From Candidatus Yanofskybacteria bacterium (GTDB lineage: Bacteria > Patescibacteriota > Minisyncoccia > 2-02-FULL-40-12 > GWA2-44-9), in assembly GCA_003151795.1 (NCBI GenBank), contig PLYL01000005.1, positions 1,011 to 65,010 of the forward strand: a stretch of DNA of 64,000 nt, in the 5' to 3' direction. The notes beneath the pieces are model-generated. The model worked only from the letters and a program-made list of their open reading frames with translations. It was not told the origin of the DNA and ran no database searches. Both the position numbers and the translations under genes were made by a program. This document shows, piece after piece, positions 1-64,000 of this stretch (position 1 is its first letter; the number at the start of each line of letters is the position of its first letter).

Positions 1-719
1 ACGACACGTATAAGAATCAAGGATTAGTCGTAGTTGGCGTGCATACTCCCGAATTTGATTTTGAAAAAGATACCGGTAACGTTCAGGACGCAATTAAGCG
101 CTTTGGGATTCATTATCCCGTCGCGCAGGATAATTCTTATGGCACTTGGAACGCATACGGTAACCAGTATTGGCCAGCCGAATATCTAATCGATCAAAAC
201 GGAAATATTGTCTATACCCATTTCGGCGAAGGGGAATATGACCACACCGAAAACGCGATTCGTGAATTGCTCGGCATGTCAGCAAATGTCGCGCCTAACA
301 ACGGTGTTGATTTAAGCGGTATTGAATCTCCGGAGATGTATTTTGGGACCAATCGTCTGCAATACCTTGCTCCGCAACAATCTGCTTCAGCCCAAACCAG
401 CTACACATTTCCAGCGAACTTAAATCTAAACAACTTTGCTCTGCAAGGTGACTGGAAATTCAGTCCTCAAAATATTCAACTATCAGATGGTTCGGGAAGT
501 ATCGAATTAAAATTCCACGCCAGTAAAGTTCATATTGTCGCATCTAGTTCTATTCCTGCCCAACTGACCATAACCGTAGACGGCAAAGAACAACCCTCTG
601 TTACAGTTCAAGGTTCTCAACTGTACACCCTATTTAATTCTAATTCACCAGCTGACCACGTTATTGAAATAAAAGTTAATCAATCTGGTTTCGAAGCATT
701 TACGTTCACCTTTAGTTAG
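1..719 (+). CDS. Thioredoxin-fold / DipZ-like C-terminal domain protein (5' partial; the frame is open from window start)
   Basis: Frame of ORF 39..719 stays open to nt 3 (DTYKNQGLVVVGVHTPEFDF...). Trx-like motif YWPAEYLIDQNGNIVY followed by a beta-rich C-terminal domain, as in the DipZ C-terminal region. Confidence 0.55.
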   Translation, partial: DTYKNQGLVVVGVHTPEFDFEKDTGNVQDAIKRFGIHYPVAQDNSYGTWNAYGNQYWPAEYLIDQNGNIVYTHFGEGEYDHTENAIRELLGMSANVAPNNGVDLSGIESPEMYFGTNRLQYLAPQQSASAQTSYTFPANLNLNNFALQGDWKFSPQNIQLSDGSGSIELKFHASKVHIVASSSIPAQLTITVDGKEQPSVTVQGSQLYTLFNSNSPADHVIEIKVNQSGFEAFTFTFS

Positions 720-775
720 GATTATTCAAAGCGGTTCCAGCACTGAACCAAACAGCCAACAATGACTTTACAAAA

Positions 776-805
776 TACCACTTCGGTGGTATTTTGTTTT
801 CGAAA
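776..805 (+). terminator. Intrinsic terminator (accacttcggtggt stem then attttgtttt)
   Basis: 5-bp GC-containing stem with ttcg loop followed by a T-rich run, directly 3' of the Trx-like gene. Confidence 0.45.
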
Positions 806-816
806 GGGGGGGAGTT

Positions 817-1209
817 ATGTTTGATATCTTGTCTGATCTTTTCAATATTGCGAGAGAACTTGGTATCGTTGATGCCACTCTCTTTGCTCTACACCTAAAG
901 AGTTTCTCGGTCGAAGAGACCTACGCAATGTTCATGACCGGAAAGATTCCAGCTGATGGTGTTTACGCCCGGCTAAGGCTCAGGCAGGTGCAAGAGTTTA
1001 CCGAGCTTCACGAGCAGGTCAAGAACGGATTCAATGGAAGCCAGGGGGACATTCCACCGTTTGTCAGCATATTTCTGGCCCTAGAGTTCTCAAACTACCG
1101 CCGGTTTCCTTTTATGCTTCCACAGGTTGATGCGCTCATCGAACGAGACATCGAGAAGAACATTTTTCGCCGGCGGGGCAAGAAGAATATTGTTCGAAGG
1201 GATTCATAA
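817..1209 (+). CDS. Hypothetical protein (130 aa)
   Basis: ORF preceded by a G-rich SD (aaagggggggagtt ATG) and followed by a strong terminator. No recognisable domain. Confidence 0.4.
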   Translation: MFDILSDLFNIARELGIVDATLFALHLKSFSVEETYAMFMTGKIPADGVYARLRLRQVQEFTELHEQVKNGFNGSQGDIPPFVSIFLALEFSNYRRFPFMLPQVDALIERDIEKNIFRRRGKKNIVRRDS

Positions 1210-1224
1210 CCTCGCGCTACAGAC

Positions 1225-1260
1225 AGGAAGGTCTCGTCCTGTGCGAGGTCTTCCTTTTTT
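1225..1260 (+). terminator. Intrinsic terminator
   Basis: 12-bp stem aggaaggtctcg/cgaggtcttcct (two G-U pairs), 7-nt loop, then tttttt. Confidence 0.7.
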
Positions 1261-1272
1261 GAAGGGAGAGCG

Positions 1273-1530
1273 TTGAATATGATTGCCAAGTTATCAGAAA
1301 CTGTCTTGAAAGATGGGCAAGGCAACCAAGGGGTCGTCAGGCCGGGAGATAAAGTTGTACTTTCTACCAATTTCGATGACCCTGAATTTATGAGATCTTT
1401 TCTTGGAGGAGACGGACCATACACTATCTCCTGGATAGGGAAATGGCCGTGTGGTCGCGTGATGCTCTATGTGAAACATCCTCATGGAGAGCCGGGCGCT
1501 TACGCTTCACACTTCCGATGCATTGAGTAG
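1273..1530 (+). CDS. Hypothetical small protein (85 aa)
   Basis: ORF between two terminators. No recognisable domain. Confidence 0.3.
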   Translation: MNMIAKLSETVLKDGQGNQGVVRPGDKVVLSTNFDDPEFMRSFLGGDGPYTISWIGKWPCGRVMLYVKHPHGEPGAYASHFRCIE

Positions 1531-1535
1531 CCCCT

Positions 1536-1587
1536 GCCCGCGATGGAGTTCGCCGTAAGGTTCGCTCTACGCGGGCCTTTTGTTTTT
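1536..1587 (+). terminator. Intrinsic terminator
   Basis: gcccgcg ... cgcgggc stem followed by cttttgttttt. Confidence 0.5.
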
Positions 1588-1618
1588 AAAGAGAAATGCT
1601 ACTATTTTGTATAGCCGC

Positions 1619-1648
1619 TCCAACATCGAAACAAACAGCCAGCCAATA
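1619..1648 (+). repeat. 30-nt upstream motif copy A (TCCAACATCGAAACAAACAGCCAGCCAATA)
   Basis: Near-identical copy at 2137..2166 and a weaker copy at 731..765. Copy A ends 4 nt before the ATG at 1653 and copy B abuts the ATG at 2167. Confidence 0.6.
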
Positions 1649-1652
1649 ATTT

Positions 1653-2108
1653 ATGAAAAATGTTTTTGTTAAAGTTTCAGGAGATTTATTTGATGATCCT
1701 GGATTTATAAAATTCTTAAGAAAATTAAGTGAGCGTAATATTACTATTTGCGTTGGTGGAGGAGCTCAAATTAACCAAAAATTTCATGGCAGAAAAACTG
1801 CACTAAAAAGACACGGACCATTAGGAAGAGAACTTAATTCTACAAAAGAAAAGCAATTAGCAAAAAAAGTATTAGAGAGAAATAAAAGGCGGCTTCAAGG
1901 CATACTTTCTATAGAAAGAATAAAAGCCAAGGTGATTATCCCGGTTTTGAATGTTGGTCAAGTTATGTGTCATATAAACAGTGACGAGATGCTAAGGGTA
2001 GCTTACCTGGGATATGACGAGTTGTATGCTATTACCTTAAAAAATAGAGTATTGTCTAAACGACAGCAGTTTTCTAATTTGCCAAAAATAAAAATAATAG
2101 GATTATGA
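1653..2108 (+). CDS. Short amino-acid-kinase-fold protein (UMP-kinase-like N-terminal motifs), AT-rich
   Basis: VFVKVSGDL and ICVGGGAQI resemble the PyrH/amino acid kinase motifs (KLSGE.., VVGGGN). Only 151 aa. About 33% GC versus about 50% in flanks. Confidence 0.4.
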   Translation: MKNVFVKVSGDLFDDPGFIKFLRKLSERNITICVGGGAQINQKFHGRKTALKRHGPLGRELNSTKEKQLAKKVLERNKRRLQGILSIERIKAKVIIPVLNVGQVMCHINSDEMLRVAYLGYDELYAITLKNRVLSKRQQFSNLPKIKIIGL

Positions 2109-2136
2109 TACTCGAGACCGATCATCCTAACACCGT

Positions 2137-2166
2137 TCCAACATCGAACCAAACAAGCCGGCCAAT
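2137..2166 (+). repeat. 30-nt upstream motif copy B
   Basis: TCCAACATCGAACCAAACAAGCCGGCCAATA, about 27/30 identical to 1619..1648. Confidence 0.6.
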
Positions 2167-2742
2167 ATGAAAAAAATAAAACTTGTAGAAATAACCGGAA
2201 AAAAATTTGTTCTTGAGCCCCGGTATTACTTTTTCGGATGGTCAAAGTCATCGAAGATACTGGGCCGCCAATCGGCAATTGTCGCCTTATCTAAAGCAGA
2301 GAAGTTGTTACCGGCCGGATATAAATTTAAAATTTGGGATTGTTTTCGGCCCCGAGAGGTGCAGATTGCCATGGTTGATAGTTTTAAGAAAAGATTGCGC
2401 GTCATGCACCCGGCCGCGCCACCCAAGCAACTTAAGCAGTTGGTTGAAAGATACGCGGGCAAGGTGCCGCCGCCGCTTAAAATTGAACGGCTGGACACTC
2501 ACCGCAACGGCGGTTCTTTTGATTTGACCGTGGCCGATGACGAGGGCCGGGAACTTTATATGGGGACTGATCATGATGACTTGACTCCCAAAGCCGCCAC
2601 TGATTATTTTGAAAAAATTAAAGGCTTGACCGGATTAGAGCGTGAAGCCAAAAAGAACCGGCGCCTATTGGCCAAAACTTTAACCCAAGCCGGTTTTATA
2701 AACTATAAAGAAGAATGGTGGCACTGGAGCTGGGCCAAATAA
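2167..2742 (+). CDS. VanX-like D-Ala-D-Ala dipeptidase (peptidase M15D)
   Basis: HRNGGSFDLTV and C-terminal EEWWHWS motifs are typical of VanX-family dipeptidases. Confidence 0.7.
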   Translation: MKKIKLVEITGKKFVLEPRYYFFGWSKSSKILGRQSAIVALSKAEKLLPAGYKFKIWDCFRPREVQIAMVDSFKKRLRVMHPAAPPKQLKQLVERYAGKVPPPLKIERLDTHRNGGSFDLTVADDEGRELYMGTDHDDLTPKAATDYFEKIKGLTGLEREAKKNRRLLAKTLTQAGFINYKEEWWHWSWAK

Positions 2743-2823
2743 TTCCGGATTGTTTCATCTCTTGCACAAGTTGTCCGAGAAGGGTAGTATGAGAGATAAG
2801 AGCAATGTTTAAAACATACGCCT

Positions 2824-3168
2824 ATGGAAATCAAGAAAAAAGACATCAAGAAAATAAAGCACGCGACCAAGGAACAGTTGGGCAAGTTGCATGAGGAGTA
2901 CAAAGCAACGACGCAGAATGTGAGCGGGATGAGCCCGGTAGGGCTTCTAGCGATCGCAGTTGTCGGCATCGTATTGATGTTCTTATTCCCGAACAGGTTC
3001 TTCCTGCTTGTCGGACTTATCCTGATCTTGTATCCGATCTACGTCTTCGTTCGGCGCGGGGCCCATCGCGAGGGTTATTTTGAAGGTTATTATGAGATGA
3101 TGACCAAGCTTAGCCAGCGGGAAGATGGGCATTCGGACTCCCAAAAGTCCGACTCCGACAAGGAATAG
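2824..3168 (+). CDS. Hypothetical membrane protein (2 TM)
   Basis: Hydrophobic segments LLAIAVVGIVLMFLF and LLVGLILILYPIYVF with an acidic C-tail. Confidence 0.4.
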   Translation: MEIKKKDIKKIKHATKEQLGKLHEEYKATTQNVSGMSPVGLLAIAVVGIVLMFLFPNRFFLLVGLILILYPIYVFVRRGAHREGYFEGYYEMMTKLSQREDGHSDSQKSDSDKE

Positions 3169-3216
3169 CCACTTTTCGCGCTTGTACCGGCTTTTAGTCG
3201 GGATTATAATACAAAC

Positions 3217-3606
3217 ATGAAACCAGACTATTTCGTGTCCCTGAAGCATTACTACGGGGATATCGTCCGGAAACTCTTTTTTGCCGCCGCGATTTTAATG
3301 CTCGCCAGCCTGCCGTTTTTCAGCGACCGTCTGCCGGTTTCAACGATTGACTCTCTGGTAATCATCGTGGCGATTGGATTTTTCGCCGGTTTAACCAATC
3401 CGGTCGAACCGTTTCCAGCGATTATCAATACTCTCACTTCCGGCGTGGCGGTGGTAATTTTTGAATATTACGCGGTTCTGACCTATCAATTAAATTCAGC
3501 CAGTGACCCCTTGTTTTTGGCCGATCAAGCGCTCGCTATTATTTTCCTGTTCGCGCTGTATTATGGAACCAAGACTTTGCGGGCGATGATGATTGATAAA
3601 AATTAA
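3217..3606 (+). CDS. Hypothetical membrane protein (129 aa)
   Basis: Multiple predicted TM helices. The stop codon abuts the left arm of IR element 1. Confidence 0.45.
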   Translation: MKPDYFVSLKHYYGDIVRKLFFAAAILMLASLPFFSDRLPVSTIDSLVIIVAIGFFAGLTNPVEPFPAIINTLTSGVAVVIFEYYAVLTYQLNSASDPLFLADQALAIIFLFALYYGTKTLRAMMIDKN

Positions 3607-3744
3607 TCCCGCACATAACAGCCATATGCAGTAGATAGTGCGGAATTAGTTAAATTAACAAGACAGACCATACGACAAGCTCATTGCGTGGACTTAAGTA
3701 AAAAGTACTGCCCGAGAGCACTAGATGGCTGTTATGTGCGGGAT
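3606..3744. repeat. IR-element copy 1: perfect 20-bp inverted repeat (ATCCCGCACATAACAGCCAT / ATGGCTGTTATGTGCGGGAT), 99-bp spacer
   Basis: Arms at 3606-3625 and 3725-3744. The right arm overlaps the ATGAATAAA start of the DoxX gene. Confidence 0.8.
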
Positions 3745-4177
3745 GAATAAATTCCAAAGAATTTCGTTGCTTCTTCTGCGGGTCAGTCTCGGGTGGATGT
3801 ATTTTTGGGCGGGGATTACCAAAGTGGTTGACCCGGCCTGGTCGGCGGCCGGGTATTTGCAAGGGGCTAAAACCTTTCCGGCTCTTTTCCACTGGTTTGC
3901 TTCGCCCGCCTTACTGCCCCTCACTAATTTCGTAAATGAGTGGGGTTTGACCCTGTTGGGAGTTTCGCTAATTCTTGGTTTAGGCGTTCGCTGGACGGCC
4001 CCATTCGGGATTGCGCTCATGGTCTTATATTATCTCCCGATTCTTCAATTCCCATACCCGAATGTCAATTCATTTATCGTTGACGAGCATTTCATTTATG
4101 TCTGCGGACTTATCGTCCTCCTGGCGTTCAACGCGGGTAAATTTTGGGGGATGGATAGACGCGTCAGTCGCGCTTAA
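3743..4177 (+). CDS. DoxX-family membrane protein
   Basis: RISLLLLRVSLGWMYFWAGITK fits the DoxX signature. Start placed at ATGAATAAA (MNKFQ...). Confidence 0.65.
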   Translation: MNKFQRISLLLLRVSLGWMYFWAGITKVVDPAWSAAGYLQGAKTFPALFHWFASPALLPLTNFVNEWGLTLLGVSLILGLGVRWTAPFGIALMVLYYLPILQFPYPNVNSFIVDEHFIYVCGLIVLLAFNAGKFWGMDRRVSRA

Positions 4178-4186
4178 ATAATAATT

Positions 4187-4585
4187 ATGAAAGGATACGT
4201 CGTCAATATCGAGGAAGCGTCAATCGAGAATGAAAATTTCCGGAAAGTTTTGTATACCGCCCAGAACAGCCAGCTCGTGGTGATGAGCCTTAAGCCTAAC
4301 GAAGACATCGGCGCGGAAATCCACCACCTTGATCAATTTATTCGGGTTGAAGCGGGCCAGGGCCACGCTGTGCTCGATGGCGTCGAACACGAGATTAAAG
4401 ACGGCTTCGCGGTGGTGGTACCGGCCGGGACCAAGCACAACATCATCAATACTTCTTCGGGCGCGCCCCTCAAACTCTATACCGTTTATTCTCCGCCCAA
4501 TCACCGCGACGGCGTCATACACAAGACCAAAGCCGAGGCCGAGGCCGATGAAGCCGAGCATTTCGAAGGCGTAACCAGCGAATAA
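4187..4585 (+). CDS. Cupin-domain protein
   Basis: Cupin beta-barrel motifs (G.EIHHLDQFIRVEAGQGHAV, VVPAGTKHNI). Confidence 0.65.
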   Translation: MKGYVVNIEEASIENENFRKVLYTAQNSQLVVMSLKPNEDIGAEIHHLDQFIRVEAGQGHAVLDGVEHEIKDGFAVVVPAGTKHNIINTSSGAPLKLYTVYSPPNHRDGVIHKTKAEAEADEAEHFEGVTSE

Positions 4586-4589
4586 TAAA

Positions 4590-4889
4590 ATGACGCTTAA
4601 AGTCTTTTCATTGCCACTTCTGGCGGCCGCTTTCCTGTCTATTTTTGGATTTGGAAGACCGGCAACCCCCAAACCGGCCGTGACCAAGACCCCCGCCGCG
4701 ACCGTGCGCTATTCATCAATGCCCAAAAAAGTACCCAAGCTGATACCCCGTCCGACCCCCGCGCCGGCTCCAAAACCAAAACTAAAACCAAAACCAAGCC
4801 CTCAAGTAAAAATCACCCCCAAACCGACGGCTTCGCCTCCGCCCGGTTGGTCTCCGTTACCATTAGGTGTGCCGTCTTATCTCCCGTAA
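4590..4889 (+). CDS. Proline-rich secreted protein (signal peptide then PKP/TPAP low complexity)
   Basis: N-terminal hydrophobic signal followed by Pro/Lys-rich repeats. Confidence 0.4.
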   Translation: MTLKVFSLPLLAAAFLSIFGFGRPATPKPAVTKTPAATVRYSSMPKKVPKLIPRPTPAPAPKPKLKPKPSPQVKITPKPTASPPPGWSPLPLGVPSYLP

Positions 4890-4953
4890 CGGCTTGCATC
4901 CTGCTCGCGTAAGAGTATAGTAGAGGTGAAAAGTTATTAACTTAAATAAATAT

Positions 4954-5241
4954 ATGATGAATAATTATGGCTATCAGGGGTACGGGCATGCCGGCCATAT
5001 GCTCGGCTGGGGCATTGGCGGGCTGTTTGTAATGGTTTTGTTTTGGATTGCAATCGTCTGGCTGATTGTCGCGGTACTGCGCCGGGTGGTGTGGGGTTCA
5101 TCTCATCGCCATGATAGATGGAAGCAGTGGCAGGACATGAAGGGCGCTTCTTCAGGAATTAATATCTTGAACGAGCGTTACGCCAAAGGCGAAATCAATA
5201 AAGAAGAGTACGAACAGAAGAAAAAAGATATTCTTGGTTAA
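4954..5241 (+). CDS. SHOCT-domain membrane protein
   Basis: TM helix followed by ILNERYAKGEINKEEYEQKKKDILG, the SHOCT C-terminal motif. Confidence 0.55.
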   Translation: MMNNYGYQGYGHAGHMLGWGIGGLFVMVLFWIAIVWLIVAVLRRVVWGSSHRHDRWKQWQDMKGASSGINILNERYAKGEINKEEYEQKKKDILG

Positions 5242-5400
5242 ATTTATATGGGTCGGCTTAATTATCGGCGGACTGGTCGGGCAAATTGTCCCCATGCTGT
5301 GGGGCGGCAATCCGCTTTCAATAACTTCCGGCGTCTTCTCATTCATCGGTGGCGCTTTCGGCCTCTGGCTCGGTTTTAAAATCGACCAATCAATCGGCTA
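5234..5400 (+). CDS. Possible small GlsB/YeaQ/YmgE-like membrane protein (about 55 aa, TTG start, below ORF-track cutoff)
   Basis: Translation ..WVGLIIGGLVGQIVPMLWGGNPLSITSGVFSFIGGAFGLWLGFKIDQSIG* resembles transglycosylase-associated small membrane proteins. No ATG start. Confidence 0.3.
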
Positions 5401-6417
5401 GTCTTCTTGTTTTTCTTTTAGTTCTTTGAGGGTGGCTTGGAATTCAGCTTTGGCTTTTTGGGATAAAGTCGCGATATTACTTTTTATGTGGTTGCGCCAT
5501 TTTGTCGTCGCGGCTTTGGCTTCAGTGATGCTAAAATCGGAGATTAAAATTTGTTTGCCGGCGACGTAGGTCACGAATCCGCCGACAAGCAGTATTATAA
5601 TGGCAAAACTTATGGCCACGCTCGCGATAATAATCTCACGTTTTTTTACGTCCGGCTTGCCTGCAAGCTTAGTGATGTCTTTCGCGCGATGATCAATCAC
5701 GGGTCTGTCTTTTAGTTTTTTAAAATATATCGTTCCCAAATAGTTTCTGCCATACTTAACAGCCATAGTAAACATGCCTTCAGCAGCCAAGCGCCGGCCG
5801 GAAGCGAACATAGGGAGTTTGCGGGTGAATTTTACATCCCCAATGGCATGGAGCCGGCGGGCAATATCCGCGTCCTCGCCCCAAAATTCTATCGCGGTGT
5901 CATAGCCGCCGATTTTTTCAAGGCCCGCTCGGGTAATAATAAAATTTCCACCTTGGAGCATCGAGCCTTTTCTCAAAATAAAACGATTAATGAAATAGAC
6001 GACGTAGCCTATACTATAGAAAGCGTTGACAAAGTGGCCAGTTTTTTTAGGAAGGTCGTAGTATTTAAAAGGCCCGCTTAAGCCGACTAGGTTGGGATTT
6101 TGGGAAAATTCCGCGAAGACTGTGTCGAGCCAGCCCGGGGTGAGAATGGTGTCCGAATCAACGTTGGCGATTAATTCGCCCGAAGAGGCGAGATAACCCG
6201 CCCGGCGCGCCCAGACCAGGCCTTTGTGCGGTTCGTCGACGACTTTGACATTGGGATATGACCGTGCAATTTCCCCGGTTCGGTCGGTGCTGGCATTATT
6301 GACGACGATAATCTCTACCCGGTCCAGGTATTTCTGGGCTTGCGCGCACACTGAATCGAGGCACTTCTGGATGTGTCCTTCTTCATTATAGGCCGGGATT
6401 ACGAAGCTTAGTTTCAT
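5398..6417 (-). CDS. Family 2 glycosyltransferase with C-terminal TM anchor
   Basis: MKLSFVIPAYNEE...VVNNASTDRT GT2 motifs; DSD motif. Confidence 0.75.
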   Translation of the reverse strand: MKLSFVIPAYNEEGHIQKCLDSVCAQAQKYLDRVEIIVVNNASTDRTGEIARSYPNVKVVDEPHKGLVWARRAGYLASSGELIANVDSDTILTPGWLDTVFAEFSQNPNLVGLSGPFKYYDLPKKTGHFVNAFYSIGYVVYFINRFILRKGSMLQGGNFIITRAGLEKIGGYDTAIEFWGEDADIARRLHAIGDVKFTRKLPMFASGRRLAAEGMFTMAVKYGRNYLGTIYFKKLKDRPVIDHRAKDITKLAGKPDVKKREIIIASVAISFAIIILLVGGFVTYVAGKQILISDFSITEAKAATTKWRNHIKSNIATLSQKAKAEFQATLKELKEKQED

Positions 6418-6456
6418 ATGCTAATTATATACCATCCTTGGGAATAAGCCTAGCTG

Positions 6457-7644
6457 TCAAGAGGATATGTTTGCGACCTTCATGAATAGGGTTATCCACT
6501 CCTTGACGATGTTCGGGATTGAAAATTGCTCGACATAAGTTCGGGCGTTATGGCCCAATAATTCCTTTACGGAAGGATTATTAAATAAATAGACCAGTTT
6601 TTTGGCGATAGCCTCATAATCGCCGGGTTCGACGACAAATCCATTCTGGTCGTTGATATATTCTGGCAATGCCCCGGCCCGCACCCCGATGGCCGGCAGG
6701 CCGGAAGCCATCGCATTCATCATCGATAAACTCTGGGTTTCGGCGGTACTGGCGATGGTGAAAATATCGGAAGCCTGATAGGCCTGAATCAGCGTCGCGG
6801 GACTAACTAGTCCTAGGAATTTTATCGATTTCCCTAAACCAAGCTCTTCAGATAATTTTTTTAGCGCTTCTTCGACGGGTCCGAAACCGGTGATTATCAT
6901 GGACGCGTCGGGGACGCTTTTTTTGGCGGCCGCGAACGCGCGGATTAAAACATCGACGTGTTTTTCCGCGGCCAACCGGCCGGTGAAAATTACGGTTTTA
7001 TCAGTCACGCCGAATTGTTTTTTGAGGGATATCTTTTCGTCTGGCGCGGGCGGGTGGAAAGACACGATGTCCACGGGGTTGGAGAGAGCCCGGTGGGGCT
7101 TTTTGAACCCATGCTTAATCATACCTTTAAAAATAAAATTAGACGGCGCGGTTACAAACCGGCACCGGTTATAATACCAGGAGATATAGTCGAGGATTAT
7201 TTTAGCGAACCACTTGGATCGAGTCGGGCCATAGTGCATAAATTCGGTCATGTCCGTGTGATTGGTCCCGACCACCGGAACGTTCAGCTTTTTGCCGGCG
7301 ATAAGCGCTTCCAAACCAGTGCCAAAACATAACTGGGTATGAATAATATCCGGTTTCCATTTTTTCAGCGACCGATAGGCGGCGCCGGTAGTGATGACTG
7401 TCCGGCCTTGGCCAGTAGAGGCCCCAAATGATAAGGCCGAAAGGCGGCGAATGCTTATGTGGGGTCCCAATTGCAGCTCTTTTGGCTCAAGTCCGACTTT
7501 GCGGTAATCTTTTACTGAATAATGCGGTACATAAAATCGAATCTCATGGCCGTATTGGGCCAAGCCCTTGGCAAGCGTAATAATGGAGTCGGAAATACCC
7601 GTCAGTTCTGGATAAAAAACATCTGAAAAAATCGCAATTCTCAT
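6457..7644 (-). CDS. Family 1/4 glycosyltransferase (GT-B)
   Basis: MRIAIFSDVFYPELTGISD N-terminus and a C-terminal E..G-rich GT1 domain. Confidence 0.75.
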   Translation of the reverse strand: MRIAIFSDVFYPELTGISDSIITLAKGLAQYGHEIRFYVPHYSVKDYRKVGLEPKELQLGPHISIRRLSALSFGASTGQGRTVITTGAAYRSLKKWKPDIIHTQLCFGTGLEALIAGKKLNVPVVGTNHTDMTEFMHYGPTRSKWFAKIILDYISWYYNRCRFVTAPSNFIFKGMIKHGFKKPHRALSNPVDIVSFHPPAPDEKISLKKQFGVTDKTVIFTGRLAAEKHVDVLIRAFAAAKKSVPDASMIITGFGPVEEALKKLSEELGLGKSIKFLGLVSPATLIQAYQASDIFTIASTAETQSLSMMNAMASGLPAIGVRAGALPEYINDQNGFVVEPGDYEAIAKKLVYLFNNPSVKELLGHNARTYVEQFSIPNIVKEWITLFMKVANISS

Positions 7645-8261
7645 TATAGTTTTTCTAGTGAACGGCCAATGCGAGCGCTGAATTTAACCCAGAGGTAATT
7701 GATAAGGATAATAAGGCCAAGCGCCGCAAGAATCAAGTAGGTACCATTAGCCGCATAACCTGACAATTTGTCGTATGATCTGCCAAAATAGTAACCGATA
7801 ATCATAAAGACCAGCGATTTCGGTATGGTAATAAATAGAGAGATGAGTGTGAACTTTTTGATGTCCATCTTGGTCGCCCCGACAATCATCAAGCCGGGAG
7901 TAGGCAGGATAGGTGTGAGCTTCAAGGCGATAAGGGTTTTCACGGCGTGATCGCGCATGAGGCGTTCCATGCGCTTGATGCGTTCGGTGGTCAGGCCGAA
8001 ATGGCGGCCGAACCGTTCCACGAGGGTTATCCTGCCCCAGTAGCCGATGGCGTAGTAAATCACGTCGGCCACTAAATCTCCGGCCAGAGAAAGGCCAAAA
8101 ATGGCGAAGATGTTGAAATAACCCAGCGCGGCCGCGAAGGCCGCCGCCGCTGTTACAACCGGCCCCTCAATCAGCATGGCCACAAAAATGACCCAATAGC
8201 CGTGGACGAGAACCCACTGCGTCACCGCCGAAAAAGTTGCCGAATGTAGAAAAATATCCAT
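7644..8261 (-). CDS. DedA/SNARE-associated family membrane protein
   Basis: VLVHGYWVIFVAMLIEGPVV and G..G motifs of the DedA family. Confidence 0.7.
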   Translation of the reverse strand: MDIFLHSATFSAVTQWVLVHGYWVIFVAMLIEGPVVTAAAAFAAALGYFNIFAIFGLSLAGDLVADVIYYAIGYWGRITLVERFGRHFGLTTERIKRMERLMRDHAVKTLIALKLTPILPTPGLMIVGATKMDIKKFTLISLFITIPKSLVFMIIGYYFGRSYDKLSGYAANGTYLILAALGLIILINYLWVKFSARIGRSLEKL

Positions 8262-8361
8262 CGGGTATATAACCCTTTGATTATCCCATATCCCACAACT
8301 CCAGGCCAGCCGTTGAACCCTCTGTATCTTTTTAATCAGTATGTAATAATAGGGCTACTGG

Positions 8362-9045
8362 GTGCGTAGATTCAGGGTATTTGGCAGTCTTTGTATGGGT
8401 GAATTGATTTTAAAGCACAAAATGCACTGGAAAGATCCGGCGTTTTATATTTCCACTTTGTGGGCGGGTTTGCTTTTGGTTGTGGGTATCGTGGCTAACA
8501 CTTTCGCGAATAACTACGCGGTCCTGACGGGCAAGAATCCGGTGACGGATATTATTTTGAGCAACGTCCGGGTTTTTGACGTTGATTGGGTTGTGAATTA
8601 CGGCCCGCTCCTGATTCTAATTCTGATTATCCTCATCCTTTTCTTTCGGCCCCAGGCGATACCGTTTACGGTTAAGAGCGTGGCCCTGTTTATCATCATC
8701 CGCGCCGGTTTCATCAGCTTGACCCATCTCGGCCAGTTTGAACCGCAGCTGATTCTTCCGACGACGGGTTTCCTTAATTTTCTGGGCGGAGGCAACACCG
8801 GCGGGCTTTTCTTTTCGGGCCATACCGGCGTGCCGATTCTGTTGGCGCTGATATTCTGGGATAATAAAATATTGCGCTATGGTTTCATCGCCCTGGCCTT
8901 TGTTTTGGGCGCGGCGATGCTTCTGGCCCATCTGCATTATACGATTGACGTGGTCGGCGCGTTCTTTATCACCCCGAGTATTTTTCAGCTCGCTCAAAAG
9001 TTTTTCAAAGGCGATTACCGGCAAATGACTCAAAGTTTAAATTAA
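8362..9045 (+). CDS. PAP2-superfamily membrane phosphatase/phosphotransferase-like protein
   Basis: FSGHTG and HLHYTIDVVGA resemble PAP2 motifs II/III (PSGH, SRxxxxxHxxxD). Confidence 0.5.
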   Translation: MRRFRVFGSLCMGELILKHKMHWKDPAFYISTLWAGLLLVVGIVANTFANNYAVLTGKNPVTDIILSNVRVFDVDWVVNYGPLLILILIILILFFRPQAIPFTVKSVALFIIIRAGFISLTHLGQFEPQLILPTTGFLNFLGGGNTGGLFFSGHTGVPILLALIFWDNKILRYGFIALAFVLGAAMLLAHLHYTIDVVGAFFITPSIFQLAQKFFKGDYRQMTQSLN

Positions 9046-9055
9046 ATATTTTGTT

Positions 9056-9604
9056 ATGCTGCCACCGGGCCATATCGCCGCGGGATTTCTTATCACGAAA
9101 GGATTATTAGTTTTAACCAAACCAGCCTTATCGGCCATCGAGCAACAGCGATTATTGTGGTGGGGGATGTTCTTCGGTTTCGCGCCGGACCTGGACACTT
9201 TCGCGGTTTTTATAAAAGTAAAACGATTCATCGGGTCGGATGATATCAGCCACCGCAAGTTCTGGTCGCACGCGCCGATTCTGTGGCTCATCGGCGGTCT
9301 GGCCATATTTTTTTTCGGGCTGGCTCGGCATAATTTATTTATTGAATATTTTGGCCTCGTCGCTTGGCTGGGTTCGTGGAGCCACTTCGCCCTCGATACC
9401 GTTCAGCACGGCGTTATCTGGTTCTGGCCCTGGCGCAAAGAACCGTTGGCTCTGTTTGATCAAGGGGTTAAAAGCCATATTCCGCCGCAGGATTTCTGGC
9501 CGTATTGGTTCCAGTCGGTTAAATTTTACGCGACTCGGTTCACTCTTTCTTTTTGCATCGAGCTGGTTGCGGTAATCGCCGCTCTCTTTGTTTATTTCCG
9601 TTAA
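9056..9604 (+). CDS. Membrane-bound metal-dependent hydrolase-like protein (YdjM/DUF457-like)
   Basis: N-terminal MLPPGHIAAG with His-rich TM architecture (WSHFALD, HG). Confidence 0.4.
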   Translation: MLPPGHIAAGFLITKGLLVLTKPALSAIEQQRLLWWGMFFGFAPDLDTFAVFIKVKRFIGSDDISHRKFWSHAPILWLIGGLAIFFFGLARHNLFIEYFGLVAWLGSWSHFALDTVQHGVIWFWPWRKEPLALFDQGVKSHIPPQDFWPYWFQSVKFYATRFTLSFCIELVAVIAALFVYFR

Positions 9605-9652
9605 GTGCCTTCTCCTCTTTATCGAAGGCCTGTTCTGTAGTACTTTGAAGGC

Positions 9653-10156
9653 ATGTCCATCCCGCCGATAACCCGCTTAAAGAAATCAAAAGTCGAATAC
9701 TATTGGCGCAAAATCTTTGAATTCGGCGTCTTCATTAAAGGCTTGAACGGAGTTTGGGAGACGATTGCCGGTTTATCGATTCTCATTATCGGCAAGGCGC
9801 GCTTTGGGAGCTTGTTTTCCTTTTTGGTTCGGGGTGAGCTTCTAGAAAACCCTCACGATTGGTTTATTAATGCCGCCGTCCAGGCCTTGCAGAATTTTGG
9901 CGGGGCTAAGACTTTTATCGGTCTGTACTTTTTGATTCACGGGGTCATCAATATTTTTCTTTCGATTCAGTTGTATCGCGATCGGCTCTGGGCCTACCTC
10001 GCGACGATCGGCGTCACGATTATTTTTATCGTTTATCAATTGCATCGGATATCGCTCTATCATTCCCGATTGCTCATGGCCGTTACCGGCTATGACGTCT
10101 TGTTTATTATTCTGACCTGGCATGAGTACCAATACCAAAAGAAATTGCGCTCATGA
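9653..10156 (+). CDS. Hypothetical membrane protein (DUF2127-like)
   Basis: Four predicted TM helices. No catalytic motif. Confidence 0.4.
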   Translation: MSIPPITRLKKSKVEYYWRKIFEFGVFIKGLNGVWETIAGLSILIIGKARFGSLFSFLVRGELLENPHDWFINAAVQALQNFGGAKTFIGLYFLIHGVINIFLSIQLYRDRLWAYLATIGVTIIFIVYQLHRISLYHSRLLMAVTGYDVLFIILTWHEYQYQKKLRS

Positions 10157-10722
10157 GGAAGCATATTATTTTTTGGCTGTGGGTTTTAATCATCTTGAGC
10201 GCGCTCTATTTTTATTTTTTTAGAAATGATTTGATTCTGGCGGGGGTGGCGCAAATGATGCGTCTGCCGCTGGCGTGGCGCTACGCCATTTTTTTGATTC
10301 TCGGCTGCCTGCGGGGCTTTACTCTGATTCCGGTCACCTATTTGATTTTGCTCGGCCTCGTCTTCTTGCCGGCCGGGCACGCTTATCTCTTGACTATCAT
10401 CGGCGTGATGGTTGCTTCGACCTCTATCTATTATTTTGCCGAGTATCTCGGCTTGGCCGGTTATTTTGAACGGTACTATCCGCGCCAGATTGCTCGATTA
10501 AAGTCCGTGATGCGTAAAAACGAATTGCCCATCGTCATCGGCTGGAGCTTTTTTCCGATTACTCCGACCGACGTGATGTGCTATATGTGCGGGTCGCTGA
10601 AGGTCAATTTTAAAAAATTCTTCTTCGGCGTGCTGGTAGGCGAGGGCATCTCCTGCGCAATCTATATCTTTGTCGGCAAAGGCCTCCTTTTGCTGATTCT
10701 GCATAGGATTTTTGGGGGCTAG
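10153..10722 (+). CDS. TVP38/TMEM64 (VTT-domain, DedA-like) membrane protein
   Basis: GFTLIPVTYLILLGLVFLPAGHAYLLT matches the VTT domain consensus. Confidence 0.55.
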   Translation: MRKHIIFWLWVLIILSALYFYFFRNDLILAGVAQMMRLPLAWRYAIFLILGCLRGFTLIPVTYLILLGLVFLPAGHAYLLTIIGVMVASTSIYYFAEYLGLAGYFERYYPRQIARLKSVMRKNELPIVIGWSFFPITPTDVMCYMCGSLKVNFKKFFFGVLVGEGISCAIYIFVGKGLLLLILHRIFGG

Positions 10723-10742
10723 GCTCAAATTCAGCCCTACTC

Positions 10743-10771
10743 TTGACACGCTAATAAATTCTTGATACAAT
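10743..10771 (+). promoter_or_regulatory. Sigma70-like promoter TTGACA-N17-TACAAT upstream of the DEAD-box helicase (about 80-nt leader)
   Basis: Exact -35 TTGACA (10743-10748), 17-nt spacer, -10 TACAAT (10766-10771). Confidence 0.55.
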
Positions 10772-10857
10772 TGAGGCACAATTCATATCTCATTTGGTAT
10801 CTGGAGTTATCGTTTTCCTTATCTCTATCTCATCAGGTCTCAAAGAGTGATTAATTA

Positions 10858-12078
10858 ATGCAGAGAAGTTTTAACCGAGCATCGGCTTTTGGCCGCCGCC
10901 CAAGCAGTTTTGGCGGCAATAGCAGCGGTACTCGCCGGCCCGCCCGCCAAGGCGGGGGACGCGGTTTTCAAGGCCAACGGATTGATCCGGCGCGCTTTGT
11001 CAAAAAAGCCGTCATCACCGAACAGGTGGAAGTTTTCGTCCCCGAACATAAGTTTGCGGATTTTGCGATTGACTCCCGTTTGAAAGTTAATATTACCCGC
11101 AAGGGCTATGTCACGCCGACGCCGATTCAGGACAAAGCCATTCCGCATATTTTGCGCGGTTCCGATTTGGTCGGTATCGCCAACACCGGTACCGGCAAGA
11201 CGGCTGCCTTTCTTATTCCTTTAATCAACAAAGTTCTTTTGAATCCTCAAGAAAATGTTTTGATTGTTGTGCCGACGCGCGAGCTCGCGATTCAAATCGA
11301 CGACGAACTTCGCGGCTTCACCCCGGGTATGCGGATGTTTTCCGTCTGTTGCGTGGGCGGGGCGAGTATCGGCTATCAAATCTCAAATCTTCGCCGTCAG
11401 CACAATTTCATTATCGGCACCCCGGGCCGGATCAAAGACCTCATGGAACGACGCTTCATTAATTTGGCTCGCTTTAACACCGTCGTTCTCGACGAAGCCG
11501 ACCGGATGCTAGACATGGGCTTCGTCAAAGACATGCGGACGATGATGATGGCCATGCCGAAAACTCGGCATACGCTGTTCTTCTCCGCGACCGTCAATCG
11601 CGAAATCGAAGGCCTCATCAATGAGTTTCTCCGCACGCCGGTCAGGATTTCGGTTAAGACCCAGGACACCGCCAAGAACGTCGACCAGGACATCGTCCGC
11701 GTTGGGGGCGGCAAAAATAAACTCCAAATGCTGGAAGAACTTTTAACCAAGCCTGGTTTCAATAAGGTCCTTATTTTCGGCCGCACCAAGCACGGCGTGG
11801 AGCGATTGTATAACACGCTTATCGCCAGCGGATTCAAAGCCGACGCGATTCACGGCGACAAGGTTCACTCTCGCCGCCAGCGCGCCTTGAAGTCGTTTAA
11901 AGAAAATCACATCCAAATTCTCATCGCGACCGACGTCGCGGCTCGCGGTTTGGATATTCCCGATGTTTCCCACGTCATTAACTATGACTTGCCCGCCACT
12001 TACGATGATTATGTCCATCGTATCGGCCGCACCGGCCGCGCCAACAAGACTGGCAAAGCTCTCACCTTCATCGAGTAA
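10858..12078 (+). CDS. DEAD-box ATP-dependent RNA helicase with N-terminal RGG/arginine-rich tail
   Basis: Q motif, AxTGTGKT, VVLDEADRMLDMGF (DEAD), SAT, HRIGRTGRA. Confidence 0.85.
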   Translation: MQRSFNRASAFGRRPSSFGGNSSGTRRPARQGGGRGFQGQRIDPARFVKKAVITEQVEVFVPEHKFADFAIDSRLKVNITRKGYVTPTPIQDKAIPHILRGSDLVGIANTGTGKTAAFLIPLINKVLLNPQENVLIVVPTRELAIQIDDELRGFTPGMRMFSVCCVGGASIGYQISNLRRQHNFIIGTPGRIKDLMERRFINLARFNTVVLDEADRMLDMGFVKDMRTMMMAMPKTRHTLFFSATVNREIEGLINEFLRTPVRISVKTQDTAKNVDQDIVRVGGGKNKLQMLEELLTKPGFNKVLIFGRTKHGVERLYNTLIASGFKADAIHGDKVHSRRQRALKSFKENHIQILIATDVAARGLDIPDVSHVINYDLPATYDDYVHRIGRTGRANKTGKALTFIE

Positions 12079-12087
12079 AAATTAATC

Positions 12088-12116
12088 AAAAAATCGCCTC
12101 GAGGCGATTTTTTGAT
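12088..12116. terminator. Bidirectional intrinsic terminator (aaaaatcgcctcgaggcgatttttt)
   Basis: Palindromic 9-bp stem flanked by an A-run and a T-run. It serves the convergent genes on both strands. Confidence 0.7.
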
Positions 12117-12126
12117 TTTCTGATAG

Positions 12127-12453
12127 TTAGTATCCGTACCCGCCGTAATTATTTGGGGGATAATACTGGTAGAAGTACTGGTGAATCGGCGGAGCGATAA
12201 ATACAAAGCTGCTCGTGAGATTCAAATTAGACTGAATCAATTGACCGACCGTATTTTGCGGCCGTCCGTAATTATAGACGGGGTATTGGAATCCTTGGAA
12301 CGGCTGATAATACGACTGCTGGCCATACGAATTGCCGTAAGAATTTCCGTACGACTGATACGATGGCATATAATACGCCTTGGCCGAGCTGGTTACCAAA
12401 CCGACAGCGACAACGATACCGACCACGAAGAGTGCTTTGGTTATGTTTTTCAT
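12127..12453 (-). CDS. Secreted Tyr/Gly/Gln-rich low-complexity protein
   Basis: Signal peptide MKNITKALFVVGIVVAVGLVTSSAKA followed by (YGNS)/(QYYQP)-type repeats. Confidence 0.5.
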   Translation of the reverse strand: MKNITKALFVVGIVVAVGLVTSSAKAYYMPSYQSYGNSYGNSYGQQSYYQPFQGFQYPVYNYGRPQNTVGQLIQSNLNLTSSFVFIAPPIHQYFYQYYPPNNYGGYGY

Positions 12454-12706
12454 AAGTTTTAAAGCGTGCGTTACTTTTATTTAATTATTTTCAGCTCATA
12501 TACTGATCCGCCTCTGGCGGAAGCTGGCCGGCCCTGTCGACCGACAGCGCCGACTAACGCGCTTAGGATACCACTAAGTCTTTATTATGCAAGGATAAAA
12601 TAGTTGCTGGAACTACTAAAAGATGGTATAATTACTCTAGCTCAAATACCTACCCCACACCCTGTCATAATGGCAGAAGGGGCCTGGTGAGGGCAAGGAG
12701 TTCTCT

Positions 12707-13132
12707 ATGCAAATCGTTCTGACGGCCGTCATGGCTTTGATTGTTGCCTGGCTATTCTTCGATTATATCGTCGTCAAAAAGTGGCTTCGGTCATGGGCCG
12801 ATAGCTATTGTCGGAATCGTGTCTGGTGCGTCTGTCGGGTGAACAACCGAATCGGATTAGTCACTCGAAGATACTACGACCAGGTATCACGTGAATACTG
12901 GCGATGGGAACTCAGGTCACAAACTGAAGAAACCAGAGGTTATGTCAGAGGGCATTTCATTGCGCCATACGATGTTGTCATACTCGACGCCACTAACCCC
13001 CAAGCATTGAAGTTACTGAGAGGCCTCCTTCTTGAGCGCCGAGAATTCCTTGTTCCACCAATTGAAATGAGGATTGAGGAAGCTTACAAGAAAATTAATG
13101 GCTGGTGGAATAAATATCCAGACCAAGGTTAG
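12707..13132 (+). CDS. Hypothetical protein with N-terminal TM
   Basis: ORF with a hydrophobic N-terminus followed by a hairpin terminator. Confidence 0.4.
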   Translation: MQIVLTAVMALIVAWLFFDYIVVKKWLRSWADSYCRNRVWCVCRVNNRIGLVTRRYYDQVSREYWRWELRSQTEETRGYVRGHFIAPYDVVILDATNPQALKLLRGLLLERREFLVPPIEMRIEEAYKKINGWWNKYPDQG

Positions 13133-13143
13133 TTCCTCAATCA

Positions 13144-13197
13144 GCCCGCGAGAGAGTTCGCACGATCTGTGCCCACTCTCGCGGGCCTTATCGTTTT
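13144..13197 (+). terminator. Intrinsic terminator (cccgcgagagag...ctctcgcggg then ccttatcgttttt)
   Basis: 10-12-bp GC stem with a long loop and a T-run. Confidence 0.5.
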
Positions 13198-13241
13198 TAT
13201 ATGAAAATGCTAGAATTATTTAAATAAATTCATTCGTTCGA

Positions 13242-13337
13242 TTGTCTTATTCAATTTATCTTCTCAAATGCGCCGACGAAAGTCTCTACTGCGGGATTAC
13301 GACTGATGTGGCGCGGAGGTTTAGGGAGCAGTATTAA
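13242..13337 (+). pseudogene. Truncated GIY-YIG nuclease 5' fragment (about 31 codons). It duplicates the 5' end of the 14161..14430 gene.
   Basis: (TTG)SYSIYLLKCADESLYCGITTDVARRFREQY*. About 88% nt identity over about 75 nt to 14176-14250, then divergence and a stop. Confidence 0.55.
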
Positions 13338-13490
13338 CTATCCACATCTCATTGACTTTTAATGCGACGAGGCGTATGCTGGAGATGTAGAGGTTGTATC
13401 GTAGCTTGGTAGCAGGAATGCTAATTAAATACGTTAACCCCACCGCCCTCTGGCTTGCCGGATGGCGGTTTTAGTTTTATCATTTATTTG

Positions 13491-14138
13491 ATGAAAAGAG
13501 CTTTTGTTTTTATTGATGGTAGCAATCTTTACTACCGGCTTAAGGGTATCGCCGGATTTTATATGAAAGAAAATGGCAAGGATTACAGTATGAGCCATTT
13601 TAAGTTTAAGGAGTTTTGTAAATGGCTGGTAGGCGACAACGGTCTACAAGAAATTCATTATTATATTGGTCAAATTAAGCGACCCAATCCTCAATCAAAA
13701 AATTCTCAAAAAGCAGAACAGATGTATTCGAGTCAGCAAAGACTGGCAGGCTACTTACAGGCTCAAGGGATAGTTATGAAGTTTGGGAAGCTTATGAGAG
13801 ATCCGAGCCGTCCTGATGTGTACCATGAAAAAGGTGTTGATGTGCAAATTGCTGTAGAAATGATTAGATTCGCTCGTCAGGATAAGTATGACATTGCTTA
13901 TTTGATAAGTTCAGATACTGATTTAGTTCCAGCAGTTCAAGAAGTGAAGGACCTTGGAAAAGAAGTTGTCTATGCTGGAGTTAAATTAATTCCTATAGGA
14001 GATACTAATAATACAAAAAAGAAAAACGTATTTGGCATTTCCTATGGCTTACTCGGTACCGCAAGCGATGTTAAGTTAATTGAAAAAGAGGATATAAAAC
14101 CATTTTTAGTATTACGAGAGGATACTCAAGTTAAGTAG
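13491..14138 (+). CDS. NYN/LabA-like (PIN-fold) domain protein, AT-rich
   Basis: FIDGSNLYY, KGVDVQIAVEM and SSDTDLVPAV are NYN-domain acidic catalytic motifs. About 37% GC. Start set at MKRAFVF. Confidence 0.65.
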   Translation: MKRAFVFIDGSNLYYRLKGIAGFYMKENGKDYSMSHFKFKEFCKWLVGDNGLQEIHYYIGQIKRPNPQSKNSQKAEQMYSSQQRLAGYLQAQGIVMKFGKLMRDPSRPDVYHEKGVDVQIAVEMIRFARQDKYDIAYLISSDTDLVPAVQEVKDLGKEVVYAGVKLIPIGDTNNTKKKNVFGISYGLLGTASDVKLIEKEDIKPFLVLREDTQVK

Positions 14139-14160
14139 GACGCTTATATATTATTAAGGT

Positions 14161-14430
14161 TTGATTTACTTTATCTACCTTCTCAAATGCGCGGACGGCA
14201 GTCTCTACTGCGGGATTACGACTGATGTGGAGCGGAGGCTTAGAGAGCATCGGGCGGGGAAGGGCGGGAATTACACGCGAGCGCATAGGGCGGTAAAGAT
14301 GGTATATATAGAGAGGTGCAAGGATAGGTCGAGCGCTTTGAAGCGGGAAGCGGAGATTAAACGGCTATTACGAGCGGATAAACTCAAGTTAATTAAACAC
14401 CCGCCAAAATTTTATGGAAACAAAACTTAG
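14161..14430 (+). CDS. GIY-YIG nuclease superfamily protein (YhbQ/UPF0213-like)
   Basis: IYLLKCADGSLYCGITTDVERRLREH are GIY-YIG core motifs (GIY ... YIG-like, R, E). Confidence 0.75.
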   Translation: MIYFIYLLKCADGSLYCGITTDVERRLREHRAGKGGNYTRAHRAVKMVYIERCKDRSSALKREAEIKRLLRADKLKLIKHPPKFYGNKT

Positions 14431-15043
14431 GCGGGCAAGCACAAAACATCTCGCGAAGGTTGACCCGATTTTGAAAGAGCTGATGAAGCGGGTGAAACCA
14501 CAGATCTATCCATTGCAGGATAATTATTTTCGTTCCTTGGTGCGGGCTATCGCGAATCAGCAGTTGTCGGGCAAAGCGGCCCAGACGATTCTCAATCGGA
14601 TGGTGGCATTGTTTCCCAGGGGCGAATTTCCGACACCGAAGCAGTATCTGAAAATGCCGGACGGGAAACTTCGTGCGGCGGGGTTTTCATTTTCCAAAAT
14701 CGCCTACACCAAAAATATCGCCCAATTTTTCATCGAGCGCGAGAAAGAGATGCAAAAGATTAACGAACTCACGGACGAAGATATTATTAAACTTCTGACC
14801 GGCGTGAAAGGCGTCGGCGTCTGGACGGCCGAAATGTTTCTGATGTCTTCGCTGGGCCGGGAAGACGTATTCTCATACGGCGATCTCGGCCTGCGAAAAG
14901 GTTTGCAGAAAGTCTACAAGTTTAAAAAAGAGCCGACGCTCAAACAGATGCAGAAAATCGTGGAAGCCTGGAAACCCTACCGGACCCACGGCGCTCGCTA
15001 TATGTGGGCCAGTTTGGCTAAACCCGAACCAAAAAAGAAGTAG
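14414..15043 (+). CDS. DNA-3-methyladenine glycosylase II (AlkA-like, HhH-GPD family)
   Basis: HhH motif LTGVKGVGVWTAEMFLM and the catalytic Asp region GDLGLRKG. Confidence 0.7.
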   Translation: METKLRRASTKHLAKVDPILKELMKRVKPQIYPLQDNYFRSLVRAIANQQLSGKAAQTILNRMVALFPRGEFPTPKQYLKMPDGKLRAAGFSFSKIAYTKNIAQFFIEREKEMQKINELTDEDIIKLLTGVKGVGVWTAEMFLMSSLGREDVFSYGDLGLRKGLQKVYKFKKEPTLKQMQKIVEAWKPYRTHGARYMWASLAKPEPKKK

Positions 15044-15090
15044 GCTTAATCCTACTTGTAGGAAATTAGGATATGTGCTAGGATGGGGAT

Positions 15091-15336
15091 ATGAAGAAAT
15101 TCCCCGAACAGGAGTTCTACGGCACCACCACTCTGGGCGAGAAAGGCCAGGTTGTGATTCCCTCGGAAGCTCGAAAAGGCCTGAAAATCCACAAAGGCGA
15201 GAAATTGCTGGTTTTTAGCATGGGCGACGACATTGTCATTCTTTCAAAGCTTTCCAACTTGAAACAATTCGCCTTTCATTTGGCCAAGAGATTGGATTCC
15301 ATCAAGAAAATTATTAAAAAAACAAACAAAAAATAA
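15091..15336 (+). CDS. AbrB/MazE/SpoVT-type swapped-hairpin DNA-binding protein
   Basis: GEKGQVVIPSEARKGLKIHKGEKLLV is the SpoVT/AbrB domain pattern. Confidence 0.5.
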   Translation: MKKFPEQEFYGTTTLGEKGQVVIPSEARKGLKIHKGEKLLVFSMGDDIVILSKLSNLKQFAFHLAKRLDSIKKIIKKTNKK

Positions 15337-16871
15337 TGTTTACATTTTTTAAAACAAAATTAGGAATGGTCGTCGGCGCAGTGTTGCTCGTGGTTGTAAT
15401 TTTGATTGTCCGGCGCGTGACGGCCAAGCCCGCGTCAGTGGCCACGATTGTTGCCCAGACGGGCGATATCAAAGAACAAATCAGCGTGACTGGCAGCGTA
15501 ACTTCGTCCGATACGGCAAATTTATCATTCCAGAGTTCGGGCCGATTGGCACGGGTCAATGTTGTCGTCGGTTCGCGCGTCGGCGCGGGCCAAGTTTTGA
15601 TGGCCCTCGATACGACGCAACTTCAGGCTCAACGCCAGCTCCAGCAAGCTCAAATCAACGGCGCCCAAGCCAAACTCAATCAAGTCCAAGCTGGCGCGAC
15701 GCCCGCCGATATTGCTGTCGCTCAATCCGCGGTCGCGACCGCCCAGAACACGCTTATTCAGATCCAGACCAAAACCGCCCTCGACGCGTCCCGTAAAGAT
15801 ATTAATGCCGTCACCGACGCGCTTCAGCTCATCTCTAATATTGATGACCCATTATATCTCGTAAAACAAGACATGAATACGGGTGCACTCAATAGCCCGA
15901 TTGGTCAGGTGAGATTGAGTATCTATGGTAATTCGAGTTCTAACTCAACGACAACGGGAGGCTTGCTCGGTCAACTCAATGGAAGTCAAATCGATACGAC
16001 CGATAGCATTCTTGAAAAAACAAAAGTTGATCTGGTTACTACTCAAGGGATTCTTGATATTGCCTATGCTGATTTGGTGCAAGAAAGCGCAAGTGCCACG
16101 ACGACTTCGCTCGTTACCACGGCTCGCTCAAATGTATTAACCGCTCTCAATGACATCGATACTCAAATTCAGGCGCTCATCACGGCCGAGAATAATGTTC
16201 AAAACGCTCAAGCGGCGCTGACGCTGAAACAATCGCCGCCCACGGCTAACGATATTGCCATTGCCCAAGCTTCGCTCGATGAAGCGACTGCTAATCTCGC
16301 GATTATCAACGCTCAAATTAATCAAGACGTTATTGTCGCGCCCGTCGCGGGCGTGATTACGGCAGTTAATTTTAAAGTTGGTGAAACCGTGAACGCGAGC
16401 GCGATTGCTACGACGCTTCTCAATGATTCTCATTTTGAAATCGATTCTAACGTGCCCGAAACTGATATCGGCAAAGTCGCGGTTGGCGATCCGGTTTCAC
16501 TGACTCTCGACGCGTTTCAGGGCGAGACATTCACGGGCAAAGTCAGCCAGATTGATCCGGCCCAGCAGATTATCGACGGCGTAGTGGTCTTTAAGGTTAC
16601 GGTTTTGTTTGATAAAGCCGACCCGCGTCTGAAGAGCGGACTCACCGCCAACTTGAGCATTCAAACGGCCGAGAAAGACGGCGTGGTGGTCTTGCCCCAG
16701 GTCGCGATTCTCGAAAACGATTCAGGGACCTTTGTGGTCAAAGTCGTGAAAGGCGTCGCCACTCAAACGCCGATTACTATCGGTTTGCGCGCTTCGGACG
16801 GAAGCGTTGAAATTACGTCGGGCGTCCAAGCTGGCGATACTGTCCAAAACATCGGCCTGAAGAAAAACTAA
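15336..16871 (+). CDS. HlyD/MacA-family periplasmic adaptor (membrane fusion) protein with long coiled coil
   Basis: N-terminal TM, biotinyl/lipoyl-like hairpin (VTGSV...GQVLMALD), an extended Q/A-rich coiled coil and a C-terminal beta-barrel (VPETDIGKVAVGDPVSLTLDAF). Confidence 0.7.
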   Translation: MFTFFKTKLGMVVGAVLLVVVILIVRRVTAKPASVATIVAQTGDIKEQISVTGSVTSSDTANLSFQSSGRLARVNVVVGSRVGAGQVLMALDTTQLQAQRQLQQAQINGAQAKLNQVQAGATPADIAVAQSAVATAQNTLIQIQTKTALDASRKDINAVTDALQLISNIDDPLYLVKQDMNTGALNSPIGQVRLSIYGNSSSNSTTTGGLLGQLNGSQIDTTDSILEKTKVDLVTTQGILDIAYADLVQESASATTTSLVTTARSNVLTALNDIDTQIQALITAENNVQNAQAALTLKQSPPTANDIAIAQASLDEATANLAIINAQINQDVIVAPVAGVITAVNFKVGETVNASAIATTLLNDSHFEIDSNVPETDIGKVAVGDPVSLTLDAFQGETFTGKVSQIDPAQQIIDGVVVFKVTVLFDKADPRLKSGLTANLSIQTAEKDGVVVLPQVAILENDSGTFVVKVVKGVATQTPITIGLRASDGSVEITSGVQAGDTVQNIGLKKN

Positions 16872-16882
16872 CGCATCCCGAG

Positions 16883-17590
16883 ATGATTGATTTAAGTCAC
16901 ATCCAAAAAAAATACGATGACGAAGCATCGGCGACGTTAGCCCTTGACGATGTTTCATTCAAAATCGATCCGGGCGAATTCGTGGCCATCATGGGCCCGT
17001 CCGGTTCCGGCAAGTCCACCTTGCTCCATATTTTGAGTTTCATGGATCGACCCACGGCCGGTGCGTACACCTTTTACGGCAAGGACATGAGCGACTTGAG
17101 CGATGCGGAACTCGCGTCTATCAGAAACAAGGATATGGGTTTTGTGTTCCAGTCGTTTAATCTTTTGGCCCGTCAGAGCGTCTATGACAATGTCGAAATT
17201 CCGCTCATGTATTCCGATATCAAAATTGCCGACCGCAAGAAACTCGTCGAAGACGCCGTCAAGGCGGTGGGCTTATCGGAAAAACTGCACGTCGAAGCGG
17301 GCAAGCTTTCCGGCGGCCAAAAACAGCGCGTCGCTATCGCCCGCGCCTTGGTTTGTAATCCGCGGGTGATTTTTGCCGACGAGCCGACGGGAAATTTGGA
17401 TTCCAAATCCGGCGGCCAAGTCATGAATATTCTCGAGGACCTGCACGCCAAAGGCCATACCATCGTCTTAGTTACCCACGAGACGTACACCGCCGGCTAC
17501 GCCAATCGTTTGATTAGAATTAAAGACGGCAACGTGGAATTTGACGGTCCGACCGAGAAGAGCCACGAACACGGTACGTTCGTTAAATAA
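16883..17590 (+). CDS. ABC transporter ATP-binding protein (MacB/LolD-type)
   Basis: Walker [10 protein letters not shown], signature [15 protein letters not shown], Walker [12 protein letters not shown]. Confidence 0.85.
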
Positions 17591-17595
17591 AATAT

Positions 17596-18843
17596 ATGCA
17601 ACTTTCCGATACTATTAAAACCTCGCTCAAGGGCCTCCGCCAATCCAAGACGCGGACGGCCTTGACCATGCTCGGAATTATTATCGGCATCGCGTCGGTG
17701 ATTTTGCTCATGTCGATTGGTCAGTCGGCTCAAGATTATATTTTGGGCCAAGTGCAGGGGATTGGTTCGAACCTTATCTTTGTCATCCCGGGTGGCTCCA
17801 ACAAAAGTTCTCGCCTCGCGTCGCCCGCTTCCGTCCAAGGCATTGTCATCAAAACCCTCAATCAAGCCGACCTTGAAGCCCTGGGCCGTGAAGCCTCCAT
17901 CGCGAACGTCGCGCCAGAAGTGCGAGGCCAAGCTCGCGTCGTGTACGGCAGTAATGACGATTCGGTCACGTTTGACGGCACGACGCCGAATTTCTTCTCG
18001 CTTCGAAATTACACGATTGTGGAAGGCTACCAATTTACGCAAGACGACGTGGATTCATTTAATCATGTCGCGGTCCTGGGTTCGGAGCTCGCCAAGACCT
18101 TATTTGAAAATTTCGACCCTATCGGTAAAAGTATCCGTTTGAATAATTTAAATTTCACCGTGGTTGGCGTGCTGGGTCCGAAAGGCGTGGGACCGGGTGG
18201 TATCGACCAAGATAACATCGTCCTGATGCCGGTGTCGGTCGCGCAGAAGCAGTTACTCGGGATTGATTATTACAATACCATCACCGTGCAGGCGGGGGAT
18301 GCGTATGACATTAATTTTACCAAGGCGCGGGTGACGTCGGTGCTTCGCCAAGACCACGGCATTACCGACCCCAACAAAGACGATTTTACAATTGAGACCC
18401 AAGCTGACGCGGAAGCATTGCTCGGTAGTATTACATCCGTATTAACATTGTTCCTGACCGCGATTGCCTGTATCTCGCTCGTCGTCGGCGGTATCGGCAT
18501 TATGAACATCATGCTCGTGTCGGTCGTAGAACGCACCCGAGAGATTGGCTTGCGCAAAGCCGTCGGCGCGACGGACAAAGATATTATTCAGCAATTTCTA
18601 GTGGAAGCTTTGATGCTGACCTTCTTCGGCGGGCTTGTCGGTATTGCCGTCGGCGCGTTGCTCACCGGCCTTATTTATCTCGGGATTGTTAATTTCACGA
18701 CTGTCGCCTGGACGTTCGCCCTACCGATGACCGCGATTTTGCTCGCCACCGGCGTGTCGATTTTTATCGGCATCGTGTTTGGAATTTATCCGGCCCGCCA
18801 AGCCGCCCGCAAAAGTCCGATTGAGGCGTTGCGTTACGAATAA
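17596..18843 (+). CDS. ABC transporter permease, FtsX/MacB family
   Basis: N-terminal TM, a large extracytoplasmic domain, then a C-terminal 3-TM FtsX domain (ERTREIGLRKAVGA motif). Confidence 0.8.
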   Translation: MQLSDTIKTSLKGLRQSKTRTALTMLGIIIGIASVILLMSIGQSAQDYILGQVQGIGSNLIFVIPGGSNKSSRLASPASVQGIVIKTLNQADLEALGREASIANVAPEVRGQARVVYGSNDDSVTFDGTTPNFFSLRNYTIVEGYQFTQDDVDSFNHVAVLGSELAKTLFENFDPIGKSIRLNNLNFTVVGVLGPKGVGPGGIDQDNIVLMPVSVAQKQLLGIDYYNTITVQAGDAYDINFTKARVTSVLRQDHGITDPNKDDFTIETQADAEALLGSITSVLTLFLTAIACISLVVGGIGIMNIMLVSVVERTREIGLRKAVGATDKDIIQQFLVEALMLTFFGGLVGIAVGALLTGLIYLGIVNFTTVAWTFALPMTAILLATGVSIFIGIVFGIYPARQAARKSPIEALRYE

Positions 18844-18941
18844 ATCCGGATAAACTTCTTGTCAGGACTTAGATATTTGTTTAAAATATGTAATATTGGG
18901 GCGGTGTTTTGCGTATACCTAACGCAGTAGAATTATTTAAC

Positions 18942-19475
18942 ATGAAAAAATTCCTCGTATCGGCAATCATTGTCGTAGCTTTTGTGGGCTATTTTTGGTT
19001 CCAGCAACAAAGCCCGCAGGTGGTAGAGATTATTCCAAGCGTCAGCGCGACGCCGACTATAACTCCGCTTCCAACTGCGAATCCGACCGCCCTCCCGACA
19101 ACCAGCGGCATGCCGGTATCGACCGCTTTACCGACTCCAGCGCCAACTCAAAGACCGACCGCGACGCCAACCCCTAAACTGGGCTTATATAAAGACGGCA
19201 CCTATACCAGCCAAGTCGCCGATGCCGGCTATGGCCCCGTCCAGATAAGAGTGACTGTTCAAGGCGGCCAGATGACCAATGTCCAATTCCTGCAATATCC
19301 AACCGATGCCGGGCATAGCCGACAAGTGAGCAGTTATTCGACCCCAATCTTAAGCCAGGAGGCGATTATTGCCCAGAACGCTAATGCTAATGTAGATACC
19401 GTCTCCGGCGCCACCCAAACTTCAGAAGCGTTTATTCAAGCACTCGGCGGACTACTGGCAAGTATTAAAGCGTAA
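18942..19475 (+). CDS. Exported FMN-binding (FMN_bind) domain protein with Pro/Thr-rich linker
   Basis: Signal/TM, PT-rich linker, FMN_bind domain with predicted flavinylation motif DTVSGATQTS. Confidence 0.65.
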   Translation: MKKFLVSAIIVVAFVGYFWFQQQSPQVVEIIPSVSATPTITPLPTANPTALPTTSGMPVSTALPTPAPTQRPTATPTPKLGLYKDGTYTSQVADAGYGPVQIRVTVQGGQMTNVQFLQYPTDAGHSRQVSSYSTPILSQEAIIAQNANANVDTVSGATQTSEAFIQALGGLLASIKA

Positions 19476-19477
19476 TC

Positions 19478-20218
19478 ATGAAGGAGACTCGTATCTTAAT
19501 GGGGATGCCGGTTACTATAGATATTGCCGATATTTCCGCGACGGGCGAGGCCTTGCAAAAGGTCTTTTCCTATTTTGAATACGTTGACCAAAAATTCAGC
19601 ACTTACAAAACCGCCAGCGAAATCAGCCGAATCAATCGCGGGGAACTGGCGCCAGTCGATTATAGCGACGACATGAAAGAAGTTTTTCGGTTGGCCGAAG
19701 AAACCAAACAGCTCACGCGCGAATATTTCAATATCAAAAAGCCCGACGGTTCGTACGACCCGTCAGGTTTGGTGAAAGGCTGGGCGATTTATAGAGCGGC
19801 CGAACTGATTAAAGGTCTGGGCTTTAAAGAATATTACGTCGATGCCGGTGGGGATATCGAAGCCCGAGGCAAGGTTTGGAAAATCGGCATTAAAAATCCG
19901 TTCCAGCAAAAAGAAATCGTCAAGGTATTGTATATTCAAGACCGAGGCGTCGCCACGTCGGGGACTTATATTCGCGGCGACCATATTTACGATCCGACCA
20001 ATAGTGGGACGAATATGGACGAAATCGCGAGCCTGACGATTATCGGGCCCAACGTCTATGAAGCCGACCGGTTCGCGACGGCGGCGTTTGCCATGGGGCA
20101 AGCGGGAATTTATTTTGTTGAAAATTTAGAAGGCTTTGAAGGCTATATGATTGACCAGCACGGCCAAGCCACGATGACCACCGGCTTCGAGGCGTTTACC
20201 AAAGAAGTGCTACAATAA
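19478..20218 (+). CDS. apbE: ApbE-family FAD:protein FMN transferase
   Basis: DPSGLVKGWA, TSGTYIRGDHIYDPTNSG and DRFATAAFAMG are ApbE motifs. Confidence 0.75.
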   Translation: MKETRILMGMPVTIDIADISATGEALQKVFSYFEYVDQKFSTYKTASEISRINRGELAPVDYSDDMKEVFRLAEETKQLTREYFNIKKPDGSYDPSGLVKGWAIYRAAELIKGLGFKEYYVDAGGDIEARGKVWKIGIKNPFQQKEIVKVLYIQDRGVATSGTYIRGDHIYDPTNSGTNMDEIASLTIIGPNVYEADRFATAAFAMGQAGIYFVENLEGFEGYMIDQHGQATMTTGFEAFTKEVLQ

Positions 20219-20222
20219 AATC

Positions 20223-21743
20223 ATGTTTCGATTCATCGACAATCTGCTCAACCGCATCACCATGTACCGCTTGGTGCTGTATTATTTAATTATTTTGTGG
20301 GCGGCGGCTTTTATTTTTTCAATTTTCGGAATTTTAGCATACGAGCCATTTGGCATGGCCATCACGGCGATTATTATTTTATGCGTGTGCTGGCTGGCCA
20401 ATGTCATTCTGGCCGGCGTCTTTGAGGCGCCGGTGAACGTCGAGTCGGTTTATATCACGGCGCTAATTTTAATGCTGATTTTGACGCCGATTAAAGCCGC
20501 CGACCCTTATGGCTACTGGGTCTTTCTCGTGATGGTTTCTTTAGGCGCAATCGCGTCTAAATTCATCTTGGCGATTGGCAAGAAGCACGTCTTCAATCCC
20601 GCCGCTTTCGGGGTGGCCCTAGTCGCTTTCGCCGGCGTCTATTCGGCCAGCTGGTGGCTGGGCACGGCAGTGATGTTGCCGTTTGTCCTGGTGGGCGGAC
20701 TCTTGATTGTGCGGAAGCTTCAGCGGTCGGATTTGGCGTTCAGTTTTATTCTTGCGGCTTTTATATCTATCGCCGTGTCCACGTGGTTGAGGGGATTTGA
20801 TCCGTTCAGCGCGGTTCAGCGCGCGTTTCTACACTCGCCGATATTCTTCTTTGCTTTCGTGATGATTACGGAACCGTTAACCACGCCGCCGACCCGCGCC
20901 CTGCGGATTATCTACGGCTGTTTTGTCGGCGCTTTGTTTTCGCCGGCGATTGGTCTGGCCGGCATTCAATCGACTCCCGAGCTGGCGTTGTTGGTCGGCA
21001 ATGTTTTCTCGTATCTGGCCAGCCCGAAAACCAAGATGATATTAAAGCTGAAAGAAGTGATTCCGACCGGGACCGACTTGTATGATTTTGTCTTTACGCC
21101 CGATAAGAAATTAAAATTTAAAGCCGGGCAATATTTGGAATGGACGCTTGGCCACGATAGCCCCGATTCTCGCGGCAACCGCCGGTATTTTACGATTGCG
21201 TCTGCGCCGTCAGAATCTGATATTCGGATGGGCGTTAAATTTTATCCCAACTCGAGCACCTTCAAGAAAAAATTGGCCGGCCTTAGTGCCGGCGATGTTA
21301 TTGTCGGTTCCCAGCTGGCCGGCGAGTTTACGCTTCCAAAAGATAAAAACAAAAAACTGGTTTTCATCGCCGGCGGAATCGGCGTCACGCCCTTTCGGAG
21401 CATGGTTAAAAATATGCTTGATACAAGGGAACAGCGCGATGTCGTCATGTTTTATTCGGCCCGCACGCCGACCGAGCTGGCCTATCGGGATATTTTTGAC
21501 CAAGCCGTTCGGGAAAAAAGATTAAAAATGGTCTATACTGTCAATGACGCGCCGGCGGGTTGGCGGGGCCTGACCGGCTATATTACCGCCGACATGATTA
21601 TGCGGGAAGCGCCGGACTGCGCTCGGAGATTTTTCTACATCTCCGGGCCGCGGTCGATGGTCGTGATGTTTGAAGATGCCTTGAAAAAGCTCGGCGTGCC
21701 GAAAAACCAGATTAAAACCGACTTCTTCCCCGGCTTCGTATAA
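20223..21743 (+). CDS. Polytopic membrane protein fused to an FNR-like FAD/NAD(P)-binding oxidoreductase domain
   Basis: About 270-aa multi-TM N-terminal half with few His (not heme-like). The C-terminal half has RRYFTIAS (RxYS-type FAD site) and FIAGGIGVTPF (NAD(P) site). Confidence 0.6.
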   Translation: MFRFIDNLLNRITMYRLVLYYLIILWAAAFIFSIFGILAYEPFGMAITAIIILCVCWLANVILAGVFEAPVNVESVYITALILMLILTPIKAADPYGYWVFLVMVSLGAIASKFILAIGKKHVFNPAAFGVALVAFAGVYSASWWLGTAVMLPFVLVGGLLIVRKLQRSDLAFSFILAAFISIAVSTWLRGFDPFSAVQRAFLHSPIFFFAFVMITEPLTTPPTRALRIIYGCFVGALFSPAIGLAGIQSTPELALLVGNVFSYLASPKTKMILKLKEVIPTGTDLYDFVFTPDKKLKFKAGQYLEWTLGHDSPDSRGNRRYFTIASAPSESDIRMGVKFYPNSSTFKKKLAGLSAGDVIVGSQLAGEFTLPKDKNKKLVFIAGGIGVTPFRSMVKNMLDTREQRDVVMFYSARTPTELAYRDIFDQAVREKRLKMVYTVNDAPAGWRGLTGYITADMIMREAPDCARRFFYISGPRSMVVMFEDALKKLGVPKNQIKTDFFPGFV

Positions 21744-21831
21744 CCGCGGCTGAAACGGCCAAAAACATGAAACAAACCGGGTTTTGGTTCGTACTGTACC
21801 CTAAGCCTATAATAGGCTAATATGGATTGTC

Positions 21832-23565
21832 ATGAATAAAATCAAGGCTTTTATCTCCGCCCACAAATTTATCAGCACCCTCATCGCCCTCGTTTTAGTT
21901 ATATTCGTCTATTATAAATACTTCAAAACTTCGGCGATTGTCACCCAATACGCCCTCGCCACGGTTCAACAAGGGACGATTGTGAGTTCTATTTCCGGCA
22001 CGGGCCAAGTTTCCGGTTCTAGCGAAGTGTCCGTCAATCCCAAAGTTTCAGGCACGCTCACCTATGTGGACAGCGCTCTGGAGGGCAAATCGGTCAAAGC
22101 GGGAACCGTCATCGCGACCATTGATTCAACCGATGCCCAAAAAACCTTGCGCGACGCCCAGCTTAATCTTGAAAAACTCCAAGCCACCCAAGTGACCAGC
22201 CAGCCGAAACTGCAAGATTCAATTAATAATGACCAGAACAATCTGGTCAAAAACTATCAAGATGTCTTTGCCGGCGTTTCCGGAGCATTTCTCGATCTTC
22301 CGGGCATCTTCAATGACGCCGACAATGTTTTGTACGCCAATACCTTGAACGGCTCCTGCAAGCCGGATCTTTGTGATTATCAGAATCTGGTTGATTTAAG
22401 CGCCGTAGACAATCTTAATCTGCTTATTACTCAAGCCCAAAGCGATTTTGCCGCCGCGTCCGTTTCTTATACGAAAAATTTTAACGATTACGGCGGAATC
22501 TTATATACCGCGCCTCAAGACCAACTCGATCAGATATTGGCCGAAACGATTGGCTCGACCCAACTTTTATCCCAAAGCATTAAAAGCGAACAAGCCGTCA
22601 TTAATACGGTTATCCAGAATATCCAAACTCAAAATCACGCGACCGTGCCGAGCGCGATTACGGCCCACCAAACCACCTTGGCGTCTGATCTTTCCAAAAT
22701 CAACAACGACCTTTCCTCGCTTCTTAACGTGCAAGGCGTGGTTTTAAGCGACCGCCAAACATTGGCGTCAGACCAGCGCAATCTTGTCTCTGCCCAGCAA
22801 ACCAATCCCCTCGATCTGATTACCCAGCAAAACGCGGTCGCCGATGCCCAGCAAAATCTTTCCTATTATACGGTTCGCGTGCCGATTGACGGCATCGTCG
22901 CCAATATCACGGCTCAACGGGGCGCGAATGCGTCCAGCGGCGGGGCTTTGGCGACGATGGTGTCGCCCCAGCAAATCGCGGACGTAACTCTCAATGAAGT
23001 TGATGTTTCTAAAGTTATGCTTGGCCAGCAGGTCACGCTCACTTTTGACGCTTTGCCCGATTTGACCATGACCGGCAAAGTCATTTCCATCGATACCATC
23101 GGCACGGTCAGCCAAGGCGTCGTTTCCTATGACGTAAAGATTGCTTTTGATATCGCGAACCAAGAGATTAAACCGAGTATGAGCGTCTCGGCGGCGATTA
23201 TCACCCAAGCCAATTCCGACGCCTTGGAAGTCCCGACGAGCGCGGTGAAAATTCAAGGCACGCAATCGTATGTTCAGACGGTGCAACTGCCGGCCACGCT
23301 TATCAGCGCGGGCACCGCGACCGTGGCTTCAACCGTGCTCACGGCCGCGCCTCAAAACCAGATCGTCACGACCGGCATTCAAAGCGATACCATGACCGAA
23401 ATCACCAGCGGTCTTAAAGTCGGCGATATTATCGTCGTCCGAACCATTACCGGCGCCGCTGCTACCACGACTTCCAGCGCCGCCGGCGGTCTGCGCATCC
23501 CTGGCCTCACCGGCGGCACCGGTGGCGGCGCGACCCGGGCGACCACCACCGCCCCAGGAAGATAA
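21832..23565 (+). CDS. HlyD/MacA-family periplasmic adaptor protein (paralog) with Gly/Thr/Ala-rich C-tail
   Basis: Same architecture as 15336..16871. The C-terminus is TTTSSAAGGLRIPGLTGGTGGGATRATTTAPGR. Confidence 0.65.
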   Translation: MNKIKAFISAHKFISTLIALVLVIFVYYKYFKTSAIVTQYALATVQQGTIVSSISGTGQVSGSSEVSVNPKVSGTLTYVDSALEGKSVKAGTVIATIDSTDAQKTLRDAQLNLEKLQATQVTSQPKLQDSINNDQNNLVKNYQDVFAGVSGAFLDLPGIFNDADNVLYANTLNGSCKPDLCDYQNLVDLSAVDNLNLLITQAQSDFAAASVSYTKNFNDYGGILYTAPQDQLDQILAETIGSTQLLSQSIKSEQAVINTVIQNIQTQNHATVPSAITAHQTTLASDLSKINNDLSSLLNVQGVVLSDRQTLASDQRNLVSAQQTNPLDLITQQNAVADAQQNLSYYTVRVPIDGIVANITAQRGANASSGGALATMVSPQQIADVTLNEVDVSKVMLGQQVTLTFDALPDLTMTGKVISIDTIGTVSQGVVSYDVKIAFDIANQEIKPSMSVSAAIITQANSDALEVPTSAVKIQGTQSYVQTVQLPATLISAGTATVASTVLTAAPQNQIVTTGIQSDTMTEITSGLKVGDIIVVRTITGAAATTTSSAAGGLRIPGLTGGTGGGATRATTTAPGR

Positions 23566-23568
23566 TCT

Positions 23569-24282
23569 ATGATTAAATGTACGGATATCGAAAAAATTTA
23601 CCACGATGGCGGCGATCCCACCGTGGCTCTGAAGAATATTTCTTTTACGATTGAGAAAGGCGAGTTCGTGGCCATTATCGGGCCGTCCGGTTCGGGCAAA
23701 TCAACCCTGATGCATATTCTGGGCGCGCTCGATTCTCCGACCAACGGCATTTATGAGCTCGATGGCAAAAACGTTTCAGCGCTGTCGGAAGAACAGCTGG
23801 CCGATATCAGAAAAAAGAAAATAGGATTTGTGTTTCAGTCGTTTAATCTGTTGCCTCGGGCGACAGTGCTGCGCAACGTCGCTCTGCCGCTGGTGTACGC
23901 CGACGTTCCGGAAGAAGAACGCCTGGCACGTGCCCGCCAAGCCTTGTTGAGCGCCGGCATGGATGAATCAAGGTTCGACCATCTTTCCAACCAATTATCG
24001 GGCGGCCAGATGCAAAGAGTCGCCATCGCCCGCGCCCTGGTGAATGACCCGGCCCTGATTTTGGCCGACGAGCCGACCGGAAATTTGGATTCCAGAACCG
24101 GCGAAATTGTGCTCGACACGTTTCAAAGGCTGAACCGGGAACTGGGGCGCACGATTATTTTGATTACGCACGAGCCGTACGTCGCCGAACACGCCGACCG
24201 CATTATCACGGTCAAAGACGGGATGATTACCAGCGACGTCAAAAATTTGCATAAACGAATCATCAATCACCATGACGCTTAA
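23569..24282 (+). CDS. ABC transporter ATP-binding protein (MacB-type, paralog)
   Basis: [34 protein letters not shown]. Confidence 0.85.
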
Positions 24283-25495
24283 AGATTTATTTCAAGAGAC
24301 TTTTTCCGCGATTACGGTCAATAAAGTCCGGTCCGGCTTGACCGTGCTCGGGATTGTCATCGGCATCGCCTCGGTCATCGGTTTGGTCTCCATCGGCCAA
24401 GGCGCCCAAAATAGCATCTCCGCCAGCATCCAATCAATCGGCTCGAATCTGATTATTGTCACGCCGGGCGCCGCGCGCGGGGCGGGCGTGCAGTTCAGCG
24501 CCGGCCGGGGCAGCGCCCAAACGCTGACCCAAGCCGATGCCGACGCGATTAAAGCTACCGTAACTGAAGTCGCGGGCATCGCGCCCGAAGTTTCCCGCCG
24601 CTACCAAGTCATCGCCGGCGGGCTGAATACGAACACGAGCGTCATCGGCACCGTGGCGGATTATACCAATGTCCATAATTTTCAAATGGATGAAGGGTCA
24701 TTCATCACTGACCAGCAGGTCCAAAGCGTCGCCAAAGTGGCCGTGCTCGGCCCGACGACGCGAGACGATTTATTCGGCGTCGGTTCGGAAGCGCTCGGCC
24801 AGAAAATTAAAATCAACAAAATAGAATTTACCGTCATCGGCACGACAATTGCCAAAGGCGGTTCCGGTTTCACGAATCCGGACGACGCAATTTATGTCCC
24901 AATCTCGACCGCCCAGCATTATCTGGCCGGCGGGAATTACGTGACGGGGATTGATTTGTCGGCGGTGAGCCAGCCGGCGATGGTTGACGTCCAAAATCAG
25001 GTTACTAGTTTATTGCTCCAGCGCCATAATATTTCCGATCCGACCCTGGCTGATTTCAGCGTCATGAACCAGAATGACATTACTTCGGCCGCGTCCAGCA
25101 TCACTAACACCTTTACCCTTCTTCTGGCCGCCATCGCCGGTATTTCGCTCGTCGTCGGCGGAATCGGCATCATGAACATGATGCTCACGAGCGTCACCGA
25201 ACGGACGCGTGAAATCGGCTTGCGCAAAGCCATCGGCGCGACGCCGAAAGATATTTCTCTCCAATTTTTAACCGAATCAGTGATGCTGACATTTTTCGGC
25301 GGGGCCATCGGCGTTGCCATCGGCTGGGGTATTTCCCTTCTCGCCGGCCATTTCTTGAGCCTGAATACTTCCGTAACATTATCTTCCGTCGCACTGGCTT
25401 TTGGCGTTTCGGCCGGTATCGGGATTGTTTTCGGTTATTACCCTTCGCGTCGTGCCGCCGGTCTTAATCCCATTGAGGCATTGCGTTACGAATAA
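24272..25495 (+). CDS. ABC transporter permease, FtsX/MacB family (paralog)
   Basis: ERTREIGLRKAIGA motif and 4-TM topology. The ATPase stop overlaps its start. Confidence 0.8.
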   Translation: MTLKDLFQETFSAITVNKVRSGLTVLGIVIGIASVIGLVSIGQGAQNSISASIQSIGSNLIIVTPGAARGAGVQFSAGRGSAQTLTQADADAIKATVTEVAGIAPEVSRRYQVIAGGLNTNTSVIGTVADYTNVHNFQMDEGSFITDQQVQSVAKVAVLGPTTRDDLFGVGSEALGQKIKINKIEFTVIGTTIAKGGSGFTNPDDAIYVPISTAQHYLAGGNYVTGIDLSAVSQPAMVDVQNQVTSLLLQRHNISDPTLADFSVMNQNDITSAASSITNTFTLLLAAIAGISLVVGGIGIMNMMLTSVTERTREIGLRKAIGATPKDISLQFLTESVMLTFFGGAIGVAIGWGISLLAGHFLSLNTSVTLSSVALAFGVSAGIGIVFGYYPSRRAAGLNPIEALRYE

Positions 25496-25632
25496 TCCCG
25501 CACATAACGAGCAGAAGTCTCTGTTGTGGGCGATGGTTAAAGTTTTATAAAATAATTTTTCGGGCACTAGGATATTGGTTCTGGCTATATATGTAGCGAG
25601 ACCAGAAGCCCACTGCTCGTTATGTGCGGGAT
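25496..25632. repeat. IR-element copy 2: perfect 20-bp inverted repeat (ATCCCGCACATAACGAGCAG / CTGCTCGTTATGTGCGGGAT), 97-bp spacer
   Basis: The left arm starts right after the permease stop codon. The right arm ends in the ATGAATAAA start of the next gene. Confidence 0.8.
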
Positions 25633-26041
25633 GAATAAAAACATAGCGATAGTATTGATGGTTGTATTCGCGGGAGCGGGATTTTATGGCGGGATGAAGT
25701 ATCAGCAAGGTCAAACTCCGGATCGCGGTACGGGCACGTTTGCCGGCCGCACGGGCGGGACAGGCCGTGGCGGCGTCGCTTTCAACGGCACCTTCGGGCA
25801 AGTCATCGCCAAGACCGCTACGACCATCACGGTTCAGTTGGCGGACGGCAGTTCGCGTATTGTCTTTATATCCGCGACGACTCCCGTAGCGAAGCAGGCG
25901 TCCGGCACCTTGAATGACGTCGCCGTCGGCACCAATATCGCCGTGACGGGCACGAGCAACAGCGATGGCAGTGTCACCGCGTCTCAAATTCAAATCCGTC
26001 CCGCCGGCACGCCCCGTCCCAGTCCCTCGCCGACGCCGTAA
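25631..26041 (+). CDS. Small secreted Gly/Thr-rich protein (136 aa)
   Basis: Start at MNKNIAIVLMVVFAGAGF (signal/TM), then G/T-rich beta-like sequence and a PSPSPTP tail. Confidence 0.5.
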   Translation: MNKNIAIVLMVVFAGAGFYGGMKYQQGQTPDRGTGTFAGRTGGTGRGGVAFNGTFGQVIAKTATTITVQLADGSSRIVFISATTPVAKQASGTLNDVAVGTNIAVTGTSNSDGSVTASQIQIRPAGTPRPSPSPTP

Positions 26042-26051
26042 TTTTAACCCG

Positions 26052-26105
26052 TTCAAGATCTCGCCCGCTTTGAGCGGTCGTAGACCTTGGGCGAGGAATC
26101 TTGAA
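26052..26105. promoter_or_regulatory. Operator-like nested inverted repeat (ttcaagatctcgccc ... gggcgaggaatcttgaa) abutting the promoter -35
   Basis: 15/17-bp imperfect IR with a 22-nt spacer containing a second small hairpin (ccgctttgagcgg). It ends 6 nt before TTGACT. Confidence 0.45.
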
Positions 26106-26110
26106 TCGGG

Positions 26111-26138
26111 TTGACTTTTTCTTGAGAAGGCCTAGAAT
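26111..26138 (+). promoter_or_regulatory. Sigma70-like promoter TTGACT-N16-TAGAAT
   Basis: -35 at 26111-26116 and -10 at 26133-26138. An AGGAGG SD and an ATG follow 30 nt downstream. Confidence 0.55.
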
Positions 26139-26169
26139 CTAACCCATTGTACTTTAGGAGGATTGAGTC

Positions 26170-26289
26170 ATGGATTGTCCGTATTGTAATGGTTCTGGAA
26201 AGAAAACCTTCTTTGTGTTCTTTGAACTGGACTGTGGTAGATGCAGTGGCACTGGCCAGAAGCTGGACATGACCCCCAGTCAAACGTGA
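26170..26289 (+). CDS. 39-aa zinc-ribbon mini-protein with two CxxCxGxG motifs (MDCPYCNGSGKKTFFVFFELDCGRCSGTGQKLDMTPSQT)
   Basis: Strong SD (aggagg, 8-nt spacing), ATG, and two DnaJ-like CxxCxGxG repeats. Below ORF-track cutoff. It may instead be part of an ncRNA. Confidence 0.35.
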   Translation: MDCPYCNGSGKKTFFVFFELDCGRCSGTGQKLDMTPSQT

Positions 26290-26439
26290 TCCCAATGATC
26301 ACGTGCCGAGCAAGAAAGAAACCCGCGCGGCCGAAAACATCGAGGTTCCGGCGAACCGGAAATCCAGGCTCATCCCGGGTGTCAAAACCGACTCCAAGCA
26401 CAACATGTAGCACTGGCGAGTTCTGTCCAGGGATGAAGT

Positions 26440-26474
26440 GGCGGCGCGTTCAACGCGCCGCCTTTACTTTTTCC
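26440..26474 (+). terminator. GC-clamp hairpin (ggcggcgcg-ttcaa-cgcgccgcc) followed by tttactttttcc
   Basis: Perfect 9-bp all-GC stem with a 5-nt loop and a T-rich tail, 50 nt upstream of the RT start. Confidence 0.6.
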
Positions 26475-26524
26475 TCCCGAGTTTTATGATGCCCCAGGCC
26501 TAAACTTCTTTAAATTACAACAGA

Positions 26525-27844
26525 ATGATTGATTTTGATAATTTTCAGCAAATAATAGATAGAAAATTTTGGAGATGTATTACGAGAGACACCCTATGTC
26601 CAGTTGGGGAGCAGTCTAAAGATAAATTGCTTCGCATCCTCTATGATTCAATTGTGGATAAGACTTATTATCCATCTCCACCCCGAGAGTACCTTGTGAG
26701 CCATAAATCACAGAAAGTAGCCAGAATAGTTCCAGTTTTTGAAATAAAAGATTATTGTCTGTATTATTTTTGTGTAAAGCGACTTGAAGATTTTTTGACT
26801 AAAGAGCGAACCCCTAATACTTTTGGTGGATGGAGATTGAGTAATAATTTTAGTGAATTAGAACGACAAGAATTAGAGCGAAGATATCCTTATGTCGATC
26901 CCGAGTATTTTTCAGAAGGCTCTTTTAATCCATTGGCCTGGGTTAAATTCTGGGGTGAATTTACGGCTTTATTATACTCAACCCTAGAGCGAGAACAGGA
27001 GGGGTTTATTGTTGAGTTTGATATATCTAATTTTTATGATTGCGTAAGACTGGATATTCTAGAGAATAATATTAGGTCAGTATCTCCTGCAGAGTTACAA
27101 TTTGAAGTTAGTTTGCTTATGCATTTTTTAAAATACTGGAATAGGAAATTTAATTCCTATCACCCACAATCTGCAGGGATACCTCAAGACGAATCCCAAG
27201 ATTGTTCTAGAATTTTGGCTAATTTTTATCTCCAGGCCTATGATAAAAAGATCAACAGGTTATGTTCTGGAATGGGAGCTAGATATTTCAGATATGCAGA
27301 TGATCAAGTTATATTTGCAGAGAATAAATTAGTAGCCGGTAGACTCTTGTTTGAGGCGTCAAAAGAGTTATCTAAAATTGGTTTGAACATTAATACCAGT
27401 AAAGTTAAAGAGTTTAGTTCAAAGAAAGACTACGCAAACTTTTGGTCGTTCGACATACATCAAAATTTAGGCAGGAAAGATATAAAAAATGCTTTTGCAA
27501 TCTGGAAGGATAGAAAAGATAAAATAGATGGGTTCCGCAATTACCCATCTATTATTAAAAGATTTATTAGTAACGACCTTTCTGTACTGGATTTAAATGA
27601 GTACAATATGATTATGACTGAAGCTCTGTCTCGTGAGATGTATTCAGTCTATGATTCTCGCCAGCTAAAAAAGATATATTTGAAATTACACGAGGATGAA
27701 AAGAGAAAATTTATTAACGAGCTAAATCAAACGGCAAAAGTTTTTCCTTTTAATAAATTTCATTTTATCCTTAAGAAATTTTTTAGTGAATTTGGCTTTG
27801 ATTGTTCTGATTTAGACTTAAAAATTAATGAATTAAGGCTTTAG
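26525..27844 (+). CDS. Reverse transcriptase (orphan, YADD catalytic motif; retron/DRT/UG-like, not intron-associated)
   Basis: RT motifs PSPPREY..IVPVFEIKD (1/2), FIVEFDISNFYDCV (A/3), GIPQDESQDCSRILANFYL (B'/4), RYFRYADDQVIFAEN (C/5), ELSKIGLNINTSKVKEF (D/E/6-7). About 33% GC island. No maturase X, endonuclease or other fused effector domain. Confidence 0.8.
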   Translation: MIDFDNFQQIIDRKFWRCITRDTLCPVGEQSKDKLLRILYDSIVDKTYYPSPPREYLVSHKSQKVARIVPVFEIKDYCLYYFCVKRLEDFLTKERTPNTFGGWRLSNNFSELERQELERRYPYVDPEYFSEGSFNPLAWVKFWGEFTALLYSTLEREQEGFIVEFDISNFYDCVRLDILENNIRSVSPAELQFEVSLLMHFLKYWNRKFNSYHPQSAGIPQDESQDCSRILANFYLQAYDKKINRLCSGMGARYFRYADDQVIFAENKLVAGRLLFEASKELSKIGLNINTSKVKEFSSKKDYANFWSFDIHQNLGRKDIKNAFAIWKDRKDKIDGFRNYPSIIKRFISNDLSVLDLNEYNMIMTEALSREMYSVYDSRQLKKIYLKLHEDEKRKFINELNQTAKVFPFNKFHFILKKFFSEFGFDCSDLDLKINELRL

Positions 27845-27853
27845 GTATCAAAT

Positions 27854-28468
27854 ATGTTGAAAAACACAATAACTATTTTAATTTTTACTACAATCGTGAT
27901 AGTGTTTTTTATTTATCGAAACGAAGCGAAAGCGCCTAGTGAGATGGTGACACCGAAGGTAAGCCAAGTAATCAATTCAGCAAATACTATTTTTGATAAA
28001 GCGCGGATAACCAAGAAACCGTTTGGGATTTATATCACGCCGAAGAATTCGCCGGTTCAGCCGGAGAAATTTACGGGCTATCATACGGGCGTGGATTTTG
28101 AGACGACCTCGGCGGAGGAAAATATCGATGTGTCGGTGCCGGCATTTTGCGACGGTAAATTATTGTTGAAAGAATATGTGTCCGGCTACGGTGGCGTGGC
28201 GGTGGAGTCTTGCGTGCTCAATAATCAACCTGTAACGATTATCTATGGCCACCTACGGCTTGCCAGCATTACGCCGGCAGTCGGGCAATTATTAAATAAA
28301 GGGGATTTGCTCGGCGTTCTTGGTAAAGGCTATTCCACCGAAACCGACGGTGAGCGCAAACATCTCCACTTTGGTATTCACATCGGTTCCGCCATCAATA
28401 TCCTCGGCTACGTTCAAACCCAATCCGCTCTCTCCGGCTGGCTGGACCCCGTGCAATTTTTGAAATAG
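27854..28468 (+). CDS. M23-family (LytM-type) metallopeptidase with N-terminal TM anchor
   Basis: GYHTGVDFE (HxxxD) and HLHFGIHIG (HxH) are M23 zinc-ligand motifs. It starts 10 nt after the RT stop. Confidence 0.7.
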   Translation: MLKNTITILIFTTIVIVFFIYRNEAKAPSEMVTPKVSQVINSANTIFDKARITKKPFGIYITPKNSPVQPEKFTGYHTGVDFETTSAEENIDVSVPAFCDGKLLLKEYVSGYGGVAVESCVLNNQPVTIIYGHLRLASITPAVGQLLNKGDLLGVLGKGYSTETDGERKHLHFGIHIGSAINILGYVQTQSALSGWLDPVQFLK

Positions 28469-28514
28469 TTGACAAAAGACATCTTTTAAAGTATGATTAG
28501 TTTCGAAGGAGGGA

Positions 28515-28928
28515 TTGATGCGAAAGAGCTTTTGGATACAGGAGTTTATAATCATCTTGGCGGTGGTGGCAATGCTGTTTGTTGTCGTGTCAAGAACGGA
28601 CGACAAGCAGAAGCGGGTCGGCATTCAGAACTCATTCACAGCTAAGATTGTGTCCGTCGAACCAGTCAGAAGTTGTGACGCGATTCCGCCGACGAGCTAT
28701 CTTCAAGTTGTGTTTGATCGGCCAATCGGGGTAAGGATAGCTGGCTATTCTTCCGACTCAATCTTGCTTGTTGAAGTGGTTGATGGGTCGGATCTAAGGA
28801 TTATGCTTGATGGTCAGTCAAAGAAGCAGTCCAGATGGAGGCTCTCTGAAGAGCAAAAGCTTGGATGTGCTGGCAACGGAGAACGTCATCTTCTTGTCCA
28901 CGATCTTGAGCAGATTTCCCAGCCATGA
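28515..28928 (+). CDS. Hypothetical protein with N-terminal TM (137 aa)
   Basis: ORF with a hydrophobic N-terminus. No recognisable domain. Confidence 0.4.
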   Translation: MMRKSFWIQEFIIILAVVAMLFVVVSRTDDKQKRVGIQNSFTAKIVSVEPVRSCDAIPPTSYLQVVFDRPIGVRIAGYSSDSILLVEVVDGSDLRIMLDGQSKKQSRWRLSEEQKLGCAGNGERHLLVHDLEQISQP

Positions 28929-29006
28929 CTCGCGCAGGAACCAGGCGAAACCCTCGGTTCCATGCCGCGGGTTTTTCGTTTTAATAAATTGTGCTAATAT
29001 CCGCAT

Positions 29007-29618
29007 ATGTATAACCAACTTGCATCACAAGAACAAATAGACAAGACCGTCACGGCGCTCAAAACTAACGGCATTGATTCGTATGTGGCTAAAGATAGCG
29101 CCGACGCGAAGGCCAAGGTTATAGAGCTGATTCCGAAAGGTGTACAGATTATGACGATGCCGTCGGTCACGCTGGATACGCTCGGGATTGCTAAAGAAAT
29201 AAATGAATCCGGAAATTATGATTCTGTGCGCGCCAGGCTCTTAAAGATGGACCGCAAGACGCAAGCCCGCGAAATGAAAATGCTTGGCGCCGCGCCGGAA
29301 TACGCTATCGGGAGCGTCCATGCCGTGACCGAGGATGGTAAGGTCGTGATTGCTTCAGCGACCGGAAGTCAATTGCCGGCCTACGCCTATGGCGCGGATA
29401 AAGTCCTTTGGGTCGTCGGTACGCAAAAGATTGTCAAAGACATCGCCGACGCTTTTAAGCGCGTCCAAGAATACGTTTTGCCGCTCGAAAGCGAACGGGC
29501 CAACAAAGCTTACAACATTACGACCGGCAGTTTCGTCGCCAAGGAACTGGTTATCAATCGAGAAATCACGCCCGGACGCATCACCGTCGTTTTTGTGCCC
29601 GAAGTCATTGGTTTCTAA
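29007..29618 (+). CDS. LUD-domain (LutC/YkgG-like, DUF162) protein
   Basis: Length and motif pattern (GIAKE..., GADKVLWVVGTQKIV, ITVVFVPE) fit the LUD/LutC family. Confidence 0.55.
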   Translation: MYNQLASQEQIDKTVTALKTNGIDSYVAKDSADAKAKVIELIPKGVQIMTMPSVTLDTLGIAKEINESGNYDSVRARLLKMDRKTQAREMKMLGAAPEYAIGSVHAVTEDGKVVIASATGSQLPAYAYGADKVLWVVGTQKIVKDIADAFKRVQEYVLPLESERANKAYNITTGSFVAKELVINREITPGRITVVFVPEVIGF

Positions 29619-29639
29619 GACGAAGTAATGTGATATAGT

Positions 29640-30605
29640 ATGAGCATGACATACGAAGAAGGAATTTTGGGAATTCCGAAACAATTTAAGTATCAGCCAG
29701 AGATTATCAACAAGGATAAAATCCGCCCGTTCCAGCGGATTATTGTTTTGGGGATGGGCGGGTCGCGCTTAGCCGCGGATATTTTGAATATGCTCCAGCC
29801 GGAACTGGATATCCATATCCATTCCGATTATGATTTGCCCGCTTTGAGTTCTGAAACATTAGCGGAGGCGCTAGTGATTGCCAATTCCTATTCGGGCAAT
29901 ACGGCTGAACCGATTTCGGGCGCTAAAATTGCCATTGAGCGGGGACTTAATCTTGTGATTATCGCGAGCGGCGGGGAATTGATTACGCTCGCGAGGGAAA
30001 AGCAGATTCCTCACGCGGTTCTGCCTCATAGCCCATATCCGCCCCGGATGATGCTCGGCCATGACCTCGTAGCCATGGCGGAAATTATTGGCTTTGATTC
30101 TGCCGAATTGCAATCATGCCAGCACATTGATGCCCAAGCCTTAAAATCTGAAGGCACGCAAGTCGCCCGGCAGATGGGTTCGGCGATTCCGCTTATCTAT
30201 ACCTCGGAGCGTTTAAATGAACTCGGTTATATTTGGAAAGTTATTTTAAATGAAACCGCGAAGATGCCGGCGTTTCATAATCGTTTTCCCGAAGCGGACC
30301 ATAACGAAATCGCCGGATTCCAAGGCGATTGGGCGGCCGGGTTTCATTCTATATTTATCCGGGACGAACTTAACGCGCGCCTTGGCGAGCGGATGGATTT
30401 AACCGCTAAACTATTTCAATCGCACGGCATGCTGGTGGCTTCAATACCTCTGGCCGGCGTTTCCTTGGCCGAAAAGATTATTTCCTCGATTATTGTCGCT
30501 CACTGGACGGCCCTGGAATTGGCCGTCACAAATAATGTCGAACCGCTCGCGGTGCCGGAAATAGAAGAGTTCAAGAAAGAGCTACACAATCTAGTAAAAC
30601 CTTAA
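29640..30605 (+). CDS. Bifunctional phosphoglucose/phosphomannose isomerase (archaeal-type SIS-domain PGI/PMI)
   Basis: IIVLGMGGSRLAADIL SIS motif, about 320-aa length, and the conserved C-terminal region. Confidence 0.7.
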   Translation: MSMTYEEGILGIPKQFKYQPEIINKDKIRPFQRIIVLGMGGSRLAADILNMLQPELDIHIHSDYDLPALSSETLAEALVIANSYSGNTAEPISGAKIAIERGLNLVIIASGGELITLAREKQIPHAVLPHSPYPPRMMLGHDLVAMAEIIGFDSAELQSCQHIDAQALKSEGTQVARQMGSAIPLIYTSERLNELGYIWKVILNETAKMPAFHNRFPEADHNEIAGFQGDWAAGFHSIFIRDELNARLGERMDLTAKLFQSHGMLVASIPLAGVSLAEKIISSIIVAHWTALELAVTNNVEPLAVPEIEEFKKELHNLVKP

Positions 30606-33361
30606 CCTCCACAATCGGAATCAGTTGTGCATGTTTGATCCGGATTATCGCTACAGACGCCATTACCGGCGTCATCTATATTTGTACAAGAAGGTAAACC
30701 TGAACCGTTGACCGAGCTATCACTTGCGCATTCAATATCAGTTGTGCAGGTCTTGGTTTGATCATTGCTACAAATCCCATTACCGGCATCATCTTTGTTT
30801 GTGCAGGTACCGGCAGCACCTGAAGTGTTAGATGAAGCGCATTGAGCTTCTCCTGTGCAGGGTGTCCCCGTGTCGGTGCAATAGCCGTCTTTACAAAGAG
30901 GGTCGATACCGCCGCAATCAACTTCACTCCCGCAGGGTTGCCCAGGATTTTGGGGAGAATTAGCGGAGCAAACGTAATTTACGCAGAAGTTTGTGGGAGT
31001 TTTAGGTGTACTGCCAGTTGCTGGCGCGGTGCCGGCCGTGGGATTGGTCGCCGGTATGCCGGGGAGTTTAACCACGCTGCCAACGAGGTCGGGGTTGATG
31101 GTATTGAGAATTATAAAAGCCGAGAAGAGGACCAAGGCGCCGTAGACGGCGTTTTTCATAATAGTTTTAGCTCGACTGACTCTGTCGGCACCGCCAGCGG
31201 CAGTGAACCATAAGAATCCGGCGTAGAAAAATCTGACAAAGATAACGAGGCCGATAATCGACAGCGACCAGACAAATATCGCCGAAATCAATTGGCCGAG
31301 ATCGGTGGGCAGGCCCTTGCTGGGGACGGGGAAATCCGTACTCTTTGGAATCGGACCATTATTAACTGGACCAGTGGAAGGCGTCCCAATACCCGAGACA
31401 AATTTGACATCTTGGGTATCGGGACTCGCGGCTGCGGCGTACGTGCCGGTTACCGGATTGACGGCCGCGGCCAGCCATAGGCCATTGGCGGTCCACGTCC
31501 CGGCAAAAACAGTTTGGCCATCGCCGCCGTTATCAGAACTATCAAAGGAAGTGAACTTATCGCTTGTTTTGTTGGAATTCACGACAAATAAACCAAAGCC
31601 ATTTGTATTTTGGACGAGAATTCCGGTTTGAACTCCATCCGCGAGGGAGATAGGATCTTGTCCGGGATCATCGGCGCAAGTAGTAAGAGTCTTTGAGTCG
31701 ATAGACCCGTCTGGATTAAGCCACGCCGCGACATATGAACTATCAGTTGAGTTATAAATAATACCGGCATTGTCTTGGGCTTGGCCAAGTTCTGTCGCGG
31801 TCCCGATTGTGCCATCCGCGGAAACCGGTTGGATTTTTAATTTATCTCCATCCAAATAGGTGGCGCAATATTCTTTGGTCTTTGTATTAATCGCCACGCT
31901 CGGGGCACTGCCCTTAAGACTGACGTCGGCGAGCTTAGTCGGGCCGGTGATTGTGCCGGAACCATCAATACCAACGACCATAATTCCAACACTATTGGCG
32001 GCTTTTTCGTAAACTAAAACAAAACGCTGATTGATGGCGTCAAATTGAATGTCGCTGGCGCTATAGAGATGAGCCCCGCCCGTGGCGATTTTGAAGGCTG
32101 TACCCGAAGCCGAACCGTCTTCTGATAATAACTGGCCCCATAGGACAGCGCTTGGATCTTGGCCAGATGTCCAGACGACCAGATATTTATTTAGACTTGG
32201 ACTATAAGAGACTTTCGGCGTGTGGGCACCACTGCCGCCGATGTTTAAAACCGACCCGCTGGGCTTATTCGCGTCGGTCATTAATTGGCCTTGAATTTTT
32301 CCGCCATTTTCGGCGACAACGAGCCATAATTTTTTAGCCGGATCAAAAACAAGACTGGGGTTTTTGCCAGATAGCGCGGTCACGCCGGCACTGGTTGGAC
32401 TAATCAGGCAAGGAGCATCTTGGGGATAGACATAAGCCCAGCCGGTGAATGAGGTTCCGTCATATGGGACAGGATTAACGCCAGGATAGTTATAAATATA
32501 AAGAGGGTTGCCAGGACTACTATGTTCAGATTCGCAGTAAGTAGAAACACCATCACCGCCATCGCCATAGTTACAAGCCTCGGCATTGTTTGTTTGGCAT
32601 AATTTTAAACATGTGGCTAAACTTAAACCAGATGGTGTCGTATCAAACGTAGGACTCGTTCCTCGTATCTGTCCACCGACGATTACATTTTCAGGGCAGA
32701 AATTTCCTCCGCCGCCACTGCCAGGACCGGGATTTGGCCCAGGTGCTGGGGTAGGATTTGGAGCACCGGCCGGGCAAGTGCTTGGATCAGTGGCGTCAAG
32801 AGGGCTCTGAAGCACTATAATATTTGACCGTTCTTTTAAATCGGTGTTGCCATTGCGTGCGTCGCCGGCCGTGACCATGAATCCAAGCTGTTCTCCCGCT
32901 TTAAATTGATAGCCCGTCATTGGCGCCCAGCGGTTGTCGTAGTACCAGTTGCAGGTGGCATCGGAGATTGGCGCACCGGTAATCGGATCTCTCCCGTACC
33001 AAGCTTCAATAATTCCAGATCCAACCCACTTGCCGTTTATATTTAAAAAAAGCCAGAGTGTGTACTGGAGACTAGACGGACTCCCGTCGGGGTTAGTTCC
33101 AATAAATCCAGGAAGGTCGGTCTGGTCGGGCCAGCGGTTGGGGCCATTTTTTCTATCAAAATCAACGCTGACCGGGCCGTTAAGCACAACACTGTTGATA
33201 GTGGCTGTCACGGGCCAACTGGCAACGTCTTGCGGAGAACTGCCGGTTATGGTGGCCTGGCTTAAATTAAAGGCGTCTCCAGTCGCGGCGACGATGTGTT
33301 TTTGAGGACTAAAAAAAGCTAGCAGGATGATGCTACAGACGATAAAAATGCGAGATTTCAT
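30602..33361 (-). CDS. Large secreted/cell-surface protein (919 aa): signal peptide, beta-rich central region, VirB2/TrbC-like two-TM pilin-like segment, C-terminal Cys-rich repeats
   Basis: Signal MKSRIFIVCSIILLAFF. Two TM helices flank AAGGADRVSRAKTIMKNA. C-terminal repeats NxDDAGNGxCSxxxxxTCTTDxxC (x2) and other Cys-rich blocks. Pro/Gly linker PNPTPAPGPNPGPGSGGGG. Confidence 0.6.
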   Translation of the reverse strand: MKSRIFIVCSIILLAFFSPQKHIVAATGDAFNLSQATITGSSPQDVASWPVTATINSVVLNGPVSVDFDRKNGPNRWPDQTDLPGFIGTNPDGSPSSLQYTLWLFLNINGKWVGSGIIEAWYGRDPITGAPISDATCNWYYDNRWAPMTGYQFKAGEQLGFMVTAGDARNGNTDLKERSNIIVLQSPLDATDPSTCPAGAPNPTPAPGPNPGPGSGGGGNFCPENVIVGGQIRGTSPTFDTTPSGLSLATCLKLCQTNNAEACNYGDGGDGVSTYCESEHSSPGNPLYIYNYPGVNPVPYDGTSFTGWAYVYPQDAPCLISPTSAGVTALSGKNPSLVFDPAKKLWLVVAENGGKIQGQLMTDANKPSGSVLNIGGSGAHTPKVSYSPSLNKYLVVWTSGQDPSAVLWGQLLSEDGSASGTAFKIATGGAHLYSASDIQFDAINQRFVLVYEKAANSVGIMVVGIDGSGTITGPTKLADVSLKGSAPSVAINTKTKEYCATYLDGDKLKIQPVSADGTIGTATELGQAQDNAGIIYNSTDSSYVAAWLNPDGSIDSKTLTTCADDPGQDPISLADGVQTGILVQNTNGFGLFVVNSNKTSDKFTSFDSSDNGGDGQTVFAGTWTANGLWLAAAVNPVTGTYAAAASPDTQDVKFVSGIGTPSTGPVNNGPIPKSTDFPVPSKGLPTDLGQLISAIFVWSLSIIGLVIFVRFFYAGFLWFTAAGGADRVSRAKTIMKNAVYGALVLFSAFIILNTINPDLVGSVVKLPGIPATNPTAGTAPATGSTPKTPTNFCVNYVCSANSPQNPGQPCGSEVDCGGIDPLCKDGYCTDTGTPCTGEAQCASSNTSGAAGTCTNKDDAGNGICSNDQTKTCTTDIECASDSSVNGSGLPSCTNIDDAGNGVCSDNPDQTCTTDSDCGG

Positions 33362-33412
33362 CTTTTACATATTATAGCGTATTAACAAAATAGATAGTAT
33401 GTGGATTATCCA

Positions 33413-33477
33413 CCCCGCATATAACTGTCAGCATTTTTGTCTGGACCTTGCGGGTCAACTGACAGTTATGTGCGGGG
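33413..33477. repeat. IR-element copy 3: 19-bp inverted repeat (CCCCGCATATAACTGTCAG / CTGACAGTTATGTGCGGGG, 1 mismatch), 27-bp spacer
   Basis: Same core CCCGCA(C/T)ATAAC...GTTATGTGCGGG as copies 1 and 2. It lies 70 nt upstream of the 33551 gene. Confidence 0.7.
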
Positions 33478-33550
33478 TCCACCCCGAGTATAAAATAAGA
33501 TTGCAACGTAGCAGGTCGTCAGTCCGTATCCATGTGATATACTAAAACGG

Positions 33551-34825
33551 ATGAAACGAGCACTAGGATATCGTGGTTTTTTCGTGTTCCTGGCGATGAT
33601 TTTGCCGGGATTGTGCTTTGGTATTTCGGCCCGCGCGAGTACTGCGAGTGATACAGACCAGCAGATCCAGTCCCTCCAACAGCAAATCGACCAATATCAA
33701 CAACAGATTGACGCCGTTCATTCGCAAGCCGTCACGCTGCAGGGCCAGATTGCGGTGCTCACTGCGCAAATCAATCAATACACATTGCAATTAAAAAGCT
33801 TAGCCCTTTCAATCAGTCAGACGAACGCCGATATCAAAGATACGCAGAAAAAAATAAGCGACGCGGAGGCGCAAATAAGCCAAGATCAGATTGTGTTGGC
33901 CCAGTATCTTAGAGTGGTGTATCAGAACGACCAAGAAACTCTGACGGGCATTTTATTTAAAAACAACACGCTCTCGGATTTTTTTAATGACGTGAATAGT
34001 ATTAGCACCACCCAAGATCAACTCAAGACGACTATCGATACCATTAAAGCTCTCGATACGTCTTTGACCGCCACCGAACAAGATTTAGAAGACAAACAGA
34101 CCACTCTTGAAAATCAGCAAGGTGAGACCCAAGTTCTCCAAAGAAATATCGCTCAAAATAAAGCTCAACAAAATTCTCTTCTGAAAAACGCTCAAGGCCA
34201 AGAGCTAACGCTCCAGCAGAAAAAAAACACTCTCCAACAAGAAATTTATTATTTGGAACAAAACGGCGTATCGGTGGATGATGCCATAAAGTATGGCAAT
34301 CTGGCCGCAATCGCCGCGGGCATCCGGCCGGCATTCCTGCTCGCCGAACTTGATCAGGAATCAGGCATTGGACAAAATGTCGGCAAGTGCAATCGCGCCG
34401 GCGATCCGCCGTCAAAGAGTTACAAAGTCGTCATGAAGCCGAGCCGCGATATCCAGCCTTTTTTACAGATAACGTCCGAACTCGGGCTTGATCCCAATAC
34501 GACGGCGATTTCTTGCGCCGCCGCGGGCGGTTATGGCGGCGCGCTCGGCCCCGCTCAATTCCTGCCGTCAACATGGCTCGGCTATGCCGACCAAGTTGCC
34601 AGTCTCACCGGCCATAGTCCGGCCAATCCGTGGAATATCGAAGATGCTTTCACCGCCGCCGCCGCGAAGCTTTTTAAAGCCGGGGCGGGGAGTAAAGACA
34701 AAGCCGGGGAAATAGCGGCCTCAAAAGCGTATTATTGCGGCAACTCGGCCAGTACGAGAAAAGATTGTATTAATTACGCGAACAATGTCCAAGCATTAGA
34801 AAGTCAAGTTCAGCAGAATCTTTAA
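33551..34825 (+). CDS. Secreted PcsB-like coiled-coil protein with C-terminal lytic-transglycosylase-like (MltB/SLT-type) domain
   Basis: Signal peptide, about 230-aa Q-rich coiled coil, then GGALGPAQFLPSTW (the transglycosylase signature G.MQF.PSTW). Confidence 0.55.
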   Translation: MKRALGYRGFFVFLAMILPGLCFGISARASTASDTDQQIQSLQQQIDQYQQQIDAVHSQAVTLQGQIAVLTAQINQYTLQLKSLALSISQTNADIKDTQKKISDAEAQISQDQIVLAQYLRVVYQNDQETLTGILFKNNTLSDFFNDVNSISTTQDQLKTTIDTIKALDTSLTATEQDLEDKQTTLENQQGETQVLQRNIAQNKAQQNSLLKNAQGQELTLQQKKNTLQQEIYYLEQNGVSVDDAIKYGNLAAIAAGIRPAFLLAELDQESGIGQNVGKCNRAGDPPSKSYKVVMKPSRDIQPFLQITSELGLDPNTTAISCAAAGGYGGALGPAQFLPSTWLGYADQVASLTGHSPANPWNIEDAFTAAAAKLFKAGAGSKDKAGEIAASKAYYCGNSASTRKDCINYANNVQALESQVQQNL

Positions 34826-34829
34826 ATCT

Positions 34830-36170
34830 ATGAGAATTAAGAAATCAAAATTACTACTCATATCCGCGGGCGCTGTTTTTGCGGTGTTTTTATATTCGGC
34901 GCCGGCCCAGGCCGCAAGTATTTCCGCCTCTATTTCTTCGCTGACGAATTTATTTTCTCAAAAACAAATTGAAATCATAATTCCTTCGCCGACCGCCCCG
35001 CCGGTGCCCTGGACCATCTCTCAAAAAATTACCGAAGCCGAAAATCTTCTCAAAGGCGTTACTTTAACGGTCGGGGATAACGATATCGCCTACACCGAGA
35101 CGCGCTATACGCTGGTGAACGGAAAACTGGCGCCGACCGTTAAAAATTTCAAAGAGCCGGAAAAACAAATCGCCCTGGCAGTCCTTGACACCGTCTCCGG
35201 CCAGATTCAAATCGTGACTATCGTCAAACACGGCGCCGATTTAATCGCCCCGCCCGGTTGGAACATTAATATTCTTCAGCGCCTAAGCGGAATTATTTGG
35301 AACGGCTGGAACACGGCTTACAAAATCAACGTACCCGCCCACAGCGTGGTTATTGCCAATGTCTATCCCAACGAGACCGACACTAAAATTGCCCAAAAAC
35401 AAAAAGGCAAGACGGTCTATGTGACCCAGCGGACAATTGATTATGAATTATACGCCCCATATAGCCCCGATTTGCATTCATCAGAATTAGTTAAGTCGGG
35501 CGCGGGCTATACCGCCGCGGTTATTGCCAGGGCTTTCGATGATTTGCGCGTTGCCGGCGTGAAATCGCGCGCGGTTTCCGGCGCTCTCGTGGCTGATGTC
35601 TTCGCTTCGCATTCTGAATTTTTCGGCCACATTCCACTGCTTGAACAAACCGATCTCACGGAATTTGAAATCGATCCGCAGAATACGGTGGAGCGGGCCC
35701 AAGTCATTATCGGCGCGAATCAAGACCAGGCTTTCGGCACGACCTGCAGCAGCTCGAGCGCGTGCGGGTGGCTTCAATTCATGCCGAGCACCTATGCCAC
35801 GATTGTGAGAGATTACCCTTCAGCTAAATTAATCAAAGATTTTAAAACCGGCGCCGCCGATCACCTTAATTCAATGAAAGCCGCCGTCTTGCTCTATGAC
35901 GAAAATCTTAATGGCCTCATCAAAACTAACGGTCAAAAAGTACTGACCGATCCAAAACTGGAGGAGTATTTGGCGTCTTCTTATAACGGCTCGCCGAAAC
36001 ATGTCTACGCGACTCTCACCGCTTCCATCATCGGCGGTCTTCAAGATTGGATTGACGGCTTAACGGCTAAAAAAGGCGGCCTCCAAGATGAAACCAAAGG
36101 CTATCTGGTCAAGCTCCGCTATCTGCAACAGCATTATAATCCTCTCAATTCAACAGTCGCGGCCAAGTGA
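34830..36170 (+). CDS. Secreted lytic-transglycosylase-like protein (paralogous catalytic domain)
   Basis: Signal peptide and CGWLQFMPSTYATIVRDY motif. Confidence 0.5.
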   Translation: MRIKKSKLLLISAGAVFAVFLYSAPAQAASISASISSLTNLFSQKQIEIIIPSPTAPPVPWTISQKITEAENLLKGVTLTVGDNDIAYTETRYTLVNGKLAPTVKNFKEPEKQIALAVLDTVSGQIQIVTIVKHGADLIAPPGWNINILQRLSGIIWNGWNTAYKINVPAHSVVIANVYPNETDTKIAQKQKGKTVYVTQRTIDYELYAPYSPDLHSSELVKSGAGYTAAVIARAFDDLRVAGVKSRAVSGALVADVFASHSEFFGHIPLLEQTDLTEFEIDPQNTVERAQVIIGANQDQAFGTTCSSSSACGWLQFMPSTYATIVRDYPSAKLIKDFKTGAADHLNSMKAAVLLYDENLNGLIKTNGQKVLTDPKLEEYLASSYNGSPKHVYATLTASIIGGLQDWIDGLTAKKGGLQDETKGYLVKLRYLQQHYNPLNSTVAAK

Positions 36171-36173
36171 GTC

Positions 36174-36653
36174 CTACTTCTTTTTTGAGAACAACTTGAA
36201 GTCGAGCAACACTTCTTCAGCGTGGAGTTCGGGCTTTACGTTTTCGTAAATTTTGGCGATGAGCCCTTTCGGATTAATCAGAAACGAAGTTCGCATGGTG
36301 CCCAGATATTCCCGGCCCATAAATTTTTTCTTGGCCCAGACGCCGTATTTTTTGACGACTAATTTTTTCTCATCGGCGAGCAAAGTAAAAGGCAATTTGT
36401 ATTTCGTCACAAACTTGTCATGACTTTTGACGGAATCGACGCTAATACCCAGCACATCAAGTTTTAATTTTTTAAAATCGGGATAGTTGTCTCGGATTGA
36501 GCAAGCTTCCTTGGTACAGCCCGGCGTATCATCTTTCGGATAAAAATAGACCAGCACCCAGTGGCCTAAATAGTCCGACAATGAATGTTCTTTGCCGTTC
36601 TGGTCTGAAAGCGTGAAGTCCGGAGCCTTTTGTTTGAGTTTGATTTTCATCAT
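36174..36653 (-). CDS. bcp: Thiol peroxidase / peroxiredoxin Bcp
   Basis: APDFTLSDQNGKEHSLSDYLGHWVLVYFYPKDDTPGCTKEACSIRD is the PxxxTxxC peroxiredoxin active site. Start set at MMKIK. Confidence 0.8.
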   Translation of the reverse strand: MMKIKLKQKAPDFTLSDQNGKEHSLSDYLGHWVLVYFYPKDDTPGCTKEACSIRDNYPDFKKLKLDVLGISVDSVKSHDKFVTKYKLPFTLLADEKKLVVKKYGVWAKKKFMGREYLGTMRTSFLINPKGLIAKIYENVKPELHAEEVLLDFKLFSKKK

Positions 36654-36677
36654 ATTTTGCAATATACTAACTAAATT

Positions 36678-37991
36678 ATGAAGCGTCAACCCCGTAATAC
36701 AACTTCGATTAGCTCGGCCAAAGCCGAGCATGTTCGGTCAAAAATCGGAGTTGATATACGGGGTCAAGATACTCAAAAAACTGTCTATGTCGGCATGTCC
36801 CCGAAGCAATCGCTGCGCGATGCTACGGGGCAGGCGCGCGGAGTTAAGTCTGCGGTTGTTTATGTTGGTATGTCCGGGGGTGTAGATTCTTCCGTGGCCG
36901 CGGCCTTGCTGAAGAAGCAGGAATTTAAGGTGGTCGGGGTTTTTATGAAACCGTGGCAACCAGGCGAAGGAACAATGAGCAATGAACAAGGAACAAAAAA
37001 AAGAGTTTCAGGGGTACCTGCTCATGGTTCATTGTTCAATGATCATTGTCTCTGGAAGCAAGACCGCGAAGATGCGATGCGCTCGGCCGTGGCCATCGGG
37101 ATTCCATTGCTGACTTGGGATTTTTCCAAAGAATATAAAAAGTTAGTGACGGATTATATGATTCGCGAGTACAAAGCCGGTCGGACGCCGAATCCCGACG
37201 TGATGTGCAATAAAGAAATTAAATTCGGATTATTTTTGAAACGCGCTTTGAAAGAAGGGGCGGATTTCATCGCGACGGGACACTACGTGCGTTTAAGAAA
37301 CAATGAACAGGGAGCAATGAACAGGAAACATGTTCATTGCTCCCTGTTCATTGCTCATGATTTAAATAAAGACCAGTCTTATTTTTTGTGGACGCTGACG
37401 CAAGAGCAATTAAAATATTGTCTATTTCCGGTTGGAGAGTATATCAAGCCCGAAGTCCGGAAGCTGGCCAAGAAATTTAAACTGCCGAATCACGCCAAAA
37501 AAGACAGCCAGGGCGTGTGCTTCATTGGGCCGTTAGATATGAAAGAATTTTTACTCACGTATATCAAACCCAGGAAAGGCAGGATCATTTTAATGAGTGG
37601 GCAAGGAAACCTGCCTGCCGGCAGGCAGGTTGGGACTCACGACGGCGTCTATTATTACACTATTGGCCAACGCCACGGACTGGACATCAAAGACGGCGGC
37701 GGGCCATACTATGTCGTCGCCAAAGATATCAAGAAAAATATTATCTATGTCGGTACCGATGCTCAAGCCGTTACGCAAAATACCAAAGTTGAAGAATTTA
37801 ATTGGCTAAATCGGCCATCTTTGCCAACACGTCTGGATGTCAAAGTCCGTTACCGGACGAAGTCGGTTAAAGCTGTACTGGATAAAAAAGGCGTTTTAAA
37901 ATTTGAAAAACCGGAGCGCGCCGTTACCTCCGGCCAGTCCGCAGTTTTCTATCGGGGGAAAGAATTGCTTGGCGGCGGGATTATTGTATGA
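36678..37991 (+). CDS. mnmA: tRNA 2-thiouridylase MnmA, with three in-frame palindromic insertions and an N-terminal extension
   Basis: PP-loop SGGVDSS, Cys motifs, and C-terminal GQRHGLDI...GGG. About 70 aa longer than typical MnmA. The true start may be internal (MSPKQ / VVYVGMSGG). Confidence 0.8.
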   Translation: MKRQPRNTTSISSAKAEHVRSKIGVDIRGQDTQKTVYVGMSPKQSLRDATGQARGVKSAVVYVGMSGGVDSSVAAALLKKQEFKVVGVFMKPWQPGEGTMSNEQGTKKRVSGVPAHGSLFNDHCLWKQDREDAMRSAVAIGIPLLTWDFSKEYKKLVTDYMIREYKAGRTPNPDVMCNKEIKFGLFLKRALKEGADFIATGHYVRLRNNEQGAMNRKHVHCSLFIAHDLNKDQSYFLWTLTQEQLKYCLFPVGEYIKPEVRKLAKKFKLPNHAKKDSQGVCFIGPLDMKEFLLTYIKPRKGRIILMSGQGNLPAGRQVGTHDGVYYYTIGQRHGLDIKDGGGPYYVVAKDIKKNIIYVGTDAQAVTQNTKVEEFNWLNRPSLPTRLDVKVRYRTKSVKAVLDKKGVLKFEKPERAVTSGQSAVFYRGKELLGGGIIV

Positions 37992-38064
37992 TAGGTTTTT
38001 CGTATCGTACTTTGTTTGGAGGTGCAAATTGGCGAATCATTACGGCGGAAACAAAGCGCGGTCT

Positions 38065-38349
38065 ATGGGATCAGAACAGGAGTACACGCATTGTTACGAA
38101 GTTCTTGAGCAGTTCATCGGGTCTGTAAGGCTCAATCCGAACCAGACCATCACAGATCTTCGTCAGCGGTTGAGATTGAGGCTCAAACGGGAGAGAGACG
38201 AAAAAAGAGTGGGTTGGATCGTCATCGCCTACGGCGCCCTGACCCTGCTCATCGATTCCGGAATGCTTGCGGTCTCTGCGACAGTGGAACAGCTCGAGGA
38301 ACTTCTCAAGTGGGTGACAATGTTACCCGCTTCTGATTTCATGCATTAA
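38065..38349 (+). CDS. Hypothetical small protein (95 aa)
   Basis: ORF downstream of mnmA. No recognisable domain. Start assignment uncertain. Confidence 0.3.
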   Translation: MGSEQEYTHCYEVLEQFIGSVRLNPNQTITDLRQRLRLRLKRERDEKRVGWIVIAYGALTLLIDSGMLAVSATVEQLEELLKWVTMLPASDFMH

Positions 38350-39935
38350 CTGCCGTTCAGCGTCAAACCACTAAGCAGGCTCGTGCCGGTCATCTCGACT
38401 GGCACGAGCATTTTTAATAATTCCAAAATCGTCGGGGCGACATCGGCGAGGAGGCCGTCGGCTTGAGCAAGAGATTTATTTAGTTCATCAATAGTGCGCG
38501 GACGGGCGTATTCGCGGCCGATTAAATAAAACGGTACGGGATTATCATCGTGCTTGGTCTCTTGGGCGCCCGTGTTTTTATAGATCATCGATTCGACATT
38601 GCCGTGATCGGCGGTGATGAGCATAATCCCGTCTTTGGCTAAAACTTTTTCTTTAATCACGCCTAGAGCGGTATCGACAGCGCGCACACCTTGCGTTGCG
38701 GCTTCCAAATTTCCAAGATGGGCGAGGATATCGCCGTTCGCGATATTGATAACATAAAAATCATAGCCATTGCGGTCTAGTTCGGTTACAACCTTGTCTG
38801 CAATATCCCTGGCCCGCATTTCCGGATGTTCTATCGGATTCTCAAGCGAGTCAATAAAGAAATCGGTTTCGCCCTCATAGGGTGCGTTGCGCAGGCCGTT
38901 GAAAAAGAAGGTCACATGGGCGTATTTTTCGGTTTCGGCGATATGGAGATGTTTTTTACTATCCGCGCTTAACACCTCGGATAAGCAATGATCAATCGGC
39001 GGGGGTGGAAACAACACATGCAGAAGCGGAGAGTCGCTATAGCGCGTCATCGAAGCGAGATAGAGATTAGCGGGAAGCACGCGGGGAAACTTATCAAATG
39101 ATTCATCGGTGAAGGCTTGGACGAGCTGGCGCATTGAATCTTCCCGGAAATTAAAGAACACAATCGCGTCGCCTGCCTTCACTAAATCTTCGGCGGGCAA
39201 GCCCTCTTTGTTTATCATGACCGTCGACGGGATTCCGCCATCGTGGATATCTTGGACATAGTAGCCTTCTAGTGTCTTAAAAATATCATCGCTCGGCGTG
39301 CCTGTACCTTGGGTGAGCAGATTAAACGCAATTTCGGTCTTTTGCCAATTATTATTGCGGTCCATGGCGAAGTCTCGGCCGATTAATGTCGCGAGGTGGT
39401 CCAGCCCGCCGATTTGACCGGAGAGTTTTTTAAGGGTATCGCCTGCTTCCTTGAGCCCGGAATCCCGCCCGTCGGTGAAGAGGTGGATTTTATAAGGCGC
39501 ATTGCTGTCCTTGGCAAACTTTACCAAAGCAATGAGATGATTGAAGTGAGCGTGCACCGCCCCGGAAGTTAAAAGCCCCACAATATGAAGCGTGCCCGCC
39601 TGTCCGGTAGGCAGGGAATTATTAGTCTGGATATGATGGACCGCTTCTTCCAGGGCCGGATTTTTAAAAAATTCTCCGGTACCGATAGCTTTATTAATTC
39701 GGGTCAAGTATTGGAAAATAATCCGGCCGGCGCCGAGGGTTAAATGGCCAACCTCGCTATTACCCGATTCGCCAAAAGTCATCCCCACCGCCGGCCCGGA
39801 AGCTTGCAGAAGCATCGACGGATAGTTCTGAAAAATTTCATCCAAAACCGGCGTCCCCGCGCCGGCAATCGCATTGCCATTTATGTTCTTGGAATATCCC
39901 CAGCCATCCAAAATTGTCAGCACGATTGGCCGCAT
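38346..39935 (-). CDS. gpmI: 2,3-bisphosphoglycerate-independent phosphoglycerate mutase
   Basis: MRPIVLTILDGWGYS N-terminus, the metal-binding TADHGN motif, and about 530-aa length. Confidence 0.85.
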   Translation of the reverse strand: MRPIVLTILDGWGYSKNINGNAIAGAGTPVLDEIFQNYPSMLLQASGPAVGMTFGESGNSEVGHLTLGAGRIIFQYLTRINKAIGTGEFFKNPALEEAVHHIQTNNSLPTGQAGTLHIVGLLTSGAVHAHFNHLIALVKFAKDSNAPYKIHLFTDGRDSGLKEAGDTLKKLSGQIGGLDHLATLIGRDFAMDRNNNWQKTEIAFNLLTQGTGTPSDDIFKTLEGYYVQDIHDGGIPSTVMINKEGLPAEDLVKAGDAIVFFNFREDSMRQLVQAFTDESFDKFPRVLPANLYLASMTRYSDSPLLHVLFPPPPIDHCLSEVLSADSKKHLHIAETEKYAHVTFFFNGLRNAPYEGETDFFIDSLENPIEHPEMRARDIADKVVTELDRNGYDFYVINIANGDILAHLGNLEAATQGVRAVDTALGVIKEKVLAKDGIMLITADHGNVESMIYKNTGAQETKHDDNPVPFYLIGREYARPRTIDELNKSLAQADGLLADVAPTILELLKMLVPVEMTGTSLLSGLTLNGS

Positions 39936-39984
39936 GAGTAGAGTATATCAAGAGCTTGGCTTCATGCCCAGCTCGACCGATAAT

Positions 39985-40007
39985 CAACCTGCTCCTGCGG
40001 CAGGTTG
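39985..40007. repeat. Hairpin CAACCTGC-tcctgcg-GCAGGTTG
   Basis: Perfect 8-bp stem. It shares the AACCTGC...GCAGGTT core with the 24-nt palindrome inside mnmA (37608-37631). Confidence 0.5.
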
Positions 40008-40452
40008 CCATCTAGATGCTCGCCCCTTCACCACATAATCTCCAACCATGTCCACACGCATTGTGTCGCGTAGCCTAAATGTGGCTATCCGATGTGATGC
40101 GTTTTTCGTTTTAATTTAAAAAATAAGCGAAGCCTTTGTAATTTTATTCAATCTGCACAATCGGTTGTCAGCTCAGCATTTTTGACGCTATTTCTCTGGG
40201 TGCCGGCCCGAGGATGCCCGAAACGGCTGAAAGCCGCATGGTCGGGCAGGAGTTGCTTCGGACGGCCAGAGAAATTAGGAGAAAATGCTAGAGCTGGCCC
40301 GAGCGGAAGCCTGAAGAAAATTATAAAGGCGGAGCGCCTGTTCATAATAAGGTTTGCTAAAAAAGACCTTTTTCTGTATACTCGGGATAACCTTCCTTTA
40401 ATATTAGCTAGAAAAATCAACACAAATATGGTCTTTCTAACTTTACACAACA

Positions 40453-41985
40453 ATGACAATAGTGCTTTCCACGCTGACCGCGGGGGTTTTGGGCGTGATA
40501 TTCGGCGGGCTGATTGGCTACTTCTCGCGCCAATTCCTCGCTTCTAAAAAGGCCACCAACGCCGAGTCTCGGGCTCAACAAATTCTCAATGACGGCAAGT
40601 CGCAGGCCCAGGACATTGTTCTTGAAGCCAAGAATACCGCCTTAAAGACCCTCGAAGAATCAAAGAAAGAAGAAAAAGAGCGCACGGCTCAACTTTCGCG
40701 TATTGAAAATTTACTCACGCGCAAAGAAGACGAGCTCGAACAAAAGGCCAAAGAATTAGGCCAAGAAAAAGACCAGCTCAAATCAAAGGCGACTGAAATC
40801 GTGGCCTTGAAGACGCAAGTCGAAGAAACCCACGTTCGCCAGATTGTGGAGCTCGAGCGCATTGCCGGTTTAAATCGCGAGACCGCCAAAACGGAATTAA
40901 TTACCAAAATTGAAGAAGACTCAAAAGACGAGCTCTATCGCAAGATGCACAAGCTCGACGTGGATAATAAGGACGAAATTGAAAAGAAAGCCCGCGAAAT
41001 TGTCACGCTCGCGGTTCAGCGTTACGCTGGGTCTCATATTTCTGACTCGATGACCACGGTCGTCAGTCTGCCGTCTGATGAAGTGAAAGGTAAAATTATC
41101 GGCAAAGAAGGCCGGAACATCAAAGCCATTGAACGGCTCACAGGCGTGGATGTGATTATCGATGACACGCCCGAAGCGCTGGTTATCTCCGGTTTTGATC
41201 CCGTGCGCCGGCAGATTGCTCGCATCGCCATCGAGAAACTTATCGCCGATGGCCGGATTCATCCCGCTAAAATCGAAGAAGAAGTGGAAAAAGCCAAAGA
41301 CGAGATGAATGATAAAATCCGCGAAGCCGGCGAGGCGGCCTTGTTTGAAACCGGCGTCGGCCCCGTTGATCCTAAATTGACGCATTTATTGGGTCGGTTA
41401 GCTTTTCGAACTAGTTTTGGGCAGAATGTTTTATTCCATTCCGTTGAGATGACTCATATCGCCGGCATGCTCGCTTCCGAGCTGGGCGCGGACGTCTCGC
41501 TCGCCAAGAAAGGCGCCCTGTTTCATGACATCGGCAAAGCCCTGGATCACGAAGTGCAGGGGACGCATGTCGAAATCGGCCGGAAGGTTCTCCAGAAATT
41601 CAACATGGACCCGCGCGTGATTCAAGCCATGGAAGCGCATCATGATGAGTATCCATACGCGATTCTGGAAGCCCGCATCGTTCAAGCCGCCGATGCCATC
41701 TCGGGCGCCCGGCCCGGCGCTCGTCGCGATACGGCCGAAATCTACTTGAAACGTCTTGAAGATCTAGAGCGCATCGCCAAGAGCTTTGAAGGCGTCGAGA
41801 AGTCATACGCCATTCAAGCTGGCCGAGAATTGCGTATCTTCGTCACTCCGACAAAAATTGACGATTTAGGCGCCATCAAGCTTGCCAAAGACATCGCCAA
41901 GAAAATAGAAGAAGAAATGAAATACCCCGGCGAAATCCGCGTGAATGTTATCCGGGAGACGAGGGCTCTTGAATACGCGAGATAA
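40453..41985 (+). CDS. rny: Ribonuclease Y
   Basis: N-terminal TM, coiled coil, KH domain (GKIIGKEGRNIKAIE), HD domain (LFHDIGK...H..D). Confidence 0.85.
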   Translation: MTIVLSTLTAGVLGVIFGGLIGYFSRQFLASKKATNAESRAQQILNDGKSQAQDIVLEAKNTALKTLEESKKEEKERTAQLSRIENLLTRKEDELEQKAKELGQEKDQLKSKATEIVALKTQVEETHVRQIVELERIAGLNRETAKTELITKIEEDSKDELYRKMHKLDVDNKDEIEKKAREIVTLAVQRYAGSHISDSMTTVVSLPSDEVKGKIIGKEGRNIKAIERLTGVDVIIDDTPEALVISGFDPVRRQIARIAIEKLIADGRIHPAKIEEEVEKAKDEMNDKIREAGEAALFETGVGPVDPKLTHLLGRLAFRTSFGQNVLFHSVEMTHIAGMLASELGADVSLAKKGALFHDIGKALDHEVQGTHVEIGRKVLQKFNMDPRVIQAMEAHHDEYPYAILEARIVQAADAISGARPGARRDTAEIYLKRLEDLERIAKSFEGVEKSYAIQAGRELRIFVTPTKIDDLGAIKLAKDIAKKIEEEMKYPGEIRVNVIRETRALEYAR

Positions 41986-42168
41986 TCGCTTGGGCCAGCC
42001 CCTACTGACCCGCGTTAAAAGTCTGCTGACTTTTCCGCTCTGCTCTCGGCTATCCGCCTGCGACGGTCGTTAGTGGCTGGTCCTTCGCTTAGTTATTTTA
42101 TTAAAAACAAGACCCGCGAGCGCGCGGGGCTTGTTAGCCGGGCGGCTTCGCGGGTGGCCTGGGAGTCT

Positions 42169-42687
42169 TTACGATCGGATCAGATGTGCTAGAGGTTTGA
42201 AGGCTTTTTCCTCAGCCTCTCTTCTCTGCTTTTCTTCACGTGATTTCTGTCGAAATCTTGTGAGCGCAGCGGGAATGTCGTTGAGGATGGTCTGTGCCCT
42301 GCGGACTTCAATGAAGAGTTCAACCATGGCCTCGGCATTGTCGCGGGAAATTGGCTGGTTGTTGATTGAGCCGGAGACGATTGCACCATTGCTTCTGGGC
42401 TGCTCTCTGGGGGAGAGGTTCAGAAGTACCCGGTTTCCTTCGACCACTCCGCTCAGCGCGATGCGGTCGCCGTGGCCTTGGCTGATGTCTACTTCTTCAA
42501 GCGACACGATGTCGTCCCATGTTTCGACGGACATGCGTCTTTTGAGACCGTAGAGTCCTTGGATACTTCCTCCAGGAGATTCCTTGCGGATGACCTCCTC
42601 GAGAATACCAGGAATTCCAGGTTTTCTTCCTATCAGGAACTCAAGGAAGTCTATTGCATACTGTTCTCCAATCACATCCTTTGCCAT
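42169..42687 (-). CDS. Hypothetical protein (172 aa)
   Basis: Good SD (aaggtgagg) upstream on the minus strand. No recognisable domain. Confidence 0.45.
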   Translation of the reverse strand: MAKDVIGEQYAIDFLEFLIGRKPGIPGILEEVIRKESPGGSIQGLYGLKRRMSVETWDDIVSLEEVDISQGHGDRIALSGVVEGNRVLLNLSPREQPRSNGAIVSGSINNQPISRDNAEAMVELFIEVRRAQTILNDIPAALTRFRQKSREEKQRREAEEKAFKPLAHLIRS

Positions 42688-42889
42688 AATTCCTCACCTT
42701 CTTAATGAGTAATATACCCCAATTGATTTATAAAGTCAATGTTAGTAATATCAGAGGTTTTCCACAGGGGTATTGCAATTTTGGCGGAAAACCTGGAGAA
42801 TTAGAAAGCGGAGTTTAAATAGCTTAGGAAAACAATAGTTTCTGGTCGATACTATTGCCAGTAAAATCAATTAAATACAGCAAAATACT

Positions 42890-43180
42890 ATGGCAAATAC
42901 AGCAATGAAGAAGAGTCAGTTAGGCGCGGCACTCGGCGAAAAAATGGCTCTTTCCAAGAAGCAAGGTATGGAAATTATCGACGCTTTCGTGGAAATTGTG
43001 ACCGCGGAAATGCGTAAGGGCAACAAGGTCAACATCACCGGTTTTGGCATTTTCAAGGTTTCCGATCGCAAAGCTCGCGAAGGACGCAATCCTCGCACCG
43101 GCGAAACAATCCACATCAAAGCTTCGAAGAAACCTCGATTCACGCCGGGCAAGCTTTTGAAAGAAGCTATCGCTTCTTAA
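42890..43180 (+). CDS. hup: DNA-binding protein HU
   Basis: MEIIDAFVEIVTAEMRKGNKVNITGFGIFKV...RNPRTGE is a canonical HU/IHF fold sequence. Confidence 0.85.
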   Translation: MANTAMKKSQLGAALGEKMALSKKQGMEIIDAFVEIVTAEMRKGNKVNITGFGIFKVSDRKAREGRNPRTGETIHIKASKKPRFTPGKLLKEAIAS

Positions 43181-43213
43181 TCAGTTGACGTATCGGATCC
43201 GATATATCAATTC

Positions 43214-43238
43214 AAAAACCGCGTAGCACGCGGTTTTT
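43214..43238. terminator. Bidirectional intrinsic terminator (aaaaaccgcg-tagca-cgcggttttt)
   Basis: Hairpin flanked by A-run and T-run between the convergent hup and rarA genes. Confidence 0.7.
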
Positions 43239-43241
43239 GAA

Positions 43242-44378
43242 TTATTCTTTGAGATATTTCTTGTCTTTCAATTTTTCGGGCAAGAGGTCTTCTTTGGGAT
43301 AGCGAGTGTAGCCTTTGCCATAATCCAATTCTTTCATGAGTTTGGTAACGGGGTTGCGAATCATCAAGGGAATGGGCAAGTTGCCGTATTTTTTCACGTC
43401 GGCGAGGGCTTCCTGATAGGCTTCATATGATCTTTTGCCTTTTGGACATTTACAAAGATAGGCGACGCCATGGGCGAGATTGATGCCGGCTTCGGGCATG
43501 CCGATGGCGTCGACGGCCTGAAAGACGGCGTTGGCGAGGACGAGGGCTTGCGGGTCTTTTAATCCAATATCTTCTGACGCGAAGATAACCATGCGGCGGG
43601 CGATAAATTTCGGATCTTCGCCGGCTTCGACCATCCGGGCGAGATAATAGAGGGCGGCGTCGGGCTGGCTGGCGCGCATGCTTTTGATGAACGCACTGAT
43701 GGTGTTGTAATGCTCTTCGCCCTTTTTGTCGTAGCGGAGAAATTTAGACTGAAGGGTATTTTTTAAATTTTCAATAGTGATGGCGCCGTAGAGCCGATTG
43801 GTATTTTCCAACATCGTAATGGCTTGGCGGGCATCGCCGCCGGCCATCGAGATGAGCCAGTCGCCGGCGTCTTTCGGAATTTTGAATCCCGTGCGTTTGA
43901 GAATCGCGCACATATCTTCCTCATTGAGTTCTTCTAAAACAAAGACTCGACAGCGGGAAAGGAGGGCGGGGATGACTTCAAAACTGGGATTCTCGGTCGT
44001 GGCGCCGATGAGCGTGAGCTTGCCGGATTCCACGAAGGGTAGAAGATAATCCTGCTGGGCTTTATTGAAGCGGTGAATCTCGTCGAGAAAGAGAATTTTA
44101 GGCCCGAATAGCCCCTCCGCGGACTCGACTATTTTGCGGATATCTTCTTTGCCCGCCGAAACCGCCGACAGTTCGTGATAATCGGCTTTCAGGGCGTTGG
44201 CGTAAATCCGGCCCAGGGTTGTCTTGCCAACTCCCGGCGGTCCCCAGAGAATAAAAGAGAAAAGATGTTTTTTATCGATGGCAATCGCGAGCGGTTTATC
44301 CGGGCCGACCAAATGCCGCTGGCCCATGAATTCGGACAGTTCTTTCGGTCTGATTTGGACGGCAAGAGGTTCTGGCAT
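43242..44378 (-). CDS. rarA: Replication-associated recombination protein RarA/MgsA (AAA+ ATPase)
   Basis: Walker A GPPGVGKTT, Walker B ILFLDEIHRF, sensor motifs; about 380 aa (no N-terminal Zn finger). Confidence 0.8.
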   Translation of the reverse strand: MPEPLAVQIRPKELSEFMGQRHLVGPDKPLAIAIDKKHLFSFILWGPPGVGKTTLGRIYANALKADYHELSAVSAGKEDIRKIVESAEGLFGPKILFLDEIHRFNKAQQDYLLPFVESGKLTLIGATTENPSFEVIPALLSRCRVFVLEELNEEDMCAILKRTGFKIPKDAGDWLISMAGGDARQAITMLENTNRLYGAITIENLKNTLQSKFLRYDKKGEEHYNTISAFIKSMRASQPDAALYYLARMVEAGEDPKFIARRMVIFASEDIGLKDPQALVLANAVFQAVDAIGMPEAGINLAHGVAYLCKCPKGKRSYEAYQEALADVKKYGNLPIPLMIRNPVTKLMKELDYGKGYTRYPKEDLLPEKLKDKKYLKE

Positions 44379-44496
44379 GGCGATAGTATATCAAAGTAAA
44401 AGAAAAATGTATTAAAATAAAGTAGCCTGTTTATATCTTCCATTGCGGAGTTAACTAGGAAGGCTATAATATAGAAAAGGTCTAATAAATACTCAA

Positions 44497-45498
44497 TTGA
44501 AAATACTCAATAAAGTTTCAGTGGCAGTGTTGGTTGTCGCGGTGGTACTTGGTCTGTCTGGGCTAGTTACCGCGCTCGCGGCCACGACGCCCTCGCTGGG
44601 GACTGCATCATCTTATGGCGTTCTTGGCAGTACCTACACCAACGGGTCGGCAACCACAATTAATGGCGATGTCGGATTTACTACCGGCCCGTCCGTGGCG
44701 CCTTTGGGGACACATACCAATTACGGCAGTGGCGCCCCCTATTCTGCCGCCGGCACAGATCAGGCCACCGCTTTAGCTAATCTTAATAGCCAAGCCTGTA
44801 CATTTACTTTCGCGGCCGGAGCCATCGATCTCGCTGCGGATACGACCCATGGTGCGATTGGAGTTTACGCTCCCGGAGTATATTGCGTATCCGGCGCGGC
44901 CTCCATTGGCACAGCCGGGATTGCTCTTAATGGCGCCGGAACATATATCTTTAGAGTCAACGGCGCGCTTACTACCGTCGCCAACTCTGTCGTTACATTG
45001 CCCGGTAGCGCTTCATCCTGCGATGTCTTTTGGACGCCGACTTCGGCGACTACGCTTGGCGCTAACTCTACTTTAAGAGGAACTATCATTGATCCTTCCG
45101 GCATTACTATCGGCAGCACGACGCTGTTGACCGGCCGGGCCTTAGCTTTTGGCGGAACCGTCACGACCGATACGGATACTATTAGCGTGCCGGCGTGCAC
45201 AACTCCAACGGCTACACCCACCCCAACGCCAAGCGCGACGCCTACCCCGACTCCGAGTGTGACTCCGACGCCCACGGCCACACCGAGTGTTACGCCGACC
45301 CCTTCTTCGACCCCAACTCCCACCCCGACACCAAGCGCGACCCCCACCCCCACCCCCACCCCGACCCCTGTTCCTGGGTTGCCGAGTACCGGAATTGGTC
45401 CCGATGATAGCGGTGCTCCATGGAACGTAATAATTCCCGCCGGAATTTTCGTTGCCTTGCTGTCACTTTATTTAGCTCGTAAGAAATTAACGGTTTAG
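44497..45498 (+). CDS. LPXTG-anchored surface protein with Thr/Pro-rich repeats
   Basis: Signal peptide, (TPTPS/ATP) repeats, and a C-terminal sorting signal LPSTG plus hydrophobic segment plus RKK tail. Confidence 0.65.
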
Positions 45499-45501
45499 TT
45501 T

Positions 45502-47226
45502 TTGTGGCGATTTTTGATAGACCATATGTCGAATCAGACCAAAAGATTTAGTTCAATTTTAGTAGTTGTCGTGTTGGTTTTGGTTGGTAGCTTCTCTAGA
45601 TATCAAATTGCTTTAGCGTTGGGTGGTGAAGGTACAGCTACAATAGATGGTAGTGCCTCCGGTGGAAATGTGAGCGTTGTACAATCAACCTCGCATAAAT
45701 TTACCGTTATTTTAACGATTGGCGCGGATGGAATTACTGTCGATGCTCAAAATCCAACCTTTACTATTCCGACCGGCTTTACTGCGCCAACTAACCCTGT
45801 CGCAAATGCAGGACTTGTATTAGCTGATGGTGATTGGTCTGCCGTAGGTGGTGCGACTTGTCCGACTACAATGGGTTCATCCAGTAATTCAGGACAAGTA
45901 ATAACAGTTGACGTAACGACAGTCTGTACAGTCGGTCCCGGAGGCACAATCACTCTTACCTATCAAGGACAATCTGCGTCAACAATGTCAGCGTCACCTC
46001 TTGTTATAAAAACTGCTGTTGATATTGGCGCGGGTGCACCAACGGCTATTGCCGCTCCGCCGACAATTACCGTTACGGCCAGCGGCACTCCCACCCCGAC
46101 CCCGAGCGCAACGCCCACACCTTCTGCTACTCCCACACCAACTCCAGGCAGTGGTTTACAATTGGCGACAATCAATGTCGTTAAAAATGTCATCAACGAC
46201 AACGGCCGAACCAAAATCGTCGCCGACTTCCCATTATTTGTTAACGGCACCCTAGTTGTTTCCGGCGTGACCAATACCTTCCCGGCGATTAATGGCGTGT
46301 ATACCGTCACCGAAACCGGCGACCCCAACTACACGCGGACGTTCTCCGGCGATTGCGATGCTAACGGCCAACTGAACCTCACTCAAGGTCAAAATAAATT
46401 TTGTATCATCACTAACAACGATATTGGCCCGCCCATCGTCGTGCCGCCCGTGCCGCCCCTTATCGACGTAGTGAAGACCGCGAGCCCGTTATCTTTACCA
46501 AACGGCCCTGGTCCCGTGGTGTATACTTATACCCTTCGCAATATTGGTGTCGTTCCAGTAAGCAATGTCACTATGGTCGGCGATACGTGCAGTCCAATCG
46601 TCCTTACTTCCGGCGACGCAAATAGCGATTCCAAACTAGACGTAAATGAAACGTGGGTATATACCTGTTCCACGACGCTAACTCAAACCCACACCAATAC
46701 TGTTGTCGCGATGGGTTGGGCGAACGGTATTAGCGCCGTTGATATCGCCAGCGCAACGGTTATCGTCGGCGCCCCGGTTGTCCCGCCCTTGATTCACATC
46801 ACAAAAATTCCAAGCCCGTTAACGTTGCCGGCGGGAGGGGGAATGGTCACGTACACCAAGACGGTTACAAATCCAGGGACAGTTCCTTTAAGCAATGTTC
46901 GCCTCACGGACGATAAGTGCAGTCCGGTGAGTTATGTTTCCGGGGACGCTAATGGCAATTCGAAGCTCGAACCCAGCGAGACCTGGATATACACCTGTCG
47001 AACACGCCTCACCCAAACTACGACCAACACCGTCATCGTCGCGGGAGATGCGAATGGCCTAACCGCGAGAGATTTCGCAATTGCGACAGTCGTGGTCGCT
47101 GATGCTAAGCCGACACTTCCAAATGCGGGAGTTGCGCCCGATGATAAGAATACTCTTTTCGGTCTTATTATTTTGGCCGGTATCTTTGGGATTGCGATTG
47201 TTGCTCACCGAAAACAACTTGTATAG
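45502..47226 (+). CDS. DUF11-repeat surface protein with LPNAG-type sorting signal
   Basis: Signal peptide, repeated DUF11-like modules (VNETWVYTCSTTLTQTHTNTV / LEPSETWIYTCRTRLTQTTTNTV), and C-terminal LPNAG plus TM plus HRKQLV. Confidence 0.6.
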   Translation: MWRFLIDHMSNQTKRFSSILVVVVLVLVGSFSRYQIALALGGEGTATIDGSASGGNVSVVQSTSHKFTVILTIGADGITVDAQNPTFTIPTGFTAPTNPVANAGLVLADGDWSAVGGATCPTTMGSSSNSGQVITVDVTTVCTVGPGGTITLTYQGQSASTMSASPLVIKTAVDIGAGAPTAIAAPPTITVTASGTPTPTPSATPTPSATPTPTPGSGLQLATINVVKNVINDNGRTKIVADFPLFVNGTLVVSGVTNTFPAINGVYTVTETGDPNYTRTFSGDCDANGQLNLTQGQNKFCIITNNDIGPPIVVPPVPPLIDVVKTASPLSLPNGPGPVVYTYTLRNIGVVPVSNVTMVGDTCSPIVLTSGDANSDSKLDVNETWVYTCSTTLTQTHTNTVVAMGWANGISAVDIASATVIVGAPVVPPLIHITKIPSPLTLPAGGGMVTYTKTVTNPGTVPLSNVRLTDDKCSPVSYVSGDANGNSKLEPSETWIYTCRTRLTQTTTNTVIVAGDANGLTARDFAIATVVVADAKPTLPNAGVAPDDKNTLFGLIILAGIFGIAIVAHRKQLV

Positions 47227-47263
47227 TCTATTCTGAATTAATAAACCAATTAACAATAATCAC

Positions 47264-47404
47264 ATGCTCCTCACTATCGCATTTGTTCTCATCGCATTAT
47301 GGCTTGTCGGGCTTATCATTTTCCCGGTGCTAGGATTGTTTATCCACGTTCTTCTAATTATTGCCGTCATTATGATTCTCATGCGAGTCATAAAAGGCAA
47401 GTAG
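47264..47404 (+). CDS. lmo0937-family small membrane protein (46 aa)
   Basis: MLLTIAFVLIALWLVGLIIFPVLGLFIHVLLIIAVIMILMRVIKGK matches the twin-helix lmo0937/DUF5670 pattern. Below ORF-track cutoff. Confidence 0.45.
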   Translation: MLLTIAFVLIALWLVGLIIFPVLGLFIHVLLIIAVIMILMRVIKGK

Positions 47405-47420
47405 AACTCGTCTCTTACAA

Positions 47421-48038
47421 TTGAAAACCTTATCAATAAAAACGGCTTTAATATTGGTTTTTATCGGATCCGCGCTTTATACCGCGTATCTTTTTTATAT
47501 TATTCCTAAAGACCCCGCCCAAAGCGACGCCGCTCTCCTTGTGGAAAATCCTAGCCCCACATCGTCACCGGCGCCATCGCCAGCACCAGTCCGGCCAGCC
47601 GTGCCCATACGCCTTATTATTCCAACAATTGCTGTGGATTCTATTATTGAAGACGTCGGTCTTACTTCCGGCGGGGCAATGGACGTCCCCAAGAACGCGA
47701 GCGATGTTGGATGGTTATCGTTTGGACCCCGGCCTGGCGAAGACGGCACTTCGGTTATCGATGGCCATTACGGAATCAGCAAAGGAAAAGCATCAGCGTT
47801 TGATGATATATATAAATTACGCAAAGGCGATATTATACAGATTGAAGACCAGGCCGGGGCAATCATCCCTTTTGTCGTAACTGGAAACCGAAGATATGAC
47901 CCGCAAGCCGACGCGACCTACGTCTTTGGCACAAATCAAGGGCCTTCCCATCTCAATCTTATCACCTGTGAAGGAGTCTGGGATGAAACTATCAAAGGCT
48001 ATCCCGAACGTCTTGTGGTTTTTGCCGATAAAGAATAG
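47421..48038 (+). CDS. Sortase-family transpeptidase
   Basis: N-terminal TM, catalytic His region (IDGHYG), TLxTC motif (LITCEG), conserved Arg. Confidence 0.8.
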   Translation: MKTLSIKTALILVFIGSALYTAYLFYIIPKDPAQSDAALLVENPSPTSSPAPSPAPVRPAVPIRLIIPTIAVDSIIEDVGLTSGGAMDVPKNASDVGWLSFGPRPGEDGTSVIDGHYGISKGKASAFDDIYKLRKGDIIQIEDQAGAIIPFVVTGNRRYDPQADATYVFGTNQGPSHLNLITCEGVWDETIKGYPERLVVFADKE

Positions 48039-48046
48039 TTTTCTTG

Positions 48047-48117
48047 AGCGGGATACGGGAGTCGAACCCGTCTCTTGAGTTTGGAAAACTCATGTATTAC
48101 CGATATACGAATCCCGC
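48047..48117 (-). tRNA. tRNA-Gly (anticodon TCC)
   Basis: Cloverleaf: acceptor GCGGGAT/ATCCCGC, D-arm GTAT-ATCGGTA-ATAC, anticodon loop TTTCCAA, T-arm CGGG-TTCGACT-CCCG. Confidence 0.8.
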
Positions 48118-48400
48118 CTAGTTTTCTAAAGCACTGACTTCTTGCAAACTCTCTCTTATTATTAATTTCAATGATTTTTTTCCAGGATTTGTTTTAAAAT
48201 ACTCTTCGCGACGTAAAGCATCTTTTTTAGAAAGAAAGTACTCACAGAAAATTAACTGAAATGGTCGTCTCTTTTAGACTGAAAAGGACATATGTACAAT
48301 AAATTAGCTTTGCCATTTTTGCAATCAAAAGAAACATCATAGCGAATGAAGTACAGCCTGGCTGACTTCATCGCCATGAAGCGAACTTCGTTCTGCTTCA

Positions 48401-48474
48401 TGGTCGGGCCGCCGGGATTTGAACCCGGACTACGTGATCCCAAATCACGCGTGCTACCGTTACACAACGGCCCG
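48401..48474 (-). tRNA. tRNA-Pro (anticodon TGG), CCA encoded
   Basis: Acceptor CGGGCCG/CGGCCCG, anticodon stem CGTGA/TCACG with loop TTTGGGA, T-arm CCGGG-TTCAAAT-CCCGG, 3' ACCA. Confidence 0.85.
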
Positions 48475-48476
48475 TG

Positions 48477-48548
48477 TGTCCTCGGAGGGAATCGAACCCC
48501 CATCAAGGCCTTAGAAGAGCCCTGCTCGATCCGTTGAGCTACGAGGAC
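48477..48548 (-). tRNA. tRNA-Arg (anticodon TCT)
   Basis: Acceptor GTCCTCG/CGAGGAC, D-arm GCTC...GAGC, anticodon loop CTTCTAA, T-arm GGGGG-TTCGATT-CCCTC. 3 nt upstream of tRNA-Pro. Confidence 0.8.
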
Positions 48549-48770
48549 AAACTTCTATAAATTCTACGTTAAAATGGCCAAAACGTAAAGGTTGCGATAA
48601 AATTTTACGTAACATAATTAACTGTACAATCGTTATAGAAAATATTAGTATATGGACATGAATCCCGTAGGAAGTCGCCCTTACGGGTTTGAAAGTCAAA
48701 CACTTAATTAAGTATCGTAGTGTTGGTCTCACACCAAAGTGTCTGACCGATTACTACGACTTCTGACGGG

Positions 48771-49628
48771 ATGAACAAAAACCTTATTTACTCGATAATC
48801 ATCGTCGCATTGCTGGGCCTGGGTCTTTGGTGGTTTATTTCCAATACTACTCCGAAAGACGCGCTGGCGCCGACTATCTCGACATCGGTTTCTCCTTCCG
48901 CCAGTCCAACGCCGGTCGCGACCAAAACTCCAGCGGCGCCGAAGATTACCATGACTTCGCCCCAAGCCAACGCCCTCGTCGATTCGCCGATATTGGTCAC
49001 CGGCCGGGCCAATGTTTTTGAGAATCAGTTTACGGTTCAAGTCAAAGACAGCGCCGGTCAAGTGGTGGCCACGGCTCATGTTTTCACCGATGCTAAAGAC
49101 GCGGGTCAGTACGGCAACTACAGCGTTAAAATTCCAATTCCGGCCGGCCTAGCGACGAGTATCATGAAAGTCGAAGCGTTGAGTTATTCGGCGAAAGGGG
49201 ACGGATCTTTTGAGGGCTACGCTTCCGCACCGGTGAAGCTCAAATATTTTGATACCATGAGTATTTATGCCGCTTTCTCGACTTCTCAAACCGATTGCAC
49301 GGCAGTAACTCTTTTCCCCCACGAAATCACCAAGACCAGTCAATTCCCGTACATGAGTTTGGTGGAGTTGCTTAACGGTCCGAATGATACCGACAAGCAA
49401 CAGGGCGCGACGACGTTAATACCGTCCGGCGTGGTCATTAATTCGTTTAAACAGACTGGCAGTACTTATATGGTTGATTTTAATAACACGCTTCAGCAGG
49501 GCGTGGCCGGTTCCTGCCGGGTCCAGGGTATTCGCGCCCAAATCGAAGGCACTCTCAAGCAATTTCTGGGAATTAATAACGTCATTATTTCCATCAACGG
49601 TCAGACTGAAGGTATCCTTCAGCCCTAA
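48771..49628 (+). CDS. Secreted Gmad2 Ig-like / GerMN-domain protein
   Basis: Signal/TM, then TSPQANALVDSPILVTGRANVFENQFTVQVKD (Gmad2-like) and a C-terminal GerMN-like region (LVELLNGPND). Confidence 0.5.
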   Translation: MNKNLIYSIIIVALLGLGLWWFISNTTPKDALAPTISTSVSPSASPTPVATKTPAAPKITMTSPQANALVDSPILVTGRANVFENQFTVQVKDSAGQVVATAHVFTDAKDAGQYGNYSVKIPIPAGLATSIMKVEALSYSAKGDGSFEGYASAPVKLKYFDTMSIYAAFSTSQTDCTAVTLFPHEITKTSQFPYMSLVELLNGPNDTDKQQGATTLIPSGVVINSFKQTGSTYMVDFNNTLQQGVAGSCRVQGIRAQIEGTLKQFLGINNVIISINGQTEGILQP

Positions 49629-49637
49629 ATTATAATT

Positions 49638-50672
49638 ATGTTTGACCGAGCGGTTCTACGCGATAAAAAATTTCTCTCGTGGGCGATACTCGTTTTTATC
49701 GGCGGTTTTTTGATCGGCTTGCCGATTGATGGAGCCTTTTTGTTCCAAAAATTAACCTCAAGCATCACCGCCCAGACCCTTCCCAAGGAATGGCGAGAAG
49801 GACAGACGGGGCTTATCAATCCGCTTTTGGGGGTTAATTATCCCGACAATAGCGCTTTTACTGAACTAGTGCCCCTTCAAAGCGCCGTCCAAACAGTTAT
49901 CAACAACGCTATTGATAATCATGTTCTTATTCGCGGAAGCGTTTACTTTCGGGACATGAGCGATAGCCACTGGATAGGTGTTAATGAAACCGAGACTTAT
50001 TCTCCAGCAAGTTTGATTAAAATTCCCATGATGGTGAGTTACTTCAAAGTGGCCGAATCAAACCCCAATATCCTAAATAAATTACTCCAGTATACCGGTC
50101 CCAATCAGAATGTAAGCGTATATTTTAAGCCGGCTGACAATATGGTCTCCGGCCAATATTATTCCGTAAGCGATCTTATCCGTCGGATGATTGTTTACTC
50201 TGATAATAACGCGATTCTCATGCTGTTTAATAACATGGACAAGGCTAGCCTCGATGCGATTTTTTCTGACCTATCCATAACCGTACCCAAGGACCCCAAT
50301 CAGCCCGGGGATTACATAACGCCCGGAAATTTCTCACGCTTTTTCCGCACCCTCTATAACGCAACGTATCTAAATGAAGCATATTCGCAAAAAGCCCTCG
50401 AGCTTCTTTCTGAAGCTGATTTTAAGCAAGGTCTTGTGGCCGGCGTGCCGGGGAACATCACCGTCGCTCACAAATTTGGGGAGACTCCAGATGTTGACGC
50501 GACGGGTAAGACAATCAGTTATGAACTCCACGACTGCGGCATTATTTACGCCCCGAACCACCCCTACATCCTTTGCGTTATGACTTCCGGCCAGTCATAC
50601 GATTCTATCGCCGGCGCCATTAAAGACATCTCCGCGGCCGTCTACTCGGCCGTTAAGAATAATTATAAATAG
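49638..50672 (+). CDS. Class A beta-lactamase-like serine hydrolase (exported)
   Basis: SxxK (SLIK), SDN (SDNNAI) and KxG (HKFG) motifs in the correct order and spacing. Confidence 0.65.
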   Translation: MFDRAVLRDKKFLSWAILVFIGGFLIGLPIDGAFLFQKLTSSITAQTLPKEWREGQTGLINPLLGVNYPDNSAFTELVPLQSAVQTVINNAIDNHVLIRGSVYFRDMSDSHWIGVNETETYSPASLIKIPMMVSYFKVAESNPNILNKLLQYTGPNQNVSVYFKPADNMVSGQYYSVSDLIRRMIVYSDNNAILMLFNNMDKASLDAIFSDLSITVPKDPNQPGDYITPGNFSRFFRTLYNATYLNEAYSQKALELLSEADFKQGLVAGVPGNITVAHKFGETPDVDATGKTISYELHDCGIIYAPNHPYILCVMTSGQSYDSIAGAIKDISAAVYSAVKNNYK

Positions 50673-50737
50673 CGGCCGGATTTCTCGTCTAGATTTTTCT
50701 TGTAAATCTGATATAATACGAAGACCATTTTAATATT

Positions 50738-50812
50738 GGGGGCTATGGTGAAGAGGTTATCACAGCGCTCTGTGGCAGCGCGGTCGAGGGTTCGATTCCC
50801 TCTAGCCCCCCA
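50738..50812 (+). tRNA. tRNA-His (anticodon GTG) with genomically encoded G-1
   Basis: Five G run (G-1 plus GGGGCTA acceptor) pairing to TAGCCCC plus C73, anticodon loop CTGTGGC, T-arm GAGGG-TTCGATT-CCCTC. Extended -10 TGaTATAAT about 20 nt upstream. Confidence 0.85.
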
Positions 50813-50931
50813 GAAAAACAGAAATCCCTTAAATGGGGATTTTTGTTAAAAAGGTTGAAAAATTAAGCAAAATAGGCTATTATGGCTGGTATTGACTTAG
50901 AAACAAGAAGCTTACTCTATACGTATACCCC

Positions 50932-51468
50932 ATGGCGACCAAAGACCAATTTAATACTCAAGCCGAGGCCCTCCAGAAAGGGGATAGCCGTTCGGCGGAA
51001 AGGATATTTGACCACTTTTCTGGGCCAATCTACGCCTTCTTTATGGCTCGGATTCGGCACAAGGAGACGGCCCAAGACTTAACTCAAGAGGTTTTTTTAA
51101 AGGTAATTAAAAGTATTGAGCAGTTTGACAGAAAGAGCGGGGACTTCACAGCCTGGATTTGGCAAATCGCTCGCAATTCCGCCATTGACTATTTCCGCCA
51201 TAAGAAGCCGTCGTACCTCGCTGACTTGCCCGATGAAGGAACTAATATCAGCGAGGAGCGCGTGAAGTCGGACGAGAGCGCCAAGGTTCGGGAAATCATG
51301 GACATCGTCGAAAGTTTTTCGCCGGAAGAGCAAGAATTATTTCAACAGCATTTTGTCGCCGATATATCGTACACGGAATTGGCCCGGATAACGGGTAAAA
51401 CCGAATCGGCCTTGCGGGTGGCGATTCACCGGTTGCGCAAAAAACTTATCCCTTATTTAAATGATTAA
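50932..51468 (+). CDS. ECF-type RNA polymerase sigma factor (sigma-70 family)
   Basis: Region 2 (DLTQEVFLKVIKSIEQFD) and region 4 HTH (ISYTELARITGKTESALRVAIHRLRKKL). Confidence 0.75.
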   Translation: MATKDQFNTQAEALQKGDSRSAERIFDHFSGPIYAFFMARIRHKETAQDLTQEVFLKVIKSIEQFDRKSGDFTAWIWQIARNSAIDYFRHKKPSYLADLPDEGTNISEERVKSDESAKVREIMDIVESFSPEEQELFQQHFVADISYTELARITGKTESALRVAIHRLRKKLIPYLND

Positions 51469-52171
51469 TTTCATCAAAGAACAATTAGCGGTCTGGAAGC
51501 TCAAACGGAGCCTCCATAAATATATTCGACCGGACCGGGCGTTCTTGCAATCCGCGCGAACGAGGTTTATAACTCTGGCTCAACAGTCCCGATTTGGTCA
51601 GAATGCTCATTCTGATGCCAAATCGAGGATCCTCGATTCCGACAAGGCGGAATCGAGACGCGCGGGCGTAACCGTCCGGGCCAAGCATCCGCGGTCCTGG
51701 AAATACGCCACCATCGCGATTGTGGCCGTCCTTTCGATGACCAGCGGGATGGCTGTTTTCGCTGATGCCAGTAACGTTCCCGTAACTCATCCGCTCTACA
51801 GTTTAAAACGTTTAAGCGAGCAGATTCGTTTAGGATTAAGCACGCCGGAACAACAGGTTGAACTGCACCAAATTTTTGCCCAGCGCCGGCTTGAAGAAGC
51901 GTCGGAACTGGAGACGAATCACGACGATCGTCCGATTACGCCTGAATCCCAGACTCGGATTAACGGGCTAGACAATGATTTTCAGAAAGAAACAGAACAC
52001 GGCCTGGATAAGACCCAGGACCCTCAAGTTCACGCCGCCGCCCGCGCCAAGTTTTGCCAAGATATTTTAGATATTATTCAGCAAGACGCTCCAACCAATC
52101 CTCTGCCCAGTCCGATGGTGGACCATATTAAAACTCGCTGTGCCGACGCCGTCAAAACCCCGGGAAACTAA
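51461..52171 (+). CDS. Putative anti-sigma factor / membrane protein (single TM, overlaps sigma gene stop)
   Basis: 4-nt overlap with the ECF sigma gene. Central TM ATIAIVAVLSMTSGMAVFA. No conserved catalytic motif. Confidence 0.4.
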   Translation: MINFIKEQLAVWKLKRSLHKYIRPDRAFLQSARTRFITLAQQSRFGQNAHSDAKSRILDSDKAESRRAGVTVRAKHPRSWKYATIAIVAVLSMTSGMAVFADASNVPVTHPLYSLKRLSEQIRLGLSTPEQQVELHQIFAQRRLEEASELETNHDDRPITPESQTRINGLDNDFQKETEHGLDKTQDPQVHAAARAKFCQDILDIIQQDAPTNPLPSPMVDHIKTRCADAVKTPGN

Positions 52172-52249
52172 CCTCTTCAAAAAATAAGCCCGAACTTGAT
52201 GTTTAGGCTTATTTTTGTTACACTGACGCCTGTTCAATAAACACTCTAA

Positions 52250-53362
52250 ATGGCTAATCATCCCCTAATTTCATACGTGGAAGAGGCCCGCGGCCGCGGG
52301 ATGTCCAATAAACAAATCATCGACGCGCTGACTTCGGCTGGCTGGCAGACTCACGACCTCACTAATATATTTTTAGAGCATATCGAAGTTTCTCGCGAGC
52401 CGGCTATACCTGAATCTGCCGATAGTATCGTTACTGTCCGCAATGTTTCCAAGATTTATAATAAGACCATCAAAGCTCTGGATAATGTCAGCTTGGAGGT
52501 CAAACGGGGCAGCGTGACGGCCCTTTTGGGACCGAATGGCGCCGGTAAAACCACCCTCGTCCGGATTCTGACGACTCTCTTAACCCTCGAGCACGGTACG
52601 GCCCGCGTGGCGGGGTTTGATATCGTCCGCGACGCGCAAGAACTCCGCTCGGTCATCGGCTTGGCTGGCCAGTACGCCGCCGTGGACGAAACTCTGACCG
52701 GCCGAGAGAACCTGGAGATGGTCGGGCGCTTATATCATTTATCAGTGCCGACCTCCCGCCAGCGCGCCGATGAACTTCTCCATCAGTTTAATCTGGATGA
52801 GGCCAGCGACCGGGTTTTGAAAACATATTCCGGCGGGATGCGCCGCCGTCTCGACTTGGCCGCGAGTTTAGTTATCCGGCCCCAGATTTTATTCTTGGAT
52901 GAGCCGACGACCGGCCTCGATCCGCGCGGCCGGTTCGCCTTATGGCATGTTATCCGCGAGCTCGTGAAAGACGGCACGACCGTCCTTTTGACTACCCAGT
53001 ATCTGGAAGAAGCCGATCAGCTGGCCCATAAGATATTTGTGATCGACCATGGCCACATCATCGCTCAAGGCACGGCCGATGAACTTAAAAAACAAGTTGG
53101 CGGAGACGTTCTGGAACTTCACATCGCCGACCACGGGTTGATTGATGAAACAGTCCGTTTAATAACTCCTTTCGGCAGCGAGGCTCCGCGCGTCGACGAA
53201 GACACGAATATTATAACCATGCCGGTTAGCGGCGGGGCTTCGATATTGATTGACGCCGTTCGGGAACTTGATTCCGCGAATATTAAAATCAACGACATCG
53301 TCTTGCGCCGGCCCAGCTTGGATGACGTCTTCATGGCCCTAACCGGCCATTCGGCAGAATAA
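52250..53362 (+). CDS. ABC transporter ATP-binding protein (ABC-2/DrrA-like) with about 60-aa N-terminal extension
   Basis: GPNGAGKTT, YSGGMRRRLDLAASL, LFLDEPTTGLD. Confidence 0.8.
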   Translation: MANHPLISYVEEARGRGMSNKQIIDALTSAGWQTHDLTNIFLEHIEVSREPAIPESADSIVTVRNVSKIYNKTIKALDNVSLEVKRGSVTALLGPNGAGKTTLVRILTTLLTLEHGTARVAGFDIVRDAQELRSVIGLAGQYAAVDETLTGRENLEMVGRLYHLSVPTSRQRADELLHQFNLDEASDRVLKTYSGGMRRRLDLAASLVIRPQILFLDEPTTGLDPRGRFALWHVIRELVKDGTTVLLTTQYLEEADQLAHKIFVIDHGHIIAQGTADELKKQVGGDVLELHIADHGLIDETVRLITPFGSEAPRVDEDTNIITMPVSGGASILIDAVRELDSANIKINDIVLRRPSLDDVFMALTGHSAE

Positions 53363-53368
53363 ATTTAT

Positions 53369-54136
53369 ATGAATAATTTCTCCCACACGTTTTCCGATAT
53401 CCGCGTCATGACCAAGCGTAACTTGATTAAGTATCGGCGCGTCCCGCAATTATTGGTTTTCTCAACGATTCAGCCCGTAATGTTTTTATTGCTCTTTACT
53501 TATGTTTTCGGCGGGGCGATTGTTACCGGTACCGGCACTTATATCAACTATCTTTTGCCGGGTATTTTGGTGCAGACCGTGCTGTTCGGGGCGATGCAAA
53601 CTGGGATTGGCCTCGTCGATGATTTGTCGCGGGGGATGATTGACCGGTTCCGATCCTTGCCGATGGCCCGCTCCGCCGTCTTAGCCGGCCGGACGATTAC
53701 CGATGTTATTCGCAATTTGTTCGTCGTGATATTAATGACTATTGTCGGTTTGTTTATCGGCTTTCGCATTGATCACGGCATCTTTAATTTCCTGGGCGCC
53801 GTGGCCCTGATTGCTCTGTTCGGCTTCGCGTTCTCCTGGGTTTCGGCCACCATTGGCTTGGCGGTTAAAACGCCGGAAACCGCCCAAGTGGCCGGTTTCA
53901 TCTGGGTGTTCCCGCTCGCTTTCGGCAGTTCCATCTTTGTGCCGGTATCAAGCATGTCTTCGGCTATCCGCGCCTTTGCCGAGCATAATCCGATTACCTA
54001 TGTCGTCAATACCGTTCGGGCTCTGACCCTCGGCCTGCCGGTCGGTAATAATATCTGGTTCGCTTTGGCCTGGATTGCCGGCATCATGATCGTCTTCGTT
54101 CCGCTGGCCGTCAATCGCTACCGTTCAATCTCTTAA
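53369..54136 (+). CDS. ABC-2 family transporter permease
   Basis: Six predicted TM helices. Position and size are typical of ABC-2 permeases. Confidence 0.7.
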   Translation: MNNFSHTFSDIRVMTKRNLIKYRRVPQLLVFSTIQPVMFLLLFTYVFGGAIVTGTGTYINYLLPGILVQTVLFGAMQTGIGLVDDLSRGMIDRFRSLPMARSAVLAGRTITDVIRNLFVVILMTIVGLFIGFRIDHGIFNFLGAVALIALFGFAFSWVSATIGLAVKTPETAQVAGFIWVFPLAFGSSIFVPVSSMSSAIRAFAEHNPITYVVNTVRALTLGLPVGNNIWFALAWIAGIMIVFVPLAVNRYRSIS

Positions 54137-54137
54137 G

Positions 54138-54530
54138 ATGCCGATGCGCAGAACTATCAAACCCTTTCTTGCCGGTCTCGCTGTAATCTTTCTGGGCTCG
54201 TTTGTCGCTGCGTTTTTTAATCTCTACGATACTTTTCCGCACATTGATAAAATTTTTCACATCGCCAGCGGATTTATTATCGCATGGTTTTTTAGTAATT
54301 TATGGGAAGATAATTTCAAAGGGTTCAATCGGTTCCAGCGCGTCATCATGTTTATGGCCCTGGCCGGCCTCATTGGCTTTTTCTGGGAAGTCCTGGAATA
54401 TTCAACTTCGACTTCTCTCTTTACTCATTACCAACTTATCCGCCATTATTTCTACGGCGGGGACTTAACCGATACTCTGGGCGACCTGCTGGCCGATGTT
54501 CTCGGCGGTGCCATCTTCGGTTTGCTTTAG
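54138..54530 (+). CDS. Hypothetical membrane protein (130 aa, 4 TM)
   Basis: Hydrophobic profile only. Confidence 0.4.
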   Translation: MPMRRTIKPFLAGLAVIFLGSFVAAFFNLYDTFPHIDKIFHIASGFIIAWFFSNLWEDNFKGFNRFQRVIMFMALAGLIGFFWEVLEYSTSTSLFTHYQLIRHYFYGGDLTDTLGDLLADVLGGAIFGLL

Positions 54531-54576
54531 GTGTTTGTGTGGATACCTGGCCGGCCGGATATGCTATTGTTAGCTC

Positions 54577-55035
54577 ATGAGCCTTCATACTCCGCTATCC
54601 GTCAGCCAGCTTCGAGAAAAACGCCGCCCGCTCCGCAACGTCAATATCGAACATCGAGAAAAACTCTCGCCTCTTGAGCGTCTCGCCTTGGCCGTCACCG
54701 AAACTATCGGGACAATGGGCTTTTTCTTTATTGTTTTTGTTTGGACTGTGGGCTGGCTGCTCTGGAATCTTGTCGGGCCCGTGGAAATGCGCTTTGATCC
54801 TTATCCGGCCTTTGTGCTCTGGCTCTTTATTTCCAACATGATTCAGCTGATGCTCCTCCCGCTCATTATGATTGGACAGAACTTGCAGGGCAAACACGCC
54901 GAAGCCCGCGCTCAAGCCGATTTTGAAGTCAACGTCCAAGCCGAAGAAGAAATCGAAACGATTCTTCAGCATCTGGAGAATCAAAACGATCTCATCCTTA
55001 AAATTATTAATACGCTCGAGAGCAGGCCGTCTTAG
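54577..55035 (+). CDS. DUF1003-family membrane protein
   Basis: Two TM helices plus DPYPAFVLWLFISNMIQLMLLPLIMIGQNLQ is the DUF1003 signature. Confidence 0.55.
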   Translation: MSLHTPLSVSQLREKRRPLRNVNIEHREKLSPLERLALAVTETIGTMGFFFIVFVWTVGWLLWNLVGPVEMRFDPYPAFVLWLFISNMIQLMLLPLIMIGQNLQGKHAEARAQADFEVNVQAEEEIETILQHLENQNDLILKIINTLESRPS

Positions 55036-56000
55036 ATTATTTTTTGGCCGCCAATTTTGTTGAGGATTTTTTTGACCTTTTCCAGGCTATCGGTGTCATG
55101 AATCGAGAGCGGGGTGACGGTTGGATTATTATTTTTTAACTTTGTGACTATTTTTTTGAGTTCGGCCGGTGCAATCATGTCGGATTTGGAGATAAATAAG
55201 TATTCTTTCTTTTTTAATAATTCCGGATTGTAGGCGCCAAGTTCACCCCGAATGATATTATAATCAGCCACTGGATCAGTTGATTCGGCAGATAGCAAAT
55301 GAAAGAAGGTATTGGTGCGTTCCACGTGGCGGAGGAATTTTACGCCGAGGCCCTTGCCCATGGCCGCGCCTTCGATAATTCCCGGCACATCGGCCAGAAT
55401 TAAATCATAGTACACGCCCAAGTGCGGTTCGAGAGTCGTGAAAGCGTAGTTGGCGACTTTAGATTTCGCTCGCGTGAGTTCGTTTAAGAGCGAGGACTTG
55501 CCGGCGTTCGGCAGACCAATCAAACCGATATCGGCGATGAGTTTTAATTCTAATCTAACCGTGTATTTTTCTCCGGCTTCGCCTTTTTGAAATTCTTTCG
55601 GGCTGGTATTAGTCGAGGAGCGGAAATGATAATTGCCTTTGCCGCCTCGGCCGCCTTCGGCGACCATGACTTTCTCGCCGATTTTCGTAATTTCAATATC
55701 TGTTTTGGTATCTAAATTATGGACGACCGTGCCGACGGGGACTTGAATGGTTAAATGCTCGCCGTCTTTGCCGTCGTTAAATTGGCGTCCGCCAACTCCG
55801 CCATTTTCGGATTTGAAGACTTTGCTGTGGCGCAAACGCAACAAAGCGCCCAAGTCAGCGACGCCTTCGACGTATACGTTCCCGCCAGTGCCTCCGGTCG
55901 CGCCCGTCGGCCCCAAGGACATCATGTTCTTATTGAACCCGACCGTCCCATCTCCGCCATTCCCCGCCACGACCCTGATTGTAATATCATCGATTAACAT
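55032..56000 (-). CDS. obg: GTPase Obg/CgtA (short form without C-terminal TGS domain)
   Basis: Gly-rich Obg fold (GGDGTVGF, GGRGGKGN), G1 GLPNAGKSS, G3 DVPG. Confidence 0.85.
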   Translation of the reverse strand: MLIDDITIRVVAGNGGDGTVGFNKNMMSLGPTGATGGTGGNVYVEGVADLGALLRLRHSKVFKSENGGVGGRQFNDGKDGEHLTIQVPVGTVVHNLDTKTDIEITKIGEKVMVAEGGRGGKGNYHFRSSTNTSPKEFQKGEAGEKYTVRLELKLIADIGLIGLPNAGKSSLLNELTRAKSKVANYAFTTLEPHLGVYYDLILADVPGIIEGAAMGKGLGVKFLRHVERTNTFFHLLSAESTDPVADYNIIRGELGAYNPELLKKKEYLFISKSDMIAPAELKKIVTKLKNNNPTVTPLSIHDTDSLEKVKKILNKIGGQKII

Positions 56001-56074
56001 TGGCGGTAATTATGCCATAAAAAATTAAACTTGACAATCAGAAAACTAAAAACCCTCTTGCAGGTCTATTTCTA

Positions 56075-57130
56075 TTGCTGTATATTCAGACAATGGATAA
56101 AAAGACTCTTATTTTAAGGCTTGAAGAGCTACGTGGCTCAAAAGTGATTGTGTATATTACAAGCGACCGCCCCGGTCCTGTTAATGCGCGGGTTGCCCCA
56201 GATATTATCCCATTTTTCAGTAAGCAACTTCGAGCCATGGCTCCCACAGGCAAAATTCCGAAAATTGATCTTTTCCTTTATAGCGCAGGAGGAGATACGA
56301 TGGTACCTTGGCGACTGGTTTCAATGATTCGGGAATATTGTGATCAGTTTTCTGTACTCGTACCTTATAAAGCCCATAGTTCGGCGACAATGATTTCTCT
56401 TGGCGCAGACGAAATTGCGATGAGCGATCTTTCAGAATTGTCACCTATTGATCCTTCGACTACAAATATTTTCAACCCAGAAGATCCAAATAATAAGCAA
56501 GCACGCATTCCAATATCGGTCGAAGACGTAATGGCGTATTTCGATCTTGCAAAAAATAAGTTTGGTATTAAAAGCGATGAAGACCTTACTAAAGTTTTTA
56601 TCCAGTTTGTCGAAGCGAGTCCTGAAATTCATCCCCTCGCCCTCGGTAATGTAAATCGGATTCACAATCTCATCCGTATCTTGGCTCGTCGGCTTTTGAA
56701 GAGCCATACAAAACCGATGAAGGATGAAGAAGTAGAACGTGTCGTCGATTTCTTCACTGAAAAACTATACAGCCACCAATATTTCATTGGGCGCAAAGAA
56801 GCAAGAGATGATCTCGGTCTCAAGACGGTCATTAATGCGGACGGAATTTTAGCCCAAACCATGTTTGACCTTTATGATCTTTATCGACAGGAAATGGGGC
56901 TTGGTGCTTCTGGTTGGAACCCAGAGGTTGAGCTTGGTTTCAATACAAGTCAAAACAAAAAATCTTACCGCATTGCTTATATTGAAAGCGCAATTAGTGC
57001 CAATTACTTTGAAATTACATTAGATTTTCGTCGCCAACAAGTGATGATCCCTCAACAGACTCCACAAGGAATCATTCAAATTCCTCAAGAACAGGTCACT
57101 TTTCGACCTATTGATCAAGGCTGGAAATAA
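56075..57130 (+). CDS. ClpP/crotonase-fold SDH-like (S49-related) serine peptidase family protein
   Basis: IDLFLYSAGGD...AHSSATMISLGADEI parallels ClpP/SppA core (LYINSPGG ... AASMG). About 40% GC. Confidence 0.5.
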   Translation: MLYIQTMDKKTLILRLEELRGSKVIVYITSDRPGPVNARVAPDIIPFFSKQLRAMAPTGKIPKIDLFLYSAGGDTMVPWRLVSMIREYCDQFSVLVPYKAHSSATMISLGADEIAMSDLSELSPIDPSTTNIFNPEDPNNKQARIPISVEDVMAYFDLAKNKFGIKSDEDLTKVFIQFVEASPEIHPLALGNVNRIHNLIRILARRLLKSHTKPMKDEEVERVVDFFTEKLYSHQYFIGRKEARDDLGLKTVINADGILAQTMFDLYDLYRQEMGLGASGWNPEVELGFNTSQNKKSYRIAYIESAISANYFEITLDFRRQQVMIPQQTPQGIIQIPQEQVTFRPIDQGWK

Positions 57131-57136
57131 AATTAT

Positions 57137-57712
57137 ATGTCTTTACCCTTATTTTTAAATTCATCATTCTTCTTAGCACTAACAACTTCGGCTGTTGGTT
57201 ATTTCGCTATTTATTTATATCAAAGACAAAAACGTGATAAAAAACAAGACATAGCCCGCCTTATATTACAAGAAATTCGATACGCAGAATTAAAAGTTAG
57301 ACGTCATCGAGAATTTGGTCAGTATAAATTATATGATAAACTTTTACCAACAAATAGTTGGAATGATAATTTACATCTTTTCATTAACGAATTAAGTGAG
57401 TCTGAGGTTGATTTAATAAGTGATTTTTATTCTAAGTCATCTTACCTCGATGTTTTGATAAGAGCTATATCAGATCAAAGAACCAATATAGCTCCAAGCA
57501 TTATTCACCAAAACACAGTAAATGAGGGAATAACCCCACCTATCCAAAATCAAACAATACGGGGACCTATGATTATTGAAACGCAAATTACTAACTCAAT
57601 AACACAAGGTATTCTAAATGATGTCTCTTTAAATTTTGTATTTATATATAATACTCCCACAGTTGAAAGACTGCGGTTCATAGCGACTAAGAGAAAAAAT
57701 AATCAAAGCTAG
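57137..57712 (+). CDS. Hypothetical protein with N-terminal TM, strongly AT-rich (about 30% GC)
   Basis: TM FFLALTTSAVGYFAIYLY then KRDKK. No known domain. Begins 7 nt after the previous gene. Confidence 0.4.
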   Translation: MSLPLFLNSSFFLALTTSAVGYFAIYLYQRQKRDKKQDIARLILQEIRYAELKVRRHREFGQYKLYDKLLPTNSWNDNLHLFINELSESEVDLISDFYSKSSYLDVLIRAISDQRTNIAPSIIHQNTVNEGITPPIQNQTIRGPMIIETQITNSITQGILNDVSLNFVFIYNTPTVERLRFIATKRKNNQS

Positions 57713-57865
57713 AGGTTATTTCTATTGGAGTTAGATAGATTTTAACTAATCAGATTCTCGAGATAATCTTTGAACATCTATCTCACAATCGCATCGTGGA
57801 TATGGGGGATTTGGTTTGTGACGGCGTTTAAGGCGAAGAAGAAGAATGTTGATCCCGTTTGTTTT

Positions 57866-57894
57866 TTGACCGCAACGAAAGGCTGTGGTATAGT
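57866..57894 (+). promoter_or_regulatory. Sigma70-like promoter TTGACC-N17-TATAGT
   Basis: -35 at 57866-57871 and -10 at 57889-57894, followed by an AAGGAGG SD 5 nt before the ATG at 57913. Nested inverted repeats (agatagat...atctatct) lie 80 nt upstream. Confidence 0.55.
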
Positions 57895-57912
57895 TTTGCT
57901 TAAGGAGGCCGC

Positions 57913-58104
57913 ATGATTGATTTCCCGTTGCTAACTGGCGGGCGTAAAGGCGTGGAAGTGTTCGTGAACAGCAAGTGCATCGCCTACATCACGCCGGACA
58001 AAGGGTTCATGCTCGGCTCCGGTCTCGTGGTTTCTGCGGAAGAATTGCGCAGGATTGCCGACAAGGTCGACGAGATTAAGAAGTTGCAGGAGGGTTCGTC
58101 ATGA
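57913..58104 (+). CDS. Hypothetical small protein (63 aa), GC-rich
   Basis: Canonical promoter and SD. Its stop overlaps the next start (ATGA). Confidence 0.45.
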   Translation: MIDFPLLTGGRKGVEVFVNSKCIAYITPDKGFMLGSGLVVSAEELRRIADKVDEIKKLQEGSS

Positions 58105-58460
58105 GTCTGGTACGTTGCGGCCACATCTGCGACTGCGATTGCCATGGGCCGGTTCTGCATCGTCAGCCCGGTCCCGAGCTGGGGAAAAAGTACCTCATCG
58201 AGTTGCCGGAGATTGTCCACAATGGACCATGTTGTGACTACCTTTGTCCCGCAGGATGTGGCAACAACATCCTGCGGGGTATGACCAAGGCGCATCTCAT
58301 GGCTCCCCAGTGCCACGGCAAGACCGAAGCCGAAGCCGACAATCTTATCGCGAATCCGCCTGTTGTCTCGCCTGTCGTCCGAGCCGTTCAAGCTTTGATT
58401 GACAGTCCCGACCTCGCACGCAAAAGGTTCGCCGATGAGTTTGGCCGCGAATCAAAATAA
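58101..58460 (+). CDS. Cysteine-rich hypothetical protein (119 aa; CGHICDCDCHG, GPCCDYLCPAGCGNN, QCHGK)
   Basis: Translationally coupled to the upstream ORF. 13 Cys plus His clusters suggest metal or Fe-S binding. Confidence 0.45.
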   Translation: MSLVRCGHICDCDCHGPVLHRQPGPELGKKYLIELPEIVHNGPCCDYLCPAGCGNNILRGMTKAHLMAPQCHGKTEAEADNLIANPPVVSPVVRAVQALIDSPDLARKRFADEFGRESK

Positions 58461-58475
58461 GCCGCTTGGTCTCAC

Positions 58476-58508
58476 GCCGCCCCAATCCCGGGGCGGCAAT
58501 TTCTTTTT
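58476..58508 (+). terminator. Intrinsic terminator (gccgcccc-aatccc-ggggcggc then aatttcttttt)
   Basis: Perfect 8-bp GC stem plus T-run. Confidence 0.65.
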
Positions 58509-58553
58509 AAAAAGCAAAACGCACCCCGGACAAAGCAGTGCGTCTGCATTGGC

Positions 58554-58931
58554 CTAGGGCGCGGCGATTTCCGTGCTCGTCTTCTTGATCGTATTTTTGG
58601 GAAAGTACTTGGTACCGATGTGGCGGACCAGCGCCATCTTTTGAGGACTTCTCGCGGGAAGTTCCTCGTACAATTTCATCGCGCCCGAGAGCCCCGATGG
58701 ATGTTCCTTCAACTTGGTCTGGATTGCCTCATCCGCTTCCGTGTCTGCCTGCTTAAAGGCAATTTCAACGCTGACGATGTCGATTCCAGTTCTTCGGTAC
58801 ATCCACCCTGTATCAACCTCTGTGTGCATGTAAGCCCCCAGTAAAGATTGTACAAAAATATTATTTTTGGTCAATGGGCCGCCAGCGCCAGGGAAGCCCA
58901 ATTTATTTTTAAAAATGATATAATCAGGCAT
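58554..58931 (-). CDS. Hypothetical protein (125 aa). Its start codon overlaps the divergent helicase start.
   Basis: ORF only. ATG overlaps the + strand ATG by 2 nt, so one of the two starts may be misassigned. Confidence 0.3.
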   Translation of the reverse strand: MPDYIIFKNKLGFPGAGGPLTKNNIFVQSLLGAYMHTEVDTGWMYRRTGIDIVSVEIAFKQADTEADEAIQTKLKEHPSGLSGAMKLYEELPARSPQKMALVRHIGTKYFPKNTIKKTSTEIAAP

Positions 58932-61836
58932 GGATTTTAAGGAAGCCTATAAGCAACTCAATCCGGAGCAGAAGAAAGCCGTCGACGCGATTGAAGGGCC
59001 GGTGATGGTTGTCGCGGGACCGGGGACGGGCAAGACGCAGATTTTGGTTTTGCGAATCGCCAATATTTTATTAAAGACTGATACGCCCGCAAGCGGAATT
59101 TTAGCCTTAACATTTACTGAAGCCGGGGCAAAAGAAATGAAACGGCGCGTGCGAGAAATAATCGGTTCGCGGGCCGATGAAGTCCGAGTCCATACCTATC
59201 ATGGCTTTGCGGCTTCGGTCATCGCTGAATTTCCAGAGCATTTTCCTCATCTTTCCCGGACTAAGCAATTAACAGACATCGAGACAGAATCGATGGTGCG
59301 CGATATTTTGAAAGAAAAAAGATTCGCGCCTTTGCGTCCGTACGGCGAGCCCGATTTGTACGTCGGTAAAATTATCGGCGCCATCGCTGATTCTAAAAAA
59401 GAAGCTTGGACTCCGGACATGGTTGCCAGTTTCGCCGCGGATGAAATTAAGCGAATTGAAAATGATGAAGATTCAATTTCTAGCCGCGGGCCAACCAAGG
59501 GCAAATTAAAAGCCGAGGCTTTGAAACGGATTGAGAAATGCGAACGCACGTTATTATTCGCCGAAGTCTACCGGGTCTATGAATCTCGCAAAAGAACGGA
59601 AAGGATGATGGATTTTGAAGATTTAATTTTTGAACTCATTACCGCACTGAAGAAAGACGAACTCCTGCTTCGTCTATTGCAAGAGAAATATTTATATATC
59701 TTAGTCGATGAGCATCAAGACACGAATGACGCTCAAAACGCGCTCATCCGTTTAATTGCCGATTTCTTCGAAACGCCCAACTTGTTTGTCGTCGGTGACG
59801 AGAAGCAGGCGATTTATCGTTTTCAAGGCGCTTCGGTTGAGAATTTTTTAAAGTTCCAAAGTATTTGGCAGTCGATGAAAGTGATCCCTCTTAGGGAGAA
59901 CTATCGCTCGCACCAGAGTATTCTAGACGCCACATTCGCGATGATCGAGCGCAACTACGACGAAGGCGAGCATGTTGATTTGCGCGTGCGTTTGAAATCA
60001 GCCAACGGCCAGCCCTCCAAACCGCTCGATGTCGTGCACGCCGGCAATGCCGAAGCCGGCGACGAGTATCTAGTAAAAGAATTAGCAAAAATAAAAAAAG
60101 GCACGGTGGCGATAATTGTCCGCCGCAACCGAGATATCCCGCGATTATTGAGTTTGTGCGAAGAACATGGGATTCAAGCTTCAGCCGAAAGAGGAACGGA
60201 TATTTTTTCGCATCCGGTCGGTTCTTTATTTTTCAGTCTTATTGAGTTTTTAGCGGATACTGGCCAGACCGAAGCTTTGGCCCAAACCATTGCCGGCGGT
60301 TTATGGAAGCTGACTCTTGAAAAATCCGCTAGCTTAATCCGAGCGATTCGGAGCGGAACTTTGCGGGACATTGAACGCGATCTTCCTGAATTAAAGAAGC
60401 TAGCGAATGAAATTACCCATGCCGGTTCAGTCGCGTATCTCACGCTGGCCGGCCAGATGAGCGGTTTAACCGGCCTTTCGGCAAGCGAACCTTTAGCCGC
60501 TGAAGTTTGGCACGCGATTATTGCGCTGGCCCAGCACCTGGCCCGGTCGCATGGTCTCGCCGATGACCCGCGCGCTTTGATTAAATTATTGCTGGAATAT
60601 CGAACTTCCGCTGAAAAAAAGACTATTAAAATCAGTACGGGTTCGCCCGAGGCTCGGGTAAAGATTATGACCGCTCACGGCTCTAAAGGGCTTGAATTTG
60701 ATTATGTATTTTTACCGTACGCGACCGAAGAAGCGTGGTTGCCTCGAGTTCGAGGATCTTATTTTGTTTTGCCCCGCGGCAAAGAAGAAGGCGATGAAAT
60801 TCGCGACTCGCGCCGTTTGTTTTATGTCGCGCTTACCCGGGCTAAAAAACATGTCTCTATTATTGCTCCTCTTCAAGAAGGTTTAGACACGGCCCTGACG
60901 CCGCTTCGCTTCTTGAGCGAGCTTGACCCAAACCACATTTCAAAAATAAATATCCCCGCTGTTGAAGTTCATCTCGGTACTGCTTCGCTTGAAAGCCGCC
61001 AGTCGAGCCGTCGGACTGAAACTATCGAATACGCTAAATCCATCCTTTTGGAGAAAGGCCTTTCCGTTACCGCTTTAAATCATTTTTGCGATTGTCCAAG
61101 AAAGTTTTTCTATAAAAGCATTTTAAAACTGCCGGAACCGCCGAGCGCGAATGCCGAAAAAGGCAACGCCATGCACGAAGCATTAGCGCGGGTTTGGCAT
61201 TTAAAAGATAAAAGCCAAGAAAAAATTTCAAAGACAATAATTGAATCAGTCAGTGCGTATTTCAACGCCTCCTTGCTGCCGTCATTTGAAAAAGAGCCCT
61301 TGCTTGAAGATTTGATTGAGACTGCGCCGATTGTTGCCGCAGCTTTGAAAGCTCATGTAAATCAGTTGGGTACGATTATGACGGAGACGTGGACGGAAAG
61401 ACTTTACGAAGGCGAATATCAAAAGACGGCCGTCCCTTTGCTATTGCATGGCAAACTCGATGCGGTTCTTGAAACAGCCGCGGATGTCTTGGTCTTTGAT
61501 TACAAAACTCGCGAAGCGATGAGCGAGAATGCTATCAAAGGCCAGACAAAAGACAGCGATGGAAATTATTTCCGCCAGCTGGTTTTTTATAAGATGCTAC
61601 TTGAAAATAAATCAAAATATAAAAACAAAACAATTCAGCCAGCGCTTGTATTTTTAAAACCTGATGCCAAAGGCCAATGTAAAATTATTTCTCTGCCAGT
61701 TTCCGCTGAAGATATCCGGACTGTCGAAGGGGAAATTCAAACCCTCATCACCAGTGTCTGGTCAGGCAATTTCCTTACCGACACCTGTGATGATAAAGAT
61801 TGTGAGTTTTGCGCTCTGCGGAAACTCATACAATGA
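58930..61836 (+). CDS. UvrD/PcrA-type SF1 helicase fused to C-terminal PD-(D/E)xK (Cas4/AddB-like, Cys-cluster) nuclease
   Basis: Helicase motifs I (AGPGTGKT), II (ILVDEHQDTN), Q-motif. C-terminal FCDCPRK...LDAVLE...VFDYKT...CDDKDCEFC matches the RecB-family nuclease with a 4-Cys cluster. Confidence 0.8.
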   Translation: MDFKEAYKQLNPEQKKAVDAIEGPVMVVAGPGTGKTQILVLRIANILLKTDTPASGILALTFTEAGAKEMKRRVREIIGSRADEVRVHTYHGFAASVIAEFPEHFPHLSRTKQLTDIETESMVRDILKEKRFAPLRPYGEPDLYVGKIIGAIADSKKEAWTPDMVASFAADEIKRIENDEDSISSRGPTKGKLKAEALKRIEKCERTLLFAEVYRVYESRKRTERMMDFEDLIFELITALKKDELLLRLLQEKYLYILVDEHQDTNDAQNALIRLIADFFETPNLFVVGDEKQAIYRFQGASVENFLKFQSIWQSMKVIPLRENYRSHQSILDATFAMIERNYDEGEHVDLRVRLKSANGQPSKPLDVVHAGNAEAGDEYLVKELAKIKKGTVAIIVRRNRDIPRLLSLCEEHGIQASAERGTDIFSHPVGSLFFSLIEFLADTGQTEALAQTIAGGLWKLTLEKSASLIRAIRSGTLRDIERDLPELKKLANEITHAGSVAYLTLAGQMSGLTGLSASEPLAAEVWHAIIALAQHLARSHGLADDPRALIKLLLEYRTSAEKKTIKISTGSPEARVKIMTAHGSKGLEFDYVFLPYATEEAWLPRVRGSYFVLPRGKEEGDEIRDSRRLFYVALTRAKKHVSIIAPLQEGLDTALTPLRFLSELDPNHISKINIPAVEVHLGTASLESRQSSRRTETIEYAKSILLEKGLSVTALNHFCDCPRKFFYKSILKLPEPPSANAEKGNAMHEALARVWHLKDKSQEKISKTIIESVSAYFNASLLPSFEKEPLLEDLIETAPIVAAALKAHVNQLGTIMTETWTERLYEGEYQKTAVPLLLHGKLDAVLETAADVLVFDYKTREAMSENAIKGQTKDSDGNYFRQLVFYKMLLENKSKYKNKTIQPALVFLKPDAKGQCKIISLPVSAEDIRTVEGEIQTLITSVWSGNFLTDTCDDKDCEFCALRKLIQ

Positions 61837-61841
61837 TCTGG

Positions 61842-61883
61842 AGTTGTCATATGAACATATGCGCATATGTTCATATGACAACT
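61842..61883. repeat. Perfect 42-bp palindrome AGTTGTCATATGAACATATGC|GCATATGTTCATATGACAACT
   Basis: Read directly. It begins 6 nt after the helicase-nuclease stop, contains three CATATG cores, and has no flanking T-run. Confidence 0.9.
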
Positions 61884-61920
61884 GGCCCCTATGACACATA
61901 AGGAAGCGAATATTTATTAT

Positions 61921-61957
61921 TTTAAATTAAAAAGCGGTCGCCAGAAGAGGCGACCGC
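61921..61957 (-). terminator. Intrinsic terminator for the minus-strand gene (gcggtcgcc-tcttct-ggcgaccgc then tttttaatttaaa on minus)
   Basis: Perfect 9-bp stem followed by a T-run on the minus strand. Confidence 0.65.
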
Positions 61958-62004
61958 AGGATGGCACTCTCGCACCATCCTGCGTCGGATGGGCGAGATG
62001 CGCT

Positions 62005-62667
62005 CTATGGCGCGACGGGTTTGGTGTGGAAGGTTCTGTCCCACCGGACTTGAAACGTCAAGTGGTTGCTGGGCAGACGTTGGAGCCAGAGCTCCACGTT
62101 TCCGACTGGGCCCGCTTTGAGCGTTGTGGTGATGAATGGCCGACTTTGCCATTCATCTTGGCCGAATTGGTAGCCGGCATAGCCACCGCCCATCTTGATA
62201 CGTCCAAAGTCGTATTCCAGCTTGGCCCTTTCGAGCACGTGTTGGATTCGGCCCGCCTCATTGAGAGGTAGATACGGGAAGTAGGTAACCTGTCCGCCGA
62301 CCTTCGGCGTGATGTGATAGATCGCCAGAGCCCACGGGATGAGGTACGTTGCCCCGCCCGAAGTCGGACCGAGCGCCTTGTCGATGTACCCTTCGCCAAT
62401 CACCACAAGATGCTTCGAGTCGAACAGAGTACCTCCAGCGCCGATTATTACCTCGCGGTAGTCGCTGGCATGTCCGAAGTCAATGTAGCTGATGTCCCAG
62501 GGAATCAGTTTCCCTTTTTGGCCGAAGGCCTCGACGTAGTGGTACTCTCCGTTGCCCGTTGCGGTCCGGGCAATCGCGTAGACATCCGTTGAGGGGGCTG
62601 TTGTCTGCGCGGAAACCGAGGTTACCGCCAGTGACGCGATGATGAATGCGATAATTGGTTTAATCAC
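62005..62667 (-). CDS. Secreted hypothetical protein (signal peptide, beta-rich, about 58% GC)
   Basis: Signal MIKPIIAFIIASLAVTSVSA-QT, then alternating-hydrophobicity beta-strand pattern. Confidence 0.5.
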   Translation of the reverse strand: MIKPIIAFIIASLAVTSVSAQTTAPSTDVYAIARTATGNGEYHYVEAFGQKGKLIPWDISYIDFGHASDYREVIIGAGGTLFDSKHLVVIGEGYIDKALGPTSGGATYLIPWALAIYHITPKVGGQVTYFPYLPLNEAGRIQHVLERAKLEYDFGRIKMGGGYAGYQFGQDEWQSRPFITTTLKAGPVGNVELWLQRLPSNHLTFQVRWDRTFHTKPVAP

Positions 62668-62783
62668 GGTTAACCGCCTCCTGGCAGTCGATTAGTTGTT
62701 AAAGTAGGGGAATAAACCCCATGCTGATATTGTAGCACAAAATAAGTATTTTTGTCAACTTTAGTAAAGTTGTTGTTTTTGGT

Positions 62784-64000
62784 ATGATTTCGGGGATGAC
62801 TCATCAGGAGATACGGGAAAAATTTCTTCAATATTTTAAATCGAAAGGGCACACCGTTGTGCCGTCTTCGTCATTATTGCCGAGCGACGCTTCGGTACTG
62901 TTTACGACTGCTGGCATGCAGCAATTCAAAGAATATTACACTCATCCCGAAAAAGCTCCAGCTCAAAACGTCGTTTCAATTCAGAAATGTCTTCGGACTT
63001 CCGATATTGATGAAGTTGGCGATGAATCGCATCTTACCTTCTTCGAGATGCTCGGTAACTTTTCTTTTGGCGGATATTGGAAAAAAGAAGCCATTGAATA
63101 TGCTCATGAATTTATTACAAGTCCCGAATGGATGAATTTAAAAATTGATTATGTTTCCGTATTTGCGGGCGAGGATGGCGTGCCCGCCGACGAAGAATCA
63201 GAAAAAATCTGGAAATCACTCGATTCTTCATTGGAAGTTAAACGTGCTGCCCGAAGCGATAATTTCTGGGGACCAACTGGTTTAGAAGGCCCGTGCGGAC
63301 CCACGACTGAGATTTATGTAAACGGAGTTGAAGTCTGGAACATTGTTTTTAATGAATATTATCTGCCGATGGTGAGTCATGCCATGGGTGAGAATGAGTC
63401 CTTTGCCGAATTTGAAGAAAGAATAAATAAAGAGCAATGGAGTGAGATACAGAAATTAAAAATTCAAGGCATCGATACTGGCATGGGCTTGGAACGTCTC
63501 GCTATGATGGTTCAAGAAAAAAAGAATATCTTTGAAACAGATCTTTTTGAGCCTCTTACTTCCTTGTTGCCCCAAGCTCAGCGAACAAGCCGTATCATTG
63601 CTGATCACGCCCGCGCCGCCGCCTTCCTCATCTCTGAAGGTGTTACGCCTTCTAATAAAGACCAAGGTTATGTCTTGCGTAGATTATTACGCCGAATAAT
63701 CGTTCAAGCTCATCTGTCACAAATAGACGCAAAAACTATATACGATGTATTAAGCAAAGTAGTAGATGTTTATGGTAAAGAGTATCCTGAGTTTAAGAAC
63801 GAAAAGATTGCCTCAGTTTTTAACGCCGAAGACGCAAAATTTGAAAAGACATTCAGAAATGGTTTAAAAGTTTTACAGAATGAGATGCACGTCAGAGATT
63901 ATGTGCCTGGGCAAGATATGATAATGGATGATTTAAGTTCCGTTGAAGGGGCTACGGGCATGGTGCCGGGATTTACCCCATTTAAGATCACAGCAGAGTG
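62784..64000 (+). CDS. alaS: Alanine--tRNA ligase, N-terminal part (3' partial, runs off window)
   Basis: Manual translation (M)THQEIREKFLQYFKSKGHTVVPSSSLLP...FTTAGMQQFK...SIQKCLRTSDIDEVG...HLTFFEMLGNFSFGGYW matches AlaS class II motifs. The frame is open to the window end, so it is absent from the ORF track. Confidence 0.8.
   Translation, partial: MISGMTHQEIREKFLQYFKSKGHTVVPSSSLLPSDASVLFTTAGMQQFKEYYTHPEKAPAQNVVSIQKCLRTSDIDEVGDESHLTFFEMLGNFSFGGYWKKEAIEYAHEFITSPEWMNLKIDYVSVFAGEDGVPADEESEKIWKSLDSSLEVKRAARSDNFWGPTGLEGPCGPTTEIYVNGVEVWNIVFNEYYLPMVSHAMGENESFAEFEERINKEQWSEIQKLKIQGIDTGMGLERLAMMVQEKKNIFETDLFEPLTSLLPQAQRTSRIIADHARAAAFLISEGVTPSNKDQGYVLRRLLRRIIVQAHLSQIDAKTIYDVLSKVVDVYGKEYPEFKNEKIASVFNAEDAKFEKTFRNGLKVLQNEMHVRDYVPGQDMIMDDLSSVEGATGMVPGFTPFKITAE

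Follow-up and report, generated by a model that had tools for sequence, protein, structure and literature searches.

Three inverted-repeat pairs in the 64,000-nt stretch of Candidatus Yanofskybacteria DNA analyzed here (the window) belong to a superfamily of small hairpin-forming elements that occurs across CPR/Patescibacteria and is not specific to this genome. The copies are probably non-autonomous, MITE-like hairpin transposons of this group with a 4-bp target duplication. The mobility of the elements, their target duplication, their positions and their orientation are each documented below. We propose more tentatively that a small single-domain GIY-YIG nuclease, which like Ssn would recognize a single-stranded DNA hairpin, mobilizes them in trans, given that such a gene lies within longer elements that share their ends.

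Three hairpin elements in the window

An earlier note on this DNA had described three inverted-repeat pairs with a common core. All three are present, with the core CCCGCAYATAAC/GTTATRTGCGGG; the 12-nt core has six matches in the window against 0.47 expected, a number reached in 0/100 shuffles. Copy 1 (3607..3743, + strand, T-CCCGCACATAAC...GTTATGTGCGGG-A) and copy 2 (25496..25631, + strand) are class I elements of subfamily A and of the GAGCAG subfamily, respectively. Copy 3 (33413..33477, unstranded, C-CCCGCATATAAC...GTTATGTGCGGG-G) is a class II element of 65 nt in a divergent promoter region. The copies are spaced 8-22 kb apart. As the note had stated, the arms of copies 1 and 2 are perfect over 20 bp. 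The stem of copy 1 is formed by a left arm at 3606..3625 and a right arm at 3725..3744 (both + strand; 24 nt at 96%) with 99 nt in between, and that of copy 2 by arms at 25495-25514 and 25613-25632 (+ strand), which are 98 nt apart; the left arm and spacer of copy 2 had each been given with an offset of one. The 20-nt arms of copy 3 (33412-33431 and 33459-33478) have one T/G position and are 27 nt apart, and the element is flanked by a target-site duplication, TCCA, on the left (33409..33412) and on the right (33478..33481; both unstranded).

The note was also right that copies 1 and 2 bridge a stop and a start codon. Their left arms start at the final A of the TAA of an ORF at 3217-3606 (copy 1) and of a MacB-like gene (ORF 24272-25495; copy 2), and their right arms end on the AT of the ATG of a DoxX gene (3743-4177) and of a gene for a DUF5666-like protein (25631-26041). 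In copy 1, the terminal A of the element is the A of the start codon. Its right arm also includes an in-frame ATG, which gene callers pick, giving false MAVMCGM N-termini.

The predicted folds of copies 1, 2, and 3 are much stabler than those of shuffles (z = -6.9, -8.5, and -7.0). No terminator-like site was found on the sense strand at any of the three copies: a T run is lacking, and the loops, of 27-99 nt, lead into the ATG. The note's suggestion of a terminator is not supported. Consensus scans of the spacers of copies 1 and 2 returned no terminators and no sigma-70-like promoter on either strand. Rfam gave nothing at gathering score for the whole window, and at E up to 10 copies 1 and 2 drew only chance-level matches; comparison with plasmids, phages and viral contigs gave no match. 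We found no transposase or integrase among the window ORFs of at least 110 aa, and no recombinase gene in the window. Two other ideas were rejected. A link to the neighboring reverse transcriptase was dropped, as no other copy has an RT homologue nearby and the relative lacks the RT island. The arms match 8/11 bases of the E. coli XerC arm, as a Xer/dif half-site might, but no second half-site is common across subfamilies.

A family with conserved ends and interiors

Exact paired cores occur at 33 genome loci and 69 metagenome loci, mostly from CPR genomes and metagenomes, which reduce to 91 non-identical copies. With about 100 loci elsewhere, the note's view that the family is genome-specific does not hold. 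Copies were collected by an exact-core pattern with a 56-116-nt gap, so the diversity and length distribution of the family are biased. The element unit is Y-CCCGC...GCGGG-R, and the elements are 63-138 nt long, with ends that are paired over 18-20 bp and share their outer 13 nt. The arms are all paired, with almost no solo arms, and the pairing is always short-range except in the GIY-YIG elements described below. We found no conserved ORF within the 63-138-nt elements; short uORFs vary between subfamilies.

The spacers, described in the note as unrelated in sequence, are not meaningless: each belongs to a conserved subfamily found in other genomes. Interiors group into subfamilies that are 70-95% identical across genomes; the nearest relative of copy 2 (L037) has an interior identity of 71%. 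In class I the stem is exactly 20 bp, a perfect duplex with no extrahelical bases, and its inner 6 bp show compensatory changes between subfamilies. In this stem, sense-strand G-U outnumbers A-C by 6 to 3, and so small a number of events does not discriminate between selection on RNA and selection on DNA. Subfamily A has two long-range candidate helices (pseudoknot-like) with five covarying pairs, and RNAalifold on this subfamily favors partly different local hairpins, which likewise covary.

Class I elements abut start codons and class II elements lie in promoters and RNA genes

Class I, which includes copies 1 and 2, comprises elements of 126-138 nt with the 20-bp stem and T...A ends. The right arm abuts a real ATG in about 40/49 copies. 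Among the 36 informative copies (orthologous pairs included), all 36 are in the sense orientation relative to the gene and none is antisense. The downstream genes are unrelated and encode a helicase, L36, DoxX, transporters, and many others. Two types of placement can be distinguished. At leaderless genes, the duplication is TGAA or TGGA, and the terminal A of the element and the duplicated TG remake the start codon; a -10-like box lies 5-8 nt before the left ATG in 14/27 of these duplication-type copies, against 10% in the background. In the window genome itself, ATGs are preceded at 6-7 nt by TATAAT/TATACT boxes, and Shine-Dalgarno sites are absent. The stop-type copies all (8/8) follow the true TAA of ORFs of 97-422 codons. 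We note that the elements lead to systematic mis-annotation of start codons in CPR genomes, with false MCGM/MAVMCGM N-termini.

Class II and its variants, copy 3 among them, have C...G ends; some occupy promoter regions, and others, within 23S rRNA and RNase P RNA genes, sit in helices. Of six TTGA duplications checked, four fall in the -35 boxes of promoters that look plausible, and two of these promoters are canonical (TTGAC[A/T]-16/17-TATAAT).

Target-site duplications and nested insertion

In counting duplications we took one extra base at each element end, as in the unit given above. An exact 4-nt flanking repeat is present in 22/49 class I copies (5 nt in four more) and in 7/29 class II copies, against 0.8 expected for the latter. 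The 4-nt duplications include TGAA, TGGA, TTGA, and TCAA, and most fit TNNA. In variant families that share the outer ends, most copies have exact duplications (TTGA, TAAA, TCAA), and among them is a nested insertion, an 80-nt copy inside a 221-nt copy. The A before the right-hand repeat belongs to the element, because one locus (L059) reads GTGAAT[E]ATGAAG. A model with a 2-bp AT duplication was rejected; it would need pre-existing ATGA-ATGA tandems at at least 25 loci and would break downstream frames.

Empty and filled sites in relatives

The closest relative (same sample, 85-90% amino-acid identity) lacks all three window copies over 31 kb of synteny, and gene order is the same in relatives without them. 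At the site of copy 1, L106 has the element at the same junction (interior identity 87%), and L104 and L109 are empty. The site of copy 2 is empty in L107 (28-nt spacer) and L108 (23-nt spacer). The motif of copy 3 is missing from the syntenic region of L107, where the intergenic region is too diverged to align. Additional empty sites are found in L108, L109, L074, and the window itself. The last of these is an unoccupied target at 58930..58935 (+ strand), the start ATGGAT of a UvrD-like helicase gene behind a TGATATAAT box; the orthologous helicase starts in L015/L074 hold a subfamily A element and read ATGGAAT[E]ATGGAATTC. At infA-rpmJ, the relatives L111 and L113 have unrelated long spacers and are loose empty sites only.

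Comparison of four empty alleles revealed that a stop-type element takes the place of a 10-28-nt spacer, running exactly from the stop codon to the start codon. No target duplication accompanies copies 1 and 2 or six other stop-type copies. This replacement of a spacer at stop-type copies, copies 1 and 2 included, does not follow from simple cut-and-paste insertion. At the DoxX junction, the window and relatives at 70-74% amino-acid identity carry the element, and relatives at 82-90% do not; such patchy occupancy requires either that the site was hit more than once or that losses put a spacer back. Element interiors at orthologous loci are 87-90% conserved, versus 72-85% for the flanking coding DNA, which could reflect host function instead of selfish persistence.

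Longer elements with the same ends enclose a GIY-YIG gene

Two independent GIY-YIG-bearing elements, and only two, were found. L093:8396-8684 (arms CCCGCACATAAACACTAT) and L029:6204-6501 (arms ACCCCGCACCTTTTTAGGAT, duplication TTGA) each enclose a GIY-YIG ORF (PF01541, E = 2e-12 and 7e-17, respectively) that encodes a single-domain protein of 84-86 aa, and short ORF-less copies with matching ends are present in the same genomes. The L093 element is placed TAA-T[E]ATG in the sense orientation, as are copies 1 and 2. Within elements sharing these ends we found no known transposase type. The best solved relatives of the CPR GIY-YIG proteins are the UPF0213 proteins 1zg2 and 1ywl, and NCBIfam has no family for them.

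The window also encodes a single-domain GIY-YIG nuclease (14161..14430, + strand; PF01541, E = 2.3e-20). It is the type of protein present in the CCCGCAC-ended elements of L093 and L029, and no such arms flank it; a link to the three window copies is possible. GIY-YIG genes with other flanks move independently in these genomes, and the ORF inside the elements could be cargo. GIY-YIG nucleases are not known for strand transfer. The note's proposal of a protein-binding palindrome, taken as a hairpin recognized by a nuclease, is compatible with the GIY-YIG link.

Alternative explanations

Could the copies be ordinary MITEs of a conventional DDE insertion sequence (e.g., one with CC ends and 4-5-bp duplications), and the GIY-YIG ORFs mere passengers? 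Such an origin would fit the small size, the terminal inverted repeats, the fixed 4-bp duplication and the many copies, and also the independent mobility of GIY-YIG genes here with other flanks. We nevertheless consider it unlikely. In about 700 kb of loci there is no transposase gene bounded by these ends, and the arms are all paired at short range, the GIY-YIG elements excepted. Compensatory changes keep the ends complementary, which a transposase that binds double-stranded DNA would not need, and an absolute orientation bias is unusual for DDE MITEs. That the element is instead a host cis-regulatory RNA (a leader or translational-coupling hairpin) kept for the control of exported or membrane protein genes, and not selfish, appears improbable. 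The fixed sense orientation (36:0), the position exactly against the start codon, interiors that are better conserved than the flanking genes, compensatory changes in the stem along with two further candidate helices, and occupation of the same junction in distant DoxX orthologues argue for it. However, the downstream genes are unrelated, the elements carry 4-nt duplications and a nested copy, class II relatives lie in rRNA and RNase P genes, the nearest relative manages without all three copies, and no Rfam family matches. An RNA stem that couples stop and start, as the note had offered, cannot be the origin of the element. As a consequence of insertion it is plausible for copies 1 and 2, because this organism has no Shine-Dalgarno sites and the element fills the exact interval from UAA to AUG.

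For the window copies, the evidence already contradicts two readings that invoke site-specific recombination. In the first, the elements are integron attC sites: the halves of the core ACATAAC...GTTATGT look like the R''/R' boxes, each being one base off RYYYAAC and GTTRRRY, and the sites fall between the stop codon of one gene and the gene that follows, as cassette sites do. One high-GC metagenome contig (L069) even has five same-orientation sites with the 12-nt core and bulged, imperfect stems, following unrelated accessory ORFs (methyltransferase, ABM monooxygenase, sigma factor). Against attC sites or their relics stand the 8-22 kb between window copies, which form no arrays, the unchanged gene order in relatives without copies, the lack of an integrase in the window, the perfect class I stems without extrahelical bases, and the 4-nt duplications and nested copy, which are not products of IntI recombination; we judge this reading very improbable. 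Barely credible is an inverton, in which a site-specific recombinase would flip a promoter segment between inverted repeats upstream of surface protein genes. Inverted repeats with a common consensus do flank segments of roughly 100 nt directly upstream of genes, some of them for exported proteins, but 0/36 informative copies (orthologous pairs included) are flipped, the spacers of copies 1 and 2 hold no sigma-70-like promoter on either strand, the window has no recombinase gene, and the arms of copy 3 are merely 27 nt apart.

Discussion

Among the possibilities listed in the earlier note, a MITE-like element comes closest, given the duplications, the nested insertion, presence/absence at orthologous sites and some 100 copies. 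Its corollary, that the terminal repeats are the only conserved part, is not borne out: the interior subfamilies are 70-95% identical and lie in one orientation. On this reading, the elements pair their ends into an 18-20-bp stem and insert with a 4-bp duplication, mostly of TNNA, and class I survives only directly before genes and only in the sense orientation. An insertion at a leaderless gene leaves the native promoter and the first ATG on its left, and on its right the last A of the element remakes the start with the duplicated TG. In operons, class I lies exactly between stop and start codon, and where TTGA is duplicated in a -35 box, the duplication rebuilds the box. Copies may persist at sites that tolerate a self-contained RNA hairpin, as its stem would rejoin the two flanks; for copies 1 and 2, a ribosome that ends at UAA might then reinitiate at AUG across the stem base. 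We offer both steps with reserve.

On the broadest reading, which we regard as doubtful, these would be the first transposons mobilized by a stand-alone GIY-YIG (Ssn-like) single-strand nuclease. They would form a new class of hairpin-ended insertion sequences of ~300 nt in CPR bacteria with abundant ORF-less derivatives, which use TNNA sites in promoters, in structural RNA helices and at the opening bases of leaderless genes, restore the -35 box or start codon they hit and are nearly silent as RNA hairpins. The pairing of Ssn with hairpin repeats, known so far as a site-specific single-strand DNase with an unexplained IS-like gene architecture (PMC11893778), would then gain a concrete life cycle. 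Target duplications, nested insertions and empty sites point to real transposition. A mobile element would persist in very compact genomes with almost no intergenic DNA by landing on signals and rebuilding them, its hairpin tolerated by mRNAs, rRNA and RNase P RNA. For organisms that are not culturable alone, the elements also offer a natural system in which to study leaderless and reinitiation-based translation.

Comparison with known systems

Like MITEs, the copies are shorter than 300 nt, have no coding capacity, carry terminal inverted repeats, are dispersed, and show presence/absence polymorphism. A duplication of fixed length accompanies the class I and class II copies counted above (22/49 and 7/29) and copy 3, and is missing from copies 1 and 2 and six stop-type copies. 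Bacterial MITEs such as the Correia elements of Neisseria are about 100-150 nt long, with terminal inverted repeats and a short TA target duplication; these elements lie near gene starts and are co-transcribed in hairpin form; where they join the flanking DNA they can recreate promoter elements, and their partner is a DDE transposase. The CPR elements resemble them in size, terminal inverted repeats, short duplication, adjacency to gene starts and recreation of a signal at the junction. They differ in sequence, in a duplication of 4 bp and not TA, in their strictly sense orientation, in remaking a start codon or -35 box from the element end plus the duplication, and in having GIY-YIG, not DDE, as the candidate partner. 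Class II replaces helix tips (a helix-25-like 23S site, RNase P RNA) with an extended stem-loop, much as intervening sequences (IVS) of 23S rRNA are inserts that extend helix tips as a stem-loop. Unlike IVS, these inserts come from a dispersed family that is also found in promoters and mRNA starts, with duplications. Integron attC sites are imperfect palindromes with AAC...GTT core boxes that follow a stop codon and precede another gene. Each half of the CPR core departs from its box consensus by one base, and the metagenome contig L069 has an attC-like array with the 12-nt core; the window copies have duplications and form no arrays, and class I stems have no extrahelical bases.

REP/REPIN sequences with RAYT (Y1 HUH) and the PATEs of IS200/IS605 are hairpin repeats presumed to move as single-stranded DNA through the action of a small nuclease. 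REP/IS200-type elements, as far as we know, make no target duplication. In contrast to these systems, the CPR elements have no GTAG-type 5' motif, and no HUH/Y1 gene was seen. The likeness lies in dispersed hairpin repeats, in the same repeats flanking a nuclease gene, and in orientation bias (PMC11893778 discusses these systems).

The Ssn system is a single-domain GIY-YIG protein bracketed by inverted hairpin repeats, NTS/SRM (dRS3 and NIME of Neisseria; Chenal et al. 2025, PMC11893778). Many dispersed ORF-less copies of these repeats exist, mostly outside genes, and the authors remark that NTS-ssnA-NTS resembles an insertion sequence; the paper reports no transposition and does not mention CPR bacteria (PMC11893778). 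The published SRM pattern (HGTCWY..YYVSBRH..WNVSBRG..RNCYNB) has 0 matches in the window versus 0.42 in shuffles. The two systems share a GIY-YIG protein of about 85-95 aa between hairpin-forming inverted repeats, dispersed ORF-less copies, and a similar hairpin foot, ATTCCCGCG...CGCGGGAAT in NTS and A(A/T)TCCCGCAC...GTGCGGGAT in the CPR elements. Ssn has a 20-50-nt hairpin on each side of its gene, whereas the halves of the CPR elements lie 27-111 nt apart or around the whole ORF, and the CPR elements show 4-nt duplications, nested copies and empty sites, the marks of transposition.

Identification and distribution of the hairpin family

We recovered all three inverted-repeat pairs claimed in the earlier note, with one-base corrections to copy 2. 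The stem arms are at 3606-3625 / 3725-3744 (copy 1), 25495-25514 / 25613-25632 (copy 2) and 33412-33431 / 33459-33478 (copy 3). The window makes up most of a metagenome contig that is 65.8 kb long and derives from a CPR-type organism. The 12-nt core CCCGCAYATAAC matches it six times versus 0.47 expected, always as facing pairs, and each copy folds much better than shuffled controls. As had also been claimed, the stems of copies 1 and 2 run from the last A of the upstream TAA to the AT of the downstream ATG; the genes 3' of them encode DoxX and a DUF5666-like small protein, respectively. A divergent promoter region holds copy 3, which is flanked by TCCA at 33409-33412 and again at 33478-33481. 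An Rfam search gave no family match for the element. The window also holds perfect palindromes of 16-23 bp that are unrelated to the element (12084-12117, 37301-37353, 43209-43243 and 61842-61883), one of which, 37301-37353, is within a repetitive AATGAACA-rich stretch (36967-37358).

Contrary to the earlier proposal, the family is not genome-specific: species-representative genomes contain 33 loci with both cores 56-116 nt apart (Yanofskybacteria, Saccharibacteria, Nomurabacteria, Sungiibacteriota, Paceibacterota, and a few otherwise-labelled MAGs), and metagenomes contain 69 additional paired-core loci. The paired-core search of viral contigs, plasmids and phages gave no loci. After duplicates were dropped, 91 different copies remained, with short-range pairing for nearly all arms; because exact cores and a fixed gap were required, they are a biased sample of the family. 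MAG binchicken_co125_790 has at least nine class II copies (see below) on several contigs (loci L004, L016, L019, L024, L025 and L034); it is labelled Gammaproteobacteria, so either the label is doubtful or the family reaches outside CPR.

Stem pairing and interior conservation

We distinguish two classes by their end bases: class I (T...A; copies 1 and 2), 126-138 nt long with a few of ~85 nt and flanked as ...AT[core...core]ATG, and class II (C...G; copy 3), 63-123 nt long with AT-rich interiors and flanked as ...AC[core...core]GT. In almost all class I copies the stem is 20 bp, made up of 2 flank-derived, 12 core and 6 variable pairs. The variable pairs show compensatory changes both between and within subfamilies (AAAGAC/GTCTTT, AAAGAT/ATCTTT, AAAGAG/CTCTTT, GAGCAG/CTGCTC, TTGCGC/GCGCAA), and pairing of the element ends is therefore maintained. 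Class I interiors form subfamilies conserved across genomes: that of copy 1 (AGCCAT; subfamily A) is present in several Yanofskybacteria, and that of copy 2 (GAGCA) has its nearest member at locus L037. The spacers of copies 1 and 2, described earlier as unrelated, do differ from each other, but each is conserved within its own subfamily; they differ because the subfamilies do, not because they are free to vary. Subfamily A has two further candidate long-range helices with five covarying pairs, and RNAalifold predicts partly different local hairpins that likewise covary. The orientation of the interior relative to the gene is identical in all 36 informative copies, which the symmetric ends do not account for.

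Filled sites, empty sites and target-site duplication

A same-sample relative, with 85-90% protein identity and collinear over 31 kb, is without all three copies. Its copy 1 site reads TAA-ACATATATTA-ATG (TAA-ATTTAAACTAA-ATG in another relative), and its copy 2 site is a 28-nt AT-rich spacer (23 nt in another relative). The DoxX junction is filled in a relative at 74% identity and empty in relatives at 82-90%. The window itself also has an empty site, at the start (58930) of a UvrD-like helicase gene preceded by TGATATAAT; L015 and L074 have ATGGAAT[E]ATGGAATTC, where E is the element, at the corresponding position. The infA-rpmJ junction is empty in L074 and filled in L005 and L043. In two Yanofskybacteria-like genomes, the infA-rpmJ spacers (L113:1213-1293 and L111:1213-1283) consist of short tandem repeats (CTAGTCG..., CAGCG...), and rpmJ of L113 has an apparent ATT start. 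Interiors at orthologous loci are conserved above the flanking genes, so the element may have a host function.

The family has moved, with a 4-nt duplication of its target in many copies. We scored duplications with the element extended by one base at each end. An exact 4-nt direct repeat flanks 22 of 49 class I copies (5 nt in four more) and 7 of 29 class II copies, versus 0.8 expected for the latter. The L059 junction, GTGAAT[E]ATGAAG, has the native GTG start on the left and ATG as the right-hand start; the element therefore ends in that A. Related families of hairpins that share the outer ends but have other inner arms (CCCGCACCTTTT..., CCCGCCGTTGAG...) show exact duplications TTGA, TAAA and TCAA, and an 80-nt copy with its own duplication is nested in the loop of a 221-nt copy.

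Position relative to genes

The family occupies signal-bearing positions in a fixed orientation. The class I right arm adjoins the ATG of a real ORF (37 to 996 codons) in ~40 of 49 copies. We sorted the usable class I copies into 27 duplication-type, 8 stop-type and 6 of neither type. Duplication-type copies read ATGAA-T[E]A-TGAA and similar, and in 14 of 27 the left ATG is preceded at 5-8 nt by a -10-like hexamer, compared with 10% of random ATGs. Stop-type copies read TAA-T[E]ATG, the TAA being the true stop of a 97-422-codon ORF in 8/8. No duplication flanks copies 1 and 2 or the other stop-type copies, in which the spacer is replaced to the nucleotide. This state could have arisen by insertion and a subsequent selected deletion, by recombination after two nearby insertions, or by a mechanism other than simple cut-and-paste.

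In the window genome, TATAAT/TATACT boxes precede many ATGs by 6-7 nt, operons have short TAA...ATG junctions, and Shine-Dalgarno sequences are essentially absent, so that translation of its genes appears to be leaderless or coupled. At many starts (e.g., 6417-, 33551+, 39935-, 44378-, 58930+), the distance from the end of a TGnTATAAT/TATACT box to the ATG is 5-7 nt, and leaderless mRNAs with stop-start reinitiation appear to be this organism's rule. On its left, a class I insertion at A|TGAA preserves the promoter together with the transcription start; on its right, the element's last A serves to rebuild the start codon. DoxX and other genes are called from ATGs within the right arm (window 3725-3745 and 25622-25633; proteins P0001, P0009, P0010 and P0025), so that public protein sets contain false MAVMCGM or MCGM N-termini, a tag usable for finding further copies.

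Among class II copies and their variants, TTGA duplications fall in -35 boxes of plausible promoters in four of six cases checked (e.g., TTGACT-17-TATAAT in L102 and TTGACA-16-TATAAT in L029), and the duplication retains the -35 box on the gene side. Class II copies inside 23S rRNA genes replace a helix tip at a helix-25-like site, and one is inside an RNase P RNA gene (L010:3644-3745, L095:10484-10579, L012:1065-1163, L060:1502-1601). Others are just upstream of the 23S 5' end (L010a, L089, L052) or in the 23S-5S spacer (L023).

GIY-YIG genes and neighboring putative mobile DNA

We found no transposase or integrase among window ORFs of at least 110 aa. A 289-nt element at L093:8396-8684, whose arms (CCCGCACATAAACACTAT) match the core at 11/12 positions, has its loop filled by an 84-aa GIY-YIG ORF. 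Like window copies 1 and 2, it has exactly the TAA-T[E]ATG arrangement in sense orientation; it lies between a 256-codon ORF and a 215-aa ORF, with a subfamily A copy ~700 nt away. At L029:6204-6501, perfect 20-nt arms ACCCCGCACCTTTTTAGGAT enclose a GIY-YIG ORF; the duplication here is TTGA, and the same MAG has short ORF-less copies with arms of this type. Other small GIY-YIG genes in the loci, including window 14161-14430, have different flanks.

Within 14100-14430, the window GIY-YIG nuclease ORF, which starts with TTG at 14161, has on both sides a ~28-nt direct repeat (TATTACGAG.GGATA.ACTCAAGTTAA), a duplicate of the 3' end of the NYN-domain gene upstream. The ORF thus resembles a free-standing nuclease gene that is mobile in its own right. 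Small GIY-YIG genes are also inserted next to or within tRNA genes (L027:91-315; L062:3027-3251; L034:7432-7998, two tandem copies), and a portion of the tRNA sequence is repeated on either side of them. Just downstream of copy 2, a low-GC (38%) island at 26053-27844 carries a reverse-transcriptase gene (RVT_1, 439 aa, YADD motif) preceded by ~470 nt of non-coding DNA. It is an insertion, because in the closest relative the small protein gene directly adjoins the M23 peptidase gene.

Proposed mechanism and comparison with known systems

A transposase that binds two separate double-stranded ends would not need such pairing of the ends. At somewhat less than even odds, the hairpin may serve as substrate for a GIY-YIG nuclease that works on single-stranded DNA; such action would account for the maintained end pairing and for a strand or orientation bias. 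Perhaps, at slightly unfavorable odds, only insertions that spare a promoter, start codon or RNA fold survive in these compact genomes. The insert would be nearly silent because the stem draws its two flanks together. With copies 1 and 2, the lower stem would already have been opened by a ribosome that terminates at UAA, and this ribosome could then restart at the AUG across the stem base.

Integron attC sites resemble the element superficially, and the window copies failed most of the attC tests. On a high-GC metagenome contig (L069:640-4930), five same-orientation sites CCCGCACATAACGGCACATAT... with bulged stems each follow unrelated accessory ORFs (O-methyltransferase, ABM monooxygenase, sigma factor); the contig resembles an array of integron cassettes in which the attC sites have the 12-nt core of the element.

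Ssn proteins, which have GIY-YIG as their single domain, bind single-stranded DNA at a hairpin repeat and cleave beside the repeat, on one strand only; ssn genes are typically flanked by this repeat, which is dispersed in hundreds of copies, and the insertion-sequence-like look of the arrangement has been remarked on (Chenal et al. 2025, PMC11893778). CPR bacteria go unmentioned in that report, which describes neither transposition nor duplications. The CPR element differs considerably: the published repeat search pattern has no match in the window, and the halves of the CPR element are far apart or enclose an ORF. The Neisseria repeat stem (ATTCCCGCG) is similar to the foot of the CPR element stem (ATCCCGCAC). 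The CPR element also resembles MITEs such as Correia elements, REP/REPIN-RAYT systems, and rRNA intervening sequences.

Follow-up and report, generated by a model that had tools for sequence, protein, structure and literature searches.

A NYN nuclease-like gene module between a 5′ stub and an intact copy of a UPF0213-type GIY-YIG gene, a probable case of duplicative insertion in Patescibacteria

Within the window, the 64,000-nucleotide stretch of DNA analysed here, a small module with a single gene for a predicted NYN/LabA-like nuclease is located between a dead 5′ stub and a complete copy of a UPF0213-type GIY-YIG gene. We consider it probable that this module stems from a Paceibacterota lineage of lower GC content and was inserted duplicatively into a GIY-YIG gene that was already resident at the locus. 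A first-pass annotation of the sequence had proposed that the NYN gene arrived by insertion and that the 5′ segment of the GIY-YIG gene became duplicated, and this proposal is now supported by the sharp edges of homology around the module, by its GC content at third codon positions (GC3), by relatives that have no NYN gene and by the recurrence of the same footprint at other loci.

The duplication is an 89-nt direct repeat, for which the repeat finder paired 13242-13330 with 14161-14249 at a spacing of 919 and 85% identity. The best local alignment defines a core of 13254-13330 against 14173-14249 in which 69 of 77 positions (90%) are identical, and one stretch of 31 nt is fully identical between the copies. 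The direct duplication of the GIY-YIG 5′ end reported in the first-pass annotation is thereby borne out, with the upstream coordinates holding and the downstream ones moving by 1-3 nt to those of the core. Copy 1 (13242..13330, + strand) covers codons 1-30 of the gene and is part of the truncated 31-codon frame described earlier (13242-13337), which terminates at a stop codon made by the junction (13335-13337); this frame matches the Pfam GIY-YIG profile with an E-value of 3.8e-6, and the family HMM matches the stub at 13248-13328 with an E-value of 1.6e-13. Copy 2 (14161..14249, +), defined by the same repeat finder and alignment, forms the first 89 nt of the intact gene (14161..14430, +). 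The latter starts with TTG and encodes an 89-aa protein, as had also been read before, that aligns with profile positions 2-76 of 78 of the Pfam GIY-YIG family (E 2.3e-20, 73 bits) and matches UPF0213 structures over its whole length (PDB 1ywl, 3e-16; 1zg2, 6e-16). Mismatches between the two copies number 13 and are of all kinds. In the 64-kb window, the 13242/14161 pair is the sole repeat of the stub type, the remaining repeats being ABC-transporter paralogues and Pro/Thr-rich repeats. A DGR TR/VR pair was considered and rejected, as the mismatches are not adenine-specific and the called genes of the window include no RT beside the repeat.

The space between the two copies is occupied by a module that can be delimited to within a few nucleotides on its left side. 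Flank alignments place the left junction and the left edge of the module at 13331..13351 (+), where homology to copy 2 stops at 13330 and homology to NYN loci elsewhere starts at 13338-13346, such that the module begins 0-7 nt after the end of copy 1. In these alignments, homology sets in a few bases before ATTGACTTTTAAT (13351) and ends at the NYN stop codon or at most 60 nt beyond it; similarity of the window DNA to other NYN loci is limited to the stretch from 13346, 13389 or 13401 through 14119, 14139 or 14159. The module tail (..ATTATTAAGG; 14139..14160, +), which is common to three other contexts in the flank alignment, ends with TTAAGG at 14160 and directly abuts the TTG start codon of the intact GIY-YIG gene. 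Since the edges of homology match the edges of the repeat, the insert corresponds to 13331-14160 (~830 bp) and comprises a promoter, a leader and the NYN ORF, its sole ORF, and nothing more. The AT-rich character ascribed to the NYN gene at the outset (~37% GC) agrees with the 0.364 measured for the ORF; the whole insert has a GC content of 0.378 (0.34-0.39 across its length) and the flanks ~0.48. GC3 of the NYN gene is 0.31, compared with 0.50-0.64 in six neighbouring genes, and it is 0.29-0.33 in all hosts of the module. No terminal inverted repeats were found at the module ends, and no gene for an integrase, transposase or other recombinase within ~6 kb of the insert.

The 215-aa product of the NYN/LabA-like gene (13491..14138, +) scores above the curated threshold of PF01936 (65.6 bits against a cutoff of 24.2; E 9e-18; residues 4-164), and the profile searches thus agree with both domain assignments of the first-pass annotation. 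Asp9, Asp117, Asp142 and Asp144, together with Glu113 and Glu123, are invariant in 26 NYN homologues, and the protein is a predicted PIN-like nuclease. Compared with the other copies, the gene shows a dN/dS of 0.03-0.06 at a dS of ~1 and is, judging from these ratios, under strong purifying selection; given how deeply the copies have diverged, the mobility of the module is not recent. The protein resembles LabA-like NYN proteins (PF01936, COG1432) in its Pfam score, its four acidic residues and its match to the PADLOC HEC-09 HMM (E 1.3e-17, profile positions 1-146 of 203), has no OST-HTH domain and carries a C-terminal extension of ~50 aa; no solved structure matching it by sequence was detectable. 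As nucleases, proteins of the LabA-like NYN type lack a functional characterisation (PMC5499597). The HEC-09 match retains the earlier idea of a role in defence or as a toxin as a lead, whereas the reference HEC-09 conferred no protection against any phage tested (bioRxiv 10.1101/2024.01.29.577857). Moreover, in contrast to HEC-09, the window NYN gene is not embedded in an Hma system: its neighbours are a hypothetical gene and the GIY-YIG and HhH-GPD genes, with no Hma or other defence system around.

Upstream of the NYN gene, the flank alignment reveals a sigma-70-like promoter (TTGACT-17 nt-TATGCT; 13352..13380, +) that all close copies of the module carry at this position, with TATGCT or TATACT as the -10 element. 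It is followed by a leader (13389..13490, +) containing the hairpin noticed in the first reading, which is terminator-like, spans 13442-13469 and continues into a U tract up to ~13481. The leader is 93-96% identical among copies whose ORFs differ by a dS of ~1, with synonymous sites near saturation, and hairpin and U tract also precede NYN genes whose proteins are as little as 46-49% identical. For distant homologues the hairpin comes just after a TTGACA-17-TATAAT promoter, and in the close copies, including that of the window, a longer leader separates the two elements. Compensatory changes affect 5 of the 13 hairpin base pairs across 15 sequences, and an Rfam search with the leader returned no match at the gathering threshold and nothing meaningful at E-values up to 5. 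By these comparisons, the hairpin is a conserved cis element of the NYN gene family, which may serve as an attenuator, as a 5′ stabiliser or as an autoregulatory target, and it represents a candidate new cis-regulatory RNA of a widespread, functionally uncharacterised nuclease family.

The GIY-YIG gene overlaps by 17 nt with a gene for an HhH-GPD (AlkA-like) DNA glycosylase (14414..15043, +), which serves as the synteny anchor. In six related lineages (L002, L113/114, L115, L116/117, L118 and L119/120) a single intact GIY-YIG gene is present at the syntenic place upstream of HhH-GPD and NYN is absent, as is a stub outside L113. The overlap with HhH-GPD is also seen in L113/114, L115, L116/117 and L119/120, and a PGA_cap gene lies between the two genes in L002 and L118, the latter being derived from the same sample as the window and 82.6% identical to it at the nucleotide level over 3.8 kb downstream. 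Comparing the lists of homologues of both genes suggests that there are more such GIY-YIG/HhH-GPD pairs. The slot upstream of the GIY-YIG gene is variable: it is filled by NYN and a 141-aa ORF in the window, by HATPase-like plus DUF4325 genes in L113 and by TPM, ABC1 or PMT genes elsewhere, and a retron-type RT is present there in L002 and L115 only. The conserved synteny with HhH-GPD, taken together with the variable upstream slot, argues that the GIY-YIG gene is the resident and NYN the newcomer.

In related Paceibacterota, the module recurs in at least five contexts that are unrelated to one another, with close NYN homologues sharing 84-93% amino-acid identity. These contexts include a position after ychF (L082-87; in L124, NYN is followed by a phosphoglucomutase gene), after ftsK (L090) and between a PPDK-like gene and hicBA-prgI-traC (L088/89/94), as well as the copy in L107, which has lost 218 nt internally. 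A GIY-YIG gene accompanies NYN in none of 31 NYN loci, nor in L124, which speaks against a joint NYN and GIY-YIG cassette. The occurrence of the module in contexts that have no GIY-YIG gene, combined with the NYN-free syntenic sites, argues that NYN was inserted into a resident gene. A phage origin of the module was also considered and rejected, as viral contigs contained neither relatives nor a match to the leader.

A self-comparison of 125 loci (1.39 Mb), with follow-up of the repeats, revealed that the layout of 5′ stub, cargo and intact gene recurs. In L088, a prgI stub (codons 1-16) is followed by the NYN module plus 290 nt, a second prgI stub (codons 1-20), hicB-hicA and the intact prgI. 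The stubs share 96% identity, and stub 2 matches prgI at 90%; this order and these identities suggest that NYN entered a pre-existing, non-functional stub, and on this reading of the sequence L088 is the product of two serial insertions at prgI, one of them that of NYN. In L101, a 94-nt repeat (94% identical) takes in 22 codons of a gene for a small membrane protein along with the -10 box, and the stub lies immediately to the left of a distant NYN gene, which is followed by two further ORFs and the intact gene. The duplication signature is therefore also present around NYN genes other than that of the window. In L113, the same GIY-YIG 5′ end is repeated over 78 nt (85% identical) on both sides of a different cargo, a HATPase-like and a DUF4325 gene that are homologous to a pair beside NYN in L082 (35% and 43% amino-acid identity). 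L121, a 1.4-kb contig, carries a tandem unit of 398 nt that comprises the promoter, the GIY-YIG gene and ~42 codons from the start of HhH-GPD; by eye, the identity between the copies is ~95%. In L074, a tRNA-Ser 5′ stub is followed by a small GIY-YIG gene and an intact tRNA-Ser; the stub starts 4 nt before tRNA position +1, and its tRNA copy is broken by a 42-nt insert. The repeat that flanks NYN in L090 counts weakly, as it is an intergenic terminator segment.

The length of the duplication varies by event (89, 51, 70, 78 and 94 nt; range 49-94 nt). Among the stub events at coding genes, of which there are five (window, two in L088, L101 and L113), the repeats measure 51-94 nt and begin 0-28 nt ahead of the start codon, and cargo and target gene point in the same direction. 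In four contexts, a repeat copy lies to the left of the NYN module at a distance of 0-65 nt. Comparison and inspection of the cargo junctions revealed no common end motif. Repeats in three further loci were dismissed as footprints, that of L012 being an internal protein repeat and those of L009 and L004 belonging to other repeat types. A decayed GIY-YIG remnant after NYN in L088 was likewise rejected (tblastn E 0.27, not above shuffles). The idea that the left repeat edge marks a leaderless transcription start would fit L113, L101 and L088 and was abandoned, the -10-like box of the window being located ~25 nt upstream of the stub.

The two copies in the window are nearest, or tied-nearest, to each other (85%), with copy 2 being about as close to the L116 and L118 orthologues. 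The ATG start codon of all relatives is missing from both copies, which have TCT (copy 1) and ATT (copy 2) at this position and a TTG one codon upstream. This shared loss of the ATG, together with the mutual closeness, argues for sister copies that were made in the lineage of the window. Polarising the 13 differences with four outgroups assigns approximately four unique changes to each copy, those of copy 2 being mostly synonymous or conservative and those of copy 1 including G13E at a conserved glycine. Between the copies, dS is 0.41 and dN/dS is 0.28; compared with a dS above 1.2 to the sampled relatives, the event appears to be old, yet younger than that split. The stub has retained all conserved GIY-YIG residues (p = 0.10 for 6 random substitutions and 0.007 for 9), which is somewhat better than expected for random decay, and the copies could thus descend from two functional alleles or paralogues. 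We note, as points against the reading preferred below, that the copies differ by 10-15%, that the closest relative, at ~83% nucleotide identity, provides no precise empty site, that the mobility of NYN is not recent and that a relative (L121) does have a full tandem duplication of this gene.

In the reading that we prefer, an autonomous NYN module consisting of promoter, structured leader and the 215-aa gene would have been gained from a lower-GC Paceibacterota lineage and inserted 89 nt into the GIY-YIG gene, which is normally paired with the HhH-GPD gene. The first 89 nt of the target would end up on both sides of the module, leaving an inert stub behind the original upstream region of the gene and a complete gene downstream, which would now abut the module and presumably be transcribed from it or through it. 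The duplication might have arisen in situ during insertion, through fill-in of a staggered break, template switching or single-crossover entry of a small circle, probably with no element-encoded recombinase involved and with the GIY-YIG gene as a passive target. The long duplications of variable length speak against a transposase or a dedicated integrase, as do the lack of a recombinase gene and that of inverted repeats. We note, as a point against this explanation, that no enzyme or end motif accounts for duplications of 49-94 nt. It is conceivable, if on the unlikely side, that Paceibacterota and other Patescibacteria share an undescribed, recombinase-less or trans-acting mode of insertion, whereby small modules enter the first 50-95 nt of genes and duplicate the segment from just upstream of the start to the insertion point, with successive rounds building arrays such as that of L088. 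As the NYN module lies near a repeat copy in four contexts, NYN might take part through its own predicted PIN-like nuclease; alternatively, the breaks might be made by resident UPF0213 GIY-YIG nucleases.

The divergence of the two copies and the resemblance of the stub to part of a functional allele would be accommodated if the donor DNA had already carried a piece of the GIY-YIG 5′ end beside NYN and recombined within the 89-nt homology, either as a small circle by a single (Campbell) crossover or as linear DNA by homology-facilitated illegitimate recombination, with the two copies representing donor and recipient alleles. The identical core of 31 nt could allow RecA pairing, and transformation-linked duplication and one-sided homology integration are known from the other bacteria described in PMC3784515 and PMC3240628. 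In the events described for pneumococcus, an interrupted and an intact gene copy are left behind on a far larger scale (Johnston et al. 2013, PMC3784515). The window shares with the cases presented in these two sources the coexistence of an inactivated and an intact copy with no element-encoded recombinase; it differs in that the transformation-linked duplications reported there span 100-900 kb between IS repeats, whereas the repeat here measures 89 nt and the cargo sits exactly at the joint. However, a GIY-YIG gene or fragment adjoins NYN in none of the 31 NYN loci, the NYN module of L088 is bracketed by prgI duplications, such that a different piece of homology would be needed each time, and the unusual loss of the ATG is common to both window copies. 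We therefore regard this route as rather unlikely.

The conserved residues of the stub would also be explained by a past as a functional paralogue. In this scenario, the entire GIY-YIG gene would first have been duplicated in tandem, and the NYN module would later have taken the place of most of the first copy. The 398-nt unit of L121 provides an example of such a tandem, and L074 has two GIY-YIG genes around one tRNA. Against this, the window contains no trace of the 3′ part of a first copy, of a 5′ piece of HhH-GPD or of a second promoter, and nothing separates the module tail from the start codon of copy 2. The scenario would require two independent events whose edges happen to coincide, and the pattern of stub, cargo and gene is seen at other genes too. 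We consider this succession of events unlikely, and duplicative insertion into a single resident gene remains our preferred explanation.

The nuclease encoded by the GIY-YIG gene might itself have driven the rearrangement, either within a homing-type cassette together with NYN, as suggested in the first-pass annotation, or through breaks near its own gene that promote duplication and capture. Local duplications are indeed seen at 4 of ~11 distinct small GIY-YIG loci (window, L113, L121 and L074), and in L074 the cargo flanked by the tRNA-Ser stub and the intact tRNA is itself a small GIY-YIG gene. Homing enzymes of the GIY-YIG type, among them I-TevI and Seg, possess DNA-binding domains and occur sporadically, either within introns or free-standing in mobile DNA, whereas the window protein is an 89-aa single UPF0213 domain that has no such module, and its gene resides in the glycosylase synteny conserved in six lineages, with L074, from a distant lineage, as a possible exception. 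In addition, NYN copies elsewhere have no GIY-YIG gene nearby, and the fetched stub loci L088 and L101 have none. A nuclease-associated cassette is thus not upheld, and a driving role for the GIY-YIG enzyme appears improbable. Separately, we note that a small GIY-YIG gene acting as cargo, as in the distant Patescibacteria of L074, is an observation in the direction of the original suggestion.

The window belongs to a Paceibacterota-like bacterium, and its closest genome hit is a MAG of Candidatus Paceibacterota. Although the window is a metagenome scaffold (ENA ERZ28653421, WOOD18-1 scaffold_2819) and the short L121 contig might be a chimeric join of strain variants, such an assembly artefact is very hard to credit for the window, because the junctions are located at the repeat ends, outside the 31-nt core and where the copies share no k-mer, which makes a simple k-mer chimera unlikely, because three contig records have the identical NYN protein and the same neighbours (these may be one assembly re-deposited), and because this architecture recurs at other genes in independent samples.

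The overall arrangement is similar to, but distinct from, that of several known systems. Elements such as e14 and phage 21 in E. coli icd, as well as islands in tRNA genes, insert into the end of a gene and carry a replacement copy of it. Like these gene-end integrative elements, the window has imperfect direct repeats of the end of the target, an intact gene that is kept and a displaced fragment that is left, and repeated entry can build arrays, as in L088. In contrast to them, it is the 5′ end that is duplicated here and not the 3′ end, the insert of 0.8 kb has no integrase, the same cargo is found in several targets and the repeats are 49-94 nt in length. The module also differs from an IS or transposon, in that it has no transposase, no inverted repeats and no short target duplication of fixed length. 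Phage morons are single accessory genes of deviant GC that bring along a promoter and a terminator-like element and whose presence between conserved neighbours varies. The window module likewise consists of a single gene with its own promoter, a terminator-like element, deviant GC and a variable presence between conserved genes, yet it has no prophage context and no relatives on viral contigs, and its terminator-like hairpin is located upstream of the gene rather than after it. The array in L088 is reminiscent of integron cassette arrays, since small toxin-antitoxin or defence-like units are arranged between repeats, in one orientation and upstream of a fixed point. However, the repeats represent the 5′ coding end of the downstream gene rather than attC hairpins, no IntI gene was seen, and the cargo has its own promoter. 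The conservation of the repeats as protein-coding 5′ ends argues against attC.

Taken alone, the locus is an ordinary gene-gain footprint that corrects the view of the GIY-YIG gene as the mobile agent. What is new is the recurrence of the stub, cargo and gene footprint; the novelty of the locus itself is modest, and would be higher if the recurrent architecture reflects one mechanism. Several uncultured Patescibacteria have defence-like or toxin-antitoxin-like modules (NYN, HicBA, HATPase-like plus DUF4325) placed between a 5′ stub and an intact gene, and the reduced genomes of Patescibacteria contain few recognisable mobile elements. If a single process is responsible, it would help to explain how accessory genes are gained with the target left undisrupted, and 5′ stubs would provide a sequence signature for finding recent gene gains.

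A further similarity within the locus concerns the last 28 nt of the NYN ORF (14110..14137, +), which match 14366-14395, within the 3′ portion of the GIY-YIG gene, at 26 of 28 positions with a 2-nt indel, and score 39 compared with a maximum of 28 in 500 shuffles. This stretch was considered as a remnant of a disrupted GIY-YIG copy, which bears on the tandem duplication discussed above. This origin was rejected, since NYN genes in other contexts have the same 3′ end and the C-terminal tail belongs to the NYN family itself; both of the similar sequences are native to their own families.

The position just upstream of the GIY-YIG/HhH-GPD gene pair, which in the window holds the NYN module, resembles an accessory-gene hotspot. 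In two relatives that have no NYN module there, L002 (5595–6683) and L115 (2615–3694), the gene directly 5′ of the GIY-YIG gene encodes a retron-type reverse transcriptase (PADLOC RT_XIII / RT_III-A, ~1e-34; Pfam RVT_1). Adjoining the GIY-YIG stub of the window is an ORF of 141 aa (12707–13132) for which Pfam, NCBIfam and PADLOC gave no matching family, and a counterpart is absent at the syntenic slot of L002, L115 and L118; this ORF is possibly a further accessory insertion beside the stub. The GIY-YIG gene starts with ATG or GTG in all nine relatives compared, whereas the intact and truncated copies of the window carry ATT (within 14161–14166) and TCT (within 13242–13247), respectively, each with a TTG one codon 5′ of the lost start position. 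The intact copy was missed altogether by the metagenome gene caller.

Stubs also occur at other genes. The arrangement of L088 (4776–6848), a locus shared with L089 and L094, comprises a prgI stub, the NYN module, a second prgI stub, hicBA, intact prgI and a TraC-like gene, and looks like two successive duplicative insertions at the start of a single gene, prgI. The array sits within a conjugation-like gene cluster. L074 (4026–4826) holds a 5′ stub of tRNA-Ser(CGA) that matches the gene at 100% identity and is split by a 42-nt insert with two hairpins, placed precisely between the second and third anticodon bases. Downstream of this stub lie a small GIY-YIG ORF, the intact tRNA-Ser and then another GIY-YIG ORF, dissimilar to the first. 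Within L121 (819–1420), a 398-nt unit spanning the promoter, the entire GIY-YIG gene and the first ~42 HhH-GPD codons is present in tandem. The two copies are ~95% identical, and the same GIY-YIG protein is encoded without tandem duplication in L119 (5001–5300) and L120. Given the short contig (1.4 kb), the duplication may be an assembly artefact.

The leader that precedes the NYN gene (window 13389–13490) is conserved upstream of NYN in L095–L111 and represents a candidate new cis-regulatory RNA. Leader identity between copies is 93–96%, with a dS of ~1 for their ORFs, and 5 of the 13 pairs of the hairpin at 13442–13469 show compensatory base changes across the 15 loci compared. Distant NYN homologues carry a hairpin and U tract directly after the promoter; close copies have a longer leader. 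An Rfam search with the leader returned no match.

The 3′ end of the NYN gene (14110–14137) matches the GIY-YIG gene in its 3′ part (14366–14395) at 26 of 28 positions with a 2-nt indel, scoring far above shuffled sequences; both partners are native coding sequence, and the match may have arisen by chance or by short gene conversion. The NYN module of L107 (683–1320) is a decaying copy, with a 218-nt internal deletion corresponding to window 13661–13878.

An intact phosphoglucomutase gene lies 3′ of NYN in L124 (872–2074). At its place, L082 (5994–7397) and L083 carry an ATPase-like gene with HTH_17 and a DUF4325 gene, and phosphoglucomutase is reduced to a 74-aa PGM_PMM_IV fragment, such that most of this gene appears to have been replaced by cargo. 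This pair, immediately 3′ of NYN, is homologous to the HATPase_c-like and DUF4325 (STAS-like) genes that, together with a dockerin-type ORF, lie between bracketing repeats at the GIY-YIG slot of L113 (1551–4011). The brackets are a GIY-YIG 5′ stub (78-nt repeat) and, duplicated separately, a terminator hairpin (51 nt).

Elsewhere in the window, two paralogous ABC-transporter segments (17119–18654 and 23805–25324) share 78–83% identity at a separation of ~6.7 kb, and Pro/Thr-rich coding repeats with a 12-nt period span 45187–46148.

Follow-up and report, generated by a model that had tools for sequence, protein, structure and literature searches.

The closest described relatives of the locus analysed here are the NQR/RNF-like flavinylation-associated systems, which Meheust 2021 (eLife, PMC8238504) defined by the presence of PF03116 and a C-terminal PF00175 in one polypeptide whose gene lies no more than five genes from PF04205 or PF02424, and which were modelled by Huang 2024 (PMC10979944). 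They have been reported chiefly in CPR bacteria and Actinobacteria (PMC8238504), and the published census stands at 127 genomes (PMC8238504, PMC10979944). These published descriptions are bioinformatic; we found no experimental data on any family member in the literature, nor any literature on a CPR-specific ApbE or on Tn-seq of the three genes in Saccharibacteria. In the Rnf complex, RnfD/NqrB holds a covalent FMN and a riboflavin and connects the outer FMN with the cytoplasmic face, and the native electron flow through RnfD runs from the outside to the inside, ending in NAD+ reduction (PMC12174285). In the NQR/RNF-like systems the RnfD-like subunit has lost the Thr that is flavinylated in NqrB/RnfD, and the NqrC/RnfG-like partner retains its site (Huang 2024, PMC10979944).

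The three-gene locus

Three plus-strand ORFs, which encode an FMN_bind protein, an ApbE-family protein and a 506-amino-acid fusion protein (20223–21743), follow one another in the window (the entire 64,000-nt stretch of DNA that was analysed), separated by 2 nt and then by 4 nt, the first two genes lying directly upstream of the third (table 1). A preliminary description of this DNA had recognised an exported FMN_bind protein with a TM helix, a Pro/Thr linker and a DxxSGAT motif, followed by ApbE and then by a protein with about 270 amino acids of TM helices and a C-terminal FNR domain, and all of these identifications were borne out. That description had passed over two features: the TM half of the fusion matches NQR2_RnfD_RnfE (PF03116), and the ApbE has no signal peptide.

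Table 1. Features of the three-gene locus (positions counted from the first nucleotide of the window)
Feature	Position	Strand	Evidence or remark
Promoter-like site, TTGTCA-17-TAAAAT	18859..18887	+	Within the 98 nt that precede the FMN_bind gene
NqrC/RnfG-like FMN_bind partner, 177 aa	18942..19475	+	Pfam PF04205, E=2.2e-9
Short ApbE-family FAD:protein FMN transferase, 246 aa	19478..20218	+	Pfam PF02424, E=8e-38
Fusion, RnfD/NqrB-like membrane domain, aa 1–271	20223..21035	+	PF03116, profile match, Foldseek
Fusion, FNR-type FAD/NAD(P)H domain (predicted cytoplasmic), aa 272–506	21036..21743	+	PF00175, E=4.6e-19; weak PF00970

The trio is a typical NQR/RNF-like flavinylation-associated system in a small-genome (CPR-like) bacterium. 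An RnfD/NqrB-like domain and PF00175 are in the same polypeptide and the PF04205 and PF02424 genes adjoin it, as in the definition of Meheust; the RnfD-like FMN site is lost and the acceptor position of the partner is kept, as in the refinement of Huang. The locus itself adds nothing to the published account of this class. The 64,000 nt contain no second ApbE or FMN_bind gene and no further DxxSGAT motif, none of the 43 window ORFs scanned has an Rnf-Nqr family match, and RnfA/E/B-type coupling subunits are absent within the window. The promoter-like site matches at 10 of 12 positions, is the joint best within 15000–26200 and may be the trio's own promoter, for which the evidence is weak since the total of such sites in the scanned region is not above the shuffled expectation.

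The membrane half of the fusion protein

The match of the membrane half to PF03116 is barely at threshold (27.8 bits; GA 27.7), and the annotation is missing in 29 of the top 120 homologs. A profile search with this half gave RnfD (8ahx_D, E=7.8e-5) as its sole match, and the sequence likeness to RnfD is mainly confined to the C-terminal helices. A Foldseek search with the full-length fusion model returned FNR-domain matches alone and taught nothing about the membrane half, so amino acids 1–272 were modelled separately (AF2, pLDDT 81.5) and searched again; the top 15 matches were then all RnfD/NqrB (E 6.7e-7 to 4e-4, TMq 0.54–0.69), with urea and Rh channels ranking after them. Such an identity had been named in the preliminary description as something that would speak against a role in electron transfer. 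It favours that role instead, since RnfD/NqrB is the flavin-bearing electron-transfer subunit, and it identifies the family.

The membrane half has 10 TM helices in an N-in/C-in arrangement, with FNPA at amino acid 124 and MITEPLTTPPT (aa 214–224) as the equivalent of the RnfD ATDPVTSP. The ten helices, together with a K+R of 8.2 inside versus 1.4 outside, place loop 138–151 outside and the FNR domain on the cytoplasmic side, where the preliminary description had supposed the FNR domain to be. Where RnfD has its FMN-Thr loop the fusion has a truncated outer loop, YSASWW (aa 140–145); RnfD residues 143–220, which include the FMN-Thr, are represented in the fusion by about 9 residues, so that about 70 outer-loop residues are gone, in agreement with Huang 2024 (PMC10979944). 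The SA[ST]WW of this loop was considered as a vestigial flavinylation site and rejected, as position 143 is S, T, N or A among family members. The fusion has no conserved Cys, and His122 is the only invariant His in its membrane domain, so there is no Fe-S or bis-His heme site and, as judged from the sequences, the conduit looks flavin-only.

T216, E217 and P218, which make up a T-[D/E]-P motif, are invariant among family members, as is F209 before them, and we take this motif to be the region of NqrB D346, which is implicated in Na+ handling. Amt and urea channels are moreover relatives of RnfD/NqrB, which has itself been proposed as one of the ion paths in Rnf/Nqr (PMC12174285). From these two points it could be argued that the module is a minimal redox-driven ion pump, in which electrons that pass outward across the RnfD/NqrB-like domain drive the movement of Na+ or H+ and so energise the membrane of an organism that has no respiratory chain. 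This seems improbable to us, because the other candidate coupling subunits (RnfA/E, or NqrD/E with their membrane 2Fe-2S) are absent and the outer-loop residues mentioned above have been deleted.

The FNR half has the motifs RRYFTIAS (aa 320), AGGIGVTPF (aa 383) and YISGP (aa 472), and its PF00175 match spans amino acids 381–482. Its NCBIfam matches are the reductase domains of flavohemoprotein, Fre and NqrF, and in Foldseek it matches the NqrF FAD domain, flavohemoglobin and b5 reductase at E of about 1e-16; S. pneumoniae NOX is among the fold matches. Of the domain families that the preliminary description had proposed to search for, FMN_bind, ApbE, NAD_binding_1 and, weakly, FAD_binding_6 (PF00970) were found, but Ferric_reduct (PF01794) had no match at E<=0.01 in the fusion.

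The FMN_bind partner

The partner starts at ATG 18942 (an alternative TTG start at 18909 is unlikely, as family members begin with MKK) and consists of MKK and a TM helix (about aa 4–20), a Pro/Thr linker (about aa 25–80) and one FMN_bind domain (aa 96–168). The flavinylation motif DTVSGAT occupies amino acids 152–158; its putative acceptor is Thr158 (codon 19413–19415), 19 residues before the C-terminus. The acceptor position is T or S in 71 of 71 family members, and 70 of the 71 have a G before it. The analogy that the preliminary description drew with Ndh2, EetAB and PplA holds in a functional sense only; against the NCBIfam PplA model the partner, with its single FMN_bind domain, scores 21 bits (cutoff 325).

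Several observations indicate that the partner is exported. The K/R bias around its helix favours N-in in 47 proteins versus 5, the actinobacterial orthologs have lipoprotein signals (lipobox LAGC or VTGC), and in a spirochaete ortholog the signal is cleavable and shows an AxA site. The N-terminus of the protein encoded here, MKK plus a hydrophobic helix, could score as a signal anchor. The predicted topology is N-in/C-out, as the preliminary description had assumed, with a signal anchor in most members and a lipobox in Actinobacteria.

An ApbE without an export signal

The ApbE carries the catalytic-core motifs DPSGLVKGWA (aa 94), DAGGDI (122), ATSGTY (159), HIYDP (169) and EADRFATAAF (195), whose core (DPSG..KG, GGD, TSG, H..DP, EAD) is invariant across the ortholog alignment and aligns with the E. 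coli ApbE structures. In the alignment to E. coli ApbE 2o18/4xgw, residues 17–70 fall on 34–88 and residues 78–234 on 147–317, which shows that the protein lacks the N-terminus with its signal/lipobox as well as some 50 residues in its interior. The ApbE of the locus has neither a signal peptide nor a lipobox, and a hydrophobic N-terminus is absent in all 144 orthologs compared (67/67 from genomes, 77/77 from metagenomes). Every cluster ApbE thus lacks a signal while its partner appears to be exported, a point newly noted here; the universal signal-less state is not discussed in PMC8238504 or PMC10979944. The location of an ApbE sets which targets become flavinylated, and signal-less ApbEs act on cytoplasmic targets (PMC12052999). 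Given this and the 144 orthologs, flavinylation of the exported partner on the outside by this ApbE is not to be taken at face value. FMN_bind-ApbE fusions that might carry ApbE out were also considered and rejected; the long ORFs in question (L055, L103, L132 and others) arise where high-GC DNA is read through in the wrong frame, and their extensions are basic and non-hydrophobic.

The signal-less state would be accounted for if the FMN_bind domain stayed inside, the module then serving within the cell as a membrane-bound NAD(P)H:flavoprotein reductase, since such ApbEs serve cytoplasmic targets (PMC12052999). We consider this very unlikely in the face of the lipoboxes, the AxA site and the charge bias of the partners, the extracytosolic location of their NqrC/RnfG homologs (PMC12174285), and the outward-facing covalent-FMN site of RnfD. 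With an exported partner, an ApbE that has no signal in 144 of 144 cases, and obligate linkage of the genes, we tentatively put forward two readings. The ApbE might work in the cytoplasm and flavinylate the C-terminal DxxSGAT motif of the small partner before or during Sec export, or this clade of ApbE might have a different role, such as supplying the RnfD-like domain with a non-covalent flavin from its cytoplasmic side. If flavinylation does precede export, it breaks the accepted rule that an ApbE and its target share one compartment; no FAD exporter would be needed, which would suit minimal CPR genomes. The signal-less ApbE thus poses a concrete and testable question about where and how exported proteins acquire covalent flavin.

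Distribution and neighbours of the trio

The preliminary description regarded the trio as unusual for a small genome, but this is not so; the class occurs mainly in CPR and Actinobacteria (PMC8238504), and most of the 80 related loci examined for synteny are from Patescibacteria. In the profiling of related genomes that it proposed, the order FMN_bind-ApbE-fusion, on the same strand and abutting or overlapping, is kept in 67 of the 77 genome loci with enough flank, in Patescibacteria, Chloroflexota, Alphaproteobacteria, Actinobacteria and Spirochaetota. Cultured organisms with orthologs include Dictyobacter, Ktedonospora, Mesorhizobium and Agreia, and among the complete genomes with the trio are a 0.98-Mb Woesebacteria chromosome (OY970314.1), Dictyobacter aurantiacus, Mesorhizobium and Agreia pratensis. 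When ApbE is the starting point, FMN_bind lies upstream in 69/74 cases and the fusion downstream in 66/72; the three genes are obligately linked. The family is present in at least 460 species (GTDB) and forms 602 clusters at 50% identity. This census is larger than the published one, likely because the papers required a PF03116 match and a predicted signal peptide in the cluster. Homology of two of the subunits to RnfD/NqrB and RnfG/NqrC might suggest that the trio is what is left of a decayed canonical Rnf or Na+-NQR operon and has no function of its own. That reading is effectively refuted by the intact ORFs, the 85 invariant positions in 26 fusion sequences (about 55% identity), the number of clusters, the strict three-gene synteny in five phyla, and the FNR fusion itself, a derived and conserved architecture.

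All flanking ORFs of the 80 loci were clustered, and neither a conserved acceptor gene beside the trio nor a conserved donor-side gene near it was found. Only generic ABC ATPases recur, besides a histidine kinase/OmpR pair that is present in 24 of the 80 loci. Several high-count flank clusters are antisense ORFs inside the trio.

In the window two HlyD/ABC/MacB_PCD+FtsX operons of the same strand flank the trio at distances of 88–98 nt, and no plus-strand terminator-like site was found after 21743; as the preliminary description stated, these operons are paralogous, and they are old paralogues (identity 51% for ABC, 43% for MacB, 24% for HlyD). The sandwich that it described is thus present here, but it is not conserved. 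This arrangement, and the 14 of 80 loci with a MacB-type operon within 8 kb, could be read as a functional unit, for example for redox-assisted export or for ABC export of ApbE or the flavoprotein. We give that hardly any credence, since the other 66 loci have no such operon, distance (744–6897 nt), side and strand vary in those that do, and a promoter-like site stands immediately upstream of the trio. MacB-type pumps, moreover, handle periplasmic or outer-leaflet substrates and not folded cytoplasmic proteins.

Proposed electron path

The trio probably constitutes a two-subunit, flavin-only transmembrane electron conduit with a dedicated flavin transferase, driven outward by NAD(P)H. The cytoplasmic FNR domain, with FAD, would oxidise NAD(P)H, and electrons would then traverse the membrane through one or more flavins bound non-covalently in the 10-TM RnfD/NqrB-like domain, in a reversal of the "riboflavin to FMN" half-path of RnfD. 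The tethered NqrC/RnfG-like partner, to which ApbE would attach FMN, might dock at the place where RnfD carries its own covalent FMN, receive the electrons on a covalent FMN at Thr158 and, on its flexible Pro/Thr tether, hand them to an extracytosolic acceptor. The chain envisaged in the preliminary description, from a membrane protein fed with NAD(P)H through its FNR domain to an ApbE-flavinylated exported flavoprotein, fits as a proposal both with our evidence and with the published hypothesis (PMC8238504, PMC10979944).

The direction is not fixed by homology, since native Rnf flow runs from outside to inside, and FNR-type domains are reversible. An extracytosolic low-potential donor could thus reduce the tethered flavoprotein, and the RnfD-like domain could pass the electrons to an FNR domain that reduces NAD(P)+ in the place of RnfC, much like the physiological path of Rnf from the outer FMN (RnfG) through FMN/riboflavin (RnfD) and RnfC to NAD+ (PMC12174285). 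Such a reversal is unlikely, however: no donor-side gene is conserved nearby, NAD(P)+ reduction requires a donor below about -320 mV or an input of energy (and the coupling subunits are missing from the window), and the nearest relatives of the FNR domain (NqrF, Fre and flavohemoglobin reductase) oxidise NAD(P)H.

CPR/Patescibacteria are without respiratory chains, haem and quinones. An outward flavin-only route of two proteins from NAD(P)H to the surface would be among the few means by which they could carry out extracellular redox chemistry, for example to reduce iron, to enter into redox exchange with a host cell or to protect themselves against oxidants. The system is widespread, with hundreds of 50% clusters in at least five phyla.

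Comparison with known systems

The locus has the architecture, the lost RnfD/NqrB flavinylation site and the CPR occurrence of the NQR/RNF-like systems, for which one-way transfer from NAD(P)H to the outside has been proposed (PMC8238504, PMC10979944), and we see no architectural difference between them. With Rnf and Na+-NQR it shares the RnfD/NqrB fold, an anchored NqrC/RnfG-type FMN_bind subunit with its ApbE motif, an NqrF-like FAD/NADH domain, and an ApbE gene within the operon, which Vibrio nqr also has (PMC12174285). It is without RnfA/E (NqrD/E), RnfB, RnfC, NqrA and Fe-S centres, and it has lost the covalent-FMN loop; its FNR domain forms one polypeptide with the RnfD-like domain, whereas Na+-NQR has a separate, 2Fe-2S-containing NqrF, and the proposed path is linear rather than semicircular.

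Extracellular electron transfer of the Listeria type (Ndh2, DMK, EetA/EetB, PplA, FmnB) likewise leads from cytoplasmic NADH through a membrane conduit to a surface FMN_bind protein flavinylated by an ApbE (FmnB). The trio has no Ndh2, quinone or EetA/B, and Ndh2 and EetA/B are absent among the scanned neighbours; FmnB is exported as a lipoprotein and depends on FAD being exported too (PMC9973259), whereas the cluster ApbE has no signal. NOX, ferric reductases and Fre-MsrQ resemble the fusion in that a cytoplasmic FNR-type NAD(P)H domain is joined to a polytopic membrane domain and electrons move outward, but they use bis-His haems in a PF01794 domain, while the membrane half of the fusion is RnfD-like and presumably flavin-based. 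Finally, cytoplasmic ApbEs such as Klebsiella pneumoniae ApbE2, which serves a soluble fumarate reductase, also have no signal peptide (PMC12052999). These enzymes modify the FMN_bind domains of soluble reductases, whereas the sole linked substrate of the ApbE described here is a protein that is, by prediction, exported and membrane-anchored or lipidated.

Organization of the three genes

A run of three genes encoding an FMN_bind partner, an ApbE (FAD:protein FMN transferase) and a fusion protein (together, the trio) has intergenic gaps of only 2 nt and then 4 nt (table). The preliminary description of this DNA, made from the sequence by eye, gave open reading frames and coordinates that held up in an ORF check, Pfam searches and motif comparison, and the HMM searches it proposed matched FMN_bind, ApbE, NAD_binding_1 and, weakly, FAD_binding_6. 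The DPSGLVKGWA, RRYFTIAS and AGGIGVTPF motifs are present as it quoted them. The partner's DTVSGAT motif occupies amino acids (AAs) 152–158, and the predicted FMN acceptor, Thr158 (codon 19413-19415), lies 19 residues before the C-terminus. A TTG at 18909 is an unlikely alternative start for the partner, since family members begin MKK.

Features of the window discussed in the text
Feature	Position	Strand or placement	Evidence
FMN_bind partner, 177 aa from ATG	18942-19475	+	Pfam PF04205, 2.2e-9
ApbE, 246 aa	19478-20218	+	Pfam PF02424, 8e-38
Fusion protein, 506 aa	20223-21743	+	Pfam NAD_binding_1 PF00175, 4.6e-19; FAD_binding_6 weak
HlyD / ABC / MacB_PCD+FtsX operon	15336-18843	upstream of trio	Pfam
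HlyD / ABC / MacB_PCD+FtsX operon	21832-25495	downstream of trio	Pfam
NYN-domain protein, then small ORF	13455-14430		PADLOC HEC-09, 1.8e-17 (NYN protein); GIY-YIG-like by inspection (small ORF)
Small exported Gly-rich protein	25622-26041	after second MacB gene	DUF5666, weak
Reverse transcriptase, 439 aa	26525-27844		PADLOC RT_UG13b, full length, E=1e-124
M23 peptidase ORF	27854-28468	after reverse transcriptase
T4SS_pilin-domain protein, 919 aa	30602-33361	-
Ice_binding-like protein, DUF7507 protein, sortase	44497-48038	+
tRNA genes (four)	48047-48548; 50739-50810	-; +	Rfam, gathering threshold

The fusion protein

Pfam NQR2_RnfD_RnfE (PF03116) matches AAs 146–264 of the fusion protein with 27.8 bits (gathering score 27.7), and the NCBIfam rnfD and RsxD matches are weak; because the PF03116 score is borderline, the RnfD identity of the membrane half was tested in three further ways. 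A profile of AAs 1–272, built from 18 family members and compared with all PDB sequences, found a sole match, RnfD of Azotobacter vinelandii (8ahx_D, E=7.8e-5), and aligns with it through the FNPA helix (query 124–144 with RnfD 121–142) and the C-terminal helices (query 154–263 with RnfD 221–330). The AlphaFold2 model of AAs 1–272 (mean pLDDT 81.5) has ten helices, and its top 15 Foldseek matches in the PDB are RnfD/NqrB chains only (E 6.7e-7 to 4e-4; TM-score normalised to query 0.54–0.69); the next are urea and Rh channels, which are distant relatives of NqrB (PMC12174285). With the FNR domain placed inside, the loops of 26 homologs carry 8.2 K+R inside vs 1.4 outside, so the predicted topology matches the 10-TM, N-in/C-in arrangement of RnfD/NqrB (PMC12174285) and the topology check suggested earlier supports a cytoplasmic FNR domain. 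The C-terminal half resembles NqrF FAD domains, flavohemoglobin reductase modules and cytochrome b5 reductases (E about 1e-16). An RnfD/NqrB identity had been named beforehand as grounds for rejecting an electron transfer role; this was mistaken, because RnfD/NqrB is itself a flavin-bearing electron-transfer subunit (PMC12174285).

RnfD residues 143–220, the outer loop with the covalently flavinylated Thr, correspond in the profile alignment to about nine residues of the fusion protein. The short residual loop has the consensus QSA[S/T/N]WW, with two Trp invariant among 26 homologs. Across the family no Cys is conserved and a single His is invariant, which makes Fe-S clusters or bis-His haems unlikely; the conduit probably relies on flavins alone.

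Conservation of the trio

More than 7,500 homologs of the fusion protein are present in the databases, many full-length with about 55% identity, and those named are Patescibacteria, Parcubacteria, Taylorbacteria or Chloroflexota. At least 460 GTDB species carry it in a scan of one genome per species. The best 80 loci come in the majority from Patescibacteria, with Chloroflexota, Alphaproteobacteria (Mesorhizobium, Kaistia), Actinobacteria (Agreia, Pseudolysinimonas) and Spirochaetota; the earlier remark that such a chain would be unusual for a small genome is thus wrong, the class having also been published already. Profiling in related genomes, which that description proposed, showed the linkage to be kept: the order FMN_bind-ApbE-fusion, on one strand and mostly overlapping or abutting, is found in 67 of the 77 loci, among these 80, that have enough upstream sequence. 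When the search was reversed, starting from short ApbEs in an independent metagenome collection, FMN_bind lay immediately upstream in 69/74 testable loci and the fusion gene immediately downstream in 66/72. The partner's acceptor is Thr or Ser in 71/71 proteins, preceded by Gly in 70/71.

The membrane-domain profile at E<=1e-30 gives 602 clusters at 50% identity, mostly proteins of 490–515 aa. PMC8238504 gives 127 genomes for the NQR/RNF-like system, a flavinylation-associated class, and counted only clusters with a predicted signal peptide and a PF03116 match. That number is likely an undercount under these conditions, since 29 of the 120 top homologs lack PF03116 in precomputed Pfam annotation and carry only PF00175. 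For this reason many members escape Pfam-based censuses or bear misleading NCBI names ('ferredoxin-NADP reductase', 'glycine betaine catabolism B').

Neighbouring genes and the rest of the window

The two operons that flank the trio are paralogous, as had been noted, but old and diverged (51% identity for ABC, 43% for MacB, 24% for HlyD); the second HlyD has a long C-terminal tail rich in Gly/Ala/Thr. This MacAB "sandwich" is a local arrangement, since of the best 80 loci only 14 have a MacB-type operon within 8 kb, and these differ in its distance, side and strand. Proteins similar to the DUF5666-like one occur in 8 related loci and seem to accompany MacAB-type operons.

Apart from such operons, the one neighbour that recurs is a histidine kinase and OmpR-type regulator pair, found in 24 of these 80 loci and absent from the window. 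It occurs in L032, L033, L037, L040 and L043 (Mesorhizobium) and L034 and L055 (Kaistia), genera in which it is directly convergent with the fusion gene, and in L014, L045, L070, L073 and others; this adjacency suggests signal-regulated expression of the trio. No candidate acceptor gene recurs in the flanks of the best 80 loci, and the window contains no Rnf/Nqr A/E/B/C subunit, cytochrome or quinone genes. Two loci, L060 and L072, have a fusion gene with neither FMN_bind nor ApbE beside it; the adjoining genes (7002-7490, -, and 4618-5486, +, respectively) encode small exported proteins that look cupredoxin-like by eye and might serve as other electron acceptors or partners. In L014 (6952-7952) the fusion gene is preceded by two tandem partner genes, and no ApbE was detected; L066 has a partner and no ApbE.

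The window also encodes glycosyltransferases, iPGM, RNase Y and Obg, and its gene content as annotated fits a monoderm CPR-type organism; the T4SS_pilin protein and the sortase run are predicted cell-surface sets typical of such CPR-like monoderms. In ENA, the window matches a 65.8-kb scaffold from a wood-associated metagenome. The reverse transcriptase, of a defence-associated class, sits in a low-GC island (26001-28000, GC 0.38), and an HhH-GPD glycosylase gene lies just downstream of the NYN gene and its small ORF. Apart from the tRNA genes, Rfam at gathering threshold found no rRNA or riboswitch in the window, and no FMN riboswitch accompanies the trio.

ApbE and its exported partner

E. 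coli ApbE and the trio ApbE share the core catalytic motifs, but about 50 internal residues of the E. coli protein are missing from the trio enzyme. No signal peptide, lipobox or hydrophobic N-terminus is present in ApbE at 67/67 genome loci or in 77/77 full-length metagenome ORFs (144/144), each taken as a maximal ORF from the first start codon following a stop. The window ApbE begins MKETRILMGMP, with nothing ahead of the first conserved strand. Over the whole set, the highest 17-residue Kyte-Doolittle mean in the first 45 aa is 1.77 and stems from that strand. The few longer ORFs are out-of-frame read-through. By its N-terminal sequences, on the other hand, ApbE's only linked substrate is clearly predicted to be exported. 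In the majority of partners the N-terminus is an MKK signal-anchor helix (K/R bias N-in in 47 proteins vs 5), Actinobacterial partners have lipoboxes (LAGC, VTGC), and a spirochaete partner (L070, 6833-7231) has a cleavable signal, 'FRRTAAAM...AFA|AP', possibly of the twin-arginine (Tat) type, which would permit export after cytoplasmic flavinylation.

Where an ApbE resides determines the proteins that it flavinylates, and those without a signal act on cytoplasmic targets (PMC12052999), so a signal-less ApbE with an exported partner conflicts with the rule that the two share a compartment. The conflict is mentioned in neither PMC8238504 nor PMC10979944. Possibly the partner is flavinylated in the cytoplasm and then exported by Sec; a second, exported ApbE might be encoded elsewhere in the genome, leaving the trio ApbE another role such as non-covalent flavin loading; or the trio ApbE might leave the cell by an unconventional route.

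Proposed electron path and relation to the NQR/RNF-like system

Judging from its motifs and NqrF/Fre homology, the cytoplasmic FNR-domain FAD would be reduced by NAD(P)H. The next carriers would be one or more non-covalently bound flavins in the RnfD-like domain, as suggested by the riboflavin/FMN sites of RnfD/NqrB (PMC12174285) and the lack of Cys/His ligands, and from there electrons would go to the FMN bound covalently to Thr158 of the tethered partner. For this transfer the partner would sit on the shortened outer loop, at the invariant Trp pair, a step that rests on the Huang et al. 2024 model (PMC10979944), with which the computed topology agrees; electrons would finally leave the partner's FMN for an external acceptor. 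NqrC/RnfG swings between two sites (PMC12174285), and the partner, whose Pro/Thr/Ser linker is anywhere from about 16 to 180 residues long in family members, may be a tethered shuttle. We think this path as a whole rather likely.

Our literature search found no experimental work on the NQR/RNF-like system, and the interest of the trio is that the whole class is uncharacterised and occurs in organisms that have hardly any further redox systems; the family-wide absence of a signal on ApbE is a second point of interest. The system was defined by Meheust et al. 2021 (PMC8238504; supplementary file 2). Huang et al. 2024 (PMC10979944) modelled a Ktedonobacter complex by AlphaFold-Multimer, reported that NQR/RNF-like systems have lost the flavinylation site of RnfD/NqrB, and proposed that the partner's covalent flavin enters the flavin site of the RnfD-like subunit. 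The domain, fusion and gene-neighbourhood elements of the published definition are all present in the window trio, whose partner has an MKK start and a hydrophobic N-terminal helix that may be a signal anchor, so the NAD(P)H-to-surface flavoprotein chain put forward in the preliminary description is essentially the published hypothesis (PMC8238504, PMC10979944); it stands as such and is not new. The trio is very probably an NQR/RNF-like system, and as such is a typical member of an already described class with a predicted function.
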